Source of the DNA: Silvanigrellaceae bacterium
GTDB taxonomy: Bacteria > Bdellovibrionota_B > Oligoflexia > Silvanigrellales > CANGWC01
Length of the DNA: 57,317 nt
Reading direction: 5' to 3'
NCBI GenBank assembly: GCA_947457515.1
Contig: CANGWC010000002.1
Span: 1-57,317 of the forward strand
Shown here: positions 1 to 57,317 of the stretch, in pieces
How the letters are laid out: every line of letters starts with the position of its first letter
Position numbering within the stretch: position 1 is the first letter of the stretch
Program-made: the position numbers and the translations under genes
Notes under the pieces: generated by a model
Seen by the model: only the letters and a program-made list of their open reading frames with translations
What the model was told of the DNA's origin: nothing
Database searches by the model: none

Positions 1-127
1 ACAAAAGTCATCGACTATACAGAAAATAAGAGGTAATAATTCTTTATGTGGCATATTGAGTAGTTCCTTTGTGCCACTACTTTTATCATATATATCAATG
101 TCTTAAAAGAAACTCGCTAAAAAACTC

Positions 128-391
128 TTATCCCGAACTGACGTTAATACTGAGATTGTTCTCTCTTTGATGAACGATATCCTGTAAAAATCCGGATTCA
201 TGACAGATCAGAAATTCTATTTTTTGAGTGACCATGGCAATATCTTGTTCCAATGCTCTTTTGCTCGTTATGTTTCGAGCTATCGCTGTTGAACTCAGCT
301 CATTATAAAATTTTTGTGCAGTTAAAGTTTGAAAACTTAAAATAATAAAGAAATAATAGAAATATTTTTGATAAATTTTGAAGGTACTCAT
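128..391 (-). CDS. hypothetical small secreted protein, short paralog of 464..1027
   Basis: ORF track. Signal-like N-terminus (YYFFIILSFQTLTA) and LEQDIAMVTQKI motif shared with the neighbour (LEQDIALMSEKI). Preceded by its own copy of the conserved upstream repeat. Confidence 0.4.
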   Translation of the reverse strand: MSTFKIYQKYFYYFFIILSFQTLTAQKFYNELSSTAIARNITSKRALEQDIAMVTQKIEFLICHESGFLQDIVHQRENNLSINVSSG

Positions 392-423
392 CGACTATGC
401 ATACCTTCAAAATTTATCAAAAA
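365..423 (-). promoter_or_regulatory. perfect 22-bp inverted repeat (365..386 / 402..423, 15-nt spacer) spanning SD-like GAAGG, the start codon and codons 2-9 of ORF 128..391
   Basis: Read directly: tttttgataaattttgaaggta ... taccttcaaaatttatcaaaaa are exact reverse complements. The ATG (389..391) lies in the loop. Confidence 0.6.
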
Positions 424-469
424 CAAATTTTTATAATCACTTGTTTTTTGAATTCAATATTCGCTATAA
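389..469. repeat. about 81-bp direct repeat, copy 1 (promoter/5' leader of paralog family); copy 2 at 1025..1106
   Basis: catcgactatgcataccttcaaaatttatcaaaaacaaatttttataatcacttgttttttgaattcaatattcgctataa is near-identical to 1025..1106. A partial third match (tcatcgactata) lies at 8..19. Confidence 0.8.
430..457 (-). promoter_or_regulatory. candidate sigma70-type promoter for ORF 128..391
   Basis: Minus strand reads TTGAAT (452..457), 16 nt, TATAAA (430..435). The predicted TSS falls at about the first base of the inverted-repeat arm. Confidence 0.35.
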
Positions 470-1027
470 AGAGCTGATTTCTTGAAGTTTCAGTTCATAA
501 GAAGCCTTTGTCTCCATAAGCCATTTTTCATATTTTTCCATAATCAAGTTTGCTTTTTGAATATAGCTATTCTTATCTTGCGAAGTGACTTTTAACCCCG
601 TTTCATATGCATTAGTTCCAGTATCAAAAATTTCAGAATACAGATTTTCGCTTTCTTCAAATATTTCATTAAGCTGCTCACTCACTCCATGAGGAAGTGA
701 GTGTAAGAATTCATGGGCTAAGCCTGCTAAAGGAGGTGAACCCTCTTGTATAGATTCTTGTATTATGAGTATTACAGACATAATATCAAAGAGTTTTATC
801 GTTTGATTTCCTATTTTTTCTGAGTATGAGCTTTTCCGTGTGTTTAGAAGAGCTATTTTTTCACTCATCAAAGCAATATCTTGTTCTAAGTTTAATGCTA
901 TTTCATCAGATATGGTGAGAGGTGCTTCTAGCTGAATTGTTCTCTTAGTAGAATGCGCAACTAAAGTCTGAAAAGTCATCATAATAAATAAATAATAAAG
1001 ATATTTTTGATTTTTTAGGATGCGCAT
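464..1027 (-). CDS. hypothetical secreted protein (paralog family)
   Basis: ORF track. Signal-like N-terminus YYLFIMMTFQTLVA. Shares N-terminal third with 128..391. No recognisable domain. Confidence 0.5.
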   Translation of the reverse strand: MRILKNQKYLYYLFIMMTFQTLVAHSTKRTIQLEAPLTISDEIALNLEQDIALMSEKIALLNTRKSSYSEKIGNQTIKLFDIMSVILIIQESIQEGSPPLAGLAHEFLHSLPHGVSEQLNEIFEESENLYSEIFDTGTNAYETGLKVTSQDKNSYIQKANLIMEKYEKWLMETKASYELKLQEISSL

Positions 1028-1106
1028 CGACTATGCATACCTTCAAAAATCTTCAAAAACAAATTTTTACAATCACTTGTTTTTTGAATTTAATATTCGC
1101 TATAAT
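1025..1106. repeat. about 81-bp direct repeat, copy 2
   Basis: catcgactatgcataccttcaaaaatcttcaaaaacaaatttttacaatcacttgttttttgaatttaatattcgctataat, a few mismatches to 389..469. Confidence 0.8.
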
Positions 1107-1126
1107 ATTAAAAATATAGTAAAATA

Positions 1127-1633
1127 TTGAGCTTTGCTTTTTGCCTTTATCTTGTAAGGATATTTTCCGATATGTATACCATAATGAACTCTCAACGTTT
1201 TATTTGGTTTTATATATCTATTTTAAATTGTTTCTTTTGCTCTTCAGCATTTTCTTTCAGTTTATTATTAGAAGTTGAAGTAGATCCCTTAACAGAGTTA
1301 AAATTTATTCTTACCCGAGATGCTTTTTTAGGAGAAGATCCAATATTACAGGCTATCTTACATCCTAATTCAAATTATATTCAAAATCTTTGCTCTGCTT
1401 TGATACAGCTTCAATACCCTATTTCTTATGAATTTATTTCGCGATTTGCGTTAATACACCGAACCATTAATAATCGACAACCTAAAACGATTAAAGACTT
1501 TATGCTCCTAATAATATCCATCAAAAATTTTGATATGATCAATGCTAAAGAATTATTTGAAAGTCCATCTGTATTAAGACATATGGACTATATAGTGGCT
1601 TTTTTGAATGAGGAAGATTCTGCAGAGCTTTAA
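1127..1633 (+). CDS. hypothetical protein, possible signal peptide
   Basis: ORF track only. Internal Met at 1172 or 1184 gives MNSQRFIWFYISILNCFFCSSAFS, which is signal-like. Start uncertain. Confidence 0.35.
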   Translation: MSFAFCLYLVRIFSDMYTIMNSQRFIWFYISILNCFFCSSAFSFSLLLEVEVDPLTELKFILTRDAFLGEDPILQAILHPNSNYIQNLCSALIQLQYPISYEFISRFALIHRTINNRQPKTIKDFMLLIISIKNFDMINAKELFESPSVLRHMDYIVAFLNEEDSAEL

Positions 1634-1670
1634 ATTCTATTCAGATAGGAAATTATAGTTTATACATGGG

Positions 1671-2459
1671 ATGTATTATTCAGAATTCATCCTTATGACG
1701 CTTACTCTTGAACATTTTAAAGATCTTTCCATCACTCATCCGGTTATTCTTCTAGAATTAGGAAGATCTCTTTATGAAGAAGAAGTTGCACTCATTGTAA
1801 AACAGCTGTGTGGATTCCATTACACTCAAAATCACCCTGATGTTTTTTATCCGTCTTCGTTTAAGAAAGAAGATCTTTATCCTATTCATCGGTTTTGTCT
1901 TTTTGAACCATTACCTAGCTCTTTGAAAAGATGTGTTTATCTTCCTATTTTAGAAAGTGCACCTCCGCAATCTATGCATTTTCTTTTAAAACTTTTAGAA
2001 GAGCCTAATTCTCATAAAATTCAGTTTATTCTCACCACTCTCAATAAAAAATTAATTCTTCCCACAATCATCAGTCGATGCACTTCCTTTGCACTTAGCT
2101 TAATCAGTGATGCGAAAGAACAGATCAATGATACTTTAATACTTAAAGAGTGGATTAAAATCTACTTATATGAAGATAAAGTAGATTTTTATGGAAAAAT
2201 TTATAAGTTCTGTTCAGGTCAAGAATCTAAGGTTTTAATAAATCATATCTTAAATTACATGTATGAATTGAGCTTAGCTCATAACGATAATGAATCGATT
2301 TGGAATAAAATCAAACTCATGGAAAATAAGATGAGATTGTGGGTAAAGTCAGAAAACTACAATATTCCTAACTATTTGTGGATGTATTTTCTTTTTGGTG
2401 ACTTACAGGCATATCCACAAATTCCAAAAATGCTCGACGAGCATTATCCCCAGGTCTAA
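1671..2459 (+). CDS. holB: DNA polymerase III delta-prime-like subunit (degenerate P-loop)
   Basis: Motif FLLKLLEEPNSHKIQFILTTLNKKLILPTIISRC matches the clamp-loader delta-prime signature LLKtLEEPp...TI.SRC. No GxxGxGK. Start uncertain. Confidence 0.55.
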   Translation: MYYSEFILMTLTLEHFKDLSITHPVILLELGRSLYEEEVALIVKQLCGFHYTQNHPDVFYPSSFKKEDLYPIHRFCLFEPLPSSLKRCVYLPILESAPPQSMHFLLKLLEEPNSHKIQFILTTLNKKLILPTIISRCTSFALSLISDAKEQINDTLILKEWIKIYLYEDKVDFYGKIYKFCSGQESKVLINHILNYMYELSLAHNDNESIWNKIKLMENKMRLWVKSENYNIPNYLWMYFLFGDLQAYPQIPKMLDEHYPQV

Positions 2460-2763
2460 ACCCTAATTTAAGAAGTCTTAAATAACCACCAGCTCTGTTT
2501 TTATGTGCTGGTCCAATGTCTTTAAAAAGTCTTTGTGTAGCAATAGAAGTAAATAATATTGAGCTTGCTTTTCTTCTACGATTAAAATCATCTTCTTTAG
2601 CTAGAGTCACTAAAGGTTCAACAAAACCTCTGAGTTCCTTTGCTTTTTCTAAAGTGGTTACCATAAATCCTTTTTCAATAAGATTTGTGGCCATATTTCT
2701 AAGAAGTGCTTTTCTGTGTGATGAATTACGATTAAGTTTTCGCTTTCCTATACGATGTTTCAT
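2368..2763 (-). CDS. rplQ: 50S ribosomal protein L17
   Basis: MKHRIGKRKLNRNSSHRKALLRNM... is a typical bL17 N-terminus. Follows rpoA. Confidence 0.93.
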   Translation of the reverse strand: MKHRIGKRKLNRNSSHRKALLRNMATNLIEKGFMVTTLEKAKELRGFVEPLVTLAKEDDFNRRRKASSILFTSIATQRLFKDIGPAHKNRAGGYLRLLKLGFRPGDNARRAFLEFVDMPVSHQKENTSTNS

Positions 2764-3755
2764 GGATTATTTTCCCGAGCTTTATTGATATCAAAACCTT
2801 CAGTCTTCATACCAAGATGAAGACCCATTTCTGTTAAAATATCTTTAATTTCATTAAGTGTTTTACGTCCGAAATTTTTAGTACGTAAAAGTTCAGATTC
2901 TGTTTTGGTGACAAGTTCACCTAAGAAACGAATACCTGCAATTTCTAGGCAATTAGCAGCACGAACAGATAGTTCTAATTCATCTACGGTACGATTTAAA
3001 TTTTCGTTAACTCGTGCATCTACTGGAGTTGCTTCTGTAGATGGAACATCTTCATCAATTTCATGGAAATTAATGAAAACAGAAAGCTGATCTTTTAATA
3101 TCTTAGCTGCATATGCGATAGCATCTTCAGGGTTAATTCCCCCATTAGTGACTATCTCTAAAACAAGTTTATTAAAGTTTGATTTTTTATCAACGCGAGT
3201 TTCAGTGACTGAGAATGTTGCTCTTTTCACAGGTGAAAAAACAGCATCCATAGGAATAACTCCAACGGGAAGATCCATTTCTTTAATTTCATCACTTGTC
3301 ATGTAGCCTTTGCCGGATCGAATATAGAGATCACATTTAAAATGACCTCCCGCTCCGACGGTACAGATGACTTCATTAGGATTTAGCATCCTAACGCCAC
3401 CATTAGTAATAATATCAGAAGCTAAAACAGTCTTTGGTCCTACAACATCTATGTGAGCTACAGTAACTGCATCTCCTTCAAGCCAAACATTTAAGTTTTT
3501 AAGGTTAAGAATGATTTCTGTTACATCTTCAGATACTTCAGGTAATGTCGAAAACTCATGTTCAACATTATCAATTTTAATACCAACGACTGCCGCTCCT
3601 TGGAGTGAAGAAAGAAGTATTCTTCTGAGTGAATTACCCAAAGTCATACCAAAACCTCTTTCTAAAGGTTTTGCCACAAATCTTCCATAAGAAGATGTGA
3701 CTTCCTCTCTTTCCAACTGGGCAGGTTTTATCATTGATTTCCAATTGGTTCTCAT
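2760..3755 (-). CDS. rpoA: DNA-directed RNA polymerase alpha subunit
   Basis: 331 aa. GNSLRRILLSS and C-terminal ELSVRAANCL...ELLRTKNFGRKTLNEIK (alpha-CTD). Confidence 0.97.
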   Translation of the reverse strand: MRTNWKSMIKPAQLEREEVTSSYGRFVAKPLERGFGMTLGNSLRRILLSSLQGAAVVGIKIDNVEHEFSTLPEVSEDVTEIILNLKNLNVWLEGDAVTVAHIDVVGPKTVLASDIITNGGVRMLNPNEVICTVGAGGHFKCDLYIRSGKGYMTSDEIKEMDLPVGVIPMDAVFSPVKRATFSVTETRVDKKSNFNKLVLEIVTNGGINPEDAIAYAAKILKDQLSVFINFHEIDEDVPSTEATPVDARVNENLNRTVDELELSVRAANCLEIAGIRFLGELVTKTESELLRTKNFGRKTLNEIKDILTEMGLHLGMKTEGFDINKARENNP

Positions 3756-3767
3756 AATATCTCTCCG

Positions 3768-4400
3768 TTATTTTGAATATAGTTCAACAACAAGTTGTTC
3801 TCTGACTGGTATATGTATTTCATCCCTTTGAGGAATAGCTACAACTTCAGCTGAAAGATTGTGAATATCCCAGTTAAGCCATGCTGGAACACTGTGATTC
3901 TCTTTCTTCGCTGTTTCTAAAGCCCCTACGACACTTGGAATGGATAAAATACTATTTTTAAAAGTAATTTTATCGCCTACCTTAAGTAATCTAGAGGGGA
4001 TATTACATCTCTTCCCATTGATAAGCACATGGTTGTGTGTCGCTATTTGACGAGCTGAGTTTTGGCTGACGCCTACTCCCATTTTTCTCAATACAGAGTC
4101 CAACCTAAGTTCTAATGACTGTAGGAGAAGATCTCCGGTTTTGCCTTTACGAGATGCAACTTTATTGAAGGTAGAACGAAATTGCTTTTCCTGCATTGCA
4201 TAATAACGCTTAAGTTTTTGTTTTTCTCTGAGCTGAACTCCATAATCGGACAATTTAGTTCTTTTGGTTCCATGCTGTCCTGGAGGAGTTTTTTTCTTCT
4301 CTACGGGACATTTGTCTGTAAAGCAACGATCTCCCTTAAGATATAGTTTAGTACCTTCTCTTCTACATAGACGGCAACTTGGCCCTATATAACGTGACAT
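3768..4400 (-). CDS. rpsD: 30S ribosomal protein S4
   Basis: [26 protein letters not shown]... Confidence 0.96.
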   Translation of the reverse strand: MSRYIGPSCRLCRREGTKLYLKGDRCFTDKCPVEKKKTPPGQHGTKRTKLSDYGVQLREKQKLKRYYAMQEKQFRSTFNKVASRKGKTGDLLLQSLELRLDSVLRKMGVGVSQNSARQIATHNHVLINGKRCNIPSRLLKVGDKITFKNSILSIPSVVGALETAKKENHSVPAWLNWDIHNLSAEVVAIPQRDEIHIPVREQLVVELYSK

Positions 4401-4786
4401 TATACTCTCCTTCTTTTAGGTGGCCTACATCCATTATGCGGAATAGGTGTGACATCTTTAATGAGAGTTATCTTTAACCCTGCATGAGTAATGGCTCTTA
4501 TAGCTGATTCACGACCTGAGCCTGGACCAGAAACAAGAACAGAACAGGTTTTCATTCCTGCTTCCATTGCTTTTTTGGCAGCTTCTTCACTAGCTATTTG
4601 GGCAGCAAATGGTGTGCCTCTACGAGATCCTTTGAATCCTTTAGCACCAGAACTAGACCATGCTAAGACACCGCCTGCAGCATCTGCAAAAGTGATCATG
4701 GTGTTATTAAATGTCGCCTTAATATGAGCTACACCCACGGGGACATTTTTTTTTACTTTCTTTTTTTTAGAAACAACTTTTGACAT
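4400..4786 (-). CDS. rpsK: 30S ribosomal protein S11
   Basis: [18 protein letters not shown]...[13 protein letters not shown]. Confidence 0.96.
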
Positions 4787-4795
4787 TCTTACCTA

Positions 4796-5164
4796 CTATT
4801 TCTTTTTATTAGCTACTGTTTTTTTAGGACCTTTGCGGGTTCTTGCATTAGTCTTCGTTCTTTGGCCTCTCACTGGTAGACCTTTACGGTGTCTTAGACC
4901 TCTATGACATCCAAGATCCATAAGCCTCTTGATATGTGACATAGACTGACGACGGAGGTCTCCTTCGACAGTACAAGAGCCTTCTATGGCCTTCCTAAGA
5001 ACATTAACTTGCTGATCAGTTAACTCAAAAGTACGAGTATTTCCAGAAATACCTGTAGTGTTGAGCAATTTCTCAGCCGTTTTATGACCTATACCGTAGA
5101 TATAAGTCAATGATGTCGCTATGTTTTTATTTTTTGGAATATCTATCCCTGCAATTCGAGCCAC
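4796..5164 (-). CDS. rpsM: 30S ribosomal protein S13
   Basis: [13 protein letters not shown]...[24 protein letters not shown]. Confidence 0.96.
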
Positions 5165-5176
5165 TGATTATACTTC

Positions 5177-5290
5177 CTATCCTTGACGTTGTTTATGTTT
5201 TTTTACGGGACAAGTCACTCTGACAATACCGTGTCTTCTAATGACCTTGCATTTTTCACACATAGGTTTAACACTTGCTCTAACTTTCAT
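5177..5290 (-). CDS. rpmJ: 50S ribosomal protein L36 (Zn-binding type)
   Basis: Not in ORF track. Hand translation of the minus strand gives [37 protein letters not shown] then TAG. Canonical position between infA and rpsM. Confidence 0.9.
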
Positions 5291-5362
5291 TTATTTATCC
5301 TTTGGAACATTCTTTATATTTTTCAAGAAGAAAAATCAAATTTTATTTACATACCTTCATGT

Positions 5363-5581
5363 TTATTTAGACCGGAAGATAATACGACCCCTATGGAGAT
5401 CATAAGGTGTCATTTCAACCTTAACTCTATCCCCTGGGAGTATATTAATGTAGTTCATACGCATTTTTCCTGAAACATGCCCGAGTATGCGATGGCCGTT
5501 GTCCAAATCTACTCTAAACATATTATTAGGAAGTTTTTCTGCGACTACGCCTTCCATCTCAATACAATCTTGCTTACTCAC
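5363..5581 (-). CDS. infA: translation initiation factor IF-1
   Basis: 72 aa. [11 protein letters not shown]...[13 protein letters not shown]...[26 protein letters not shown]. Confidence 0.95.
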
Positions 5582-6288
5582 ACGTCACCTACTAGTGCCG
5601 AAGGGTCACTTTGATTGTCCTGCAGCAAGTTTGACACTTTGTCATAGATCTCTTCTATTGGCAACAACGCACTTAAAATATGTACCTGATTTTCCTTTTT
5701 ATAAAATTCCACCAGTGGGTATGTAAGCTCTTGAAAAATATCAAACCTGTGGCCTACAATATCAGGTTTATCATCTTCTCTTTGATAATATGGTCCTTCT
5801 CCATGACAGGTATTACAGTCGTCTTTTTGTTTATTAAGTGACTTTAAATCAAATGATTTTTGGCATGTTTGGCAGATTCTTCTATCAGAGAATCTATGAA
5901 TAATTTCGTTGCGACCTGCTTGGAAATAAATAATTTTTCCAAGACTTATGCCTGGTTGTGAAGACACCCATTTTTGTAAAGATTCACCTTGAAAAATATT
6001 TCTTGGTATACCATCTAATAAAATATCTGATGGAGGAGACTCTTGCTGTCTTAAAGTCCTAAAAGAATCAAAAGCACAGTTTAATATTGTTTCATCATCT
6101 ACCAGTTCACCGCTATTCATTCTAGATTCAATGGCAATCCCTACGGGAGTTTTTTTGAGAATTTGAGCTCTTAAAATATTGCCAGATGACACATGTACAA
6201 AACCTGGGTGTTTTTTAGCTATTAAGGAGGCCTGCGTGCCTTTACCAGAACCCGGAGGTCCTAGAAATATATGTATTTTTAGTGACAT
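5578..6288 (-). CDS. adk: adenylate kinase (Cys4 zinc lid)
   Basis: P-loop [10 protein letters not shown]. Lid CQTC...CNTC. 4-nt overlap with infA. Confidence 0.9.
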
Positions 6289-6324
6289 GGCTAATTTCTT
6301 TACATACTTTTATAAAAACAGAAA

Positions 6325-7614
6325 CTACGAATTAGGTGGCGTAGAAGTAAGTATTCGATAATCATATTTTTGAGTTGTTAAATGTGCTGAAACTTGTCGT
6401 ATCGTTTCCAAAGCAACACCTACAACAATGAGCAACGAGGTCCCACTAAAATTAAACTGTTGACCAAAAGATGACGTTAAAATCATGGGCAAAAATATAA
6501 TAATATTCATATAAAAAGCCCCTGCTAACGTCAGTCTTGACACCACTTGCTTAAGTGCATCTAAAGTTTCAGATCCAGGTCTAATTCCTGGAATATACGC
6601 GTTCTGTCTTTTCAAATTCTCCGCAATATCTTCCGGTCTAAATGTAATGGAAATATACACATAACAAAAAAACAAAACACAAATTGCAAAGAGTGTATGG
6701 TATAGCCATCGACCCTGGTTTAGATCAGATAATAATGGATGACCTTTAAAAGATGTGAACCCAGCTAATGATACAGGTATGGCTAACAATGTACTTGCAA
6801 AAATGGATGGAATCACTCCAGCCATATTTAACTTCAGTGGCAAGTGACTCACATGCACACCTGCAGAAGAATTAGAAGAAACTTTCCGCGCATAATGTAT
6901 GGGAATTTTACGATAACTTTGTTCTATTAAAGTTACTAAAAAGACGATAATGATACAGAAAATCAAAATTCCCATGATACCTAATAAAGACAATTGATTA
7001 TCCCTATATGCAGATATCATATTTCCTAATGTTGCAGGCAAATTAGCCACTATACCTGCAAATATTAAAAGACTTGTTCCATTACCAAGACCTTTCTCAG
7101 TAATTTGTTCACCAAGCCACATCACAAAACATGTGCCTGTAGCTAAAACCATCATAGATAATAAACGAAAACTGAGTCCTGGATCAAGCACGGGGGGGCC
7201 TGCGGGGGTATCTCCTGCCCCTTCTAATAAAGTTGATAATAAATAACCCTGTACTAGTGCAAGTATAACAGTAATTCCGCGTGTTATGCGATTTATTTTT
7301 TGTCTACCTACACCACCTTCTTTCTGAAGCTGTTCTAATGTTGGTAGAACTACAGTCATGAGTTGCATGATAATACTGGAAGAAATATAAGGCATTATAC
7401 CTAAGGCAAAAATAGAGAAATTGGCCAGTGCCCCACCAGAAAAGAGGTTAAGAAGTCTGAGTAGGCCAGTATTATTTTGATCAACTATTGAGATTAAAGC
7501 TCTTACGTTAACTCCAGGAGTTGGGATATGAACTCCAAGTCTGAATACTGCAAGTACAGCTATGGTAAAAGCAAAACGTTTTAAAAGGTCACTTTCCCCA
7601 ACTTCGCTTTTCAT
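6325..7614 (-). CDS. secY: preprotein translocase subunit SecY
   Basis: 429 aa polytopic. [14 protein letters not shown] motif. Canonical position after rplO. Confidence 0.95.
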
Positions 7615-8042
7615 GTGTGGTGAGCTGAAGCAACAATATCAACGGAAGCCGCTAATAATTTTTCACGTGCATTGGCTGAAATTTTAGCATTTTTAATGGT
7701 TTTTAAATCTGCTGGAACGTCGCCTAAAGAAAGTATTTTAAGATGAGATGGCATAAACTTGTTTCCATCAAGTATACCTTTTTCTACATGCATAGACAAA
7801 TCTTTAAGATTTAAAGATTTAACCTCTTGTCTTCTAATAGGAGTAAAACCCCTTTTAGGCATACGACGGTATAAAGGAGTTTGTCCACCTTCAAAACCTG
7901 GTCTTATAGAGCTACCAGATCGAGCGGTTTGTCCTTTGCCCCCACGGCCAGATGTTTTTCCTAATCCTGATCCAGGTCCTCGACCCTTTCTTTTTTTAGA
8001 AGAAGTAGCTCCAGGATTGGGTTTGAGTTCATTTAAAAACAT
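7611..8042 (-). CDS. rplO: 50S ribosomal protein L15
   Basis: [10 protein letters not shown]...[22 protein letters not shown]. Confidence 0.95.
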
Positions 8043-8051
8043 AATTCTTTC

Positions 8052-8267
8052 TCACTTCTTTGCGTTATTATCTAAAGGGGTAACTTCAAGACAGTTTAAA
8101 ACTTTATTCATTTGACCTATCGAACAAGCGTTAGCCGAAATAATCTTTATTTGACCAATTTTTTTTAAGCCTAATGACATTAAAGTTTTTCTGATAGACG
8201 GATTTTGTCCGATTAAACTTCGCTTTAAAACAACTTGTAATTCTTGATTTAAAAGAAATGCTGTCAT
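8052..8267 (-). CDS. rpmD: 50S ribosomal protein L30
   Basis: Position between rpsE and rplO. LKRSLIGQNPSIRKTLMSLGLKKIGQ matches the uL30 core. N-terminal start uncertain. Confidence 0.85.
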   Translation of the reverse strand: MTAFLLNQELQVVLKRSLIGQNPSIRKTLMSLGLKKIGQIKIISANACSIGQMNKVLNCLEVTPLDNNAKK

Positions 8268-8809
8268 GATTCACTCCCTACAGATTTATCTAAAGAGCCT
8301 CTAAGAGCCATATAATCAGATCTTAATAACATATTTTTAAATGCCAAAAATGTAGCTCTTACAACTGTGTGTGGATTGCGACTACCTCTAATTTTTGAAG
8401 TTAAATTTGATATTCCAGCAAGTTCCGCCACAGTACGGACAGCACTTCCAGCAACAACCCCTCGTCCTTCAGGTGCAGGACTTAGAAAAATTTTACTTGC
8501 TCCAAACTTAGTTTCAACTCTGTAAGGAATTGTATTTTTTTCCATAGGGACATGCACAAGTGTCTTACGAGCTTGAAAAGCCGCTTTACGCACAGCTTCT
8601 GCAACCTCATTAGCTTTACCTAAACCATAGCCAACAAAACCATTTTTATCACCAACAACTACGAGAGCAGAAAAACTCATTCTTCTTCCTCCCTTAACTG
8701 TTTTAGATACTCTGGATAATTTAATAACTCTCTCTTCGAACCTATCTTTTTTAGTTTCGCCTCGGTCTCTTCTATTTTCTGTGTGTTCTTTTTTTTGTTC
8801 CATATTCAC
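8264..8809 (-). CDS. rpsE: 30S ribosomal protein S5
   Basis: VSKTVKGGRRMSFSALVVVGDKNGFVGYGLGKANEV. Confidence 0.95.
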   Translation of the reverse strand: MNMEQKKEHTENRRDRGETKKDRFEERVIKLSRVSKTVKGGRRMSFSALVVVGDKNGFVGYGLGKANEVAEAVRKAAFQARKTLVHVPMEKNTIPYRVETKFGASKIFLSPAPEGRGVVAGSAVRTVAELAGISNLTSKIRGSRNPHTVVRATFLAFKNMLLRSDYMALRGSLDKSVGSES

Positions 8810-8825
8810 CGCTCAACTTTATAAG

Positions 8826-9188
8826 TTAAAAAATTAATCCTTGTTCTCGAGCAGACTCAGCAAATGCGAGTACTCGACCATGATACGTAAATCCATTGCG
8901 GTCAAAAACAACCTTCTGGATATCCTTACTCTGTGCTCTTTCTGCAATAATCTGACCTAATTTATGAGCCATATCTTTTCCATTCAAAGATAAAGTTCTC
9001 ATATCTTTTTCCATTGTGCTCGCACAAACAAGCACTTTCTGAGCATTATCATCAATAATCTGAGCTTGTAGATGTCGTGAACTTCTGAATATACACAAAC
9101 GAGGATTTTCCATTCTCGTTCTTCTATTTTTCCAAAATCTCATTTTTCTTTGTTTTCGACCTAGATGTCGAAGAGGTGCTTTATACAT
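8826..9188 (-). CDS. rplR: 50S ribosomal protein L18
   Basis: PRLCIFRSSRHLQAQIIDD...FDRNGFTYHGRVLAFAESAREQGL. Confidence 0.93.
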   Translation of the reverse strand: MYKAPLRHLGRKQRKMRFWKNRRTRMENPRLCIFRSSRHLQAQIIDDNAQKVLVCASTMEKDMRTLSLNGKDMAHKLGQIIAERAQSKDIQKVVFDRNGFTYHGRVLAFAESAREQGLIF

Positions 9189-9724
9189 TATTTTTTACCT
9201 GACGACTTTCCTTGTTTTGTAACAATAACTTCTTGAGCATACCGAATTCCCTTACCATGATATGGTTCTGGAGGTCTGATAGAACGTATAGATGCAGCCA
9301 TCTGACCGACTGTAGCCTTATCTGAACCTGAAATATGAATTTTACCTGTCTTATCAACTTCAAATTGAATTCCAGGCAAAGGTTCTACGGTAACTGGATG
9401 AGAAAAGCCAACAACAAGAGCTAGATTTTTACCAGAAACAGAAGCTCTGTAACCAGTACCGTGTAATTCTAATTGTTTTTTAAAACCTTCGGAAACACCT
9501 ATAACCATATTATCTATAAGGGTTCTGTAGAGCCCCCAATAAGCTGGTTGAGAATCCTGTGATAGTTTAACACTTACAACAGAACCTGTTGATTCCAACT
9601 CAATTCTATTGAAAGTATCGAGCTGAAGATTTCCTTTGGGTCCCTTTACACTCACAACAGATTGCTGCTTGTCTATAGTAACTCCTGAAGGAAGATTAAT
9701 AGGTTTTTTACCAATTCGTGACAT
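9188..9724 (-). CDS. rplF: 50S ribosomal protein L6
   Basis: MSRIGKKPINLPSGV... Confidence 0.95.
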   Translation of the reverse strand: MSRIGKKPINLPSGVTIDKQQSVVSVKGPKGNLQLDTFNRIELESTGSVVSVKLSQDSQPAYWGLYRTLIDNMVIGVSEGFKKQLELHGTGYRASVSGKNLALVVGFSHPVTVEPLPGIQFEVDKTGKIHISGSDKATVGQMAASIRSIRPPEPYHGKGIRYAQEVIVTKQGKSSGKK

Positions 9725-9730
9725 AATTTT

Positions 9731-10129
9731 TTACCAAATATGGGCGAGGATTTCTCCTCCCGCCTTAAGATTACGAGCTTTATCATCGGTCATGACACCC
9801 TTAGGAGTAGACAATATAGCAACTCCTAAACCGCCAAACACAGGTTTAAGATCTTTAACTCCTGCGTAAACACGACATCCAGGCTTAGAAACTCTTTTGA
9901 GTCCATGAATCACTGATTGTCCTTGTGCCCGGTATTTTAAAGCAATTTTTATTTTACCTTGACCGTTGTCTCTTATCAGACGAAAGCCTTGAATAAAACC
10001 TTTTTCTTCTAATAATGAAACAACTTCAATTTTAAGACGGCTTGCTGGAACTTGAGCGTATCTAAGTTTTGCAATATTTGCATTACGAATTCTTGTGAGA
10101 AGATCTGCTATGGGGTCTGTACAATTCAT
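9731..10129 (-). CDS. rpsH: 30S ribosomal protein S8
   Basis: DPIADLLTRIRNA... Confidence 0.95.
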   Translation of the reverse strand: MNCTDPIADLLTRIRNANIAKLRYAQVPASRLKIEVVSLLEEKGFIQGFRLIRDNGQGKIKIALKYRAQGQSVIHGLKRVSKPGCRVYAGVKDLKPVFGGLGVAILSTPKGVMTDDKARNLKAGGEILAHIW

Positions 10130-10130
10130 A

Positions 10131-10316
10131 TTACCAACTTGCCTTAATCATACCTGGAATTTGACCACGGGATGCGTAAAGTCGAAGACAACATCGACAA
10201 ACACCAAAATCTCTATAGTAAGCTCTAGCTCTACCACAAACACTACAACGATTTTTTTTACGTGTAGAAAACTTGGGTTCTTTTAGAGCTTTATTTATTA
10301 AAGCAAGTCTAGCCAT
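10131..10316 (-). CDS. rpsN: 30S ribosomal protein S14, short zinc-ribbon (type Z) form
   Basis: 61 aa. CSVCGRARAYYRDFGVCRCC...W. Confidence 0.93.
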   Translation of the reverse strand: MARLALINKALKEPKFSTRKKNRCSVCGRARAYYRDFGVCRCCLRLYASRGQIPGMIKASW

Positions 10317-10335
10317 ATTTTATCTCATTCCTTTT

Positions 10336-10959
10336 TTATTTTCTGAAGGGTAAACCCATAAGTTTTAATAAACTATGTGCATCTTCATTATTATTTGATG
10401 AGGTCACAATAGATATACTTAAACCGCGAGTTTTGTCTACTTTATCTGCTTCTATTTCTGGAAAAATTAACTGCTCACGGACACCCATTGAGTAGTTACC
10501 CTTACCATCAAAACTATTATTAGATAGTCCTCGAAAATCTCTAATACGAGGTAAAGCTACTGAAACAAGTCGATCAAAGAACTCATACATGCGTTCTCTT
10601 CTCAATGTCACAAAAGCTCCAATAGGCATTCCTTCTCGAAGCTTAAATGTAGCTATAGATTTTTTAGCTCTAGATAACACAGCTTTTTGGCCTGTTATAA
10701 TTTCCAACTCAGTAGCAGCAGTTTCTATAAACTTAATGTTCTGAGTAGCCTCACCTTGACAAGTATTGACAACAACCTTGATCAATCTAGGTAATTCAGA
10801 GACATTTCTGTCCGGATACATTTTCTTAAGCTCCGGAAGAATAACGTCTTCATACTTTTGCTTGAGTCTATTAGCTTCAGTGTTTGTATGGTTACCTCTT
10901 TTGACTTCAACACCATAGTCAGAAGAGCCTTTTTTTGTAGTTTTAGGAGGCTTTGCCAT
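10336..10959 (-). CDS. rplE: 50S ribosomal protein L5 with about 30-aa basic N-terminal extension
   Basis: uL5 core starts at NRLKQKYEDVILPEL. Preceded by MAKPPKTTKKGSSDYGVEVKRGNHTNTEA. Confidence 0.93.
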   Translation of the reverse strand: MAKPPKTTKKGSSDYGVEVKRGNHTNTEANRLKQKYEDVILPELKKMYPDRNVSELPRLIKVVVNTCQGEATQNIKFIETAATELEIITGQKAVLSRAKKSIATFKLREGMPIGAFVTLRRERMYEFFDRLVSVALPRIRDFRGLSNNSFDGKGNYSMGVREQLIFPEIEADKVDKTRGLSISIVTSSNNNEDAHSLLKLMGLPFRK

Positions 10960-10961
10960 AA

Positions 10962-11339
10962 TTAAACAACCTCAGGAGCTAAGCTCATAATTTTTGAACA
11001 ATTTTTGAATCTTAATTCTCGTGCAATCGGTCCAAAGATTCGAGTACCTATAGGCTCTCTATCTGTTTTAACGATTTTTACAAGCACTGCAGCATTTTCT
11101 TGAAATCTAATTCGAGAACCATCTACTCGGGAGTATTCTTTAGTGCAACGAACAATCACTGCCTTATGAACTTCTCCTTTTTTGACTTTTCCACCAGGAA
11201 CAGCTTTACGAACAGATACAATAACAGTATCTCCGATACGACCGTACCTTTTGTACGAGCCACCTATAATACGAATTACATTCAACAACTTTGCACCGCT
11301 GTTATCTGCAACAGAAAGTATGGTTTCTTGTTGAATCAC
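10962..11339 (-). CDS. rplN: 50S ribosomal protein L14
   Basis: [17 protein letters not shown]... Confidence 0.96.
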
Positions 11340-11587
11340 GACACTTTATCCTTAAAAATGATTTCCCAAGATTTTGTCTTGGAATACTTACGACACTGCT
11401 TTATATCTACTTTTTGTCCGATATGCAATTTAAAATCGTGTGTATGCACGCGTAAATATTGAGAGCGTTTTATTCTTTTGTGATACAAAGGATGTTTAAC
11501 CATACCCTTAATTTCAACAAAAGCAGATTTTTGAGATTCATTAATAGAATCAATAATTCCTTGCTTAAGATGCGGAATAGATGTCAT
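11336..11587 (-). CDS. rpsQ: 30S ribosomal protein S17
   Basis: [21 protein letters not shown]...[20 protein letters not shown]. Confidence 0.92.
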
Positions 11588-11751
11588 TTCTGTCCTCCAG
11601 ATTTTTTAGATATAGCTAACTCTCTACGGCACTTACGAAGTTCTCGTATAACATTTTGCTCATTTCCAGAAATCGCATTTTGATCTAATAGACACTTAAA
11701 ACGAACTAAGCTTTCGCTTAACTCTTTGATTTTAGCTTTTAATTCACTCAT
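11584..11751 (-). CDS. rpmC: 50S ribosomal protein L29
   Basis: Not in ORF track. Hand translation gives [59 protein letters not shown] overlaps with rplP upstream and rpsQ downstream. Canonical position. Confidence 0.85.
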
Positions 11752-12179
11752 ATAGTACTCCAAGATAGTTGTAATGCTCGATTCACAACTCTTGTTTTAA
11801 AAGGAAGCTTAGCTGCAGCTCTTTGAAAAGCTTCTTCGGCCAAAGTTCCTGTAACACCTTGCATTTCGAATATAATGCGGCCCACACGTATAGGACATAC
11901 CCATTTGTCTGGGGCTCCTTTACCTGAACCCATTCGAGTTTCTGCAGCTTTTTTGGTGATAGGTTTATCAGGAAATACTCTGATCCAAACTTTCCCACCT
12001 CTTTTAATATGACGAGTTAATGCAATTCTACTAGCCTCTAACTGTCTGGAATCTAGTTTACCTGGCTCTAAAGCTTGTAAAGCAAAATCACCAAAGGACA
12101 CAAAATTACCTTGTGTTGCATTTCCTTTAATTCGACCTTTATGTGACTTCCGAAATTTTGTTTTTTTAGGTGATAACAT
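11748..12179 (-). CDS. rplP: 50S ribosomal protein L16
   Basis: [19 protein letters not shown]... Confidence 0.96.
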
Positions 12180-12184
12180 AATCT

Positions 12185-12871
12185 TTATTCCTCAGCACCA
12201 AGTTTGACTAAACGACTAGGTAATGCGACAGGAGCTTTGTTAAATACTTCTCCTCGAAATATCCAAACCTTAACTCCTATTTTTCCATAAGTTGTCATAG
12301 CCTCAACTACACCATAATCAATATCCGCACGAATTGTATGTAGAGGAACTCTCCCTTCTAAATACCACTCTGTACGAGCCATTTCCGCACCATTTAATCG
12401 CCCAGCAACACGAATCTTAATACCTTTAGCTCCACCTTTAAGTGATTGTTGAATCACTTTTTTCATGGCTCTACGAAAGGCAATTCTTTTTTCTAACTGT
12501 TGAGCTACCTGAGTGGCGCAAATATGAGCACTTAAGTCAGGTTGTTTAACCTCAAAAACATCCAATTTAAGAGTGAGTTGAGATGCTTTAACCATAGAAG
12601 CCACTTCTACTCTTAAGGCATCAATCCCTTTACCTTGCTTACCAATTATTTTTCCTGGTTTTGCGGAAAAAATCTTAAGATTAAGTGTTTTCGAGGTTCT
12701 TTCAATTTCAATTTTATCTATACCAGAATCACTGAATTTAGATTTAATATATTTTCTAATTTGCAGATCCTGTTTTAAATACATAGGAAAGAGTTTTTTA
12801 TTAAGCCATTGAGATTCCCAGAACTTATTAACTCCTAAACGAAAACCTATGGGGTGAACTTTCTGTCCCAT
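12185..12871 (-). CDS. rpsC: 30S ribosomal protein S3
   Basis: [13 protein letters not shown]... Confidence 0.96.
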
Positions 12872-12872
12872 T

Positions 12873-13253
12873 TTAAACCTCTTCCTTAGTCATTGATTGC
12901 TCTACTCTTTCGTTTATTACCCTTTTAATATATTCAAAACTGCTTAGCTGTACGGATATATGAGAAGTTTTTTTAAATATAGGAAACGCTCTTCCCTGAG
13001 CTCTCGGCATAAACTTCTTCCTCTTGGGACCTTCATTTATCGTTACTTCTCTTACCAAAATATCAGCTAACGGGTCATTAAATTGAGCCGCAGCGGACTT
13101 AAGGACTTTCATTAATGGTACTGATCCTGACCTTCGATTAACTTTAAGTATAGCTATAGCATGATCTACTGATTTACCTATAACTAATGGTCTCAAGAGG
13201 CGTGCCTTGCGAGATGAGCATTGAGCTCCGTAGTGAATTGCGTATCCAACCAT
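12873..13253 (-). CDS. rplV: 50S ribosomal protein L22
   Basis: SSRKARLLRPLVIGKSVDHAIAILK...; position between rpsS and rpsC. Confidence 0.92.
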   Translation of the reverse strand: MVGYAIHYGAQCSSRKARLLRPLVIGKSVDHAIAILKVNRRSGSVPLMKVLKSAAAQFNDPLADILVREVTINEGPKRKKFMPRAQGRAFPIFKKTSHISVQLSSFEYIKRVINERVEQSMTKEEV

Positions 13254-13262
13254 GATTTTTTC

Positions 13263-13535
13263 CTATTTTTTCGAGACTTTTTTGTCTGATCCATGCCCAT
13301 AAAAAGTGCGAGTAGGAGAAAACTCTCCTAACTTATGCCCAACCATATTCTCTGTAACATATACGGGAATAAATTTTTTACCGTTATGAACCGCAAAAGT
13401 TACTCCAACAAAATCAGGAATAATAGTTGATCTGCGACTCCAAGTTTTCACAACTTTGTGAGTTGTTTTAGCTGTTTGTGCATGGGCAAGAAGATGATTA
13501 TCAACAAATGCCCCTTTTTTTAAAGATCTCGTCAT
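13263..13535 (-). CDS. rpsS: 30S ribosomal protein S19
   Basis: [16 protein letters not shown]...[23 protein letters not shown]. Confidence 0.96.
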
Positions 13536-13580
13536 TTTATAAAACTCCTTAAAGGATCAACTTTAAATACATTTTTCATT

Positions 13581-14411
13581 TTATTTTTTCCTAGAGGTTA
13601 ATATGAGTTTATCAACTCTCTTTTTTCTTCTTGTTTTAAAGCCTTTGGAAAGAACACCTGTAGGAGAACATGGGTGCCGTCCACCACTTGTCTTACCTTC
13701 TCCCCCACCCATTGGATGGTCTACAGGGTTCATGGCAACCCCTCTGACTGAAGGACGTTTTCCCATCCATCGATTTCTTCCTGCTTTTCCTAACGAAACA
13801 TTCATATGATCTGGATTAGAAACCATTCCGATGGTTGCATAGCAGTCTTCATCAATAAGACGGGTTTCACCTGAAGGGCTTTTTACTTGAACATAATCTT
13901 TAATTTTACCTACAAGAACACCATAAGCTCCTGCACTTCGTGCGATCTTAGCTCCTGCACCAGGTTTCATTTCAATGCTATGAATAGAAGTTCCTGCTGG
14001 GATTTTTCTTAAAGGCAAACTATTGCCAAGTTTAATATCTGCGTTTTCGGAATTAAGAATAGGAGTTCCTACTGTAACTCCTTGTGTTGCAAGCACATAA
14101 CTCTTATCACCATCTACGTATTGAACAAGAGAAATGAATGCCGATCGCACAGGATCGTATTCAACAGTCATTACAGTTCCTGGAACACTTTTTCTAGCAC
14201 GTTTCCAGTCCATAATACGATATTTTCTTTTAACTCCGCCACCTTTGTGTCTGACACAAATTTTACCAGAATGATTACGTCCGGCTTTTCGAGGTAATGC
14301 TTCTAATAATTGTTTACAAGGTTCTGAGGTAGTGAGTATTTTATTATAATCAATATAACTCTGAAATCTTGAAGTTGGGGTATAGGGTTTTCTTTGACGA
14401 ATAAGACTCAT
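13581..14411 (-). CDS. rplB: 50S ribosomal protein L2
   Basis: GRNHSGKICVRHKGGGVKRKYR...MNPVDHPMGGGEGK. Confidence 0.97.
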   Translation of the reverse strand: MSLIRQRKPYTPTSRFQSYIDYNKILTTSEPCKQLLEALPRKAGRNHSGKICVRHKGGGVKRKYRIMDWKRARKSVPGTVMTVEYDPVRSAFISLVQYVDGDKSYVLATQGVTVGTPILNSENADIKLGNSLPLRKIPAGTSIHSIEMKPGAGAKIARSAGAYGVLVGKIKDYVQVKSPSGETRLIDEDCYATIGMVSNPDHMNVSLGKAGRNRWMGKRPSVRGVAMNPVDHPMGGGEGKTSGGRHPCSPTGVLSKGFKTRRKKRVDKLILTSRKK

Positions 14412-14719
14412 GATTCACTCTTTGGAATAATAGACAACGAAAAATTAGGTTTAAGCCTAACAAAAGCTTTTTTGATACTTGGAGCAAGAATAGTTACAGG
14501 AGTAGGGGTATCCTTACTTCTTGATTTTCTGTAGGTGTGTCCCCTTTGAATAGAAGTATTCACTGACATGACTTGTACATTAAAACATGTTTCCACTGCT
14601 TTTTTGATTTCAGCCTTTGTCGAATCAAGATCTACACTAAAGGTGTAAACATTTTTAGCCATTTCGCTGTGTGACTTTTCAGTTAAGAGAGATTTCTTAA
14701 TCAGTTGTTCTAATTTCAT
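14408..14719 (-). CDS. rplW: 50S ribosomal protein L23
   Basis: Position plus LLTEKSHSEMAKNVYTFSVDLDSTKAEIKKAVE. Confidence 0.9.
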   Translation of the reverse strand: MKLEQLIKKSLLTEKSHSEMAKNVYTFSVDLDSTKAEIKKAVETCFNVQVMSVNTSIQRGHTYRKSRSKDTPTPVTILAPSIKKAFVRLKPNFSLSIIPKSES

Positions 14720-15372
14720 ACACTCAACCTTTTTTGAATAATATCTAAAGCCTCATTATTTAAAACTAAAGCTCTAGATTGAATAACATGTAAAGCATTT
14801 AATTGTTGAGGAGGCACTAACATTACGTTATCCAGATTCTTGATAGCATTAACATAAGTAGGACTCATATCACCAATAGAGACAAGAATCTTGCCTTTAA
14901 TACTTTCTGGTTCTCTAATTAAAGAAAATGCATCCTTAGTTCTTCCTGTTTGTAAGGAAGCAAAACTTGTTTCATAAACCAAGCCTAAATTCATTCTTTT
15001 GGATAAAATAATACCCAGAGCGACTTTAGCCATTTTAGGCAAAATAGCCTGGCGATGGTCTCTTGGTTTAGGTCCATGGGCAACACCCCCACCAACACAG
15101 ATAGGGCTGACAAATGAACCTCTACGGGCATTACCAGTCTTCTTTTGTTTGTATGGTTTTTTACCGGTAGACCTTACTTGGGCTCTTGTTTTAGTACAAG
15201 CAGTACCTTGTCTTTTATTTGCAAGGTAGGCCTTAACAACTTGCCAAAGAGTTCCTGTATTTCTACTTTCAAAAGGAACAAGCCATGAAACGTCTTTCAA
15301 AACATTTAAGGAAGAAGAGCTAGGCACTTTATGCGAGCTCTCTAAATTTTGGGGAGTTTCTTTATCAGACAC
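14716..15372 (-). CDS. rplD: 50S ribosomal protein L4
   Basis: KPYKQKKTGNARRGS..SPI.VGGGVAHGPKPRD. Confidence 0.93.
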   Translation of the reverse strand: MSDKETPQNLESSHKVPSSSSLNVLKDVSWLVPFESRNTGTLWQVVKAYLANKRQGTACTKTRAQVRSTGKKPYKQKKTGNARRGSFVSPICVGGGVAHGPKPRDHRQAILPKMAKVALGIILSKRMNLGLVYETSFASLQTGRTKDAFSLIREPESIKGKILVSIGDMSPTYVNAIKNLDNVMLVPPQQLNALHVIQSRALVLNNEALDIIQKRLSV

Positions 15373-15405
15373 AGTAAACCTCTAAATTACACTTAATAAA
15401 TATGT

Positions 15406-15960
15406 TCATGCCAAAGACACAAAAACATGGGATCCTGTAGGTCCAGGAACAGCTCCTAAAACACAGATATGACCTTGTTCAGGCTGTATATCCACAACTT
15501 TAAGATTTTTAACAGTGATTGTAACATCACCCATATGGCCAGGAAGACGTTTACCTTTAGGAGTTCTACCAGGCTCTGTTCTCATACCAACAGATCCAGG
15601 AGCTCGATGGAATCGGCTACCGTGACTAGCAGGACCACCACTAAACCCATGACGAGTCATGGCATCCTGAAAACCTTTTCCTTTAGATACACCTTGAGCA
15701 GATATTTTGCATCCTAAAACTATTTCTATCTGCGGTAGTGATTCATTGACTGCGAATTTGTCGTAATCAGGAACAATCCAACCTCTTGAAACCCTTGCTT
15801 TTTCACCATATGAAACCACAATCATCTTTCTATTTAGCTCAATAGATTCGTGCCGAACAATTTTGGTTGGTTCTGGTTTAAGAACTGTAACACTGAGAGC
15901 TTTACCTTGTTCATTAAACAAAGTTGTCATCCCGCATTTTTTATACATATATTTTATCAT
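15406..15960 (-). CDS. rplC: 50S ribosomal protein L3 (short, 184 aa)
   Basis: KKCGMTTLF...SKGKGFQDAMTRHGFSGGPASHGS.FHRAPGS.G. Confidence 0.92.
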   Translation of the reverse strand: MIKYMYKKCGMTTLFNEQGKALSVTVLKPEPTKIVRHESIELNRKMIVVSYGEKARVSRGWIVPDYDKFAVNESLPQIEIVLGCKISAQGVSKGKGFQDAMTRHGFSGGPASHGSRFHRAPGSVGMRTEPGRTPKGKRLPGHMGDVTITVKNLKVVDIQPEQGHICVLGAVPGPTGSHVFVSLA

Positions 15961-15969
15961 GTGCGTATC

Positions 15970-16275
15970 CTAGGAAAGATTAATTTCTACATCAACACCT
16001 GGAGAAAGATCTAATTTCATAAGAGCTTCTACCGTTTGTGGCTTGGCATCTAGAAGATCGATCAATCTGCGATGTGTACGGATTTCAAACTGCTCTCTGG
16101 ACTTTTTATCCACATGAGGAGATCTCAAAACCGTGTAACGGTTGATGATGGTTGGCATTGGAATAGGGCCTGCAATGCGGGCACCTGTGCCTTTCGCCTT
16201 TTGTACAATTTGAACAACATTTTGATCTAAAAGGGAAACATCGTAACTTTTTAAGCGTATTCGTATTTTCTGCAT
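15970..16275 (-). CDS. rpsJ: 30S ribosomal protein S10
   Basis: [11 protein letters not shown]...GPIPMPT...[26 protein letters not shown]. Confidence 0.96.
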
Positions 16276-16329
16276 TATATCGTCTCAAACAAAGAATTTA
16301 TGTTTATAGAAACACATCGCTAATGTCAA

Positions 16330-19300
16330 CTACCGAAAAGGGTGGTGGACAGAATGTGTTCCTTTAAGTCTGGCTGCTGTTTTGGGTGCTCCCGCCTCAA
16401 TAATGGCTTCCGCCTCTAAAGATTCACCCTCTACCTGCATATTCATCGTACGATATAGAGCTGTACCTGTTCCTGCGGGAATCAGACGGCCCATAATAAC
16501 GTTTTCTTTTAAGCCTCGGAGCTTATCCGTTCGATTAGACAAAGAAGCCTCTGTGAGAACCTTTGTCGTCTCCTGGAATGATGCTGCCGAAATAAAAGAT
16601 TCCGTAGAAGATGCTGCTCGAGCAATTCCAAGTAATAAAGATTCAGCAACTGCTGGAACCCCACCACGAGCAATCACTACGTCATTTTGTTCTTCAAACG
16701 TCCATTTCTCTACCTGCGCCATAGGTAAAAACTCTGTATCACCAGGGTCTTTAACTCGAACACGTCGTAGCATTTGTTTAACAATGACTTCAATGTGTTT
16801 ATCATCAATAGCCACACCTTGAAGTTTATAAACTGCTTGTATTTCTGTTACCAAATAAGCAGCTAGAGCCTTTTCTCCTAGAATCCTCAAGATATCATGG
16901 GGATTTAATGAACCATCTACGAGTGGTTCTCCAGCTCTAATGAAGTCTCCCTCAGTCACAACAACGTGTCTTCCCTTAGGAATAAGATATTCTCTTTCTT
17001 CACCTATTTCAGGTCGTACGGTAACTTTAGCCTTACCTTTAACATCAGATCCAAAATAAACATAACCATCAATTTCAGAGATGATTGCACAATTTCTACG
17101 CTTTTGAGCTAAGAATAATTCTGCAACCCTTGGTAATCCACCAGTAATATCTTTTGTTTTAGCTTGTTCTCTTGGAATTTTCGCTAAAATATCTCCTGGA
17201 CAAATTTCTGAATTATCAGCAAACATGACCGTGGCACCACTGGGTAAAGGATACCTTGCATCTCTTGTTTCAGTGATTTTAATCACTGCGCTATTTTTAT
17301 CCATGATTAAAAGTGCAGGTTTTATTTTTGCATCTTTATTTTCAATAATAACCCGACGAGTCAGTCCTGTGACTTCATCAATACGTTCTTCAACAGAAAT
17401 ACCTTCTATCAAATCTTGATAATGAATGGTTCCAGCGACTTCAGAAAGAATCACAACGGAGTGAGGATCCCATTCCACAATAGGAGTTCCTATTTTAACT
17501 TTTTGACCATCTTGAACAAAAATTCTGGCTCCGTAAGGAATAGAGAGTCGATCTCTTTCCAAACCATCAAGATCATAAACAATGATCTCTCCACTTCGCC
17601 CCATTGCAGTGAGATGTTCACCTCGGCTTTGCACAAAGTTAAGCGTAGAGAATTTTACTGAACCTTCTGTTTTAGACTCATGGGATGATTGCTGAACCTG
17701 TGTAGAAGCAGCTCCCCCTTGATGGAAGGTACGCATGGTTAACTGTGTACCTGGTTCACCAATAGATTGAGCGGCAATGACACCTACAGCTTCACCAATG
17801 TTAACAAGTTTCCCTGTAGCTAAGTCTCGTCCATAACATTTTGCACATACACCTCTTCGAGTACGGCAGGTCAGAACGGATCGAACATGAGCTCTATCTA
17901 TTTTAGCTTCTTCAAGTTTTTGAGCGATTTCTTCATTCACTTCTTGGTTTGCAAGAGCAATGATCTCTCCCGTAGATCTGTTTTTAACATCATAAAGAAG
18001 AGTTCTTCCCAGAATTCGATTACCTAATTTCTGGATAACTTCGCCACCTTCTACAATAGATGAAATTTCTAAACCATCTAAAGTCCCGCAATCATATTCA
18101 GAAATAACTGTATCTTGGGCAACATCCACTAATTGACGAGTTAAGTATCCGGAAGTTGCTGTTTTAAGAGCCGTATCCGCCAAACCTTTACGAGCACCGT
18201 GGGTGTTAATAAAGTATTGAAGCACAGTTAAGCCTTCTCGAAGGTTAGCTGTAATAGGTGTTTCAATAATCTCACCGGTTGCCTTTGCCATCAGACCACG
18301 CATGGCTGCTAGCTGTCTCATCTGAGTTTTACTACCTCGAGCTCCAGACTCCGCCATCATGAAAACAGAGTTGAAAGAATGGATTTGAGTCTTTTTACCT
18401 GTAGTAGGATCATCGACCATTTGGGTAGAAATTTCTTTAACCATATGATCAGCCAAGGCATCTTGGACTCTTGACCAAATATCAATAACCTTATTATGTC
18501 TCTCACCTTCTGTAATCAAACCTTCGGAGTATTGGTCTCTGACCTCTCTCACTTCTTGGTTAGCTTGATTAATAAGACTTGGTTTTTCTTTAGGAATGAC
18601 CATGTCTAAAACAGAAATGGAGATTCCAGATTCAGTGGCATATTTATAGCCCATTTCTCTGAGTGTATCTGCAAGGATAACTGTTTCCTTAGCTCCACAT
18701 AATCGATATGTCTCATTCACTAGAGATGCAATGCTCTTTTGATCTAAACATTTATTGTATTTCTCAAAGTAAGGAACAGCTTCAGGAATGATATCTCTTA
18801 AGAAACATCTTCCTACTGTTGTCTTAATCATTTGACCTTTGTATTTTACAGAGATCGGTGTGTGTAGCTCAATATATTCTTGCTGATGCGCGTGATAAAC
18901 CTCATCCAAATGAGAAAAAGATTTATTAGCACCTTTAGCCATAGGATTTTCTCGAGTGAGATAATAAAGACCTAAAACAATATCCTTACGTGGCTCTATA
19001 ATAGGATTACCATGCTGTGGAGATAAAATATTATTCGTAGACATCATTAAGACTCTAGCTTCAACCTGAGCTTCAAAACTTAATGGAACGTGAACACACA
19101 TTGTATCCCCGTCAAAGTCAGCATTAAATGCTTGACAGACTAAGGGATGTAATTGGATTGCTTTACCATCTACAAGAATAGGTTCAAACGCTTGAATCCC
19201 TAGCCTATGTAAAGTTGGTGCTCTATTCAATAAAACAGGATGTTCTTTAGTGATATCTTCTAGAAGATCCCAAACTTCAGGCCTATCTTTTTCTATAAAC

Positions 19301-20511
19301 TTCTTAGCGCTTTTTATAGTCGAAACATAACCACGTTCTTCCAATTTATTAAATAAAAATGGCTTGAACATTTCCAAGGCCATATGCTTAGGAAGACCAC
19401 ATTGATGTAACTTTAATTCAGGTCCAACAACAATCACTGAACGACCAGAATAATCCACTCGTTTTCCAAGAAGATTCTGTCTGAAACGTCCGCCTTTTCC
19501 TTTTAACATATCAGATAAAGATCGGAGAGGTCGTTTATTAGGTCCTGTAAAGGTTTTTCCACGTCTTCCATTATCAAAAAGAGCATCTACGGCTTCTTGA
19601 AGCATTCTTTTTTCATTACGAATAATGATGTCTGGAGCATTAAGTTCCATTAATCTTAAAAGTCGATTGTTTCTATTAATCACTCTTCTATAAAGATCAT
19701 TAAGATCTGAAGTTGCAAAACGTCCACCATCTAAGGGAACTAAAGGACGTAAATCTGGTGGTAATACAGGAATAACAGATAACATCATCCAATCAGGATG
19801 GTTATCACTAATGATAAATGAATTAACAACTTTAAGTCTTTTAATAATCTTCTTAGATAACGCTTCTGAGGAAGTGCTATTTAAAGCAGATTTAAGTTCT
19901 TCTGCTAATTCAACGATATCTATAGCTTGGAGTAATTCAAGTACGGCATCTGCACCAATACCCACTTTAAATGAACTATTACCAAATTCTTTGAATTTTT
20001 GTTGAATTTTTTCTTCAGGTACAAGTTCTAACTTTTTAAGGTCAGTTTCACCCGGATCCATAACAACAAAGGACTCACAATAGAGAATTTTTTCTAAATC
20101 TTTTAAAGAAAGATCGAGTAAACATCCAATGCGTGAAGGAAGACATTTAAGAAACCAAATATGCGCAACAGGGGAAGCTAAGTTAATATGACCTAGTCTT
20201 TCTCTTCGTACTTTACTTTCAATGACTTCAACGCCACATCTTTCACAGACAATGCCTTTGTATTTTTTTCTTTTATATTTACCGCAAATACACTCGTAAT
20301 CTCTTACAGGTCCAAATATCTTGGCACAGAAAAGACCATCTTTTTCAGGTTTAAATGTTCTGTAGTTGATGGTTTCTGGCTTTTTAACTTCACCAAAAGA
20401 CCAACCTCTAATACGTTCAGGAGAGGCCAAACCTATTTTTACCGCAGAAAAATCAAACGGATCGATAGGTTTTTCAAAAAGAGTTTGTGCCTGACGAAGA
20501 TATTCGTTCAT
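16330..20511 (-). CDS. rpoC: DNA-directed RNA polymerase beta-prime subunit
   Basis: 1393 aa. Zn motif CICGKYKR...CERCGVEV. Catalytic NADFDGD. Confidence 0.98.
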
Positions 20512-20521
20512 AATTTTTCCT

Positions 20522-23500
20522 TTAGGTGAGTTGAGGATGAGGCACTGCCTGATCCGCAGATGGTACGCGTGTCATTTCTTCCAAGCTAATCTCTCTACCA
20601 TCTTTTTTGACAAGATTAATATCTAGCCCTAGAGACTGCATTTCTTTCACAAGAACACTGAATGATTCTGGAATTCCTGGAACCATTATATTTTCACCTT
20701 TGACAATAGCTTCATACATTTTGGTACGTCCCATAATGTCATCAGATTTTACAGTTAGAAATTCTTGTAAACTAAATGCAGCACCGTAAGCTTCCATAGC
20801 CCAAACTTCCATTTCACCTAATCTCTGTCCACCAAATTGAGCTTTACCACCCAATGGTTGTTGAGTGATTAGGCTGTATGGTCCAATAGATCGAGCATGA
20901 ATTTTCTCATCTACCAAGTGATGTAGTTTGAGTATATACATCACTCCTACAGTGACTGGTCTATCAAAGGGTTCACCAGTACGACCATCTCTTAAAATAG
21001 TCTGTCCTGATTCAGACAACCCTGCTAACTTTAGGTATCCAAAGATTTCTTTTTCGGTTGCACCATCAAAAACAGGATTACCGATAGTCACTCCATCTTT
21101 GTACTTTTGAACAAAAACTTTAAGATCATCATCAGTACAAGTCTTAAGGAATCTTTGAGTTTCAGCATCATCCCAAATTTTTAGAATATAATCTTCTAAT
21201 TCTTTTCTAGGACAAGCATCTTCCAACATCTTTTGAAGTTTAGCTCCCATTCCACGAGCAGCCCAACCAAAATGTGTTTCCATAATTTGGCCAATGTTCA
21301 TACGTGATGGAACTCCCAGTGGACTTAAAATAATATCTACTGGTTCACCGTTTTCTAGATATGGCATGTCTTCAACAGGCAATATTCTAGAAATAACTCC
21401 TTTATTACCATGTCTACCAGCAAGCTTATCGCCGACTTGAAGACGACGTTTGATGGCTATGTATACTTTAACCATCTTAATAACGCCTGGAGGAAGTTCA
21501 TCACCTCTTTTGAGTCGAGTAATTTGTTCATCGCAAAGAACCTTCACCATTTGAAGTTTTTCTTCCATGGATTTCTTGATTTTAAAGAGTTGAGAGTTCT
21601 TTTGAGCATCAACAATTTCTAACTTTTTGATAGCTTCAATGGAAATGCCATCAAAAATATCTGCGGTTATTTTTTCATTTGCAGAAATTGTTTTTTCAGT
21701 ACCATGACTCTTAATAGTTAAAGTCACAGCAGATGTTTCGCCCACAAGTAAAGTTTGTAGTTTTTCAATACTTGACTGTCTGATGATTTCATTTCTATCA
21801 GCATGGTCTTTATGAACTTTTTCAACTTCAGACTCTTGAATCTCAATCATTCTAGGATCAAGCTCAGCACCTTCTCTATGAAATACTTTAGCTCCAATCA
21901 CAACACCACTGACTCCTGGTGGAACTCTTAAAGAGGTATCTCTTACATCGGCTGCTTTTTCACCGAAAATCGCACGTAATAATTTTTCTTCAGGTGTTAA
22001 TTGAGTTTCTGCTTTAGGAGTTAATTTACCTACCAGAATATCTCCTGGCTTAATTTCAGCTCCTACTCTAACAATCCCTGAATCATCTAGATTATTAAGA
22101 GCTTCTTCATTCACATTTGGAATATCAGAAGTGATTTCTTCTCGGCCTAACTTTGTATCTCTACTGATACATTCAAACTCTTGAATATGTATAGATGTAT
22201 AAAGATCTTCTTTAACAAGTCTTTCTGATACAATAATCGCATCTTCGAAGTTATATCCACACCAAGGCATGAATGCCACAAGCACGTTTTGACCTAAAGA
22301 AAGTTCTCCCTTATCTGTGGAAAAACCATCTGCGATAATATCGTTTTTCTGAACATATGTACCTATTTTAACCAATGGTCTTTGATTAATACATGTATCC
22401 ACGTTAGATCTTTGAAATTTAACTAAGTTATAAATATCAACATCTGCACCAACATCATGTTCTTCACCTTGAGATACTTCACTAGCTCGAACAACAATAC
22501 GTTCTGCATCAACACGAGTAACAATACCAGAACGTTTAGCAATAACAGTCACTCCTGAATCAGCAGCAACTCTTCCTTCCATACCTGTTCCAATAATAGG
22601 AGCATGGTTTTTAACCAGTGGTAAGCCTTGACGTTGCATATTGGCACCCATAAGTGCTCGATGGGCATCGTCATTTTGTAAAAAAGGAATGAGTGATGCA
22701 GCAACAGATACTGGTTGATTAGAAGCAATATCCATAAGATCTATCTCTTCAGCCGGGAACATGTTAGTTTCCCCTGCATTTCGAGCATTTAAGAAATCTT
22801 TATCAGGTATTTTACCTTCTGCATCTAAATTCAAATTAGCTTGAGCAATGGTATGATTTTTCCACTCATCATTAGATGTGTAATACCTTACAGAATCTTG
22901 TGGTTCTCTATTCTTAATGTCCCTAAATGGTGTTTCAATAAATCCATATTCATTCACTCTGGCATAAGAAGCTAAAGAAACAATAAGACCAATATTTGGA
23001 CCTTCAGGTGTTTCAATAGGACAAATACGACCATAATGAGTTGAGTGAACATCTCGGACTTCAAAGCCTGCACGCTCTCGAGAGAGCCCCCCAGGCCCTA
23101 GAGCTGATAAACGCCTTTTGTGGTAAATCTCAGATAATGGATTCGTTTGATCCATAAACTGACTTAATTGAGAAGTTCCAAAAAACTCTTTGATCACTGC
23201 TGTAACAGGTTTAGCGTTAACAAGATCGTGTGGCATAAGATTATCTAACTCTTGAGTTTGTAATCTTTCTTTAATAGCTCTTTCGACTCTTGTTAGACCT
23301 ATGCGATATTGATTTTCGATCAACTCACCAACGGCCCTAACCCTACGATTTCCTAAATGGTCAATATCATCAACTTTATATTTACCACTACGAACATCTA
23401 AAAGCATTTTTACTGTGCCTAGAATATCTTCTTTTGTTAAAGTTCTATGCTCAATATCTGTTGTAAAATCTAGACGCTCATTTAACTTAAGACGACCAAC

Positions 23501-24721
23501 TTTAGATAAATCATAACTATCTTTAGAGAAAAAGATATTATTGAATAATGATAATGCATTTTCATAACTTGGAGGATCTCCAGGTCTAACACGACGATAG
23601 ACTTCTAGAAGAGCTTCTTCTGATGTAGATATTTTATCTGCATTTAAAGTATCTCTAAATGAGGAATCAACGTTGATGTCATCTATGAAAAGAATCTGAA
23701 ATTCTTGTATATTTTTATTAACAATAAACTGTAAAACAGCTGCATCAATATCTTGATTAATAGGTAGAAGAATTTCACCAGTATCATGATCGATAACATC
23801 TTTAGCAATCACTTTACCGATAAGTTCTTCTTTATTTAATGGAAGAAAATCAATTTTTTGAGTTTGTAGATGCTTAATAACAGAGAGATTTATTTTTCTG
23901 TTTCTTTTAACAAGAATTTTTCCTGTTTTTGGATCTACGATATCTGCAGAAGCTTTTTGGCCTCTGAGTCTTTCATGATCAACTTTTCTTGAAAATGCAC
24001 CATCTTCAAACTTAATGATTTCTTTTTCATAAAAGTAATCTAGAAGATCTTCATTAGAATAGTTGAGTGCTTTTAAGAGTAGAGTAGCATGCATCTTTCT
24101 ACGTCTATCAATACGACAATAAAGAATTTGTTTAGTATCAAATTCAAAGTCTAACCACGATCCTCTGTAAGGAATGATTCTTGCATTATAAAGGAATCGA
24201 CCTGAAGCCAGGGTTTTCCCTCTGTCATGACTAAAGAATACCCCTGGAGATCTGTGCAATTGAGAAACGACAACTCTTTCAATACCGTTGATGATAAATG
24301 TAGCATTTTCAGTCATCAAAGGAATTTCACCAAAGTAAACTTCTTGCTCTTTAAACCCTCTAATGGTTTTAACTTGTGTTTCTGGATGTATGTCATGAAT
24401 GACAAGACGAACCATTACTTTCACAGGAGCAGAATAGGTTATGCCTTTAGATCTGCATTCAGGAACAGTATATTTAGGATTTTCTAAAGTATAATGAACA
24501 AACTGAACTGATGCCAATCCCTCGTAATCTTGTACTGGAAATACAGATCTAAAAACACTTTGAAGACCTACGTCTTCTCTTTGCTCATGAGGTATGTGAC
24601 TCTGTAAGAATTTTTCGTAAGATTTTTTCTGTATTTCAATAAGATGGGGTATTTCAAGTACAGCCTTAACCTTGGTAAAATTCTTACGAGGACGAAAGTA
24701 TGGAGAGGCATGGTGAAGCAT
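20522..24721 (-). CDS. rpoB: DNA-directed RNA polymerase beta subunit
   Basis: 1399 aa. [27 protein letters not shown] motifs. Confidence 0.98.
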
Positions 24722-24762
24722 GACAATACCCTTTAAATAAAATTGTGAAAATGACTTACTAC

Positions 24763-25137
24763 TTATTTAACTTCTACAGAAGCACCCACGTCAGTGAGCT
24801 TCTTAGCAATTTCGTCTGCTTCTGATTTGCTGACTCCTGCCTTAACAGACTTAGGAGAACTCTCAACAAGATCTTTAGCTTCTTTTAAGCCTAGACCAGT
24901 AATTTCACGTACAACTTTAATAACGTTTAACTTACTTTCGCCACCTGCTTTTAAGATAACTTCAAATTCTGTTTGAGCTTCTGCGGCTGCTCCAGCCACA
25001 GGCGCTGCCATGGCCATAGCCATTGGTGCAGCAGCACTCACTCCAAAAATTTCTTCTAACTCTTTAACCAAGTCTGATGCTTGGATGAGAGAAAGGTTTT
25101 TGATATAATCAACGAATTGTTCTTTTGATACTGACAT
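24763..25137 (-). CDS. rplL: 50S ribosomal protein L7/L12
   Basis: Ala-rich hinge [19 protein letters not shown] and C-terminal [19 protein letters not shown]. Confidence 0.96.
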
Positions 25138-25146
25138 AATAACTCC

Positions 25147-25662
25147 TTATTGGTTTTTTTCTCCTACTGCCTTCAGTAGATATACCCAAGATCTTTGAAC
25201 CCCTTGAAGCACGCCCATAATATTTCTATGGGGCGCAACAAGAAGACCAATGATTTGAGCGATGAGCACTTCCCGAGGTGGTAGAGAAGCGATTGCTTGA
25301 ACTTCACCTGGGTTGATAACACTTTGGTCAAGATAGCCACAGACTAACTTGATTTTTTCGTTTTTCTTTAAAAAAGCCGAAAGTGATGCAGCAGTGGCTG
25401 CCACATCACCATGAGCAAAAACAACGCCTATTTGACCTTTGAATGACTGAGACAAAGACTCCTTAGGAGTGCCTTGCAAAGCTTTTTTAACGATAGAATT
25501 TTTAACAACATGAAATTTAGCCTGAACTTTATTAAGCTCTTTTCTAAATTGAGTGAGATCTTCAACTGTCATTCCGGAATACTGAGTTAAAAACAGAGTA
25601 TTTACATCCGAAAATTTAGATGAGAGATCACTACAGTATGCATGTTTTTCTGATTTATTCAT
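25147..25662 (-). CDS. rplJ: 50S ribosomal protein L10
   Basis: Position between rplA and rplL. GMTVEDLTQFRKEL... typical uL10. Confidence 0.9.
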   Translation of the reverse strand: MNKSEKHAYCSDLSSKFSDVNTLFLTQYSGMTVEDLTQFRKELNKVQAKFHVVKNSIVKKALQGTPKESLSQSFKGQIGVVFAHGDVAATAASLSAFLKKNEKIKLVCGYLDQSVINPGEVQAIASLPPREVLIAQIIGLLVAPHRNIMGVLQGVQRSWVYLLKAVGEKNQ

Positions 25663-25667
25663 GAATT

Positions 25668-26354
25668 TTACCTAAACTGACCGATATCTATACAAATACT
25701 TGGACTCATTGATGAAGCAAGATAAATAGATTTAACGTATGAACCTTTAACAGATACAGGACGCGCACGCAATATCACATCAATAAAAGATCGTATATTT
25801 TCTTCAATCGCTGTTGTAGAAAATGAAACTTTACCTACAGGACAGTGAACTATACCTGTTTTAGTAACTTTAAACTCTACTCTACCAGCCATTGCATCAG
25901 TTACTGCTTGTTTAACATTAAGAGTTACTGTTCCTACTTTGGGGTTAGGCATAAGACCTCTAGGGGCTAATGTTTTACCTAGACGACCTACAAGACCCAT
26001 CATATCGGGAGTTGCTACTGAAGCTTCGAAATCAAGCCATCCGCCTTGGATTTTTTGAACTAACTCTTCTGCTCCAGCATCAATAGCTCCCGCATCCATA
26101 GCTTCTTTAATTTTCTCACCCTTAGCAAAAACAACAACTCGTATTTTTTTACCTAGACCGTGAGGAAGAACTAATGCGCCACGTACATTTTGATCCGCAT
26201 GTCTGGGATCCACTCCTAAATTAACAGCAACTTCAACAGTGCCATCAAATTTAGTGTAACTCATGTCTTTCAAAAGCTCAGCAGCAGAAGCTAAAGTATA
26301 AGCTTTGCCTTTTTCTACTTTTGAAAGAGCATTTTCGTATTTTTTACCACTCAT
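25668..26354 (-). CDS. rplA: 50S ribosomal protein L1
   Basis: [24 protein letters not shown]...LPHGLGK. Confidence 0.95.
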
Positions 26355-26782
26355 GATGCTTCCTTGACTTCTAAGCCCATTGAACGGGCCGAACCTTCCA
26401 CCATCTTTATCGCTTTTTCGATATCAATACAATTAAGATCTTCTAGCTTTATTTTTGCAATTTCTTGAATCTGACTAGGTGTAATCGATCCTACAAAACC
26501 TTTTCCAGGAGTTGAACTCCCTTTATCTAACTTCGCATGCTGTTTTAGAAGAACAGCAGTTGGAGAAGACTTTGTAATAAATGAAAAGGATTTATCCGAA
26601 TAAACAGTAATAACAGTAGGAAGTATAGCTCCCGCAAATTTCTGTGTTTTAGAATTAAAATCTTTAATGAAAGCAGCTATGTTAACGCCTTTTTGACTTA
26701 ACGCTGGTCCAACAGGAGGTGCTGCTGTTGCCTGCCCTCCAATAATTTGGAGTTTGACGTATCCTACAACTTTTTTTGCCAT
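26351..26782 (-). CDS. rplK: 50S ribosomal protein L11
   Basis: True start taken at internal Met (MAKKVVGYVKLQIIGGQATAAPPVGPALSQKGVNI), with ATG at 26780..26782. The ORF-track extension to 26830 looks spurious. Confidence 0.93.
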   Translation of the reverse strand: MAKKVVGYVKLQIIGGQATAAPPVGPALSQKGVNIAAFIKDFNSKTQKFAGAILPTVITVYSDKSFSFITKSSPTAVLLKQHAKLDKGSSTPGKGFVGSITPSQIQEIAKIKLEDLNCIDIEKAIKMVEGSARSMGLEVKEAS

Positions 26783-26876
26783 ATCTATTCCCGTACAAAG
26801 TTCTGGACATACCACGCACACAAAAAACAATCAACTTTTTATGTCCTTTTTAGCTCTTTTTATTTTATTTTATTTC

Positions 26877-26904
26877 TTGACACTTTCATGATTTACACTA
26901 TATT
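26877..26904 (+). promoter_or_regulatory. candidate sigma70-type promoter for rho
   Basis: TTGACA (26877..26882), 16 nt, TATATT (26899..26904), about 50 nt upstream of the ATG at 26955. Confidence 0.45.
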
Positions 26905-26954
26905 TAGTTTTTTCTTTTCAGATCAACAATCCCTCATTATTTATAGAGTCATTC

Positions 26955-28373
26955 ATGAACGACGAAACTCATTTTCAAGAGCCTGAAGAGCAAAACTTCA
27001 GAAAACGATTTAAACGCAACAATAGAAACGATGATAATTACTCTGGTAGAAAACAGAATGATTATCATAAACCTTTTCATCACCATGATGAAAAAGAGCC
27101 TGATTTTGATGCCACCATTCCAGTGATGAATCTTAAAGAGATTAAAGAGAAGCACATAAGTGAGCTTGTACAGTTAGCTAGGGATATGGGTATAGAAGGC
27201 GCATCTCATTTAAGAAAGCAAGAACTTGTTTTTGCTTTACTTGAAGGTCAAGCCCGTCGTCATGGCATGGTTTATTCTGAAGGTGTTCTAGAAACTTTAC
27301 CTGATGGTTTTGGTTTCTTAAGAGCCCCTGATTATAATTATCTTCCAGGTCCCGATGATATTTATGTTTCTCCTTCTCAAATCCGTAGGTTTAACTTACG
27401 TACCGGAGATACAATTAATGGCCAAATCCGTCCTCCTAAAGAAGGTGAACGTTATTTCGCTCTTTTAAAAGTAGAATCTGTTAACTTTGAACCACCTGAT
27501 CTTACAGGTGAAAAAATACTTTTTGATAACCTTACTACGATTCATCCGATTGAACGTTTCCAAATGGAATACGACCCTCAGATCTTAAGTACTCGGGTTA
27601 TTGATCTCCTTTCTCCTATTGGTAAGGGACAACGTGCTCTTATTGTGGCACCTCCTCGTACAGGTAAAACTGTACTTCTTCAAAACATTGCCAATGCCAT
27701 TGCAAAAAATCATAAAGAAGCAACGTTGATTGTTCTTCTCATTGATGAAAGACCTGAAGAAGTTACTGAAATGGAACGATCCGTAAAAGGTGAAGTTGTC
27801 AGCTCGACTTTTGATGAGCCTGCTCAAAGACATGTTCAAGTCGCTGAAATGGTTATTGAAAAAGCTAAACGTCTTGTAGAACATAGAAAAGATGTCATTA
27901 TTCTTCTTGATTCTATTACCAGATTAGCCAGAGCCTATAACTCTGTTGTTCCTCCCAGCGGAAAGATCCTTACCGGAGGTGTTGATGCTAATGCCTTACA
28001 CAAACCTAAAAGGTTCTTTGGAGCTGCCAGAAAAGTGGAAGAAGGTGGTAGCTTAACCATCATAGCAACCGCACTGATAGATACTGGTAGTCGTATGGAT
28101 GAAGTGATCTTTGAAGAATTTAAAGGTACCGGTAATATGGAACTTGTTCTTGATAGAAAACTTGCTGAAAGACGTATCTTCCCAGCTATTGATGTGAATA
28201 AATCAGGAACTCGTAGAGAAGATCTCTTAATACCTAAAGACATCCTAAACCGTCTTTGGATCCTCAGAAAAGTCATTCATCCTATGAACCCTGTAGAATC
28301 TATGGAATTCCTATCTCAACGTTTAGAACGCACAAAATCTAACGATGAATTCCTAGGTAGCATGAACGGATAA
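26955..28373 (+). CDS. rho: transcription termination factor Rho, with possible 57-aa basic/His-rich N-terminal extension
   Basis: Walker [20 protein letters not shown]-like RNA-binding domain GFGFLR. The canonical Rho N-terminus ([14 protein letters not shown]) begins at the alternative start 27126. Confidence 0.95.
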
Positions 28374-28385
28374 TATTCTATTCCT

Positions 28386-28853
28386 TTGAAAAAATATTTC
28401 TTATATTTCTTTTTCCTCTTATTAAATCAGTGCCAAACATTAGACACAAAAACAGGATGTTTCCAAAGTAAACATCCTGGATTTACTGGGACCATAGTCA
28501 TACCCAATAAAAGTCTTATCTTTGATTTAGAAGCTGTTTGGAGTGATAACTATAACCAACTGAGTATTAAGCTTTTAGATCCCGTAGGTAGCCCTTCTGT
28601 ACCTTTTTCTTTTTCTTCATACTTAAATCTTACTCCAAAAGATCTTCGCCATTTCTTTTGTTCTTATCCTGGGGAAGAAGAGTGGGAATACACCGTTCCA
28701 TTAAGTTTTTCATCTTTGATCTCTCCTTTGACTCTTTTAAGTCCAACTCGATATCAAATTGTAAGACTCTACGATAAAACCCAACTTAAAGAGCTTAAGG
28801 TCTTTTCTGGATCTCAACTTATTTTCTATTTAAATATTCTTGACTTTACTTAA
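28386..28853 (+). CDS. hypothetical lipoprotein-like protein
   Basis: TTG start 12 nt after rho. N-terminus MKKYFLYFFFLLLNQC is signal plus Cys, but not a canonical lipobox. No recognised domain. Confidence 0.45.
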   Translation: MKKYFLYFFFLLLNQCQTLDTKTGCFQSKHPGFTGTIVIPNKSLIFDLEAVWSDNYNQLSIKLLDPVGSPSVPFSFSSYLNLTPKDLRHFFCSYPGEEEWEYTVPLSFSSLISPLTLLSPTRYQIVRLYDKTQLKELKVFSGSQLIFYLNILDFT

Positions 28854-29115
28854 GATCCCAAAGATTTCTTGAGATATCTTAAGAAACTCTTTTTCAGGTA
28901 ACGACATCAGCCTACTTTTAATACGCAGACATGTTTCTAATTTATTTTCCCAAGGCTCACTGACTTTAAGTCGATATTCCATATCTTCTAAGGTGTGATC
29001 AAGATCTTCCATGATTTATACTTTACTTAAATCTAAATTTTTCTCCTGATATTTTCAGGAGCATATTGCATCCATCGGCACTTAGATTGAAGATTAAAAG
29101 AAGAGGTATTCAACT

Positions 29116-30168
29116 ATGGGAAAACTTTTCCGTTTATTTCTCAGCATCACTTTGCTCATTCTCTTATTTTTAGCGATCTATTGGTGGAGCCCAAGACCCA
29201 GTGAAGATCCTATCCCGTCAAAAAATCATTATTTTGATATTTACCCCGGAGAATCATTTGCAACAATTACCTATCATTTAGGTGAAAGTCGTTGGTTCTT
29301 TCTACCAAAGTTATTCCAGATCTATGGACGATTATTTGGCTTAGATAAGCTCATTCAACCTGGAACTTATGAACTTCCTTCTACATTAAGTCCCCATGAT
29401 ATTTTACAAAAAATCACCTCTGGAGATTCAGTAAATGTCACCATAACATTTCCGGAAGGTTGGAATGTCACTCAAATTCTAGAGAAACTTCATATTGAAT
29501 ATCCTCACTTCTCCGAAAAGATCTGGTTAAATAGCATAGAACAATCTCAGATTTTTCTTCAAACAGAAATCTCTAAAATCCAAAAAATCTATAACCTACC
29601 CATGAATCTTCCTCCTCCAGAAGTCATTACTCTAGAAGGCTATCTCTATCCCGGACAATATCAATTTAGGCCTACAGCAGATCCTAAATCTCTTCTCACC
29701 ACTATGATCAAAAGATTCTTTGCTGAACTCCAAAAACCAACTCTCCTTGAAGCTCAAAAACTTGGATTCAATCTTCACTCTCTTGTTACGTTAGCTTCTC
29801 TCATCGAAAAAGAAACAGGTGCTCCAGAAGAACGTGCTCACATATCACAAGTCTTTCATACTCGACTCAAAAAAAACATGCGCCTACAAACAGATCCAAC
29901 AGTGATTTATGGATTAGGCAAAAACTACGATGGTAAAATCCACAAAAAAGATCTTCAAACACCCACCCCTTACAATACCTACGTGATTCCCGCTCTACCC
30001 CCAGGACCCATAGCGAGTCCTGGTAAAGATTCTATCAATGCTGCTGCGTTTCCCTCAGCCACAGACGATCTCTTCTTTGTAAGTATGGGTCAAGGCAAAC
30101 ACTACTTCTCTAAGGATCTTAACGATCATAATAAAGCTGTTAGAAAGTATATTCTGAATAAAAATTAG
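29116..30168 (+). CDS. mltG: endolytic murein transglycosylase MltG (YceG family)
   Basis: N-terminal TM. LASLIEKETGAPEERAHISQVFHTRL...LQTDPTVIYG...YNTY...LPPGPIASPG. Confidence 0.88.
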   Translation: MGKLFRLFLSITLLILLFLAIYWWSPRPSEDPIPSKNHYFDIYPGESFATITYHLGESRWFFLPKLFQIYGRLFGLDKLIQPGTYELPSTLSPHDILQKITSGDSVNVTITFPEGWNVTQILEKLHIEYPHFSEKIWLNSIEQSQIFLQTEISKIQKIYNLPMNLPPPEVITLEGYLYPGQYQFRPTADPKSLLTTMIKRFFAELQKPTLLEAQKLGFNLHSLVTLASLIEKETGAPEERAHISQVFHTRLKKNMRLQTDPTVIYGLGKNYDGKIHKKDLQTPTPYNTYVIPALPPGPIASPGKDSINAAAFPSATDDLFFVSMGQGKHYFSKDLNDHNKAVRKYILNKN

Positions 30169-30177
30169 GTTTAAAAA

Positions 30178-31482
30178 TTATTGATAACAATTATTTTTAT
30201 CAAATTCGATACATCTCAAATTTTTATCAGGTATATAACAAGAAGATGTTGCATCGGGTGGGGGAGCTGAGCCTACATATCGGGCCAATTCTCTTGTCTG
30301 ACCAAAACCCCCTCCCATTGTTTGAATCTCTACTGTTTTACCAGTTAAAATCATAGACTCATTTTTACCTTTGTAATCATATACTTTATCTCTTTTCACA
30401 ACATCAAAGCAATACTGATATTCATCAGGTATATTTGGAACAATAGCCATTCTTGCTGCAGGATTTCCATATTGATCTTTCGCTTGAGCAGCGCCTGCTG
30501 GAGCAATTTTAAGATTATATTGACCATATGTAATCATATCTTTCGCATCATTAAAACACTTATTTTTATCATCTTCGGCACATTGAATGTTTTTATTCTC
30601 AACAAAACAAGCAGTAGATTCATCTATGAATATTGGATTACCTTTATCATCAACACCTTTTCCGTCAGGACGAGCTTTTCTAGCTCTTTCATCTCTTTGC
30701 CCTCCTCCAGGGTTTCTTTCTTCACGAGTAGACGCATAAACGAAATCTCCTGCCTTAAAAGTTGCTACTTTTGAACCATCTCTATAGCAAAAAGCATAGT
30801 TAGAATAAGCAGGATCTCTAGGTTTTACGACAAATTTTGCTAAAGCTGTTCCGTTAGCTTGTGCTTGAGCAACAACACCAGCTGTTTTAGTTGCAGTCAT
30901 ATTACATTGAATCATTAATCTATCAACGTAACAAGTTCTCGTTTTTGTATTAGAAGAATCTGTAAAAAAAGCTGCTTTTACATAGGGAACATTAAAAGTA
31001 CCCTCTTTAAAAATACTCAAAGTTGTGCCAATAGGAATATCTTCTCCACTAGCACTGTTTCCCTCTTTTCTTTCATGACATAAAGCTAGATCATCTCCTG
31101 ATTGTGCAACTGTAACCTTACCTTTAGTGCATGTTGGAGTATCTTTATCAGTTAACCACTGAAATGTATCACCACCGCTAGATGCCGAAGTAGAAGCTGC
31201 ACTAGGACTAGGTGACGACGGCGAAGCTGCACTAGAACTAGGTGACGACGGCGAAGCTGGACTGGGTGATAACGAAGAGCTAGATGGAGCTGCTGAGTTT
31301 GAAGAAGTAGTTGTAGCAGCGGCAACAGCAGCAGCGGATAATGCCGATGCACCAAGTGTTGCTGCCGTTGGATCTGCAACTGAAGCAGGTGCCGAATCTA
31401 ACGCATCTGCAGCAACAGGTGCTACAGCTGGCCTACAACCCATGACTAAAAAAACGATAAACCACGCAAGATTTGATTTCAT
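30178..31482 (-). CDS. lipoprotein with A/S/P-rich linker and three Cys-motif modules
   Basis: Lipobox FLVMGC. About 80-aa Ala/Ser/Pro low-complexity tract. Thrice-repeated motif: TCYVDRLMIQC / ACFVENKNIQC..C / SCYIPDKNLRC..C. Confidence 0.6.
   Translation of the reverse strand: MKSNLAWFIVFLVMGCRPAVAPVAADALDSAPASVADPTAATLGASALSAAAVAAATTTSSNSAAPSSSSLSPSPASPSSPSSSAASPSSPSPSAASTSASSGGDTFQWLTDKDTPTCTKGKVTVAQSGDDLALCHERKEGNSASGEDIPIGTTLSIFKEGTFNVPYVKAAFFTDSSNTKTRTCYVDRLMIQCNMTATKTAGVVAQAQANGTALAKFVVKPRDPAYSNYAFCYRDGSKVATFKAGDFVYASTREERNPGGGQRDERARKARPDGKGVDDKGNPIFIDESTACFVENKNIQCAEDDKNKCFNDAKDMITYGQYNLKIAPAGAAQAKDQYGNPAARMAIVPNIPDEYQYCFDVVKRDKVYDYKGKNESMILTGKTVEIQTMGGGFGQTRELARYVGSAPPPDATSSCYIPDKNLRCIEFDKNNCYQ
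31193..31280. repeat. 30-bp tandem repeat, about 2.9 copies, inside the A/S/P linker coding region
   Basis: gaagctgcactaggactaggtgacgacggc / gaagctgcactagaactaggtgacgacggc / gaagctggactgggtgataacgaagagc. In frame (10 aa per unit). Locally GC-rich. Confidence 0.8.
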
Positions 31483-31579
31483 ACTTTACGTATCGTTCAT
31501 TTAAATAAAATTTTGAGTAGGCTAAATGACGGATTGAGAAAAGTTTTTAAATATATATTAAGATCAATAGCTTAGTGTT

Positions 31580-33598
31580 TTATGGGGTGATGATTAAGTC
31601 ATCACAGGTCATAATTCCATTATTAGCCGTTAATTTTTTAATGTCAGCGTCTGGCATTCTCAGACACCCTCTTGTAATGGCTCGATCTGCTACAGTTCCT
31701 AAGAAAAGTTTTTTCTCATCTACGGTAGGGGCGGTTCCATGAAGTCCATATAATAAATCCTGCCATCCACACCAAGCACTTCCTAATGGATTGTCGCTGC
31801 TACAAGCTGTTTCACACCGTGTACTCCCAGGAGTCGAGTCACACCAATCAGGACACGGAGTACATTTTCCTTCAAATATAAATGCTTTGTCTTTACTTGT
31901 GGTAGGCGTAGGAGTGTTTTGTTTCTTGCCATCCTTTCCAATTTTGTCCTTATCATCCCTTCCAATGGCTACAGGAAATCTTCCTAACTCTTTAGTTCCA
32001 CCAACTTCATAGACGATACAAGAAGCAGTTGTTAACGAACATGCAACAAGTCTTTTATTTGCACCTGTTGCACAATTAGCAGGACCTGGTCTAAGCGGTA
32101 AATCATTTAGAAATGAGACTCTGTTACCCCCACCGTTACCTTTTTGTGATGGTTGATTAGGAAAAGAAGGGTCCTCTTTAATAGGACTCCCTTTTAGATT
32201 AGGATTTAAATAAGGATCCTCAGGATTTAAAGGAACGATATCAGTACCATCCCCATAATTACCATTATTCATATTATTACCATTGTTATAGGTATTCTGT
32301 CCGTAATCTGAATTTTGAGCAGCAATGCTTGTTCCAGGAATAAGATTTCCATTACCATCAACGTAACTATCATTTTGTCCAGAATTCATATTTCCATTCA
32401 CAGTGCCTGTATTCTGGCCAGGAATCACACTCCCATTCACACCTGTATTTGAATTGCCTGGGGTGACTGAATTAAATCCTATATCACTTTGATTTCCAGA
32501 AGCCTGATTGGCAGTTCCTAAAGTTTCAGGTGAAGGTTGTGAAGTCATATTTGGATTAAAAGATGGAGTGATTGCACCTGATCCATACAGACTTTGAACA
32601 GTTTGGCCTGCTGTTACTCTTCCCACTGCTTGTGCAATTAAAGCCCCAGAAATCGTAGGTGGCCACTGTAAAGGATTGACTTGTTTAAGAACCTGATCGT
32701 AATTTTGTCCACCATTATTCAGTGCATCTAGCGGATTTAATGTTTCACGTACTGGATTTCCACTGATATTATTATTACCATTGACCCCATTTACTGTATT
32801 ATTAGCTGTTGCAGATACACTACCATTAACGTTACTTCCAGTATTAAGTTGTTCTCCTAAAGGATTTCCACTGATGCCATTATTACCACTCACACCATTC
32901 ACAGTTCCGTTAGCACTTAATCCTGTATTACTTCCAGCTACGTTTCCGTTAGCACCTGTGATTCCATTGACTGTGTTATTGATGGAGTTATTAAGACCAC
33001 CCGTCACATTGTTAACTGTATTATTAGCTATCGCTCCAGCAGTTCCAGCGATATTTCCATTATTGAGTTGTTCCCCATTAGGATTTCCACTGATAAAAGG
33101 AATTTTACCATTAACAAGTCCCGTAAAAGAGATCCCATCAGCTCCATAGGTCACTCCTAACGTAGGAACTTTAGAACCCTTATTCCCTAAAACCATCGCC
33201 ACAAATTGGACACTATTTCCATACATTTGAGCTTTCTTAACACCCACATCGGAATACGCTCCATGTATAGCAGAGTCAGGAACCATGGGAAGACCTATTC
33301 CATTTGCACTGTCTGAGACTGATCCTGTAACGAGTTTTGAAGAACTTGATCCTGTACCTGTTCCTGATTTAGCTCCTGTAGAAGCTGCTGAACCTGAAGA
33401 TGATCCGCTGGTTGGCGCTGGAGTATCTGCAGGAACCCCTCCTCCTTTAGTCACATCTAAGTTTCGAGCAAGAAGGCTTTCCTTAGAGACTAAAGCTCTA
33501 TTAATACCTTTACTGAGATCTTCAGTATTATAGGCTTTAAATTTTGTTCTCTTACATAAAAACAGTGAGAAGAGACAGAGAATATGGACAAACTTCAT
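31580..33598 (-). CDS. secreted repeat protein with C-terminal YkuD-type L,D-transpeptidase domain
   Basis: Signal peptide MKFVHILCLFSLFLC. Long N/G/S/T-rich region with three ISGNP.GEQLN-type repeats. C-terminal YGLHGT...ITRGCLRMPDADIKKL matches the YkuD catalytic HG[ST]...[SH]xGC[IVL]R[ML] signature. Confidence 0.7.
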   Translation of the reverse strand: MKFVHILCLFSLFLCKRTKFKAYNTEDLSKGINRALVSKESLLARNLDVTKGGGVPADTPAPTSGSSSGSAASTGAKSGTGTGSSSSKLVTGSVSDSANGIGLPMVPDSAIHGAYSDVGVKKAQMYGNSVQFVAMVLGNKGSKVPTLGVTYGADGISFTGLVNGKIPFISGNPNGEQLNNGNIAGTAGAIANNTVNNVTGGLNNSINNTVNGITGANGNVAGSNTGLSANGTVNGVSGNNGISGNPLGEQLNTGSNVNGSVSATANNTVNGVNGNNNISGNPVRETLNPLDALNNGGQNYDQVLKQVNPLQWPPTISGALIAQAVGRVTAGQTVQSLYGSGAITPSFNPNMTSQPSPETLGTANQASGNQSDIGFNSVTPGNSNTGVNGSVIPGQNTGTVNGNMNSGQNDSYVDGNGNLIPGTSIAAQNSDYGQNTYNNGNNMNNGNYGDGTDIVPLNPEDPYLNPNLKGSPIKEDPSFPNQPSQKGNGGGNRVSFLNDLPLRPGPANCATGANKRLVACSLTTASCIVYEVGGTKELGRFPVAIGRDDKDKIGKDGKKQNTPTPTTSKDKAFIFEGKCTPCPDWCDSTPGSTRCETACSSDNPLGSAWCGWQDLLYGLHGTAPTVDEKKLFLGTVADRAITRGCLRMPDADIKKLTANNGIMTCDDLIITP

Positions 33599-33636
33599 GG
33601 ATCATTCCTTTTGAATAATCATATCTTATCGTCTTT

Positions 33637-34848
33637 TTATTTTGGAGGGAGCTGCAGATTTTGCATTCCGTCTATATATTCTACGTTAGGACAACAGAGA
33701 GCATAAGGAGCTGAATCTACTTGCATGTCTTGGTAGACTTTATCGCTTTCAGGATCACTTTGATAGCCTCCCCAGTCATTATCGTAACACACGCTTATGG
33801 ATCCATGACTGAGATTTCTCCAAACTTTACCACTTCTGGCTAATCCTCGTGCGTTTAATGTTTCATCTGCGTCAATTCCCGTAGAGAGTCCGACTCTATT
33901 CAGAAAAGCTCCAATTCCTTGTTGGGTTCTATCTTCGTAAGTTCCATTAATATTTAAATTCACTATAATAGGAGAGGCTTTCCCCGTATGGGTATGAGGT
34001 ACAAAGTTAGGCATCTGACCCCAAGGCATAGGAATATAGACCGGAGGCCCAGGACTTGTGAGTCTCCCTCTCCCCACACCTTGATTCATTCCTTGCCAAG
34101 ATGTCTTAGGGAGTTTTCTTGTTTTAGAGACTCCTGCTTTACCATTTGTTTTGCACTCTCCTCCTGCAACCATCAGAGTCATTGTTCCCTGATCTTGTCT
34201 GTAAAGACCTCCCTTTGGCTGGCAGATTGCATGAACATCTCCCCTCTCTGTTCCAGATGTTCTCTTATCGAAAACTTTAACTTCCTGACAGCAAGCAGCC
34301 CTACCATTAAAAGTTCCTCCAAAAATAGGATAATCTTTACTCGGGCAAGGTGATTCATTACTTTCATTAAAGTCCCTAGATTTGTCGTAACTTAAATTCT
34401 GAGAACAGATATATCCAAGACCATCAAAAAGATCCTTCCACACATTTTGAGCTGTTTCTTTAGGACTGACTATTTTTCTTCGATATTGAATGAGTAATTC
34501 TCCATAAGGTTTAGGATCCGTTTTAGGTTTCTGTTGACAGAGAATTTGAAACTCCCATTGTGAATTTTGAAGAGCTCCTTCTAGATTTGTCCCTAATCGA
34601 TTACGTAAAACATATTTTTGATTTGTACATGTATGGTATACCGATGACTTATCTTTAATTTTAAGTGTTTGATAACAATCTATTTCATCTCTTAATGTCC
34701 ACCTCATTAAAGAAAGATCCACTTGTTGAGAGATCTGAGTTTTGCCTCTAAGCATTTTTTGAGCGATTAAAACAGCAACTGATATCAATAAAACACCTAT
34801 AGCGGATGCTACGAGAAGTTCTATTAATGAAAATCCTTTTTTACTCAT
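33637..34848 (-). CDS. prepilin-like protein with large 12-Cys C-terminal domain (paralog 1)
   Basis: Start taken at MSKKGFSLIELLVASAIGVLL (class III signal, G/FxxxE), with ATGA overlap to the upstream gene. Motifs DCYQTL, ACC, PHTHTG, NDW, CCP shared with paralogs. Confidence 0.7.
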   Translation of the reverse strand: MSKKGFSLIELLVASAIGVLLISVAVLIAQKMLRGKTQISQQVDLSLMRWTLRDEIDCYQTLKIKDKSSVYHTCTNQKYVLRNRLGTNLEGALQNSQWEFQILCQQKPKTDPKPYGELLIQYRRKIVSPKETAQNVWKDLFDGLGYICSQNLSYDKSRDFNESNESPCPSKDYPIFGGTFNGRAACCQEVKVFDKRTSGTERGDVHAICQPKGGLYRQDQGTMTLMVAGGECKTNGKAGVSKTRKLPKTSWQGMNQGVGRGRLTSPGPPVYIPMPWGQMPNFVPHTHTGKASPIIVNLNINGTYEDRTQQGIGAFLNRVGLSTGIDADETLNARGLARSGKVWRNLSHGSISVCYDNDWGGYQSDPESDKVYQDMQVDSAPYALCCPNVEYIDGMQNLQLPPK

Positions 34849-35882
34849 GGAATATCCTGATGTATTTTCATGGGACAACAGAGTCCCCAAGCAACAGAAC
34901 CATAAGAATCTATCCAATCATTTGTTTGGCATTGAACATTCCAACTGTTTACAACTTTTCTTTGAGGTTCAATGATAGGAGCTGTCTTATGCATAAACCC
35001 GCCTAGGGTTGTTGTTTTATCTTCCATGTTCCCTGGTGTTTGTCCGCCTCCTACAAAAGCTACAGGAAAACTTCCAGAATGCTTATGTGGCATAAACCCT
35101 TCTGGCATAGGCGTTGAAGATGGACCTCCAGTAGCTGTGGTAATGGCTCCTGCATCAATGGATGTTTTAAAAAGATTTCGATTATATTTTTTGCCTTTAA
35201 TCATAAGCTTAACACCATCCATATTCAAAGCTCCCTGAGCATTCAAGAATTGAGGATAATCAGGACCCGGAGTACACCATCCACCACCATGAATCAGATA
35301 CTCATTTGGATTACAAGATAGAGTTGAAGATCCTTCTGCAGCTTGAATAGTAGGAATACGACAACATTTAGGAGTCCGGTCTCCTTCACTCCCTGCATAA
35401 ATATTATAACGAGTGTCCTGAGTGTCTTTTAAAGGACATACCTGAGTGAAATAAGATGAACAAAGTTTACTTTTACCAAAGAAAATATCTACGCTTTTAC
35501 CTTGTCCAAAGTATTTTTTAATCACTGTATCCATAGACTGAGTTTTAACAATTAAAGCATCTTTACTTCTTTCCACTGTAATTTCCCAGTTACCTAAACA
35601 CTGTTTTGTTTTATTTTGAGCACAGGGCTTAGTTAAAGTTCTACCACCTCGTTTCTTTAAAATAAGAGTTTTAGAACCTGCTGGAATATTAGATAATGTT
35701 CTATAACAATCAACATAATTTTCTACGGTTTGGCGAATCGCTAATACAGTTTGAAGATGCTCTAATTTAGCACTGCTTTGAAATGTTCTTCCTATTAAAG
35801 TGTATGCGGCCGCTGCAACGGAAACAGATACAAATCCAATGACAACCACTTGAACAAGAACAGATCCTTTGTTTTGTTTCAT
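34845..35882 (-). CDS. prepilin-like protein paralog 2, degenerate N-terminus lacking Phe1/Glu5
   Basis: MKQNKGSVLVQVVVIGFVSV has Q in place of E5. Same 12-Cys pattern: DCYRTL, KCC, PHKHSG, NDW, LCCP. ATGA overlaps on both sides. Confidence 0.65.
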   Translation of the reverse strand: MKQNKGSVLVQVVVIGFVSVSVAAAAYTLIGRTFQSSAKLEHLQTVLAIRQTVENYVDCYRTLSNIPAGSKTLILKKRGGRTLTKPCAQNKTKQCLGNWEITVERSKDALIVKTQSMDTVIKKYFGQGKSVDIFFGKSKLCSSYFTQVCPLKDTQDTRYNIYAGSEGDRTPKCCRIPTIQAAEGSSTLSCNPNEYLIHGGGWCTPGPDYPQFLNAQGALNMDGVKLMIKGKKYNRNLFKTSIDAGAITTATGGPSSTPMPEGFMPHKHSGSFPVAFVGGGQTPGNMEDKTTTLGGFMHKTAPIIEPQRKVVNSWNVQCQTNDWIDSYGSVAWGLCCPMKIHQDIP

Positions 35883-36952
35883 ACTTTAGGACAACAGACT
35901 GCCCAGGAACGTATTCCGTATGCAGCCCTCCAATCATTCCTCATGCACATACCTGTCATACCTCCTAAAGTCATTTGTTTAGAAGAATTTGAAACATAAA
36001 TAAACGGTACACTCGCCGCTAAAAACCCTCCTTTTTTCTGACGTTTATTTGCATCATAAATTTCAGAATACTTATATTTACCTCTGAGTAACCCTCCCCC
36101 CGTTGCCATATGTATATGCCCTGGAACTGAAGGAAGAGGAGGGAGACTCATGATATCAACGCTACCTCTCACCTTAGTGCTCACATTTTCTCTGATTTGA
36201 GGAATCGTAAAAATCTTACCTAACTGAGGATAATCCCGAGAAGATGAGCAAAAAACAGAACCCGCAGCCATATATTCATGATCTCTGCATTGAGCTTTCA
36301 CAACACCTTCATTAGATTTTTTACCTGCGGGAAAACTCTTTTCTGAATCTACAAAACGACAACACTGAACTCCTGCAGTGTCATAGATACCGTAAATATT
36401 ATAAACCAGATCTGTTTCCGTCTTAGGCACATCACAGGTATTTAAAGGCTTAGACAAAAACTCATGACAAAAAAGACTCACTCCCTCAAAAAGATCTTCT
36501 GCTTTTGTTTTAAGGTTTCTTTGTTTTTCTATGAGCTCTCTTTTGATGACTAAAGATTCAACATTAGGAGAACCTCTTTGATAATTACATTCACCCCAAA
36601 CACTCCATGGCTGCATTTCTGTTGGTTTACCTTTAACAACAGGAAACAACTCTCTTCCAAAACGATCTCTTAAAACAATCTTTTTTTTACACCGTGAGGG
36701 TTCTATAAAATGTCTTTCACCGTTTTTAATTTCTAAAGTCTGACGACAATCCATATTTTCTAAAACAATTTTTTTCAGGACTTCTTGTTGAGAAGCAATG
36801 TCGTAAAGTCTTCTCGCCGGGAATGACTTCCCTAAAAGCATAAACCCTGCCATGGAGATGCCCCCTAGAAGGACAGCTGCCACCATAATTTCGACTAGAG
36901 AGAAGCCATTGTTTTTGTTATGTAAAAATTTTTTTTGTCTTAAAGATAACAT
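35879..36952 (-). CDS. prepilin-like protein with large 12-Cys C-terminal domain (paralog 3)
   Basis: Start taken at MLSLRQKKFLHNKNNGFSLVEIMVAAVLLGG (ATG 36950..36952, AAGGA 6 nt upstream). Motifs DCRQTL, QCC, GHIHMATG, NDW, VCCP. Confidence 0.7.
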   Translation of the reverse strand: MLSLRQKKFLHNKNNGFSLVEIMVAAVLLGGISMAGFMLLGKSFPARRLYDIASQQEVLKKIVLENMDCRQTLEIKNGERHFIEPSRCKKKIVLRDRFGRELFPVVKGKPTEMQPWSVWGECNYQRGSPNVESLVIKRELIEKQRNLKTKAEDLFEGVSLFCHEFLSKPLNTCDVPKTETDLVYNIYGIYDTAGVQCCRFVDSEKSFPAGKKSNEGVVKAQCRDHEYMAAGSVFCSSSRDYPQLGKIFTIPQIRENVSTKVRGSVDIMSLPPLPSVPGHIHMATGGGLLRGKYKYSEIYDANKRQKKGGFLAASVPFIYVSNSSKQMTLGGMTGMCMRNDWRAAYGIRSWAVCCPKV

Positions 36953-37027
36953 TTTTTTCCTTATTTGAGTGAAAAATAAACCTTTTCTTACCGACGAGTA
37001 TATAAAGTTCATAATTTAGGTGTATTA

Positions 37028-39010
37028 ATGAAATTAGCTCTACTGATATTTATTTTAATAGGTTGTGCCCAGAACAACAAATCTGTGGTTCAAACGCTTG
37101 ACAATTTAACTCGTGCTCCAGATAAAGACATCCAATGGAATCAATGCTCTGGAACAAATACAACGGGTGAAGCTGATTATAAAATTGATGTTACGGGCAT
37201 TCCTGAAGCTGATAGAACAACGGCTAAAGCTGAAGTGATAAAAGCTCTGAGTGCAGTGCCTGAAAGAAAACTTAAAAAGAATTTTTTTAAAATCGGTAAA
37301 ATTAAAATACTTAGCCCAACAGATGTTGAGAAAAAATGTGCTGCAGGTCTCAGTGATGCAACCTTACAATCCATTACAGAACAAGGACAACAAAGTGGTC
37401 CTAGATTCTGTTGGCAACTTGAAGATGATTCAACCATTACAGCTAACCTCTCCAGCGATCCTCAAGATATTCATCACCATACAGTAAAAATGTTTGGTTA
37501 TCTTATGACACAGATCTATGTGAAATATGCAGAGAATTTCCCTCCATCGGAAAGACTCTTTTGGTTAGCAGAGAAATTCAAAGAAGGTAGAAGACTTGTA
37601 TTCCTTGGATTTATTGAAGATCTCGAAACCAAAAAAGCTAAAAGTCGTCTTAATGATGTAGAGAAAAAATACTATAATGATTTTAAAACAGCTTTAAAAA
37701 CTTCCACCTGTACAGATCTAGAAGATCTTGAGAATCTGATTTACGCTGAATCTTTTGATTCTTATTACTGTACAACTAAAACCAAAAACTCTATGAAAAC
37801 AAACTTTTCATACGTATACAATATTTTTGATAGACAACAACAAGGAATTACAGATGATACATCTACAAACTTCTCTGTTAATCTTATAAAGTCTAAATAC
37901 AAACCCGTTTTAAAATCTTGTATTTTAAGCAAACAACAAGAAGCTGCTCAAGCTAAAGCTATCGAACTTGCTAAACAAGAAGCTGCCAATGCTGATAAAG
38001 TCATGGCTAATAATACCCCCACATCTCCCAGCATTCCTTTACCCACAAGCCAGACTAATTCAGCTTTAAAAACAACAAATAATCTACCTACAAACATGAT
38101 GAGCACTAATCCTGTTGCTCAAACATATACCCAAACATCTGCACAAGTAGCAGCAGCAAACGCAACCGCACAACAAACTGCAGCGGCAAAAGCAGCAACT
38201 GCTCAACAACAAGCTGCAGCGAATAATAATCCTTTAGCCAGTATTCAAGGCATTTTGAGTAACCCTTTAGTTTCAACTGTTCTTAAGTCAACAGGATTAG
38301 ATAAACAATTAGGAGCTATTACTGGTCTCCTAAGTGGTAATCCATCGGCAATCACTTCTGCTCTTCCTGGTATTTTGGGTACATCTAATCCTACGAGTGT
38401 GGCAAATAATTTACCTTTCACTCCATTCAATCCCAATAGTGGAATCACTACAGCAACTCAGAATCTTGGAGGGCTGACGACAGCTACAGTAGATCCTAGT
38501 AAACTTAGATTCAGTTTTGGAAATACTCCTACAAGTTTAACCACTGGTGGCTTTAATCCAAGCACTTCTATAAATCCAAGCAACTTATCCTTAAATACAC
38601 CAACCTCAGTACAGGGATTAACAACAACTCCTCTTAATCCCAATGCTATCAATCCAACTTCTTTAAATCCTTCTAATAATGCTTTAAGTTTTTCAAAAAC
38701 AAATCCTACTACATTTACAAATCCCACAACACCTAACTCTTCTGTATTTACTGATCCCTCTTCTTTAAATACTAATTCATTTAACCCTACTACTTTTGAT
38801 CCTGCTCAATTTGATGCTGTGAATGCTAGTTTTGCAGATTTTAGTCTAGGCGACATAGGTTTCGATCCTACAGAAATGAATGATATATTTAACTTTGTAG
38901 ACAATGGAACACTCAGTTTTGATACACCATTTAGTCAAGATCTTGCTGCTGATCTTGCCTTTGATCCAGCTAAAGATGCCAGTAGTTCTTTTAACCCAGA
39001 TAACTTTTAA
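37028..39010 (+). CDS. large lipoprotein with Q/A/N/T/S/P low-complexity C-terminal half
   Basis: Lipobox FILIGC. About 300-aa globular N-terminal part, then AAQ-rich tract and long N/P/T/S tract. Acidic D/F-rich C-terminus. SD AGGTG upstream. Confidence 0.6.
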   Translation: MKLALLIFILIGCAQNNKSVVQTLDNLTRAPDKDIQWNQCSGTNTTGEADYKIDVTGIPEADRTTAKAEVIKALSAVPERKLKKNFFKIGKIKILSPTDVEKKCAAGLSDATLQSITEQGQQSGPRFCWQLEDDSTITANLSSDPQDIHHHTVKMFGYLMTQIYVKYAENFPPSERLFWLAEKFKEGRRLVFLGFIEDLETKKAKSRLNDVEKKYYNDFKTALKTSTCTDLEDLENLIYAESFDSYYCTTKTKNSMKTNFSYVYNIFDRQQQGITDDTSTNFSVNLIKSKYKPVLKSCILSKQQEAAQAKAIELAKQEAANADKVMANNTPTSPSIPLPTSQTNSALKTTNNLPTNMMSTNPVAQTYTQTSAQVAAANATAQQTAAAKAATAQQQAAANNNPLASIQGILSNPLVSTVLKSTGLDKQLGAITGLLSGNPSAITSALPGILGTSNPTSVANNLPFTPFNPNSGITTATQNLGGLTTATVDPSKLRFSFGNTPTSLTTGGFNPSTSINPSNLSLNTPTSVQGLTTTPLNPNAINPTSLNPSNNALSFSKTNPTTFTNPTTPNSSVFTDPSSLNTNSFNPTTFDPAQFDAVNASFADFSLGDIGFDPTEMNDIFNFVDNGTLSFDTPFSQDLAADLAFDPAKDASSSFNPDNF

Positions 39011-39014
39011 ATAT

Positions 39015-39962
39015 TTAGTTTAAAAGTGTTTTATAATTCAAAGCGGCTTGCATGAGTTTCTTTAGGATTTTAGAAACTCCTTTAGGCTCATTATACTCTA
39101 AGAAGTAAATGGTTTTATCAAGATCCATCAGATAGTCTTGAGAAGTTTTGATTTCATCCACAAGATTGAGAGGAAGAGCTTCTCTGGCTAACCAAAAGTC
39201 TCCATTAGCAACAACTGATAGATCCATTTGAGGTCTGAATTCAGAAACAAATGACTTAAAAAGATGATGTATCCTATCTAATTGTTCTTGAAATTGTTCT
39301 TTTTTATCTTCTGTCACTTCTCCTAATAAGGAAAGAGTTCTTTTATTTTTACCAGCGGTTAATTCAAAGACATCAATATTTTTATCTTGAAGAAATCTTC
39401 TAAAGTTGGGGACTTGGCTAACCACTCCAATGGAACCCACAATAGCAAAAGGTGCTGCTACGATATGATGAGCAACGCTTGCCATAAGGTATCCACCACT
39501 GGCAGCTATCTTATCAATGCATACGGTTAGCTTACTGATCCTCTCTCTTAATCTAAGCATTTCAGAAGCTGCTAAACCATAAGAAGAAACAGCTCCTCCA
39601 GGACTTTCTATTTTAATAATGACTTCATCTTCTTTTTGAAGATAAGGCTGAAGAAGAGTGATGGCATGGGATAATGACCCTACAGAGGATCCTTGAACGT
39701 CCCCAGAGAATTCTAAATAGAATGCTCTTTGAGAAGTGTTATCATCACCTTTCTTCAGAAGAGATTTTTTGTCTTTCTTAAAACTTTTGACTTTATCTTT
39801 CCAGCCTTTTTCATCCATTAAAGGTCTAAAGATCTTGAGTCGTTCTTCAGAAAGACTCTGGTTCCAATTTTTAAGTGTCGTAGATGAAGCGGGTTTATTC
39901 TTCTGAATAATAAGTAAACTTATAAGAATAAAAATAATAAATAATAAAAATATTGAAATCAT
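39015..39962 (-). CDS. sohB: S49 family peptidase (SohB / SppA-like)
   Basis: N-terminal TM. ESPGGAVSSYG and IAASGGYLMAS (catalytic Ser context), VGSIGVV. Confidence 0.8.
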   Translation of the reverse strand: MISIFLLFIIFILISLLIIQKNKPASSTTLKNWNQSLSEERLKIFRPLMDEKGWKDKVKSFKKDKKSLLKKGDDNTSQRAFYLEFSGDVQGSSVGSLSHAITLLQPYLQKEDEVIIKIESPGGAVSSYGLAASEMLRLRERISKLTVCIDKIAASGGYLMASVAHHIVAAPFAIVGSIGVVSQVPNFRRFLQDKNIDVFELTAGKNKRTLSLLGEVTEDKKEQFQEQLDRIHHLFKSFVSEFRPQMDLSVVANGDFWLAREALPLNLVDEIKTSQDYLMDLDKTIYFLEYNEPKGVSKILKKLMQAALNYKTLLN

Positions 39963-41713
39963 GGATTTCCTTTCTCTTGGTTGATCTCTTGTAACTTTTC
40001 ATCAAGCTGTTGAGCAGTGATGCGACTTCTGAAAAGAAACGTAGGTTTATCTAAATTTTTAACATCATGGGGATGATAAATTGCCACAGCAGGTAACCCA
40101 GCTATATCTAATAGCTTAGCGACTTTTTGGCTCTGTGTATCATTATCTGAAAAATCTATTTTCAGTAAGATATATTTTTCTTTGATCTGATTCATCAGAT
40201 CTTCTTGATTCCAAACTGTTTCATCCATTTCTAAACACGCAGAACACCAATCAGCCCAAGAATCTATCAATAGACCTTTACCCTCTACAAGAGCTGCTTT
40301 CTGGGCTTCTTCTAATCGACTCAGCCATTTTGATGAAGTCTTTTGTGTGATCTGAACTTCTTTAGGGTAACTGTAAGTGACCTTTAAAGTTAGAAATAAT
40401 GACAAAGGAATCAGTGCTGATAAATGTAAAACAGATCCTAAATAGGGCTTTTTAAAGAAAATGCCTCCTAAAATCCATAGAGTAAAACAGGCTACTATTA
40501 ATTCCCAAGGTGGAACTGCATAAATCATACGAGGAAGATAAGACTTTAGAAAATAAGCAGATAATGCAAACATAAAACTTGCAAAAACCCATTTAGATAA
40601 AGCAATGAGATAAGGAATTTTAGGAAGTTTTGTAACTTTTTGGCCAAGGTAACCTAAAAAAAGATAAGGTAACGCCAATCCCATGGAAAAAGGAATCATC
40701 AAAATCAATCCATATAAGGGATCATGTGTTTGACCTATAAGAATTAGAATCACTCCTAAAATAGGCCCCATACACGGAGCTGCTACTAATCCAGACACAC
40801 TTCCCATAAGAAAGACTCCCAGTAAAGGAAATTTATGAGAAAGTGGTACCTTATAACCTAATTGTGTGAGGAAACTCAGATCTCCTATGCCTAACATAGC
40901 CAATGCAAGAAGAAAGAATAAGACTCCTATTCCGATTTGAAATCCTGCATTCTGGAAAAGACTTCCAAACAAACTTCCTGTTAATCCTGCGATGAGTCCT
41001 AATAAAGAGTATGTGACGACTATCCCTAAACAGTAAGAAAAAGGTGCTTTTTTATTATTTTTAGCCCATTTGGAAACAATATTTAGAGTGATGGGAATCA
41101 TAGGATAAACACAGGGAGTCAGATTAGTGAGAAGTCCTCCTAGGAAAAGAGCTGGATATAAAGATGGATTATGAAGATTATCTTGAACATAGGCTAATGT
41201 TTGTTGTTCAAAACCTTCAATCCCTTGATTAATAACTGAGACATCAGGTTCTTTTTCTATTTTTGGTTTGATAGGGATTTGAACTTCTTTTTGTAGAAAA
41301 TCTGTGACTTTATTCTGTGGAATTCTTAAAGGTTTGGTTTCCTGAGTGATCACTTTATTTAAGACAAGAGATCTTTTAGCAGGCATCAAACAGATCCCAT
41401 CTGCACAGGCTTGATATTCGATTTCCAGTTCTCCTTTTAAAGGGACGGAAAATGTAAATTCTGTGGAAGAAAGAAACATTTTCTCTTTCTTCTTTGTGAG
41501 AGTATCGAAGACCTCTTGTGATTTAGGAGAAGATTTGAATTTGATCTTATGGGGGAAGACTCCTGGAGACTTATATACGAATTTTAAATTTTTTTCATAA
41601 ATTTTAAATCCTTGCTGTGCTTCGAAAAGGATCTTAAGTTGATATTCAGTACTTTTTTGTATACGAAATTGTATGACATCTTCGGGTTTAATTTTAGTTT
41701 GAGAATAGTTCAT
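39959..41713 (-). CDS. dsbD: thiol:disulfide interchange protein DsbD
   Basis: N-terminal alpha domain (CADGIC), central polytopic domain with CVYPMIP and APCMGPIL, C-terminal thioredoxin WADWCSAC. Confidence 0.88.
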   Translation of the reverse strand: MNYSQTKIKPEDVIQFRIQKSTEYQLKILFEAQQGFKIYEKNLKFVYKSPGVFPHKIKFKSSPKSQEVFDTLTKKKEKMFLSSTEFTFSVPLKGELEIEYQACADGICLMPAKRSLVLNKVITQETKPLRIPQNKVTDFLQKEVQIPIKPKIEKEPDVSVINQGIEGFEQQTLAYVQDNLHNPSLYPALFLGGLLTNLTPCVYPMIPITLNIVSKWAKNNKKAPFSYCLGIVVTYSLLGLIAGLTGSLFGSLFQNAGFQIGIGVLFFLLALAMLGIGDLSFLTQLGYKVPLSHKFPLLGVFLMGSVSGLVAAPCMGPILGVILILIGQTHDPLYGLILMIPFSMGLALPYLFLGYLGQKVTKLPKIPYLIALSKWVFASFMFALSAYFLKSYLPRMIYAVPPWELIVACFTLWILGGIFFKKPYLGSVLHLSALIPLSLFLTLKVTYSYPKEVQITQKTSSKWLSRLEEAQKAALVEGKGLLIDSWADWCSACLEMDETVWNQEDLMNQIKEKYILLKIDFSDNDTQSQKVAKLLDIAGLPAVAIYHPHDVKNLDKPTFLFRSRITAQQLDEKLQEINQEKGNP

Positions 41714-41735
41714 TCTCTCAATTTATAGGCTTTTT

Positions 41736-43343
41736 ATGAATAAATACAGATCTGTTCTCATTGTCGTTCTTGATGGCGTAGGTTGGGAACCTCAAAGAAC
41801 TCAAGGCAATGCTCTTTTAAAAGCACATATCCCTTGTCTTAATCGCCTTATGGCATCTTCCCTATCCACAACTCTTCTTGCCCATGGAAAAGCCGTAGGC
41901 ATGCCTTCTAATAGCGATATGGGCAATAGTGAAGTGGGACATAATGTCATAGGTGCTGGAAGAATTTTTTCTCAAGGTGCACTTCTTGTTAATCAAGCTT
42001 TAGAATCAGGATCCCTATTCTCTGGATCCACCTGGCAAAAGATCGCTCATCGTCCTGAACTGATCTCAGGATCTCAGTGTCTTCATATTGGTGGATTACT
42101 TTCCGATGGTAATGTTCACAGTCATCAAAATCATCTTTTTGCGTTATTAAAAGAAGCGAAAAAAATAGGCATCAAAAAAATTCGTCTTCATATGCTTTTA
42201 GATGGAAGAGATGTTTCTCCTAAAAGTGCTTTAATTTATGCAGAGACTTTAGAATCAGTTCTCAATGATCTTAAGGGACCTCAGTTTGATTATAAAATAG
42301 CCTCCGGAGGAGGAAGATCATCGGTCACTATGGATAGATATGGTGCTGACTGGCCTATGGTTCAAAGAGGTTATCAGGCTCATGTTTTAGGACAAGGTCC
42401 TGCATTTCCCTCTTTAAAAGCAGCTATTGAAAACTTCTATTCTCAAGGAATAGAGCAAGATCAATTGATCTCAGAATTTGTGATTGGTGATTATTCAAAA
42501 GAAGGCGTTCAGGATGGTGATAGTTTCATTTTCTTTAACTTTAGAGGAGATAGAGCCATTGAATTTACACAGGCTCTAACCCAAAAAGATTTTCCTCATT
42601 TTGAAAGAATCCGACTTCCCAAAGTGATCTATGCTGGAATGATGCAATATGATGGAGATCTTAAAATCCCCGAAAACTATCTTGTCTCTCCTCCCGTAAT
42701 TGAAGACACACTCTCTTCTTTATTATCGGAAAAAGGAATCACACAGTTTGCCTGTAGTGAAACTCAAAAATTTGGGCATGTGACTTATTTTTGGAATGGG
42801 AATCATAGTCAAAGTTTAGATAAAGAAACTTGGGTAGAAATCCCATCTGACGATCATCCTTTTCAAGATAGACCTTGGATGAAATGTGCTGAGATCTGTG
42901 ATGCAACTTTAAAATTCATGACAACAGCAAAAGAACCTTTTGTTGCAAGAATTAACTTTGCCAATGGAGATATGGTGGGACATACCGGCAATCTTGATGC
43001 TACAATCACAGCATTAGATTGTATGGATCTTCAACTACAAAGGATCTTAATGACCGCTGAAAAAACAAATACCACAGTGATTGTAACAGCGGATCATGGA
43101 AACGCTGATCATATGTGGGAACTTGATTCTAAAGGCATGCCTGTTTTAAATAAACAAAGCATACCCATTCAGAAAACAAGCCACAGTTTATCTCCGGTAC
43201 CTTTTATTGTTTATAATCCAAAAGCACCTATGCAGATCGTAAATACATCAGGAAGTTTAGGAAACATTGCTTCCACAACTCTTGAAATTTTTGGTCTCAA
43301 TTCACCTTCATTTTATCTTCCATCTTTGGTTAAATATGTTTAA
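41736..43343 (+). CDS. gpmI: 2,3-bisphosphoglycerate-independent phosphoglycerate mutase
   Basis: LIVVLDGVGW...MGNSEVGHNVIGAGR...ADHGNAD. Confidence 0.93.
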   Translation: MNKYRSVLIVVLDGVGWEPQRTQGNALLKAHIPCLNRLMASSLSTTLLAHGKAVGMPSNSDMGNSEVGHNVIGAGRIFSQGALLVNQALESGSLFSGSTWQKIAHRPELISGSQCLHIGGLLSDGNVHSHQNHLFALLKEAKKIGIKKIRLHMLLDGRDVSPKSALIYAETLESVLNDLKGPQFDYKIASGGGRSSVTMDRYGADWPMVQRGYQAHVLGQGPAFPSLKAAIENFYSQGIEQDQLISEFVIGDYSKEGVQDGDSFIFFNFRGDRAIEFTQALTQKDFPHFERIRLPKVIYAGMMQYDGDLKIPENYLVSPPVIEDTLSSLLSEKGITQFACSETQKFGHVTYFWNGNHSQSLDKETWVEIPSDDHPFQDRPWMKCAEICDATLKFMTTAKEPFVARINFANGDMVGHTGNLDATITALDCMDLQLQRILMTAEKTNTTVIVTADHGNADHMWELDSKGMPVLNKQSIPIQKTSHSLSPVPFIVYNPKAPMQIVNTSGSLGNIASTTLEIFGLNSPSFYLPSLVKYV

Positions 43344-44259
43344 AAATCTCTTTAAAAAACCAACTCCTCCTCCTCAAGTCATTGCTTCTTTACCGACTGA
43401 AAGCAAAGAAGAAGTTCCTCTATCTCATCTAGAGCAAGCCATGATGAATAGCATCCGAAAAGACACTCCTGAATCAAGAAAGACTGTGTATCAAGAATTG
43501 ATTTTCTCTGATCTGTTTCTTTGTCTTGCGGACACACCTTCAGAATCATCTCCCGATGAATCCATTAACGTAGCAATTCTTAAAAACAGCCAAGACACTT
43601 CATTTTGTGCAGCATTCACCAGTGAAGCCGCTATTAGAAGATGGAGACCTGAAGGTGGACATTTTATCTCTGTAAGAGGTCAAGATATTTTTAAAATGCT
43701 TGAAAAGAGTCCTTCTCAAGTTCTTGTGATTAATCCTGCTAGTGCTCCATTTATCATCCTCAATAAGCTTGATATTAAACAGCTAGCCTTAGGAGTGATC
43801 CCTGCAGCTCCCATTAACCCTGTCCATATGGCAACAGAAGAATCTCAAGCAGCTCCATCTGAGCCTCAAGTACAAGTTTCTTTTCCTCCCGATGCTTTCA
43901 CTTCTGAGCAAAAAGAAATCATCAAAACTTACCTCTTAGAAAGATCAGATATTGAAGCGGGAGCCTTAGGCGCTCTTCTTCCTCCCAATGTCACTCCAGA
44001 AGCTGGAAATGAAGAAGCCTCTTGGATCAGAGCTTTATTTGTCAGAATCGAAGCAAGAGAGATCAATCCTCAAGAGTTACAAGTTCTTTGTACTCAAATG
44101 AAAACAGATATCACTGAAAATCATAAAATATTCAAAGAGACCCAATTTGAAGTGGGCATTATGCCTGATGCTAAGTTTTGGGAAGAACTTCATAAGAATA
44201 ATGTTGTTCTTATAGATAAGATGGCAGGCCAGGAGGGACTCGAACCCCCAACAAGCTGA
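43336..44259 (+). CDS. SseB-family-like protein
   Basis: Start taken at MFKNLFKK (internal Met of ORF 43267..). Segment FCAAFTSEAAIRRW...ISVRGQDIFKML...VLVINPASAPFIIL resembles the SseB N-terminal domain. The last about 38 nt run antisense through tRNA-Trp. Confidence 0.5.
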   Translation: MFKNLFKKPTPPPQVIASLPTESKEEVPLSHLEQAMMNSIRKDTPESRKTVYQELIFSDLFLCLADTPSESSPDESINVAILKNSQDTSFCAAFTSEAAIRRWRPEGGHFISVRGQDIFKMLEKSPSQVLVINPASAPFIILNKLDIKQLALGVIPAAPINPVHMATEESQAAPSEPQVQVSFPPDAFTSEQKEIIKTYLLERSDIEAGALGALLPPNVTPEAGNEEASWIRALFVRIEAREINPQELQVLCTQMKTDITENHKIFKETQFEVGIMPDAKFWEELHKNNVVLIDKMAGQEGLEPPTS

Positions 44260-44297
44260 TTTGGAATCAGCCGCTCTACCATTGGAGCTACTGGCCT
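44222..44297 (-). tRNA. trnW: tRNA-Trp (anticodon CCA), CCA end encoded
   Basis: Hand-folded from the minus strand: AGGCCAG TA GCTC CAATGGTA GAGC G GCTGA TTCCAAA TCAGC TTGTT GGGGG TTCGAGT CCCTC CTGGCCT G CCA. Cloverleaf complete with one G-U in the T stem. Confidence 0.88.
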
Positions 44298-44350
44298 TCT
44301 TATGGCACCATACCGTGGATACAGACAAGAATCAAAACATAGGAGTAAAA

Positions 44351-44839
44351 ATGGGTCTTTTTAAATTAAAATATGAAGGTGAAGAAGAAAATCTCATCTA
44401 TGCGAGTCCTTACTCATCTGCTTTTGATCTGATTTCTCAAGTAGATATCACCTTAGCACCCGGTAAATGGGATAAAGTCCCCACAGGTCTTTTCATTATT
44501 GATCATGAGCCTTTATTCCATCTTCAGACATCTCAAACGCATCTTTTCCCACAGAGTCATCTCCCTGTGTATGGAGAGATCCAAGTTCGTCCGAGAAGTG
44601 GGTTAGCTTATAAATATGGAATTACAGTTCTCAATTCACCCAGTACCATCGATGCTGATTACAGAGGTGAGATTCAAGTAATTCTTATTAATCATGGATC
44701 TGAAGATTTTGTTATTGAAAAAGGATTTCGCATTGCTCAAGCAGTTTGCTGTCTGGTGGTTCCCCACGCACCTTATCGGGATCATCATAATCCTCTCACA
44801 GAAAGAGGAACTAAGGGGTTTGGATCTTCTGGGATTTAA
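44351..44839 (+). CDS. dut: dUTP diphosphatase
   Basis: Start at MGLFKL with AGGAG SD. Motifs RPRSGLAYKYGI, IDADYRGEI, RIAQ, RGTKGFGSSG. The upstream part of the ORF-track frame overlaps the tRNA and is discarded. Confidence 0.88.
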   Translation: MGLFKLKYEGEEENLIYASPYSSAFDLISQVDITLAPGKWDKVPTGLFIIDHEPLFHLQTSQTHLFPQSHLPVYGEIQVRPRSGLAYKYGITVLNSPSTIDADYRGEIQVILINHGSEDFVIEKGFRIAQAVCCLVVPHAPYRDHHNPLTERGTKGFGSSGI

Positions 44840-44893
44840 AAAATTTTGTAAACTCTTTCAATAATATCTCACGTTTTGTTTGATCAAATCTTT

Positions 44894-45682
44894 TCAAGAA
44901 GGATATCCCAACTCCTGTTTGATCAAATCTCTCAACAGGGTTGCAAGTTCTGTTTGATCTGTATTGGTGAATACAACTTTGAGATATTCTTTTAATAATA
45001 CGTATGCTCTATTTGCTTCTTGAGATAATTTGATTTTTTTATGCGCCAACTCGAAAATTTTACTTAATCCTTCTGTTTTGAAGTCTTCTTTATTTTGAGC
45101 TAATTTAGCTTCTACATTTGCAATGTTTTCTATAATAGAAAGTAATTGCTCCAAAGCTGCATCAACGTTTCTAACTCCAGCGGTATTAAAAATATGTCTA
45201 ATGCTTTCTTCTATTTTCGAATTTGGTAAATTACTCAAAAATTCAGAGATACCTTTAGAGGATGTATTGTTAGGATGGTTAGTTATGTACAATTTAACTA
45301 AGTTAGCAGCTGTATAAGATTTATGTTTAGGATTAAAGCTACCCGTGGAGTAGTAGGTATTTCTAGAAGGGGGATAGAGTCTTCTTACAAAAGTCTGATA
45401 ATTATAAATGAATCCCAATAATACCAGAGCACTTGCAGTACCTATGGAAACATTGATTACGGCTTGTTTGAGGATCTTTCCATTAGCTTCTCGCTCTTCC
45501 TCATTTTGAGGATTAACTGACCATTTTAGATTTTCAACAGGCTCTTGATTCTGTTCCGTAGCTCCTTGATCTTGAGTGACCTCAACTTTATCTGGAACAA
45601 CTTGGTCTTCCGCTGATACACTTTGTGTCAGAAAAATAATGGAAAATAAATAAACTGAGATGTTTTTGGATAGGTTTTTCAT
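44894..45682 (-). CDS. hypothetical bitopic membrane protein
   Basis: Signal-like MKNLSKNISVYLFSIIFLTQSVSA, acidic Q/E-rich segment, one central TM (VINVSIGTASALVLLGFIY). No known domain. Start uncertain (ORF extends to 45745). Confidence 0.45.
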   Translation of the reverse strand: MKNLSKNISVYLFSIIFLTQSVSAEDQVVPDKVEVTQDQGATEQNQEPVENLKWSVNPQNEEEREANGKILKQAVINVSIGTASALVLLGFIYNYQTFVRRLYPPSRNTYYSTGSFNPKHKSYTAANLVKLYITNHPNNTSSKGISEFLSNLPNSKIEESIRHIFNTAGVRNVDAALEQLLSIIENIANVEAKLAQNKEDFKTEGLSKIFELAHKKIKLSQEANRAYVLLKEYLKVVFTNTDQTELATLLRDLIKQELGYPS

Positions 45683-45750
45683 AAGGCAAGATTTAAACTT
45701 TACCCTCAAAAACATCAAGAGTTTTTTTCTTTCCTGGTTAATCAAAAAAA

Positions 45751-46065
45751 TTAAGCTGCTTCTGGTTTAGGAACAACAGAAATGACCATAGAATATCCTA
45801 GTGCTTTTAAAACCCGGGAGATCAGATCAAACGTAGGAGTACGTCTGGCATCTCCGGACTCTAGACGTGCTATGAGTGGTTGACTGACTCCAGCTAACTT
45901 AGCTAAAGCGGCTTGCGACAAACCCGATTTAGAACGTAAATCAGAAATGAGATGAGCTACCTGTAGATAGAACCTTCTTTCGTCATAAATAAGTTGAGTT
46001 TCCTTATCTTCCAGTTGTTGCTCTAATAGATTCTCTAAAGTAAATCCTCGTGGTTTTTTGTTCAT
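45751..46065 (-). CDS. higA: XRE-family HTH antitoxin (HigA-like)
   Basis: SGLSQAALAKLAGVSQPLIARLESG helix-turn-helix. 4-nt overlap with the upstream toxin gene. Confidence 0.75.
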   Translation of the reverse strand: MNKKPRGFTLENLLEQQLEDKETQLIYDERRFYLQVAHLISDLRSKSGLSQAALAKLAGVSQPLIARLESGDARRTPTFDLISRVLKALGYSMVISVVPKPEAA

Positions 46066-46394
46066 AAGAGTACCTCCTTTATACGTTTACGTGCTATTTC
46101 TAGCTCTTTAATAGGTGCCTTTTGACCTTGTTTACGGTACGCATGTAAAATATACACTTCATTTCTCTCTATGCTAACATAAAAAAACCTATAACTACCG
46201 CCTTGAGTACGTATCTTAATCTCCCATAACTTGCCTTCAATTTGGCGAAATTGGCAACCTTTTGCAACAAACCCATGGCTTTGAATATCACTTAATACGG
46301 CAAGAATTGTTGCTCGATCTTGTGCGCTAAGATCTTCTAAAAAAGAGGAAATATAACTTCGACCAGATCTTGCTTGATAGAAGGATATTCGCAT
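46062..46394 (-). CDS. higB: RelE/ParE-superfamily toxin, Gp49/HigB-like
   Basis: 110 aa. ...LWEIKIRTQGGSYRFFYVSIERNEVYILHAYRKQGQKAP..E is typical of phage Gp49-like HigB toxins. Toxin-first gene order. Confidence 0.72.
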   Translation of the reverse strand: MRISFYQARSGRSYISSFLEDLSAQDRATILAVLSDIQSHGFVAKGCQFRQIEGKLWEIKIRTQGGSYRFFYVSIERNEVYILHAYRKQGQKAPIKELEIARKRIKEVLL

Positions 46395-46400
46395 AATCGA

Positions 46401-46429
46401 ATAATAACCATTTGGATATTACTTTGCAA
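46401..46429 (-). promoter_or_regulatory. candidate promoter for higBA, predicted leaderless or near-leaderless transcript
   Basis: Minus strand: TTGCAA (46424..46429), 17 nt, TATTAT (46401..46406). The ATG begins 7 nt downstream of the -10 box and no SD is present. Confidence 0.4.
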
Positions 46430-46603
46430 CTATAATTTTAGATTCTATGATTAAAAAATTATTTTCATCCTTCAAATATTTTATTATATTGAGCTTTTTC
46501 TGTTTATCTTAAGTATTGCACTTCAAAAGTGAAGTGGGGCAATCCTGCTAAATTTTAGACGAGAAAGAAGTTATTCCACAAAAAAAAAACGCATTAGATT
46601 CTA

Positions 46604-47545
46604 TTACTCTCCTTTCCTCCCTGAAACTAAGTAAACAAGGTTTCCACCTGCAAAATCTAACTCTCCTGCCTCAGTAGCATCCCAATGTTTCTGATATGAC
46701 TCCTTGAAAAACCCTTGGTAGAATTCAAACTCTTCTTCCTTACCCCCACCAGCTATAAAGTAACGCTTTGTGGTCTCATCTTCCCATGCTCCATGAACTC
46801 TATCTTTCGTTCTCATTTCTTCCCACTCTTTAAGAATCAATTGCTCTTGTTCTGTCTCATAAGGAGGAATCCAGGGCCATGTTTTATCTGAGATGTATAC
46901 AGCAATATTTTTTAGTCCAGCTTTACCAAAGTAGCCTGGAACTAAGTCACCGCAAGCATCAAATCCTTCCCCTAGAACCTGTTTTCCTTTTCCACATTTC
47001 AAATAGAAACTCAAAGATCTGATCAGATCATCCATAGGCTCCTGAGCCGTTAAGCTATCAAAAATCAAGGATTGGCATAGGATATTAGGCTCAACCACAG
47101 CGATAAGTCCTCCAGGTTTTAAGATCCTTTTCATTTCTTCGATGGCTTTTAAGGGGTCGCCTAAATGCATCAGTACTGTTTGGCAAGTCACCATGTCTAC
47201 ACTATTGCTTTCAAATGGGAGTTGGTAAGTATCTCCCTTCACATACGAAAATCGAGGATGCAGACCTTTTTGATGAGCTTCTTCAGTGGCTTTTTCTACC
47301 CACTCAGCTTCTCGATCTACTCCTATTAAACTGCAAGTCTTATTCAAATAGGGTTCGAGAGTGCGTCCCCAATGACCTATTCCACAGCCTACATCCACAA
47401 TGCTATTTACCTTAGAAAGGTCCCATCGCTTTGCCATAAGCGCTAAGAAGTCTTGATTCCACCAATGATTTCTACTTTCTACAAAGTAATCTGCAGAATG
47501 TGGTTTGTGTTTATTATTTTCATTTTGTTTATGTTCCTTAGACAT
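46604..47545 (-). CDS. class I SAM-dependent methyltransferase
   Basis: Motif I VDVGCGIGHWG, post-I GVDRE, VDMVTCQTVLMHL, LKPGGLIAVVEPN. GGAG SD upstream. Confidence 0.8.
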   Translation of the reverse strand: MSKEHKQNENNKHKPHSADYFVESRNHWWNQDFLALMAKRWDLSKVNSIVDVGCGIGHWGRTLEPYLNKTCSLIGVDREAEWVEKATEEAHQKGLHPRFSYVKGDTYQLPFESNSVDMVTCQTVLMHLGDPLKAIEEMKRILKPGGLIAVVEPNILCQSLIFDSLTAQEPMDDLIRSLSFYLKCGKGKQVLGEGFDACGDLVPGYFGKAGLKNIAVYISDKTWPWIPPYETEQEQLILKEWEEMRTKDRVHGAWEDETTKRYFIAGGGKEEEFEFYQGFFKESYQKHWDATEAGELDFAGGNLVYLVSGRKGE

Positions 47546-47860
47546 AACTTCTCCATATGTTTTTAATTTGCAGATTCTTAAGATCTGAAATTTTTAATTT
47601 TTTTGATTGAGATAATAAAATTCAGAGGCTTAAAAAAAGATAAGCATGAAATTATTAATTTTTTGAAGCTATAGGGAGAAACGCTATGGGGGTGTTAAAG
47701 AAGAAAATGACATATTTTATGACTCTTCTGAGTGTTTCTTAATTAAAAAAGAAATTCCTCGTTCAGGAAATGCAATCTACCTAAATTATAAATCACTGGC
47801 AAGAAATAATTTAAAATCTAATCTAAATCAAATAAAAACAATTATTTAAAAACAATAATC

Positions 47861-47903
47861 TTACAAAACACACTCAGATAATTTAAGTGAGTGTGTTTTG
47901 TAA
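47861..47903 (-). terminator. perfect 16-bp stem hairpin downstream of the receiver gene (possible operon terminator)
   Basis: ttacaaaacacactca (47861..47876), 11-nt loop, tgagtgtgttttgtaa (47888..47903). No clean U-tract on either strand, so intrinsic-terminator status is uncertain. Confidence 0.45.
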
Positions 47904-47952
47904 AATTTATCTAAATTTGAGAATATGTGCTAATTCAATAGCAATCGTTTAC

Positions 47953-48306
47953 TTAATTGGCTAATAGGGCTGCGATCTCACCTTGTATAAACGATATCAA
48001 TTCTAAACCCTTAGGAATCACTCCCGTCAACCCTTGCCAAGATTCTTCAGAATCTGTAATCACTTCCGGAAGACATGTAGAAATAAATGTAGGAACACAG
48101 AATTTTTCAACGATTCTTTGAAAGATCTGACGATCTAAACGCTCATTAGTTAAGTAGTAATCTAATATAACGAGATCAAGACATTGTTCATACTGAAGAA
48201 GATCTTCAAAAGAATCAAAAACCTTTAGGCAGAAGTTCTTCTCTAATTCTAATTTCCACAAATGAATGGCTAGGATACTGTCTTCCACTAAGGCTATTGT
48301 CTTCAT
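47953..48306 (-). CDS. single-domain response regulator (CheY-like receiver)
   Basis: 117 aa. ALVEDS (acidic pocket), DLVILDYYL (phospho-acceptor Asp), FIST (Thr/Ser), VIPKG (Lys) in the expected order. Confidence 0.65.
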   Translation of the reverse strand: MKTIALVEDSILAIHLWKLELEKNFCLKVFDSFEDLLQYEQCLDLVILDYYLTNERLDRQIFQRIVEKFCVPTFISTCLPEVITDSEESWQGLTGVIPKGLELISFIQGEIAALLAN

Positions 48307-48359
48307 CCCAAGGTGTTAAATCTTTTATAGGATTGAGATCAAGCTCTCCGAAAGATTAT

Positions 48360-48842
48360 TTAAAGAAAAACCTGAGCAATATAATAAAACAAGAAAAATC
48401 CCACTCCATAAAACCAGGGTTTAAGCCAAATAAACTTTTGCGATGTTACCCAAAAATAACCTAACGAACCTAATAAAATAGGATGCAAAACAAAAAGAGC
48501 TGAGTGTAACCACTGTTCCCCTAAAGATATGGGAAGCATATAATGAATAGACTCTTCTTTTAAAACAACTAAACACGATAGGACAAACCAAAAGATGTAT
48601 TTCCACTCTCTTCTTTTGAGGTAATCTTTGTAAAGCGCATAATAAATACATATCAAAAACACTAAAGTATCTAATACGTGTCCCCATTTTTCGAGGAGCG
48701 GAATAAATCGGTTGCGATGATAGCAAAATTCATCTGTTAAAAATAAAATCGCTTGTATAATAAAAGGAATCGCCCAGTAAAACTGTCTAATCTTATTATT
48801 GGAGCTGGGATTTAATGTAATTTTGAATTCGTTGTTGATCAT
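48360..48842 (-). CDS. small polytopic membrane protein with conserved-looking His/Glu residues
   Basis: 160 aa, about 4-5 hydrophobic segments. DEFCYHRNR, EESIHY, HSALFVLHP. No family recognised. Overlaps the upstream gene by 47 nt. Confidence 0.5.
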   Translation of the reverse strand: MINNEFKITLNPSSNNKIRQFYWAIPFIIQAILFLTDEFCYHRNRFIPLLEKWGHVLDTLVFLICIYYALYKDYLKRREWKYIFWFVLSCLVVLKEESIHYMLPISLGEQWLHSALFVLHPILLGSLGYFWVTSQKFIWLKPWFYGVGFFLFYYIAQVFL

Positions 48843-49557
48843 CAGCTCCTGGTTGATTCTGAATGTCTGTTACAATTTTCTTCATAGATTCTTCAGGTAA
48901 ACTCACTGTTCCCCCACCAGGGATCAATCCAGATATATGAGTCACTTGTTCTATTAAAGCGACAGCATCTGATAAAGTCATCTGACTCAATTGATTCAAA
49001 TCGATTGTAGAACTTGTCGGATCAACTGTAAATTTCTTAAGCTTCATAAATAAACTGATCGTATTCACTTTTGCTGAATAACCACTGTATTTACCTTCTA
49101 CGGGGGTAAGGTAATCAATGACTTTATTGATCTGATCGAGATTAGCCTGGGTAGAATCAGGAATAATCAGAACAAAATCTGATAACGATAACCCAGTACC
49201 ACTGGAAGTTGCATTAAATCCTGAAGTTTTAAGGTCTTCTTCTGAATAAAGCTTTGTGCTGCTTTTCTGTGAAAGAAGCTTGAGAGCCAAATCAATATCA
49301 CTTAAACCCATTTGTCTTAAAACAACAGTTCCATAAGAAAGTCTTGCTTCATCATGACTTGGATTACTGAGAATCTCTTTTTCAATAGCAGCTTTAGCGG
49401 CGTTATAATTATGACAGGTTAAAGCAAATCTAAATTCATCCTCATAACTTAACTTCACTAACGGGTTCCATACGTTTCCTGTAGGACAGGGTAGAGTTGA
49501 TTTACCACAGCTTATAATAAGACTTAAAATAAGAATTTTTTTTATCAAAGTAACCAT
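48796..49557 (-). CDS. hypothetical lipoprotein
   Basis: MVTLIKKILILSLIISCG lipobox-like signal. No recognised domain. Confidence 0.55.
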   Translation of the reverse strand: MVTLIKKILILSLIISCGKSTLPCPTGNVWNPLVKLSYEDEFRFALTCHNYNAAKAAIEKEILSNPSHDEARLSYGTVVLRQMGLSDIDLALKLLSQKSSTKLYSEEDLKTSGFNATSSGTGLSLSDFVLIIPDSTQANLDQINKVIDYLTPVEGKYSGYSAKVNTISLFMKLKKFTVDPTSSTIDLNQLSQMTLSDAVALIEQVTHISGLIPGGGTVSLPEESMKKIVTDIQNQPGADDQQRIQNYIKSQLQ

Positions 49558-50600
49558 CCTATTTTAGCTAAAGCATGAACTCTTTGTGAGGGATTTTCTC
49601 CGGGAAGAACTCCTAACTCTTTTGTGTTGTAGGCTAATTCTAAATTGATAATCTTTGCATTTAAAAAGACACCATAAGTGGGGTATCCCTCACTCAGACC
49701 TAAATTAAACCCTACCCATCCTCGATAACTTCCTTCCAATCCTAAATGTATTTTTTGATAGAAAGAGTTTTTATAAGCATTCAAAAGATCAGTTAAATAC
49801 AATTCTCCATGAATCCTAAAAGCATTCTCAATTGTTTCTGTATAACCCAAAGCATAATTTAAAGATCTGATGTCCTTTAAAACAGACTTGCCTGTGGATA
49901 TCAGTCCAGGAATCATAAAACCTACAGATACAGACTGATAATGGTAATTAACACTAGGATCTAAAGTAATGACCTGTCCCTCTGTGACGTTTTGTTGACT
50001 CAGGTTTTTGAGAGCATTAACATCTAACGTAGATAATTCTGAAGTAGAAAGATTAATCTGAGTTAAAGAAACTTTCATGAATTTTAATCTTGCACCTACA
50101 GACCAATCATCAAAAGATTTTCCATAAGAAATTTCTGGTCCTGTAGAGACTTTCAATGAAACATCAGCTTCTGCGCCACCCAAAACAGGATCTGTGCCTA
50201 CGCGAGCATTCGCTTCTAAACTCTGAAAAAGTCCTATACGAGTGTGTGCGTAAGTAAATGTTTCTGAACTTTGAAGCCCTACATAAAAAGGAACATCTTG
50301 ATACTTTTTAATAAGATTAATAATCTCATCTGTTCCTATAGATGATTTATTCATGGCATCTGTTGCTAAATTACCTAAATTTCGACTTGCAGATATTTCT
50401 GGACTGAGAAGTTCTAATTCTTGAAAGCCATCACCTAAATTTCCTAAGTAAGCAGGATTCTCTATTGTCGGTGCCGCAAAAATCCCTGCCCCACCTTGGC
50501 CTTCTCTTCGGGGAGATGCCTCTAAAAAACTAAATATGTTGACACTTAAGGTAATAACTAAGGTTCTATGTATCGCAAACTTCAAATAAACACCCAGCAA
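49545..50600 (-). CDS. putative outer-membrane beta-barrel protein
   Basis: Signal-like N-terminus. Alternating hydrophobic/polar strands with frequent G/Y/S/T. Aromatic-containing C-terminus (AKIGWLL). TTG start uncertain. Family not identified. Confidence 0.4.
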   Translation of the reverse strand: MLGVYLKFAIHRTLVITLSVNIFSFLEASPRREGQGGAGIFAAPTIENPAYLGNLGDGFQELELLSPEISASRNLGNLATDAMNKSSIGTDEIINLIKKYQDVPFYVGLQSSETFTYAHTRIGLFQSLEANARVGTDPVLGGAEADVSLKVSTGPEISYGKSFDDWSVGARLKFMKVSLTQINLSTSELSTLDVNALKNLSQQNVTEGQVITLDPSVNYHYQSVSVGFMIPGLISTGKSVLKDIRSLNYALGYTETIENAFRIHGELYLTDLLNAYKNSFYQKIHLGLEGSYRGWVGFNLGLSEGYPTYGVFLNAKIINLELAYNTKELGVLPGENPSQRVHALAKIGWLL

Positions 50601-51561
50601 TGGTTAAACCGGGGCCAAAAGCTAAGCTCAGAACATATGGGTATCTTGGATTTTCTAAGATACTAGACCAGATATACGGAAGAGTAGCCGAGGACATATT
50701 CCCGTGCTCTTTTAGGATACCCCAACTTTCTTGAACCTGATCATCTGTAAGTGCCAAAGTCTTGTGCACTGTATCAATGATCTTAAGACCTCCGGGATGA
50801 ACGGCAAAATGACATTCTTCTTTTTTAATATCAAAATGCTTTAAAAAATCTTCTATAAAATTCTGAATATATTCAGGAATTTTAGAAGATAAGGTCATAG
50901 CCATATGATACCCTGTTCCATACCAACTCATGGCTTCTACCGTATCCGGAATCACTCTCCAAAGTATTTTGTTGACCTTTAGGCTTTTCCCTTTAGGTTT
51001 TTGAGATATTGCATCATAAGCAATGAACCCATCTGCAAATAATGTCTCAATCACAAGGTTTTCTAAAGAATGGGAAGCCGGATTAAAATGTAAGGTACAA
51101 AGTTCCGTATGAACAATAGTCCCAGATCCTTCAAAACCTTTTGCAATGCGTAATGCAGGGATACTGGCATAACAACCCATATGATAAGCATGGATCACTT
51201 CTGTATCAGGAGGTGCTAATCTTTGAAAAGGACTGGGAGACATATATCCTGTACAAGATACATGCACTAAAAAATCATTCTGGAATTGAAGATCTTTCCC
51301 ATATTTAAGAACCTGCTCTTCATAATAATCCATACGATCTTTCCAGATTCGAGGAGGAAAATGAATCTTCATGTTTTCCCAAGATTCATGGGAAAAATCT
51401 TCCACAAAAGAACCTCTTTTTTCTATGTATTTAGAAAATTTCTTTAAATACTTTAGAACATCTCCTCCATGCTTTTCATGGGCACGAGCTATCCATTGAA
51501 TGGAATCATCTTGTTGACTTTGAAAGGGACAGGGGACTTTTTGAAAGTTCTTAAGGTACAT
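50566..51561 (-). CDS. type III polyketide synthase (chalcone/stilbene synthase family)
   Basis: Cys-His-Asn triad contexts: HMGCYASIPALRIA (active-site Cys), FAVHPGGLKIID (His), HGNMSSATL (Asn). Also LFADGF and AFGPGLT. Confidence 0.75.
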   Translation of the reverse strand: MYLKNFQKVPCPFQSQQDDSIQWIARAHEKHGGDVLKYLKKFSKYIEKRGSFVEDFSHESWENMKIHFPPRIWKDRMDYYEEQVLKYGKDLQFQNDFLVHVSCTGYMSPSPFQRLAPPDTEVIHAYHMGCYASIPALRIAKGFEGSGTIVHTELCTLHFNPASHSLENLVIETLFADGFIAYDAISQKPKGKSLKVNKILWRVIPDTVEAMSWYGTGYHMAMTLSSKIPEYIQNFIEDFLKHFDIKKEECHFAVHPGGLKIIDTVHKTLALTDDQVQESWGILKEHGNMSSATLPYIWSSILENPRYPYVLSLAFGPGLTIAGCLFEVCDT

Positions 51562-52570
51562 GATTCATCAGATCATAAAGGAATTTAGGATCTAAATCTT
51601 TCATGCATCTATGATGTTGACGGGGACAAACCTGATGTCCATGTAAGGAACACGGCTGACAATCCAGTTTAATTCCTTGACTGGGAAGGTTTCCTATCAC
51701 CGTACCCGGAGGAGTGAATCCATGATCTGTGCCCGTAGGACCATAAATTCCTAATGTAGGTTTTTGGAAAGCCCAAGCTAAATGAACCAGAGCAGAATCA
51801 TTAGAAATGGCAAATAAAGATCTTTCTAAAATGATAAACAGATCTAAAAATGAAGTGAATCCAGGCATAAAATGAAAGATTCTGGAATGGTACTCCTCCG
51901 GTAAATGCTTTAAGAATTCTTGTCCAAGTTCTTCTTCCCCAGGACCTGTATTCATAAAACAATACAGATCTTTTTGTGAATCAAGATGTAATCTGACAAG
52001 CTCACTGAGCTGTGGCATGGGGTATCTTTTGGTTGGCCATTGGCTCCCTGGAGAGATCATGAAGTATTTTTTCTCCAATAAGTCTTTTAAAAAAGGCACT
52101 TCCGCCATTCTTTTTTGAATCGTATCTTGGCTGGGTGATTTCCAATACGGGAGTTTTGGGGAGATAGGGATCCATTCTTTGGGAACTAAAGAAAGAATGC
52201 GTTCTGCTTCAAATGTTTTTTGGGAAACCTGAATCGATTTTTGATACAAAAAAGAATACCTGCCTTTAAACCCAATAGAAGGCCTCTGACTTAAAAAGAC
52301 CATGATAGCTGAAGTTAAAGATCTATGTGGAACAAGGATATGATCGCATTCACGAAGACTTTTTGTGATTTTAGAGAAACATTGAATTTTGTTTTTTTTA
52401 GGAACTAAGACAGTTTTTTTAATTCGAATATCGTCATTGTATAGCCTTACGCCAGCAGAACTGGTAAACAAAGATATCTGATGCCCATTAATATATAGGG
52501 CTTCAATCGTTTGACTACATAAAATAAGGTCCCCCACATACGCTGTATGAAGTATGCCTATCTTTGCCAT
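51551..52570 (-). CDS. glycosyltransferase family 9 (heptosyltransferase-like) with C-terminal Cys cluster
   Basis: MAKIGILHTAYVGDLIL, SPGSQWPTKRYP, ISNDSALVHLAWAFQKPTLGIYGPT. C-terminal CQPCSLHGHQVCPRQHHRC. Confidence 0.78.
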   Translation of the reverse strand: MAKIGILHTAYVGDLILCSQTIEALYINGHQISLFTSSAGVRLYNDDIRIKKTVLVPKKNKIQCFSKITKSLRECDHILVPHRSLTSAIMVFLSQRPSIGFKGRYSFLYQKSIQVSQKTFEAERILSLVPKEWIPISPKLPYWKSPSQDTIQKRMAEVPFLKDLLEKKYFMISPGSQWPTKRYPMPQLSELVRLHLDSQKDLYCFMNTGPGEEELGQEFLKHLPEEYHSRIFHFMPGFTSFLDLFIILERSLFAISNDSALVHLAWAFQKPTLGIYGPTGTDHGFTPPGTVIGNLPSQGIKLDCQPCSLHGHQVCPRQHHRCMKDLDPKFLYDLMNHVP

Positions 52571-53332
52571 TTATTACTGCTCTTCACTCCATCCTACTCA
52601 CAAAGTAAGGACTTTGTCCAAGAGGGCAAACTGACCGTTGGTTTAGAAACTGGGTTTCTCCCTTTTGAGATGCTCTCTCCTCAACAAGAATGGATAGGTT
52701 TTGATATTGATCTTTCCAAAGCATTTGCTCAGTTCCTTAAAAAAGATGTTGTGTTTTTCAACTTTCAATTTGATGGTTTAATACCGGCTCTTCTCACCCG
52801 AAAATATGATACAGCTATCACAGGAATGAGTATCACTCCCGAAAGAGAAAAAGTTGTGCTCTTTAGTGATATTTATCTCGCATTAGGCTTAGCGATAGCG
52901 ATTTCCAAAGATCTTGCACCTAAAGTTAAAACATTAAAAGATTTAGACACTTATACTAAAAACGTAGCCGTTAAAATTGGAACAACTGGTGCACAACAAG
53001 TCCGAGACACTTTAAAGTCTTCTCAGGTCGTTGATTACCCTACAGAAACTCTTGCGATCACAGCCATGCTCTCTAATAAAGTTCAAGCATTTGTTTATGA
53101 TGAACCTTTCATTCAGATCGTAGCAAGAAATTATCCTCAATTCACTTCTATCCCGGTCATAGGATCCAAAAAGAATATCGCTGCTGCCTTCCACCCTAGT
53201 AACAAAAAACTCGCTAATGATTTTAATACTTTCCTTAAAAGTTGGAAAAAATCTGGTGAATTTGACAAAATATACAAGAAATTTTTTGTAGAGACCGCTT
53301 GGTTAAAAAAATTTCCTGGATTCTTAAAATAA
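52547..53332 (+). CDS. periplasmic solute-binding protein, family 3 (polar amino acid type), orphan
   Basis: Signal peptide. GFDIDLSKAFAQFL..., FDGLIPALLTRKYDTAITGMSITPEREK. No permease or ATPase adjacent. Confidence 0.75.
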   Translation: MKYAYLCHLLLLFTPSYSQSKDFVQEGKLTVGLETGFLPFEMLSPQQEWIGFDIDLSKAFAQFLKKDVVFFNFQFDGLIPALLTRKYDTAITGMSITPEREKVVLFSDIYLALGLAIAISKDLAPKVKTLKDLDTYTKNVAVKIGTTGAQQVRDTLKSSQVVDYPTETLAITAMLSNKVQAFVYDEPFIQIVARNYPQFTSIPVIGSKKNIAAAFHPSNKKLANDFNTFLKSWKKSGEFDKIYKKFFVETAWLKKFPGFLK

Positions 53333-53339
53333 CCAAACT

Positions 53340-55934
53340 ATGACATCAAATCTTTCTCAATCTTTTCAAGCCCATCTGAACATTCAACAAGATGAACCTT
53401 TACTGAGAGACTATTGGAAAGATCTTTTTCATTATGAAGCAAAATCTCATCCTTCATTCTCTATGGTCATGCCTCCTCCTAATATCACAGGAGATCTCAC
53501 GATTGGGCACGTTCTCAATAATACTCTTCAAGATGTTTTGATTCGATGGCACCGTATGTGCGGAGAAGAAGTTTGCTGGGTGCCTGGAATCGATCATGCC
53601 AGTATTGCAACAGAGAGCAAAGTTCTTCAATTCCTTAAATCTCAAGGCATTTCTAAAGAATCCCTCACTAAAGAAACTTTCTTAAAAGAAGTTTTGAAAT
53701 GGAAAGAAACTTATGGATCCCGAATTATAGATGACCTGAAGTTTCTAGGTATTTCCTGTGATTGGGATCGTTTAACCTACACTCTTGATCCCAGTTATAA
53801 TGAAAAAGTCTTCCAAGGCATTATTGATCTTTATCATAAAGGATTCATTTATAAAGATTACAGAATTGTAAATTGGTGTCCTGTCAGCCAATCAGTCATC
53901 TCCGATGAAGAAGTGAATCATCAAACTCAATCTGGAAATCTTTGGTACATCCGTTACCCTTTAATTTTAGGAGATGCTGATTCTCCTTTTATTGTTGTGG
54001 CTACCACAAGACCAGAAACCATCTTTGGAGATATGGCTATTGCCGTTAACCCAGAAGATCCTCGTTACCAAAAATGGATTGGGAAACACTGCTTTGTTCC
54101 CATACTCAATAAGAAAATTCCTATTCTTGCAGATTCTATGGTGGAATCTTCCTTTGGGACCGGCGCTGTTAAGATCACCCCTGCTCATGATCCTAATGAC
54201 TTTCAAGTTGCCCAAAGACATAAGTTACCTTTCCTTAATATTTTGAATAAAGATGCTTCTTTAAATGAAAACGTACCTAGTGAATATCAAGGACTAGATA
54301 GATTCGATGCCCGGAAAAAAGTGATTTCTTCCCTGGAAGAAATGGGTCTTTTGGATAAAATTGAACCTTATACTTTAAACGTAGGGATCTCTGAAAGAGG
54401 TTATGTTCCCATTGAGTACAGACTGAGCGATCAGTGGTTTATGAAAATGGATTCTCTTGCTCAGAAAGCTTTAAATGCTACCCGTCAAGGAAACCTTTCT
54501 TTTTTCCCAGCATACCATCTCAAGACTTGGGAACATTGGCTTTCCAATATTCAAGATTGGTGTATTTCAAGGCAGCTTTGGTGGGGACATCAACTCCCAT
54601 TTTACACCTGTGAAAAGTGCCATCATATTCATGCTCGTATGCCTTCCGACGCAACTCTTCCTTGTGAAAAATGTCATCATCCTGTCTGTATTCAAGATCC
54701 TGATGTTTTAGATACATGGGCCAGTTCTTGGCTTTTCCCACAGGCAATAGAAGATGCAGATATCATCTATCCCACCCATACCCTTGTCACAGCTCCGGAG
54801 ATCATTTTCTTTTGGGTTGCTCGCATGGTCATGGCAGGTCTTGAATTCAAACAAGAACTTCCTTTCAAACATGTTTATTTCACACCTATTGTCAGAGATC
54901 ACTTAGGTCGAAAAATGAGTAAATCTTTAGGTAACTCACCTAAAATTAAAGATCTCATTAAGGAGTATGGAACAGATGCTCTACGATTTGCTGTTGTTAA
55001 TCATACTAACCCAGGACAGGACATTGCTTGGAAAAATCAACACTGTCAGGTAGGTTCTCATTTTTCCCATAAAATATGGAACTGTGGAAGATTCTTTGAA
55101 TTCATCTTCCAAAAAAATCAATGGACTTGGAAACCAGCTCCCCTCTCTTCTTTCTCACATCCTCTCTCATTATGGTTCCTTAAAAAACTCTCTGTCGTTT
55201 TTGATGAGTGTCATAAATACATTCAGGAATATGAATTCTCTAAATACACACAAACACTTTATGAATTCACCTGGATGGAATTTTGTGATTGGTACATTGA
55301 ATTCATCAAACATGAAACAGATGAACAACTTTTTCAAGAAAGTGCTCAAATATTTGAAATGATTCTTCTGATGTTAAATCCTGTCATGCCTTTTATCACA
55401 GAGAAGATCTGGCAATGTTTAACCTCCAGAACTCAAAGTATCAGTCTTGAAAAATTTCCTTTTTTTCCCTCTCTTCCATCTCCCCATGATCATATCCTCA
55501 CATCTTTACAAGAATGCATTTCTGAGGTTCGTACCTTAAAAAGTCAATTTCAAATAAAGTCAGGTTACCCCCTTAAGACATCTTTGAATCCTTTATCACC
55601 CTATGAAAAACAACTGCTTTCTTTAACGGGAGCATCAACTGTAGATTGGAATTCTAGCCCTTCTAAAAACGATCTCACGTTACCTTTAAGTGATCATCAA
55701 TCGATTTCTATCTCTCAAGAAAGTCTTGTAGATATGACTAAAGAGTTAAAACGTCTTTCTTCTCGAAAAGAGAAATTAGAGATCATCATAGAAAAAACGA
55801 TTCTTAGGATTAACTCCCCAGAATTTGCTCAGAATGCACCTCCTGCAGTGGTAGCAGGTGCTGAGGCGGAACTTTTAAAAACACAACAAGAATACAAAAC
55901 GATTCTTAAAAATTTGGAGATATTACAATCATGA
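53340..55934 (+). CDS. valS: valine--tRNA ligase
   Basis: PPPNITGDLTIGHVLN (HIGH-type), WVPGIDHASIATE, KMSKSLGN, C-terminal coiled coil. Confidence 0.95.
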   Translation: MTSNLSQSFQAHLNIQQDEPLLRDYWKDLFHYEAKSHPSFSMVMPPPNITGDLTIGHVLNNTLQDVLIRWHRMCGEEVCWVPGIDHASIATESKVLQFLKSQGISKESLTKETFLKEVLKWKETYGSRIIDDLKFLGISCDWDRLTYTLDPSYNEKVFQGIIDLYHKGFIYKDYRIVNWCPVSQSVISDEEVNHQTQSGNLWYIRYPLILGDADSPFIVVATTRPETIFGDMAIAVNPEDPRYQKWIGKHCFVPILNKKIPILADSMVESSFGTGAVKITPAHDPNDFQVAQRHKLPFLNILNKDASLNENVPSEYQGLDRFDARKKVISSLEEMGLLDKIEPYTLNVGISERGYVPIEYRLSDQWFMKMDSLAQKALNATRQGNLSFFPAYHLKTWEHWLSNIQDWCISRQLWWGHQLPFYTCEKCHHIHARMPSDATLPCEKCHHPVCIQDPDVLDTWASSWLFPQAIEDADIIYPTHTLVTAPEIIFFWVARMVMAGLEFKQELPFKHVYFTPIVRDHLGRKMSKSLGNSPKIKDLIKEYGTDALRFAVVNHTNPGQDIAWKNQHCQVGSHFSHKIWNCGRFFEFIFQKNQWTWKPAPLSSFSHPLSLWFLKKLSVVFDECHKYIQEYEFSKYTQTLYEFTWMEFCDWYIEFIKHETDEQLFQESAQIFEMILLMLNPVMPFITEKIWQCLTSRTQSISLEKFPFFPSLPSPHDHILTSLQECISEVRTLKSQFQIKSGYPLKTSLNPLSPYEKQLLSLTGASTVDWNSSPSKNDLTLPLSDHQSISISQESLVDMTKELKRLSSRKEKLEIIIEKTILRINSPEFAQNAPPAVVAGAEAELLKTQQEYKTILKNLEILQS

Positions 55935-56449
55935 AAAAAAGACATCTTCTCTGGATTGATTTAGAAATGACTGGGTTAAATCCAGAAGTAGATAGTATTG
56001 TAGAACTGGCTGTGCTTGTGACAACTCTAGATCTGACCATTGTTGGCAGTATGGAGAAGGTGATTTATCAACCTCAAAGTGTCCTAGAAAATATGGATCC
56101 TTGGTGCAAAGAACATCATGGCAAAAGTGGTCTTACAGCTAAAATCCCTATGGGAGAAGCTTTAGCTAAAGTAGAAGATGATCTTTGTCATCTCATTACA
56201 AGACACTTTAGAACACCTGCTATCTTAGCTGGGAATAGTATTAGTCATGATCGTAAGTTTATTGATAAGTATCTTCCTAAAGTTTCTGCATTGTTACATT
56301 ATCGTATGTTAGATATCTCTAGTTTTAAATTAATTTTTGATGGCCTTTACCAAATTAAATTCAAAAAGAAAAAAAACCACAGAGCTTTAGATGATATTCA
56401 TGAATCTCTTGCGGAATTAAAGCATTACCTCTACTATATCCGTCTATGA
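55931..56449 (+). CDS. orn: oligoribonuclease
   Basis: [11 protein letters not shown] (DEDD motif I), [25 protein letters not shown]. Confidence 0.92.
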
Positions 56450-57063
56450 AAACTAAAACTTATTTTAAATATTTTCTTTTATCATCCATCTTTATTTCCA
56501 CTTCCTCTATCCAAGCTAAGGAGAAAAAACCCGTGTCTTCAACTCCAACCCCTGCTCCCGTTCCTGCAGCTCTACCTAAATACAAAGTAGAAACTTCTTT
56601 AGGTAATATTGTCATTGAACTCAACTCAGAAAAAGCTCCTTTAACTACAGCTAACTTCAAAGCTTATGCTGATAAACACAGTTTCGATAACACAATATTC
56701 CACAGAGTTATCCCTGGATTCATGATTCAAGGCGGTGGCATGAATAAAGACATGAAAGAAGTCTCTACTCTACCTCCTGTTAAGAACGAAGCTAAAAATG
56801 GCCTCAAAAACCTTCGTGGAACCCTTGCTATGGCTCGTACATCCGATCCTCATTCAGCAACGATCCAATTCTTTATTAATCTAAAAGACAACTCTTTCTT
56901 AGATTACACACCTCAAAGCGATGGTTATGCCGTCTTTGGTAAAGTAGTTGAAGGTATGGATACCGTCGATAAAGTTGCTAAAGTGAAAACCAGTTCTAAA
57001 GGTTTCCATGATGATGTTCCTGTAGAACCTATCTTTATTAAAACAGTTACTCCTGTAAAGTAA
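56446..57063 (+). CDS. ppiA: periplasmic cyclophilin-type peptidyl-prolyl isomerase
   Basis: Signal peptide. [47 protein letters not shown]. Confidence 0.92.
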
Positions 57064-57104
57064 CTCTCTAGTTTCTTTGTGTGACACTCTAGCCCCCTAA
57101 AGGA

Positions 57105-57138
57105 AGCTAGCTTCTAAAGTTAGCTAGCTTCTAAAGTT
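57105..57138. repeat. 17-bp direct tandem repeat x2 (agctagcttctaaagtt) plus partial third copy, containing the palindrome gaagctagcttc
   Basis: Read directly, 57105..57121 = 57122..57138. The palindromic cores can pair with each other (8-bp stem). Possible bidirectional terminator after ppiA. Confidence 0.7.
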
Positions 57139-57317
57139 AGCGAGAAAGACCATCAGCTGTCGCTCGCGCGACCTGGAAAATTCCAGTGCTTGCCTTCTTC
57201 CCGACATTGAGCACCCTCCTAGAAAAACCAAGAATTAAAGTATAAGGAGTTGCAATTATATCATTTCAAATCTAAAATAAATCAATTAATAACAATTGGT
57301 TAAAAGAAATGAAGATA

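What the first reader, a model, noticed from the sequence alone, without database searches (positions are those of the whole stretch)
33637..37012. Triad of translationally coupled prepilin-like genes with an unrecognised 12-cysteine, HxH-containing C-terminal domain
Three consecutive minus-strand genes are joined by ATGA start/stop overlaps at 35879..35882 and 34845..34848. Two begin with a canonical class III (type IV pilin) signal: KKGFSLIELLVASAIG and NNGFSLVEIMVAAVLLG. The middle one has a degenerate version (KGSVLVQVVVIG) with Gln where the conserved Glu5 should be and Ser for Phe1. That pattern is seen in tip-forming minor pseudopilins such as GspK. Their mature parts are 320-400 aa, far larger than ordinary pilins. 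All three carry 12 Cys in the same order: C, C, C, C, C, CC, C, C, C, CC. Shared motifs are DC[YR][QR]TL near the helix, Y-[NP]-I-[YF] then CC, an HxH element (PHTHTG / PHKHSG / GHIHMATG), C..NDW, and a C-terminal CCP. I recognise no characterised pilin, adhesin or pseudopilin globular domain with this signature. No assembly ATPase, platform protein, secretin or prepilin peptidase is in the window. This looks like a self-contained, disulfide-rich fibre-tip or surface module, possibly metal-binding via HxH, of unknown function.
Basis: partly seen in the sequence, partly recalled or inferred. Interest (0 to 1): 0.72.

Follow-up and report, generated by a model that had tools for sequence, protein, structure and literature searches.

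The report
Conserved trio of cysteine-rich pilin-like genes
Three overlapping genes in an uncultured Silvanigrellales-like bacterium encode an undescribed family of large, 12-cysteine type IV pilin-like proteins that recur as a fixed three-gene set in related bacteria and most likely form the tip of a pilus-like filament, with a head domain that matches no known structure.

Summary
Three minus-strand genes sit at A 35879..36952, B 34845..35882 and C 33637..34848. They are joined by ATGA overlaps. Each has 12 Cys in the same order and one HxH. A and C pass the prepilin N-terminal HMMs; B does not.

The three are paralogs of an uncharacterised family. An exhaustive search of 1.84 billion representative proteins found 153 hits. 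The globular part has no Pfam, NCBIfam, PDB-sequence or Foldseek match.

The new result is comparative. The three-gene set is the conserved unit: nine loci carry three tandem members and share no other neighbour with the window. In all four long-form triads whose sequence I could read, the order A-B-C is kept. Gly(-1) is invariant. A and C keep Glu5 and the middle B never does. This is the logic of the GspK-type cap subunit in GspI/J/K and PilI/J/K tip complexes.

The best reading is a heterotrimeric minor-pilin-like tip or initiation complex with a novel disulfide-rich head, probably an adhesin, assembled by machinery encoded elsewhere.

The HxH metal idea is weak. Only the first His is general, and the loop is modelled at low confidence. 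No assembly machinery lies in the window or beside any triad, so filament assembly is inferred, not shown. I rate it a new variant of a known kind, of moderate interest.

The parts
35879..36952 (-). Gene A (357 aa from the ATG at 36952; the longest ORF reaches 37012). Prepilin-like, with a 16-aa basic leader, G|FSLVE, 12 Cys and C-terminal CCPKV.
   Evidence: A-type orthologues occupy the first position in L001, L025 and L049.
34845..35882 (-). Gene B (345 aa). A paralog with a degenerate class III signal, MKQNKG|SVLVQ: Gly(-1) is kept, Ser is at +1 and Gln at +5. It has 12 Cys. Proposed cap subunit.
   Evidence: AlphaFold model, pLDDT 77.4, helix 5-56 then beta-rich.
33637..34848 (-). Gene C (403 aa). 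Prepilin-like, MSKKG|FSLIE, 12 Cys, the largest head. C-type orthologues carry PHxH, and some carry an insertion of about 450 aa.
   Evidence: AlphaFold model, pLDDT 68.9.
35879..35882 (-). ATGA stop/start overlap between A and B.
34845..34848 (-). ATGA stop/start overlap between B and C.
36833..36952 (-). A: leader plus hydrophobic alpha1-N segment (class III signal).
35793..35882 (-). B: leader plus hydrophobic segment, lacking Glu5.
34759..34848 (-). C: leader plus hydrophobic alpha1-N segment (class III signal).
36110..36118 (-). A: HIH in the long-form insert.
35079..35087 (-). B: HKH in the long-form insert (pLDDT<50).
33988..33996 (-). C: HTH, part of the PHxH motif found in every C-type orthologue examined (pLDDT<50).

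Best explanation
A, B and C are three paralogous type IV pilin-like proteins, minor-pilin or pseudopilin class, of an undescribed family found so far in Oligoflexia (Bdellovibrionota) MAGs and in metagenome contigs of unknown taxon.

Proposed mechanism, step by step:
1. ATGA coupling would favour roughly equal expression of the three (inferred).
2. Each protein is inserted in the inner membrane by its N-terminal hydrophobic helix and cut after the invariant Gly(-1) by a prepilin peptidase encoded elsewhere (inferred).
3. The periplasmic part folds into a two-lobed, beta-rich head. Its 12 conserved Cys would allow up to six disulfides (inferred from conservation; no coordinates were available to check pairings).
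4. The three assemble 1:1:1 into a heterotrimer that caps and primes a type IV filament, either a pilus or a T2SS-like pseudopilus, made of a major pilin encoded elsewhere (inferred).
5. B lacks Glu5 and sits at the very top, because the top subunit has no partner N-terminus to neutralise. This is as in GspK of the GspI/J/K complex.
6. A and C keep Glu5 and dock below B.
7. The heads are surface-exposed and act as the binding end. C is the most expandable subunit.

Shown here: the genes, the paralogy, the class III signals, the conserved triad and its order, the Glu5 pattern, the predicted helix-plus-beta architecture, and the lack of any known domain.

Inferred: cleavage, disulfide formation, trimer formation, tip location and adhesion.
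For: Pilin nature:
- PF07963 and TIGR02532 are above cutoff in A and C. They match 11 of 42 close and 61 of 103 distant family members.
- The family profile hits only the alpha1 helix of solved type IV pilins: geopilin 3e-4, TcpA 8e-3, PilA.
- AlphaFold gives an N-terminal helix of about 50 residues followed by beta-sheets.
- Gly(-1) is invariant in 22 aligned members.

The triad as a functional unit:
- Nine loci carry three tandem members: the window, its 94%-identical relative, L001, L002, L010, L021, L025, L049 and L053.
- Two truncated contigs are consistent with this.
- No flanking gene is shared between the window and the other loci.

Subunit roles:
- An NJ tree groups the long-form proteins by position rather than by locus. 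A-type and C-type form clean clades and B-type clusters less cleanly, always in the order A-B-C.
- The +5 residue is Glu in all A and all C. In B it is Gln, Gln, Met and Val. The short-form L002 triad shows the same Glu/Leu/Glu pattern.

Binding role:
- Distant relatives keep the N-terminal module but carry a Gly_rich_2 domain (P0088) or a phage tail collar domain (P0133). A marginal H-type lectin hit is also seen in one member (E 3.9e-4).
- C-type orthologues tolerate an insertion of about 450 aa.

Background:
- Tip initiation complexes built on a core trimer of distinct minor pilins are described in PMC13533445.
- Five Silvanigrellaceae genomes are reported to contain pilus-assembly genes (PMC7386786).
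- RpoB places the window nearest Silvanigrellales.
Against: - No prepilin peptidase, ATPase, platform protein, secretin, major pilin or PilY1-like gene lies in the window or beside any of the other triads.
- There is no sequence or structural similarity to GspI/J/K, PilV/W/X or TcpB/CofB beyond the N-terminus.
- Some family triads depart from the pattern. In Oligoflexus L021 all three members lack Glu5. In L010 the first member, not the middle one, lacks it. Many members also lack Phe+1.
- Short-form triads cluster by locus, so their three-gene state may have arisen more than once, or they may be homogenised.
- The heads are about 280-340 residues, large for minor pilins that must pass a secretin as a trimer.
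- No heterotrimer model could be run.
Confidence: 0.55

Rival explanations
1. The proteins are inner-membrane-anchored periplasmic proteins, not filament subunits. The pilin-like N-terminus serves only as an uncleaved or cleaved transmembrane anchor. The three disulfide-rich ectodomains form a periplasmic or envelope complex, for example a structural or sensing module.
For: B and many family members lack Phe+1 and Glu5. A whole Oligoflexus triad has Ser/Ser/Thr at +5. No assembly genes are adjacent in any locus. The window neighbours are envelope proteins: a YkuD-like protein, DsbD, SppA, MltG and lipoproteins.
Against: Gly(-1) is invariant. Short basic leaders and canonical G|F[ST]L[IV]E signals score above curated HMM cutoffs in A and C. 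A plain anchor would not need Glu5 to be kept selectively at positions 1 and 3 and lost at position 2 across loci with 37-61% GC. The neighbours are not conserved with the triad.
Confidence: 0.25
2. The three proteins are the shaft subunits themselves. They would copolymerise into a thick heteropolymeric filament rather than capping a filament made of another major pilin.
For: No major pilin is encoded nearby. Tight 1:1:1 translational coupling. Two of the three keep Glu5, which polymerising subunits need.
Against: Heads of 280-340 residues are several times larger than those of solved major pilins listed (138-208 aa whole chains). One subunit consistently lacks Glu5, which fits a terminal position and not a repeating one. 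The family is low-copy, with three per locus.
Confidence: 0.1
3. The shared HxH plus Cys array forms a metal-binding (Zn or Cu) or redox-active extracytoplasmic domain, and that chemistry is the primary function.
For: All three window proteins have one HxH. PHxH is present in all C-type orthologues examined. DsbD lies 3 kb away. The weak top Foldseek hits include the Cys/His-rich C-terminal domain of PCSK9 (probability 0.44, TM 0.15).
Against: The second His is replaced by Phe in A-type orthologues and is absent from two of the three B-type orthologues. The whole insert is missing from the short form of the family. The loop is modelled at pLDDT<50. DsbD is not linked to other triads. The PCSK9 match is not significant.
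Confidence: 0.1

Closest known systems
GspI-GspJ-GspK pseudopilus tip complex of type II secretion, and the homologous PilI/J/K (PilV/W/X) core minor-pilin trimer of type IVa pili
   Same: Three different pilin-like proteins are encoded side by side. One of them lacks the otherwise conserved Glu5. All have Gly(-1), a short basic leader and a long hydrophobic N-terminal helix. The presumed 1:1:1 trimer would prime and cap a filament (PMC13533445; the Glu5-less state of GspK is from my own knowledge of the Korotkov and Hol 2008 structure).
   Different: There is no sequence or fold similarity in the globular parts. The three subunits are paralogs of each other with the same 12-Cys head, whereas GspI, J and K have three unlike heads. 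The Glu5-less subunit is not the largest. The triad is not embedded in a T2SS or T4P operon and has no GspH/FimU-type or PilY1-type partner nearby.
Type IVb tip minor pilins TcpB and CofB (large minor pilins that trimerise at the pilus tip)
   Same: A pilin-like N-terminal module is followed by large beta-rich C-terminal domains. A trimeric tip with a binding function is the expected role. One distant family member gives a marginal hit to an H-type lectin domain (E 3.9e-4), the domain class I recall at the CofB C-terminus (a lead from memory, not a test).
   Different: TcpB and CofB are single genes that form homotrimers within T4b operons. Here there are three distinct genes. The Foldseek match of model C to TcpB (7w64_A) has E=5.7 and TM 0.17, which is not significant. 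The leaders are short, of type IVa/T2SS style.
Generic prepilin-type N-terminal cleavage/methylation proteins (PF07963 / TIGR02532), which is how public sources name the few annotated members
   Same: The N-terminal motif is above cutoff in A and C. Source names are 'prepilin-type N-terminal cleavage/methylation domain-containing protein', 'pseudopilin PulG' or 'hypothetical protein'.
   Different: That label covers only about 25 residues. The remaining 300-370 residues have no family assignment.

Membership tests
Type IV pilin-like proteins (class III signal, PF07963/TIGR02532) | Short basic leader ending in Gly(-1), followed by Phe/Met(+1), Glu(+5) and about 20 hydrophobic residues | tested here: met
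   A and C are above the curated cutoffs. Gly(-1) is invariant in 22 family members. B keeps Gly(-1) and the hydrophobic stretch but has Ser+1 and Gln+5 and matches no HMM.
Type IV pilin-like proteins (class III signal, PF07963/TIGR02532) | Lollipop architecture: an N-terminal alpha-helix of about 50 residues packed on a beta-sheet | tested here: met
   AlphaFold gives B helix 5-56 and C helix 6-55 at pLDDT around 90 or above, then beta strands. The family profile aligns to alpha1 of solved pilins. The packing of helix on sheet could not be inspected, because no coordinates were returned.
Type IV pilin-like proteins (class III signal, PF07963/TIGR02532) | Cleavage and N-methylation by a prepilin peptidase, and an assembly ATPase and platform protein in the genome | not testable with these tools
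   Only 57 kb of the genome is available and it contains none of these genes. Cultured Silvanigrellaceae are reported to have pilus-assembly genes (PMC7386786).
GspI/J/K - PilI/J/K tip initiation complex | Three distinct minor pilins encoded together | tested here: met
   ATGA-coupled triad, conserved as three tandem genes in nine loci.
GspI/J/K - PilI/J/K tip initiation complex | One subunit (the GspK type) lacks Glu5 while the others keep it | tested here: met
   The middle subunit has Gln/Gln/Met/Val in the four long-form triads and Leu in L002, while the flanking subunits have Glu. Exceptions are L010 (first subunit) and L021 (all three).
GspI/J/K - PilI/J/K tip initiation complex | Sequence homology of the globular domains to the GspI, GspJ, GspK, PilV, PilW or PilX families | tested here: not met
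   There are only weak N-terminal hits to the gspI, GspJ and PilV models, far below cutoff. There is no Pfam hit. The PDB profile search at E<=10 returns pilin helices only.
GspI/J/K - PilI/J/K tip initiation complex | Structural similarity to solved tip minor pilins | tested here: not met
   Foldseek against PDB with models of B and C gives best E values of 0.75 and 1.6, and no pseudopilin or minor pilin except TcpB at E=5.7.
GspI/J/K - PilI/J/K tip initiation complex | Location in a T2SS or T4P gene cluster, with GspH/FimU-type or PilY1-type partners | tested here: not met
   No such genes lie within 10 kb in the window or in the other loci.
GspI/J/K - PilI/J/K tip initiation complex | Formation of a 1:1:1 heterotrimer at the filament tip | not testable with these tools
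   No multimer prediction or experiment is available.
TcpB/CofB-type large tip minor pilins | A single large minor pilin with beta-rich C-terminal domains forming a homotrimer, encoded in a T4b operon | tested here: not met
   There are three different genes, no T4b operon, and the Foldseek match to 7w64_A is not significant.

The most novel reading that the evidence does not exclude
The triad is a previously unrecognised class of heterotrimeric filament tip. Three paralogous, disulfide-stapled pilin-head proteins of a new fold would together replace the usual unlike minor pilins plus PilY1-type adhesin. In this reading the tip was invented within Oligoflexia and its relatives and is used for attachment to hosts, prey or particles. 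The C subunit would be an expandable adhesin platform, carrying an insertion of up to about 450 aa.
Probability: 0.3. Interest if true: 0.7.

Novelty: new variant of a known kind. Interest (0 to 1): 0.55.

Why it matters
How type IV filaments are primed and what sits on their tips is an active question. The known solutions are GspI/J/K, PilI/J/K plus PilY1, TcpB/CofB homotrimers and TadG/CpaL.

A conserved set of three paralogous pilin-like proteins, with one Glu5-less member and a head that matches no solved fold, would be a further solution. It occurs in a poorly studied group, Oligoflexia, which includes animal-associated and possibly predatory bacteria.

It also defines a protein family of about 150 representative clusters that current databases label only 'hypothetical' or 'prepilin-type N-terminal domain'. 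That gives a concrete target for structure determination and for a new family model.

It does not overturn anything. If the proteins turn out to be ordinary minor pilins with an odd head, the gain is mainly better annotation.

Tried and rejected
- Word-indexed homologue searches were nearly blind to the family. Query C found only its 94% orthologue. The 42-sequence profile returned two proteins out of 8000 candidates.
- The search for related loci on genome contigs with the 4-sequence alignment found nothing.
- I then used a hand-made degenerate DNA pattern for D[LIV]FxGx[ST]xFCxE[YF]. It gave 21 stretches in GTDB genomes, of which three, all Oligoflexales MAGs, are true. It gave 23 stretches in JGI metagenomes, of which one is true and was already known.
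- Foldseek against PDB (twice) and BFVD found nothing significant. I do not count the weak PCSK9 Cys/His-rich domain hits or the TcpB hit as evidence.
- Walking beyond the window through the 98-kb sister contig to look for pil or gsp genes failed. Only the window's own contig was returned, and the first ORF is not on record.
- The taxon of the other long-form loci could not be obtained, because cluster members carry no organism names.
- I rejected functional linkage to DsbD, SppA, the YkuD-like gene or the flanking lipoproteins. None of these accompanies the triad elsewhere.
- I rejected HxH as a family-wide motif.
- The promoter and terminator scans were uninformative, with counts at or below the shuffled expectation.
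Full report
**1. What is in the sequence**

The region 33637..37012 holds three consecutive minus-strand ORFs. The stop and start codons overlap as ATGA at 35882..35879 and at 34848..34845.

The longest ORF of the first gene begins at 37012, only 16 nt from the divergent gene at 37028. The ATG at 36952 is preceded by AAGGA and gives the 357-aa form seen in P0003 from the exhaustive search. I therefore use these coordinates:
- A = 35879..36952 (357 aa)
- B = 34845..35882 (345 aa)
- C = 33637..34848 (403 aa)

The N-termini are:
- A: MLSLRQKKFLHNKNNG|FSLVEIMVAAVLLG
- B: MKQNKG|SVLVQVVVIG
- C: MSKKG|FSLIELLVASAIG

Pfam N_methyl and TIGR02532 are above their curated cutoffs for A and C. B matches nothing. 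No other Pfam or NCBIfam model matches any of the three beyond the N-terminal segment.

Each protein has exactly 12 Cys in the order C,C,C,C,C,CC,C,C,C,CC and a single HxH. The three are paralogs at 20-27% identity. Blastp E-values range from 3e-20 to 1e-8. They stay significant without the N-terminal helix, from 3e-15 to 1e-4.

**2. Where it sits**

The window has 36.7% GC. It is a chromosomal core region containing:
- the ribosomal-protein, SecY and RpoA operon, then rpoC/rpoB, the L10, L1 and L11 genes, and rho
- mltG, then the triad
- an SppA-type peptidase, DsbD, phosphoglycerate mutase, a tRNA, a dUTPase-domain gene and ValRS

RpoB is 74% identical to a Silvanigrellales MAG. It is 72% identical to Pigmentibacter and to Spirobacillus cienkowskii, and about 62% identical to Oligoflexales. 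The organism is therefore an uncultured, fairly deep Silvanigrellales-like member of Oligoflexia (Bdellovibrionota).

Even its housekeeping proteins have only 2-4 sequences within 90% identity in 15 billion proteins. None of the ORFs of at least 150 aa that I scanned is an assembly ATPase, platform protein, secretin or prepilin peptidase. A and C are the only canonical class III signals in the window.

**3. The family**

Word-indexed searches found only a 94% orthologue in a syntenic 37-kb contig. An exhaustive HMMER search of 1.84 billion representative proteins, using a profile of the three paralogs, found:
- 153 proteins at E<=1e-3
- 37 proteins at E<=1e-10

The family comes in three forms:
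- A short form of 250-300 aa. It has the helix, a D-C-x-x-T-L motif right after it, a first beta unit, then [DE][LIV]FxGxSxFCxE[YF], CCR, E[YW]xxGGGxC, and a C-terminal CCP[KR]. Most members have 12 Cys.
- A long form, to which the window triad belongs. It carries an extra 80-110 residues before a GGFL motif, and the HxH lies in this insert.
- A giant form of about 800 aa (P0019, P0022, P0033). This is the C type with an insertion of about 450 residues.

None of 42 close members matches any Pfam or NCBIfam model outside the N-terminus. Public names are 'hypothetical protein', 'prepilin-type N-terminal cleavage/methylation domain-containing protein' or 'pseudopilin PulG'.

Among 103 more distant members, 61 match N_methyl. 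Single proteins carry a Gly_rich_2 domain (P0088) or a phage tail collar domain (P0133) after the shared N-terminal module, and one gives a marginal H-type lectin hit at E 3.9e-4. The head is therefore an exchangeable and probably ligand-binding part.

**4. The triad is the conserved unit**

Gene neighbourhoods were recovered for several members.

Three family genes in tandem occur in nine loci:
- the window
- its 94% relative, sizes 377/345/403 aa as called
- L001, 331/366 aa plus a third gene interrupted by a scaffold gap
- L002, 313/346/287 aa
- L025, 314/341/816 aa
- L049, 344/346/783 aa
- two Oligoflexus MAG contigs, L010 and L021
- L053, at a contig edge

Two short contigs are consistent with this: an A-B pair followed by the contig end, and a B fragment followed by a giant C.

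Two members appear alone: P0020, and L019 within its 8 kb.

An all-against-all comparison of flanking ORFs shows no gene shared between the window and the other loci apart from the triad. The GC content of these loci ranges from 48% to 61%, against 36.7% in the window. The arrangement has therefore survived deep divergence.

**5. Division of labour among the three**

Best blastp hits and an NJ tree group the long-form proteins by position rather than by locus. A-type and C-type form clean clades. B-type clusters less cleanly. The order is always A-B-C. Short-form triads cluster by locus, which indicates separate duplications or homogenisation.

Aligning all members to the family HMM shows an invariant Gly(-1). 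The residue at +5 in each triad is:

| Triad | Position 1 | Position 2 | Position 3 |
|---|---|---|---|
| Window (long form) | Glu | Gln | Glu |
| L001 (long form) | Glu | Gln | Glu |
| L025 (long form) | Glu | Met | Glu |
| L049 (long form) | Glu | Val | Glu |
| L002 (short form) | Glu | Leu | Glu |
| L010 (short form) | Leu | Glu | Glu |
| L021 (short form) | Ser | Ser | Thr |

In type IV filaments, Glu5 pairs with the N-terminal amine of a neighbouring subunit. The one subunit known to dispense with it is the topmost one, GspK in the GspI/J/K complex (established knowledge, Korotkov and Hol 2008; not retrieved here). A core trimer of distinct minor pilins that primes assembly is the current model for T4P, T2SS and Tad tips (PMC13533445).

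A conserved pattern of two Glu5 subunits and one Glu5-less subunit, in a translationally coupled three-gene unit, is the strongest argument that these proteins work as a capping and priming trimer. Position-specific conservation of this kind would be unexpected if the N-termini were plain membrane anchors.

**6. Structure**

AlphaFold2 with the family alignment gave two models:
- B: mean pLDDT 77.4, with 131 residues at 90 or above. It has helix 5-56, a small beta unit (94-116), and a second beta-rich lobe (161-204 and 288-337) that contains both CC pairs.
- C: mean pLDDT 68.9, with the same layout.

The long-form insert, including HxH, is below pLDDT 50 in both models.

Foldseek found nothing at E<=0.001 in PDB, with best values of 0.75 for B and 1.6 for C. 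It also found nothing in BFVD. No pseudopilin or minor pilin appears in the hit lists, except TcpB at E=5.7.

A family profile search against all PDB sequences matches only the alpha1 helix of type IV pilins.

The proteins are therefore pilin-like at the N-terminus and, as far as these tools can see, new in the head. Six disulfides are inferred only from the near-invariance of the 12 Cys.

**7. The HxH motif**

PHxH is present in every C-type protein examined:
- window C, P0001, L025_3, L049_3, P0033 and P0126
- the third gene of L001, read as RPHVHQ

A-type orthologues have PHF[FM]. B-type orthologues have SHAHS, THVD or VHTD. The short form lacks the whole insert. Only the first His is general. 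A shared HxH metal site is not supported, although a C-specific role cannot be excluded.

**8. Mechanism proposed, and its rivals**

Most likely (about 0.55): a 1:1:1 heterotrimer of processed A, B and C caps and primes a type IV filament whose peptidase, motor and major pilin are encoded elsewhere. B sits on top. The disulfide-rich heads serve as the exposed binding surface.

Rivals:
- A membrane-anchored periplasmic complex that never enters a filament (about 0.25). This is favoured by the degenerate signals in parts of the family and by the lack of any neighbouring machinery.
- A heteropolymeric shaft (about 0.1).
- A metal or redox domain as the main function (about 0.1).

The rival estimates are rated independently and are not mutually exclusive. 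The metal or redox idea in particular could coexist with any of the others.

What is shown: the genes, the paralogy, the signals, the conserved order, the Glu5 pattern, the predicted architecture, and the absence of known domains.

What is inferred: processing, disulfides, trimerisation, tip location and adhesion.

**9. Comparison and novelty**

Functionally the triad resembles GspI/J/K and PilI/J/K, and in head size it resembles TcpB and CofB. It fails the membership tests for those families on sequence, on fold and on operon context.

It differs in kind in one respect. The three subunits are paralogs with the same head, whereas GspI, J and K have three unlike heads.

It is best described as a new variant of a known kind: type IV filament minor-pilin sets built from an undescribed protein family. 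Interest is moderate at 0.55. The comparative pattern is clean, the fold appears new and the lineage is little studied. The function rests on inference, and the general principle of a trimeric minor-pilin tip is already known.

Noticed in passing
window 31580..33598 (-): A 672-aa gene starts 38 nt downstream of C, with its own AAGGAA site and no terminator-like hairpin between them, so it may be co-transcribed with the triad. The protein has a signal peptide, a long Asn/Gly/Ser-rich low-complexity region and a Cys-containing C-terminal YkuD (L,D-transpeptidase)-like domain just below the Pfam cutoff (22.9 versus 23.4 bits). It accompanies the triad only in the 94% relative, not in other loci.
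   Followed up: partly
window 30178..31482 (-): A 434-aa predicted lipoprotein with an Ala/Ser/Pro-rich linker and three similar Cys-containing modules (…CYVDRLMIQCN…, …CFVENKNIQCAEDDKNKCFND…, …CYIPDKNLRCIEFDKNNCYQ). It has no family match.
   Followed up: no
window 37028..39010 (+): A 660-aa predicted lipoprotein encoded divergently from gene A. It has a globular N-terminal half and a Thr/Asn/Pro/Ser-rich C-terminal half and no family match. It is conserved in position only in the close relative (653 aa).
   Followed up: partly
window 39015..41713 (-): An SppA-type S49 peptidase and a full-length DsbD (DsbD_N, transmembrane and thioredoxin domains) lie 2-5 kb from three proteins that may need up to 18 disulfides between them. 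The linkage is not seen at other triads, so it is probably coincidental.
   Followed up: yes
window 44225..44297 (-): A tRNA gene (Rfam, 61.9 bits) is overlapped by the mechanically longest TTG-start ORFs 43267..44259 and 44261..44839. The true starts of the SseB-like and dUTPase genes are therefore probably further downstream.
   Followed up: no
window 48360..50600 (-): Three overlapping genes of 160, 253 and 351 aa have no Pfam match. They lie directly downstream, on the same strand, of a chalcone/stilbene-synthase-like type III PKS and a GT9 heptosyltransferase. This may be an uncharacterised lipid or envelope biosynthesis cluster.
   Followed up: no
L025 9965..12415, L049 10001..12352, L051 477..2867: C-type orthologues of about 800 aa carry an insertion of about 450 residues (Gly/Ala/Val-rich and predicted helical by eye) between the first beta unit and the Cys-rich lobe. 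In L025 and L049 they are followed by a weakly similar gene of 250-310 aa and a PF12831 FAD oxidoreductase.
   Followed up: partly
L021 4094..6942 (Oligoflexus sp. MAG JACMPP01): In this short-form triad all three members keep Gly(-1) but have Ser/Ser/Thr at +5 and no Phe at +1 (G|DALVS, G|NAILS, G|SSLVT). This is a departure from the Glu5 rule that the tip-complex model does not explain.
   Followed up: partly
P0088, P0133 (distant family members): These proteins share the N-terminal helix plus DCxxTL module but end in a Gly_rich_2 domain (P0088, E 1.6e-14) or a phage tail collar domain (P0133, E 4e-6). Another member gives a marginal H-type lectin hit. This suggests a modular pilin-with-exchangeable-head superfamily.
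   Followed up: partly
whole window: The lineage is very rare in public data. RpoB, RpoC, Rho, ValRS and other core proteins have only 2-4 sequences at 90% identity or more among about 15 billion proteins. The nearest named RpoB is only 74% identical.
   Followed up: yes

Follow-up and report, generated by a model that had tools for sequence, protein, structure and literature searches.

A gene for a type III polyketide synthase (PKS) lies in a string of six envelope-type genes in a Silvanigrellaceae bacterium, which raises the question as to whether the entire string forms one dedicated system, as the initial annotation had suggested, or whether it is a smaller lipid-synthesis unit to which other genes have been added. 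The window, that is, the whole 57,317-nucleotide stretch of DNA that was analysed (contig CANGWC010000002.1), contains the following features in and beside this string.

51551-52570, minus strand: GT9, 339 aa, RfaF (heptosyltransferase II)-like, with a C-terminal CxPC...C...C tail from Cys304
50566-51561, minus strand: PKS, 331 aa, type III, ArsB/ArsC-like, predicted alkylresorcinol synthase
49545-50600, minus strand: OMP, 351 aa with a TTG start, probable outer-membrane beta-barrel, TraF_2/PorP-SprF-like; gene 1 of an inserted pair
48796-49557, minus strand: lipoprotein, 253 aa, helical, with a TPR-like N-terminal part; gene 2 of the inserted pair
48360-48842, minus strand: MEM, 160 aa, membrane protein with five helices, family undescribed, partner of the PKS
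47953-48306, minus strand: receiver-like ORF, 117 aa, lineage-specific, with a faint resemblance to CheY receivers
47845-47907, minus strand: hairpin resembling an intrinsic terminator, with a U-rich tail, ending the gene string
46604-47545, minus strand: MT313, 313 aa, class I SAM methyltransferase, a neighbour that looks like a separate transcription unit

When the ORF coordinates were re-derived, all six minus-strand ORFs of the proposed layout were recovered between 47953 and 52570. Taking the longest-ORF starts, the overlaps of 11, 35, 13 and 47 nt and the subsequent 53-nt gap were reproduced, bearing out the operon-like packing, and an AGGAG Shine-Dalgarno sequence lies just upstream of the MEM start. 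The hairpin after the last gene is likewise real, although its perfect stem measures 15 bp (47888-47902 with 47862-47876) and not 16. Upon folding, the stem grows to approximately 20 pairs (-24.9 kcal/mol, z = -5.96), a stability reached by none of 200 shuffled sequences, and it is followed by the U-rich tail; a simple terminator scan misses it because the loop exceeds 8 nt and the stem is AT-rich. The order GT9-PKS-OMP-lipoprotein-MEM recurs in the sister assembly GCA_041443025.1, where the OMP is 93% identical. In agreement with the remark that the architecture was not recognised from described systems, no description of the exact six-gene order was found in the literature searched. The sequencing runs that contain the window sequence are DNA metagenome runs only.

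The polyketide synthase and its membrane partner

A Pfam search identifies the PKS as a genuine type III enzyme rather than a FabH, with 57.7 bits for Chal_sti_synt_C versus 30.5 for ACP_syn_III_C. Its closest PDB matches are the ArsC entries 3vs9 (E 1.8e-43) and 3vs8 (E 1.1e-41), and the alignment of Cys130, His255 and Asn288 with the ArsC catalytic triad confirms that the Cys, His and Asn contexts are intact. Furthermore, Trp213 aligns with the tryptophan of the ArsC G284W mutant, which is the ArsB-W281 position, and a tryptophan at this position directs resorcinol formation (PMC6274091). From the affinity to ArsB/ArsC and the resorcinol-type Trp213, the product is inferred to be an alkylresorcinol: the enzyme would extend a long-chain fatty acyl starter with three malonyl-CoA units, and aldol condensation would then give a 5-alkylresorcinol. 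Among known systems, the ars operon of Azotobacter vinelandii, which makes the cyst alkylresorcinols and alkylpyrones, thus offers in ArsC the closest solved structure, and in ArsB an enzyme that shares the resorcinol-directing tryptophan and the expected product class, a long-chain phenolic membrane lipid. Unlike that operon, however, the window has no ArsA/ArsD type I fatty-acid synthase, while the ars operon has no MEM, and the window PKS is more compact (331 aa versus 410 aa for the ArsC chain).

MEM directly follows the PKS in all 29 relatives that carry both genes, and the same adjacency occurs in Chlamydiota, Acidobacteriota, Myxococcota and Verrucomicrobiota. The next gene is usually a UbiG-like methyltransferase; a Parachlamydiales MAG and two metagenome contigs, for instance, encode in order a PKS, a protein of about 165 aa without a Pfam domain, and a UbiG-like methyltransferase, and in Geothrix limicola MEM and the methyltransferase share one open frame, apparently as a fusion. 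At least 2904 MEM homologues exist, none of which is named or has a Pfam domain, and 392 stretches from several phyla in the GTDB species collection encode the protein. What had been listed as an accessory "small His/Glu-rich polytopic protein" is, instead, the sole partner conserved with this PKS clade across phyla.

Family alignments show that the invariant residues of MEM include D37, E38, H42, R45, E51, H55, D58, K95, E97, H100, E109, H113 and H120. The AF2 model (pLDDT 80.5) has five helices. Helices 1 and 3 carry conserved residues where they end, and helices 2 and 4 where they begin, and the four Glu/His pairs at these helix ends are modelled on one face of the membrane. MEM itself has neither a Pfam match nor a PDB match by sequence, a profile search with the family against PDB chains is empty up to E 10, and no known structural relative of the fold appears among the 50 Foldseek matches listed. 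The invariant Glu/His pairs have the appearance of a metal site rather than of a SAM site.

A possible role is suggested by the SrsABC (Streptomyces griseus), PkqABC (Mycobacterium smegmatis and Streptomyces) and HidABC (picocyanobacteria and Planctomycetota) systems, in which a type III PKS makes an alkylresorcinol that is converted by ring hydroxylation or oxidation and methylation to methoxy-alkylbenzoquinones or hierridins. The ancestral PKS-MEM-methyltransferase cassette follows the same three-slot logic, but where those systems place a flavoprotein or FAD oxidoreductase in the middle slot, this one has a metal-site-like membrane protein of 160 aa. Further differences are that relatives have a UbiG-like methyltransferase, which the window cassette lacks, and that in the window two envelope genes interrupt the cassette and GT9 belongs to the same operon. 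Because MEM fills the hydroxylase/oxidoreductase slot and bears Glu/His pairs at its helix ends, ring hydroxylation is proposed as its most likely role: acting on the alkylresorcinol within the cytoplasmic membrane, MEM would perform a metal-dependent hydroxylation leading to a hydroxyquinol or quinone lipid. By its residue pattern and gene position, then, MEM is possibly a ring hydroxylase. An O2-dependent mechanism fits poorly, since MEM is also found in Geothrix and Holophagales, groups that include anaerobes.

Two other roles for MEM have to be weighed. In Bacillus subtilis, the type III PKS BpsA is followed by BpsB, a small polytopic ICMT-type methyltransferase of similar size to MEM and with about five helices, so that the window core could be a BpsA/BpsB- or SrsA/SrsB-like pair with MEM as a highly divergent integral-membrane methyltransferase of the ICMT/PEMT type. 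While the position directly after the PKS and weak PEMT matches in two of 31 homologues (best E 0.0029) accord with this idea, the remaining 29, the window protein among them, match neither ICMT nor PEMT, the pattern of conserved residues is a different one from that of BpsB, and no ICMT structure is among the listed Foldseek matches. Together with the empty profile search, the metal-site-like appearance of the invariant pairs, and the presence in the cassette of a soluble UbiG-like methyltransferase, apparently even fused to MEM in Geothrix, these points make a methyltransferase role quite improbable. That MEM is non-catalytic, and serves as a membrane anchor for the PKS (and methyltransferase) or as an acceptor or flipper of the lipid product, would suit its small size, its lack of a recognisable enzyme fold, its strict linkage to the PKS and the apparent Geothrix fusion. 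Thirteen invariant charged or histidine residues at helix ends in at least five phyla would, however, be unusual for an anchor, whereas active and metal sites typically show such a pattern, and a non-catalytic role is regarded as unlikely.

Loss of the cassette methyltransferase

The initial annotation had noted the absence of a tailoring methyltransferase, which is correct for this lineage but not for the ancestral cassette, as sister genera retain the UbiG-like enzyme. It lies directly after MEM in genus g2 and in relatives G018 and G034 (43-54% identity), whereas the only match in the window's own genome covers 98 aa at 34% identity and is to MT313. The latter has Methyltransf_11/UbiE-type Pfam domains, resembles the cassette enzymes at 26-31% identity over the Rossmann core only, and has orthologues in just three of 40 relatives, far from the PKS; promoter-like sites occur in the 400-nt AT-rich spacer beside it. 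In view of this low, core-restricted identity and its sporadic, unlinked distribution, MT313 was rejected as the cassette methyltransferase. As read from gene order in the relatives, the ancestral cassette is PKS-MEM-UbiG-like methyltransferase, and this lineage has lost the third gene; the own genome is only 74% complete, and genes counted as lost could therefore sit in unassembled parts. The UbiG-like enzyme would be the O-methyltransferase that completes the usual cassette, and the product here would probably be unmethylated, or methylated by another enzyme.

Genes added around the core

The OMP matches PorP_SprF weakly (E 0.0024, below the cut-off), while a paralogue in the same genome (G000:C5:29354-30448) clears the TraF_2 cut-off (26.2 versus 25), a model matched by four of 15 family members. 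The protein is probably an outer-membrane beta-barrel; its AF2 model failed, at a pLDDT of 26.7. The lipoprotein possesses a signal peptide and two candidate lipobox cysteines, Cys17 (in LIISC) and Cys24, of which the second aligns with a conserved cysteine of its homologues. A lipoprotein and a probable barrel are thus present as claimed, but their distribution speaks against a dedicated export role. In relatives the OMP is always paired with the lipoprotein, whose gene directly follows (for example in G020:C22, G011:C260 and G018:C111), and never adjoins the PKS; in addition, the pair occurs a second time in the own genome, on contig C5. The insertion between PKS and MEM is common to the window and the sister genome, and the pair would represent a copy of this class's multi-copy cassette that inserted there in this genus.

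The CheY-like receiver fares no better as a signalling part. Receiver-like positions can be picked out by eye (Glu8/Asp9, Asp49, Ser76/Thr77 and Lys99), but the ORF has no Pfam match at E 0.1, reaches E 0.02 at best with NCBIfam response-regulator models, and has no orthologue in the 40 relatives. On the 93%-identical sister contig it is not called, and the gene called in its place encodes an IS200-type Y1 transposase; the ORF is probably a strain-level addition.

The identity of GT9 is firm (PF01075, 86.4 bits versus a cut-off of 22), and its start is genuine, as the N-terminal MxKIGIxHTAxxGD is kept in relatives. Its best NCBIfam model, that for heptosyltransferase II (TIGR02195), aligns over the full length, and its sole PDB match is E. 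coli RfaF/WaaF (1psw), the LPS heptosyltransferase II. Unlike RfaF, it scores below the equivalog cut-off (80 versus 134.6), carries a Cys4-like tail outside the local alignment to 1psw, and is operonic with a PKS rather than with LPS-core genes. This tail (C304-Q-P-C...C...C) is present as described but is not special, since it recurs in the other GT9 of the genome (G000:C5:23125-24168). An HldE-like kinase occurs in all 41 genomes. No GmhA turned up in the own genome or in 21 of the 40 relatives, which puts the donor sugar of GT9 in doubt.

GT9 is also central to the reading of all six genes as a single system, in which the phenolic lipid is glycosylated by GT9, exported or inserted by the barrel and lipoprotein, and regulated through the receiver. 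The tight overlaps and common terminator agree with this reading, as do the placement of GT9 ahead of the PKS in 25 of the 30 relatives that carry a PKS, its translational coupling in G001 (GNAT-GT9-PKS-MEM-MT, with overlaps of 4-62 nt from longest-ORF starts) and the joint lack of GT9 orthologue and PKS in G027. The linkage spans two families at 32-39% GT9 identity with overlapping reading frames, and the two genes largely co-occur in family f2, which is more than chance synteny would give and may reflect a shared pathway. Alkylresorcinol galactosides have been reported from Azotobacter cysts, and the OMP family has a faint FadL/TraF_2-type similarity that would suit a hydrophobic cargo. There is also a report of a planctomycete-like operon in which a type III PKS is accompanied by a lipoprotein and a lipid-binding protein (PMC10896814). 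Against these points, GT9 is unlinked to the PKS in G002, G004 and G007, has full-length matches (30-34% identity) in four PKS-less families, and is missing beside the cassette in four inspected loci of other phyla; its motif, which detected about 60% of positive controls, was found in none of 84 MEM-family loci of other lineages. To our knowledge, moreover, GT9 acceptors are LPS or protein, not phenols. With the OMP-lipoprotein pair multi-copy and next to the PKS in none of the 40 relatives, and the receiver-like ORF an orphan, one dedicated six-part system is not borne out and appears rather improbable. GT9 would instead be a transferase of the LPS-core type, similar to RfaF, that has accompanied the cassette within this order; while probably transcribed together with the cassette, it would serve an LPS role of its own, although glycosylation of the alkylresorcinol-derived lipid is possible.

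The evidence thus leans, with some reserve, toward a composite envelope operon whose core is a phenolic-lipid unit of two genes, in which PKS and MEM would make and tailor an alkylresorcinol, and to which GT9, the inserted pair and the orphan ORF have been added. Its predicted product is most likely a membrane lipid that is derived from an alkylresorcinol and modified by MEM.

The gene string and its polyketide synthase

The six minus-strand open reading frames at 47953-52570 lie exactly where the initial annotation had placed them, with successive overlaps of 11, 35, 13 and 47 nt and then a gap of 53 nt. While this observation was confirmed, the interpretation attached to it stood only in part, holding for the polyketide synthase and the lipoprotein and failing for the receiver.

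Genes of the string, in 5' to 3' order, and the neighbouring methyltransferase
51551-52570, minus strand: GT9, glycosyltransferase, 339 aa
50566-51561, minus strand: PKS, type III polyketide synthase, 331 aa
49545-50600, minus strand: OMP-like protein, 351 aa
48796-49557, minus strand: lipoprotein, 253 aa
48360-48842, minus strand: MEM, membrane protein, 160 aa
47953-48306, minus strand: receiver-like ORF, 117 aa
46604-47545: MT313, 313-aa methyltransferase beyond the terminator hairpin

An AGGAG motif stands immediately 5' of the MEM start, and the string is followed by a terminator hairpin with a perfect 15-bp stem (47888-47902 with 47862-47876; about 20 pairs once extended), a fold of -24.9 kcal/mol (z = -5.96) and a U-rich run 3' of it. 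The upstream start of GT9 is backed by an N-terminus that is conserved in relatives; the gene caller of the sister assembly (GCA_041443025.1) chose a later one (328 aa). At its 5' end, GT9 shares 24 nt (52547-52570) with the 5' end of a divergent solute-binding-protein gene. Just 3' of MT313, at 45751-46394, there is a 4-nt overlap between two genes, one for a HigB/Gp49-like toxin of 110 aa and one for an XRE-type antitoxin of 104 aa. The assembly that holds the window comprises 1.17 Mb at about 36% G+C and is 74% complete, several complete, closed genomes are available among the 40 relatives, and the sequencing runs that contain the window sequence are all DNA metagenomes, from freshwater, lakes and microbial mats, with no RNA run among them.

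That the PKS is a true type III enzyme is borne out by profiles and structures alike. In Pfam, it scores 57.7 bits against Chal_sti_synt_C (cut-off 27) versus 30.5 bits against the FabH-type ACP_syn_III_C, with the Chal_sti_synt N-terminal domain, at 20.6 bits, falling under its cut-off; the best NCBIfam model is the type III PKS DpgA, far above the FabH models. Each of the 97 PDB matches for which a name was listed is a type III PKS; they are headed by ArsC from Azotobacter vinelandii (3vs9, E 1.8e-43; 3vs8, E 1.1e-41), with Steely1 next (4e-22). Furthermore, when the protein is aligned with ArsC, Cys130, His255 and Asn288 fall on the GCY, HPGG and GNMSS motifs and thus correspond to the catalytic triad. 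The enzyme therefore does not cluster with FabH, and a FabH/KAS III identity was rejected, given how much higher the type III profiles and structures score.

The alignment with ArsC also bears on the product. Trp213 of the window PKS aligns with the tryptophan of the ArsC G284W variant (3vs9), and it is this variant that outscores the wild type (3vs8). The introduced residue corresponds to Trp281 of ArsB and switches cyclisation from pyrone to resorcinol (aldol) (PMC6274091), and in enzymes of the PkqA type the same tryptophan is taken to predict a resorcinol product (PMC9927152). The window PKS is accordingly a predicted alkylresorcinol synthase; an enzyme of the ArsB type would take a long-chain acyl starter and form a resorcinol. 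Its clade is large, with 6220 matches, about 40% identical, from MAGs of Chlamydiia, Parachlamydiales, Oligoflexia and Holophaga. Phenolic lipids made by type III PKSs are known from membranes, and in actinobacteria they serve as alternative respiratory quinones.

The membrane protein MEM and the cassette methyltransferase

On one Parachlamydiales MAG contig and two metagenome contigs, the PKS gene is followed by genes for a protein of about 165 aa without a Pfam domain and for a methyltransferase of about 245 aa, and the former is a homologue of the 160-aa MEM. Within the window's relatives the association is invariable, as the PKS directly adjoins MEM in all 29 of the 40 that possess both. 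At least 2904 proteins make up the MEM family, all of them unnamed and free of Pfam domains, and a scan of the GTDB species collection returned 392 MEM-encoding stretches from Chlamydiota, Acidobacteriota (Holophagales, Geothrix), Myxococcota, Bdellovibrionota and Verrucomicrobiota. The window protein itself has no Pfam match, neither a family profile run against PDB sequences at E 10 nor Foldseek against the PDB turned up a relative, and no description of the family was found in the literature searched.

The AlphaFold model of MEM consists of five helices (pLDDT 80.5, pTM 0.71). Residues that are invariant in alignments include D37, E38, H42, R45, E51, H55, D58, T59, K95, E97, H100, E109, H113 and H120, and the invariant Glu/His pairs are carried by helices 1 and 3 at their ends and by helices 2 and 4 at their starts, positions that in the model would have them face one side of the membrane. 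This set of residues suggests a metal-dependent enzyme.

Tailoring of phenolic lipids is known to involve flavoprotein hydroxylases and methyltransferases. In the characterised alkylresorcinol clusters SrsABC, PkqABC and HidABC, and in a planctomycetal operon, the PKS is accompanied by a methyltransferase and a hydroxylase or oxidoreductase (PMC10896814, PMC9927152). The six-gene string contains no oxidoreductase, and MEM occupies the slot which that enzyme holds in clusters of the SrsABC/PkqABC/HidABC type. Because of this position and the resemblance of its conserved residues to a metal site, the reading we favour is that MEM may be a membrane-embedded, metal-dependent ring hydroxylase. A rival explanation makes it a very divergent methyltransferase of the ICMT/PEMT type, like the membrane partner in the BpsA/BpsB pair. 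Weak PEMT matches in two of 31 homologues point in this direction, but neither the profile search of the PDB at E 10 nor Foldseek lends it profile or fold support, and the window MEM differs from the BpsA/BpsB partner in not being recognisable as a member of that family. Alternatively, MEM might be a non-catalytic anchor or lipid handler. The ring hydroxylase, if true, would represent a new enzyme class.

A UbiG-like methyltransferase (MT) lies directly 3' of MEM in genus g2 and in two further relatives (G018, G034), at 43-54% identity to the cassette methyltransferase of L026, an inspected locus that served as the query; in genus g3, matches are unlinked only and reach 32-38%. In cultured Geothrix limicola Red804 (NZ_BSDE01000001.1, L070:6847-9269), the PKS is directly followed by a single open frame that encodes both a MEM domain and a UbiG-like methyltransferase. 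It is apparently a natural gene fusion, which, if real, would tie the two functionally.

In the window's own genome as assembled (74% complete), the cassette methyltransferase is absent, the best match being MT313 (34% over 98 residues). The string thus departs from the SrsABC/PkqABC/HidABC type, in which a methyltransferase and a flavin/FAD oxidoreductase are adjacent. Between MT313 and the string lie the terminator hairpin and 400 nt of AT-rich spacer with promoter-like sites. As a displaced orthologue of the cassette methyltransferase it was rejected, since the two share only the Rossmann core at 26-31% identity and since its own orthologues are sporadic, occurring in three of 40 relatives and in each case far from the PKS. 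MT313 may nevertheless be a functional stand-in, and the window shows that the cassette can lose its methyltransferase.

Other genes were noted around the cassette. A gene for malic enzyme occurs no more than a few kb from PKS-MEM in a relative within the window's order, a Parachlamydiales MAG and a metagenome contig (L012:4724-7018, L025:12236-13065, L028:11370-13037), and AhpC/redoxin genes recur beside it at the loci L025, L026 and L028. At L015:11089-13347, in the relative G001, genes for a desaturase-like membrane protein and an MFS transporter follow the GNAT-GT9-PKS-MEM-MT string on the same strand; the former resembles fatty-acid desaturases and carries the His boxes HNCIHG, HIEHH and HAEHH.

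The glycosyltransferase GT9

GT9 scores 86.4 bits against PF01075 (Glyco_transf_9; cut-off 22) and aligns over its full length with TIGR02195 (heptosyltransferase II), at 80 bits against an equivalog cut-off of 134.6. Its sole PDB relative is RfaF from E. coli; it therefore shares the Glyco_transf_9 domain with RfaF/WaaF while falling under the RfaF equivalog score, and the PDB search turned up no autotransporter heptosyltransferase of the TibC type. The cysteine-rich tail noted in the initial annotation (CxPC...C...C) is also found on the genome's second GT9 (C5:23125-24168) and on the orthologues of relatives. It is therefore a family trait, and its value as the mark of a special non-LPS enzyme was rejected.

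The gene stands immediately 5' of the PKS in 25 of the 30 PKS-bearing relatives. In G002, G004 and G007 the two genes are unlinked, G009 has no GT9 match at E 1e-10, and G023 and G029 carry a GT9 but no PKS. Full-length matches at 30-34% identity in four PKS-less families are read as probable orthologues. The relative G001 has the order GNAT-GT9-PKS-MEM-MT, with mutual overlaps of 4-62 nt when the longest-ORF starts are used, and G017 has GNAT-GT9-PKS-MEM. Outside the order, no GT9 was seen beside the cassette in the loci inspected (a Parachlamydiales MAG, two metagenome contigs and Geothrix limicola), and a relaxed DNA motif scan, which recovered about 60% of positive controls, found the GT9 motif in none of 84 loci from other lineages.

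A gene similar to HldE domain I is present in all 41 genomes (own copy C14:5912-6832, 270.7 bits versus a cut-off of 345). GmhA (TIGR00441), by comparison, was not detected in the window's genome (74% complete) or in 21 of 40 relatives, among them all 13 genomes of genus g3 and several of g2. Either the isomerase has been replaced, or the HldE-like kinase serves another sugar. The argument that GT9 is not a heptosyltransferase for want of a heptose pathway is thus not sustained, given the universal HldE-like gene. The role of GT9 is most likely in the LPS core, which we consider somewhat probable; that it glycosylates the phenolic lipid is possible, though on balance improbable. No system combining GT9 with a type III PKS was found in the literature searched.

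The OMP-lipoprotein pair and the build of the locus

Homologues of OMP and the lipoprotein form an adjacent pair that lies elsewhere in most relatives and never beside the PKS (for example G020:C22:32925-34669, G011:C260:11830-13589, G018:C111, G015:C21 and G025:C40). The window's own genome holds a second copy on contig C5 (OMP 29354-30448, 364 aa; lipoprotein 28126-28890, 254 aa), in a paralogous set that also includes a 159-aa protein and lies 5 kb from the second GT9 (C5:23125-30448). It follows that the pair in the window is a paralogous cassette that was inserted between PKS and MEM, and since the insertion is common to the sister assembly, whose OMP is 93% identical, it is fixed at about the genus level. 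It may have a part in the biogenesis of the outer membrane or of LPS; in genus g2 the pair lies 10-28 kb from the hldE-like gene. Inside the lipoprotein gene, 5' of MEM, minus-strand positions 49004-49032 match a sigma-70-like promoter at 10 of 12 positions (TTTACA, 17 nt, TACAAT), which could provide MEM with its own transcript after the insertion.

OMP is a putative outer-membrane beta-barrel of the TraF_2/PorP-SprF/FadL-like kind, as suggested by marginal family hits: the window protein matches PorP_SprF at E 0.0024, under the cut-off, its paralogue is just above the TraF_2 cut-off, and TraF_2 matches occur in four of 15 homologues. The AF2 model of the 351-aa protein, with three usable sequences in the alignment, has a pLDDT of 26.7. 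The lipoprotein begins with a putative signal peptide and lipobox cysteine, MVTLIKKILILSLIISC(17)GKSTLPC(24), of which Cys24 aligns with an invariant cysteine in six homologues; its N-terminal part is helical and TPR-like.

The receiver-like ORF had been taken for a CheY-like signalling component of the system. It has no Pfam match at E 0.1, Response_reg included, reaches only E 0.02, far under the cut-off, with NCBIfam response-regulator models, and has no orthologue in any of the 40 relatives; acidic and lysine residues at plausible receiver positions were recognised by eye only. An IS200-type Y1 transposase is called at the same position in the sister contig, which marks the operon's downstream end as a place of recent rearrangement. 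The ORF is outside any conserved system.

The locus is thus a type III PKS phenolic-lipid cluster of mosaic build, and it shows that the cassette can be split by unrelated envelope genes. A more integrated picture would have the cassette, in this order of bacteria, wired into outer-membrane biogenesis: MEM would be a dimetal ring hydroxylase of a new kind, integral to the membrane, GT9, translated together with it, would place a heptose-type sugar on the hydroxylated alkylresorcinol instead of on LPS to give a Gram-negative phenolic glycolipid, and in this genus the TraF_2/FadL-like barrel and the lipoprotein would carry that glycolipid to the surface. We regard this combination as a long shot.

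The interest of the locus lies in the undescribed MEM family, the order-specific coupling to GT9 and the mosaic build of the operon. In one order, the cassette is stably coupled to an LPS-type GT9, which offers a lead for a possible phenolic glycolipid. More broadly, the locus belongs to a large, multi-phylum PKS clade, and the fixed partner in that clade, a small membrane protein, has no described family, fold or function. If MEM hydroxylates rings, the cassette would provide a minimal route to quinone-like lipids, for example in environmental chlamydiae and Bdellovibrionota-type predators.
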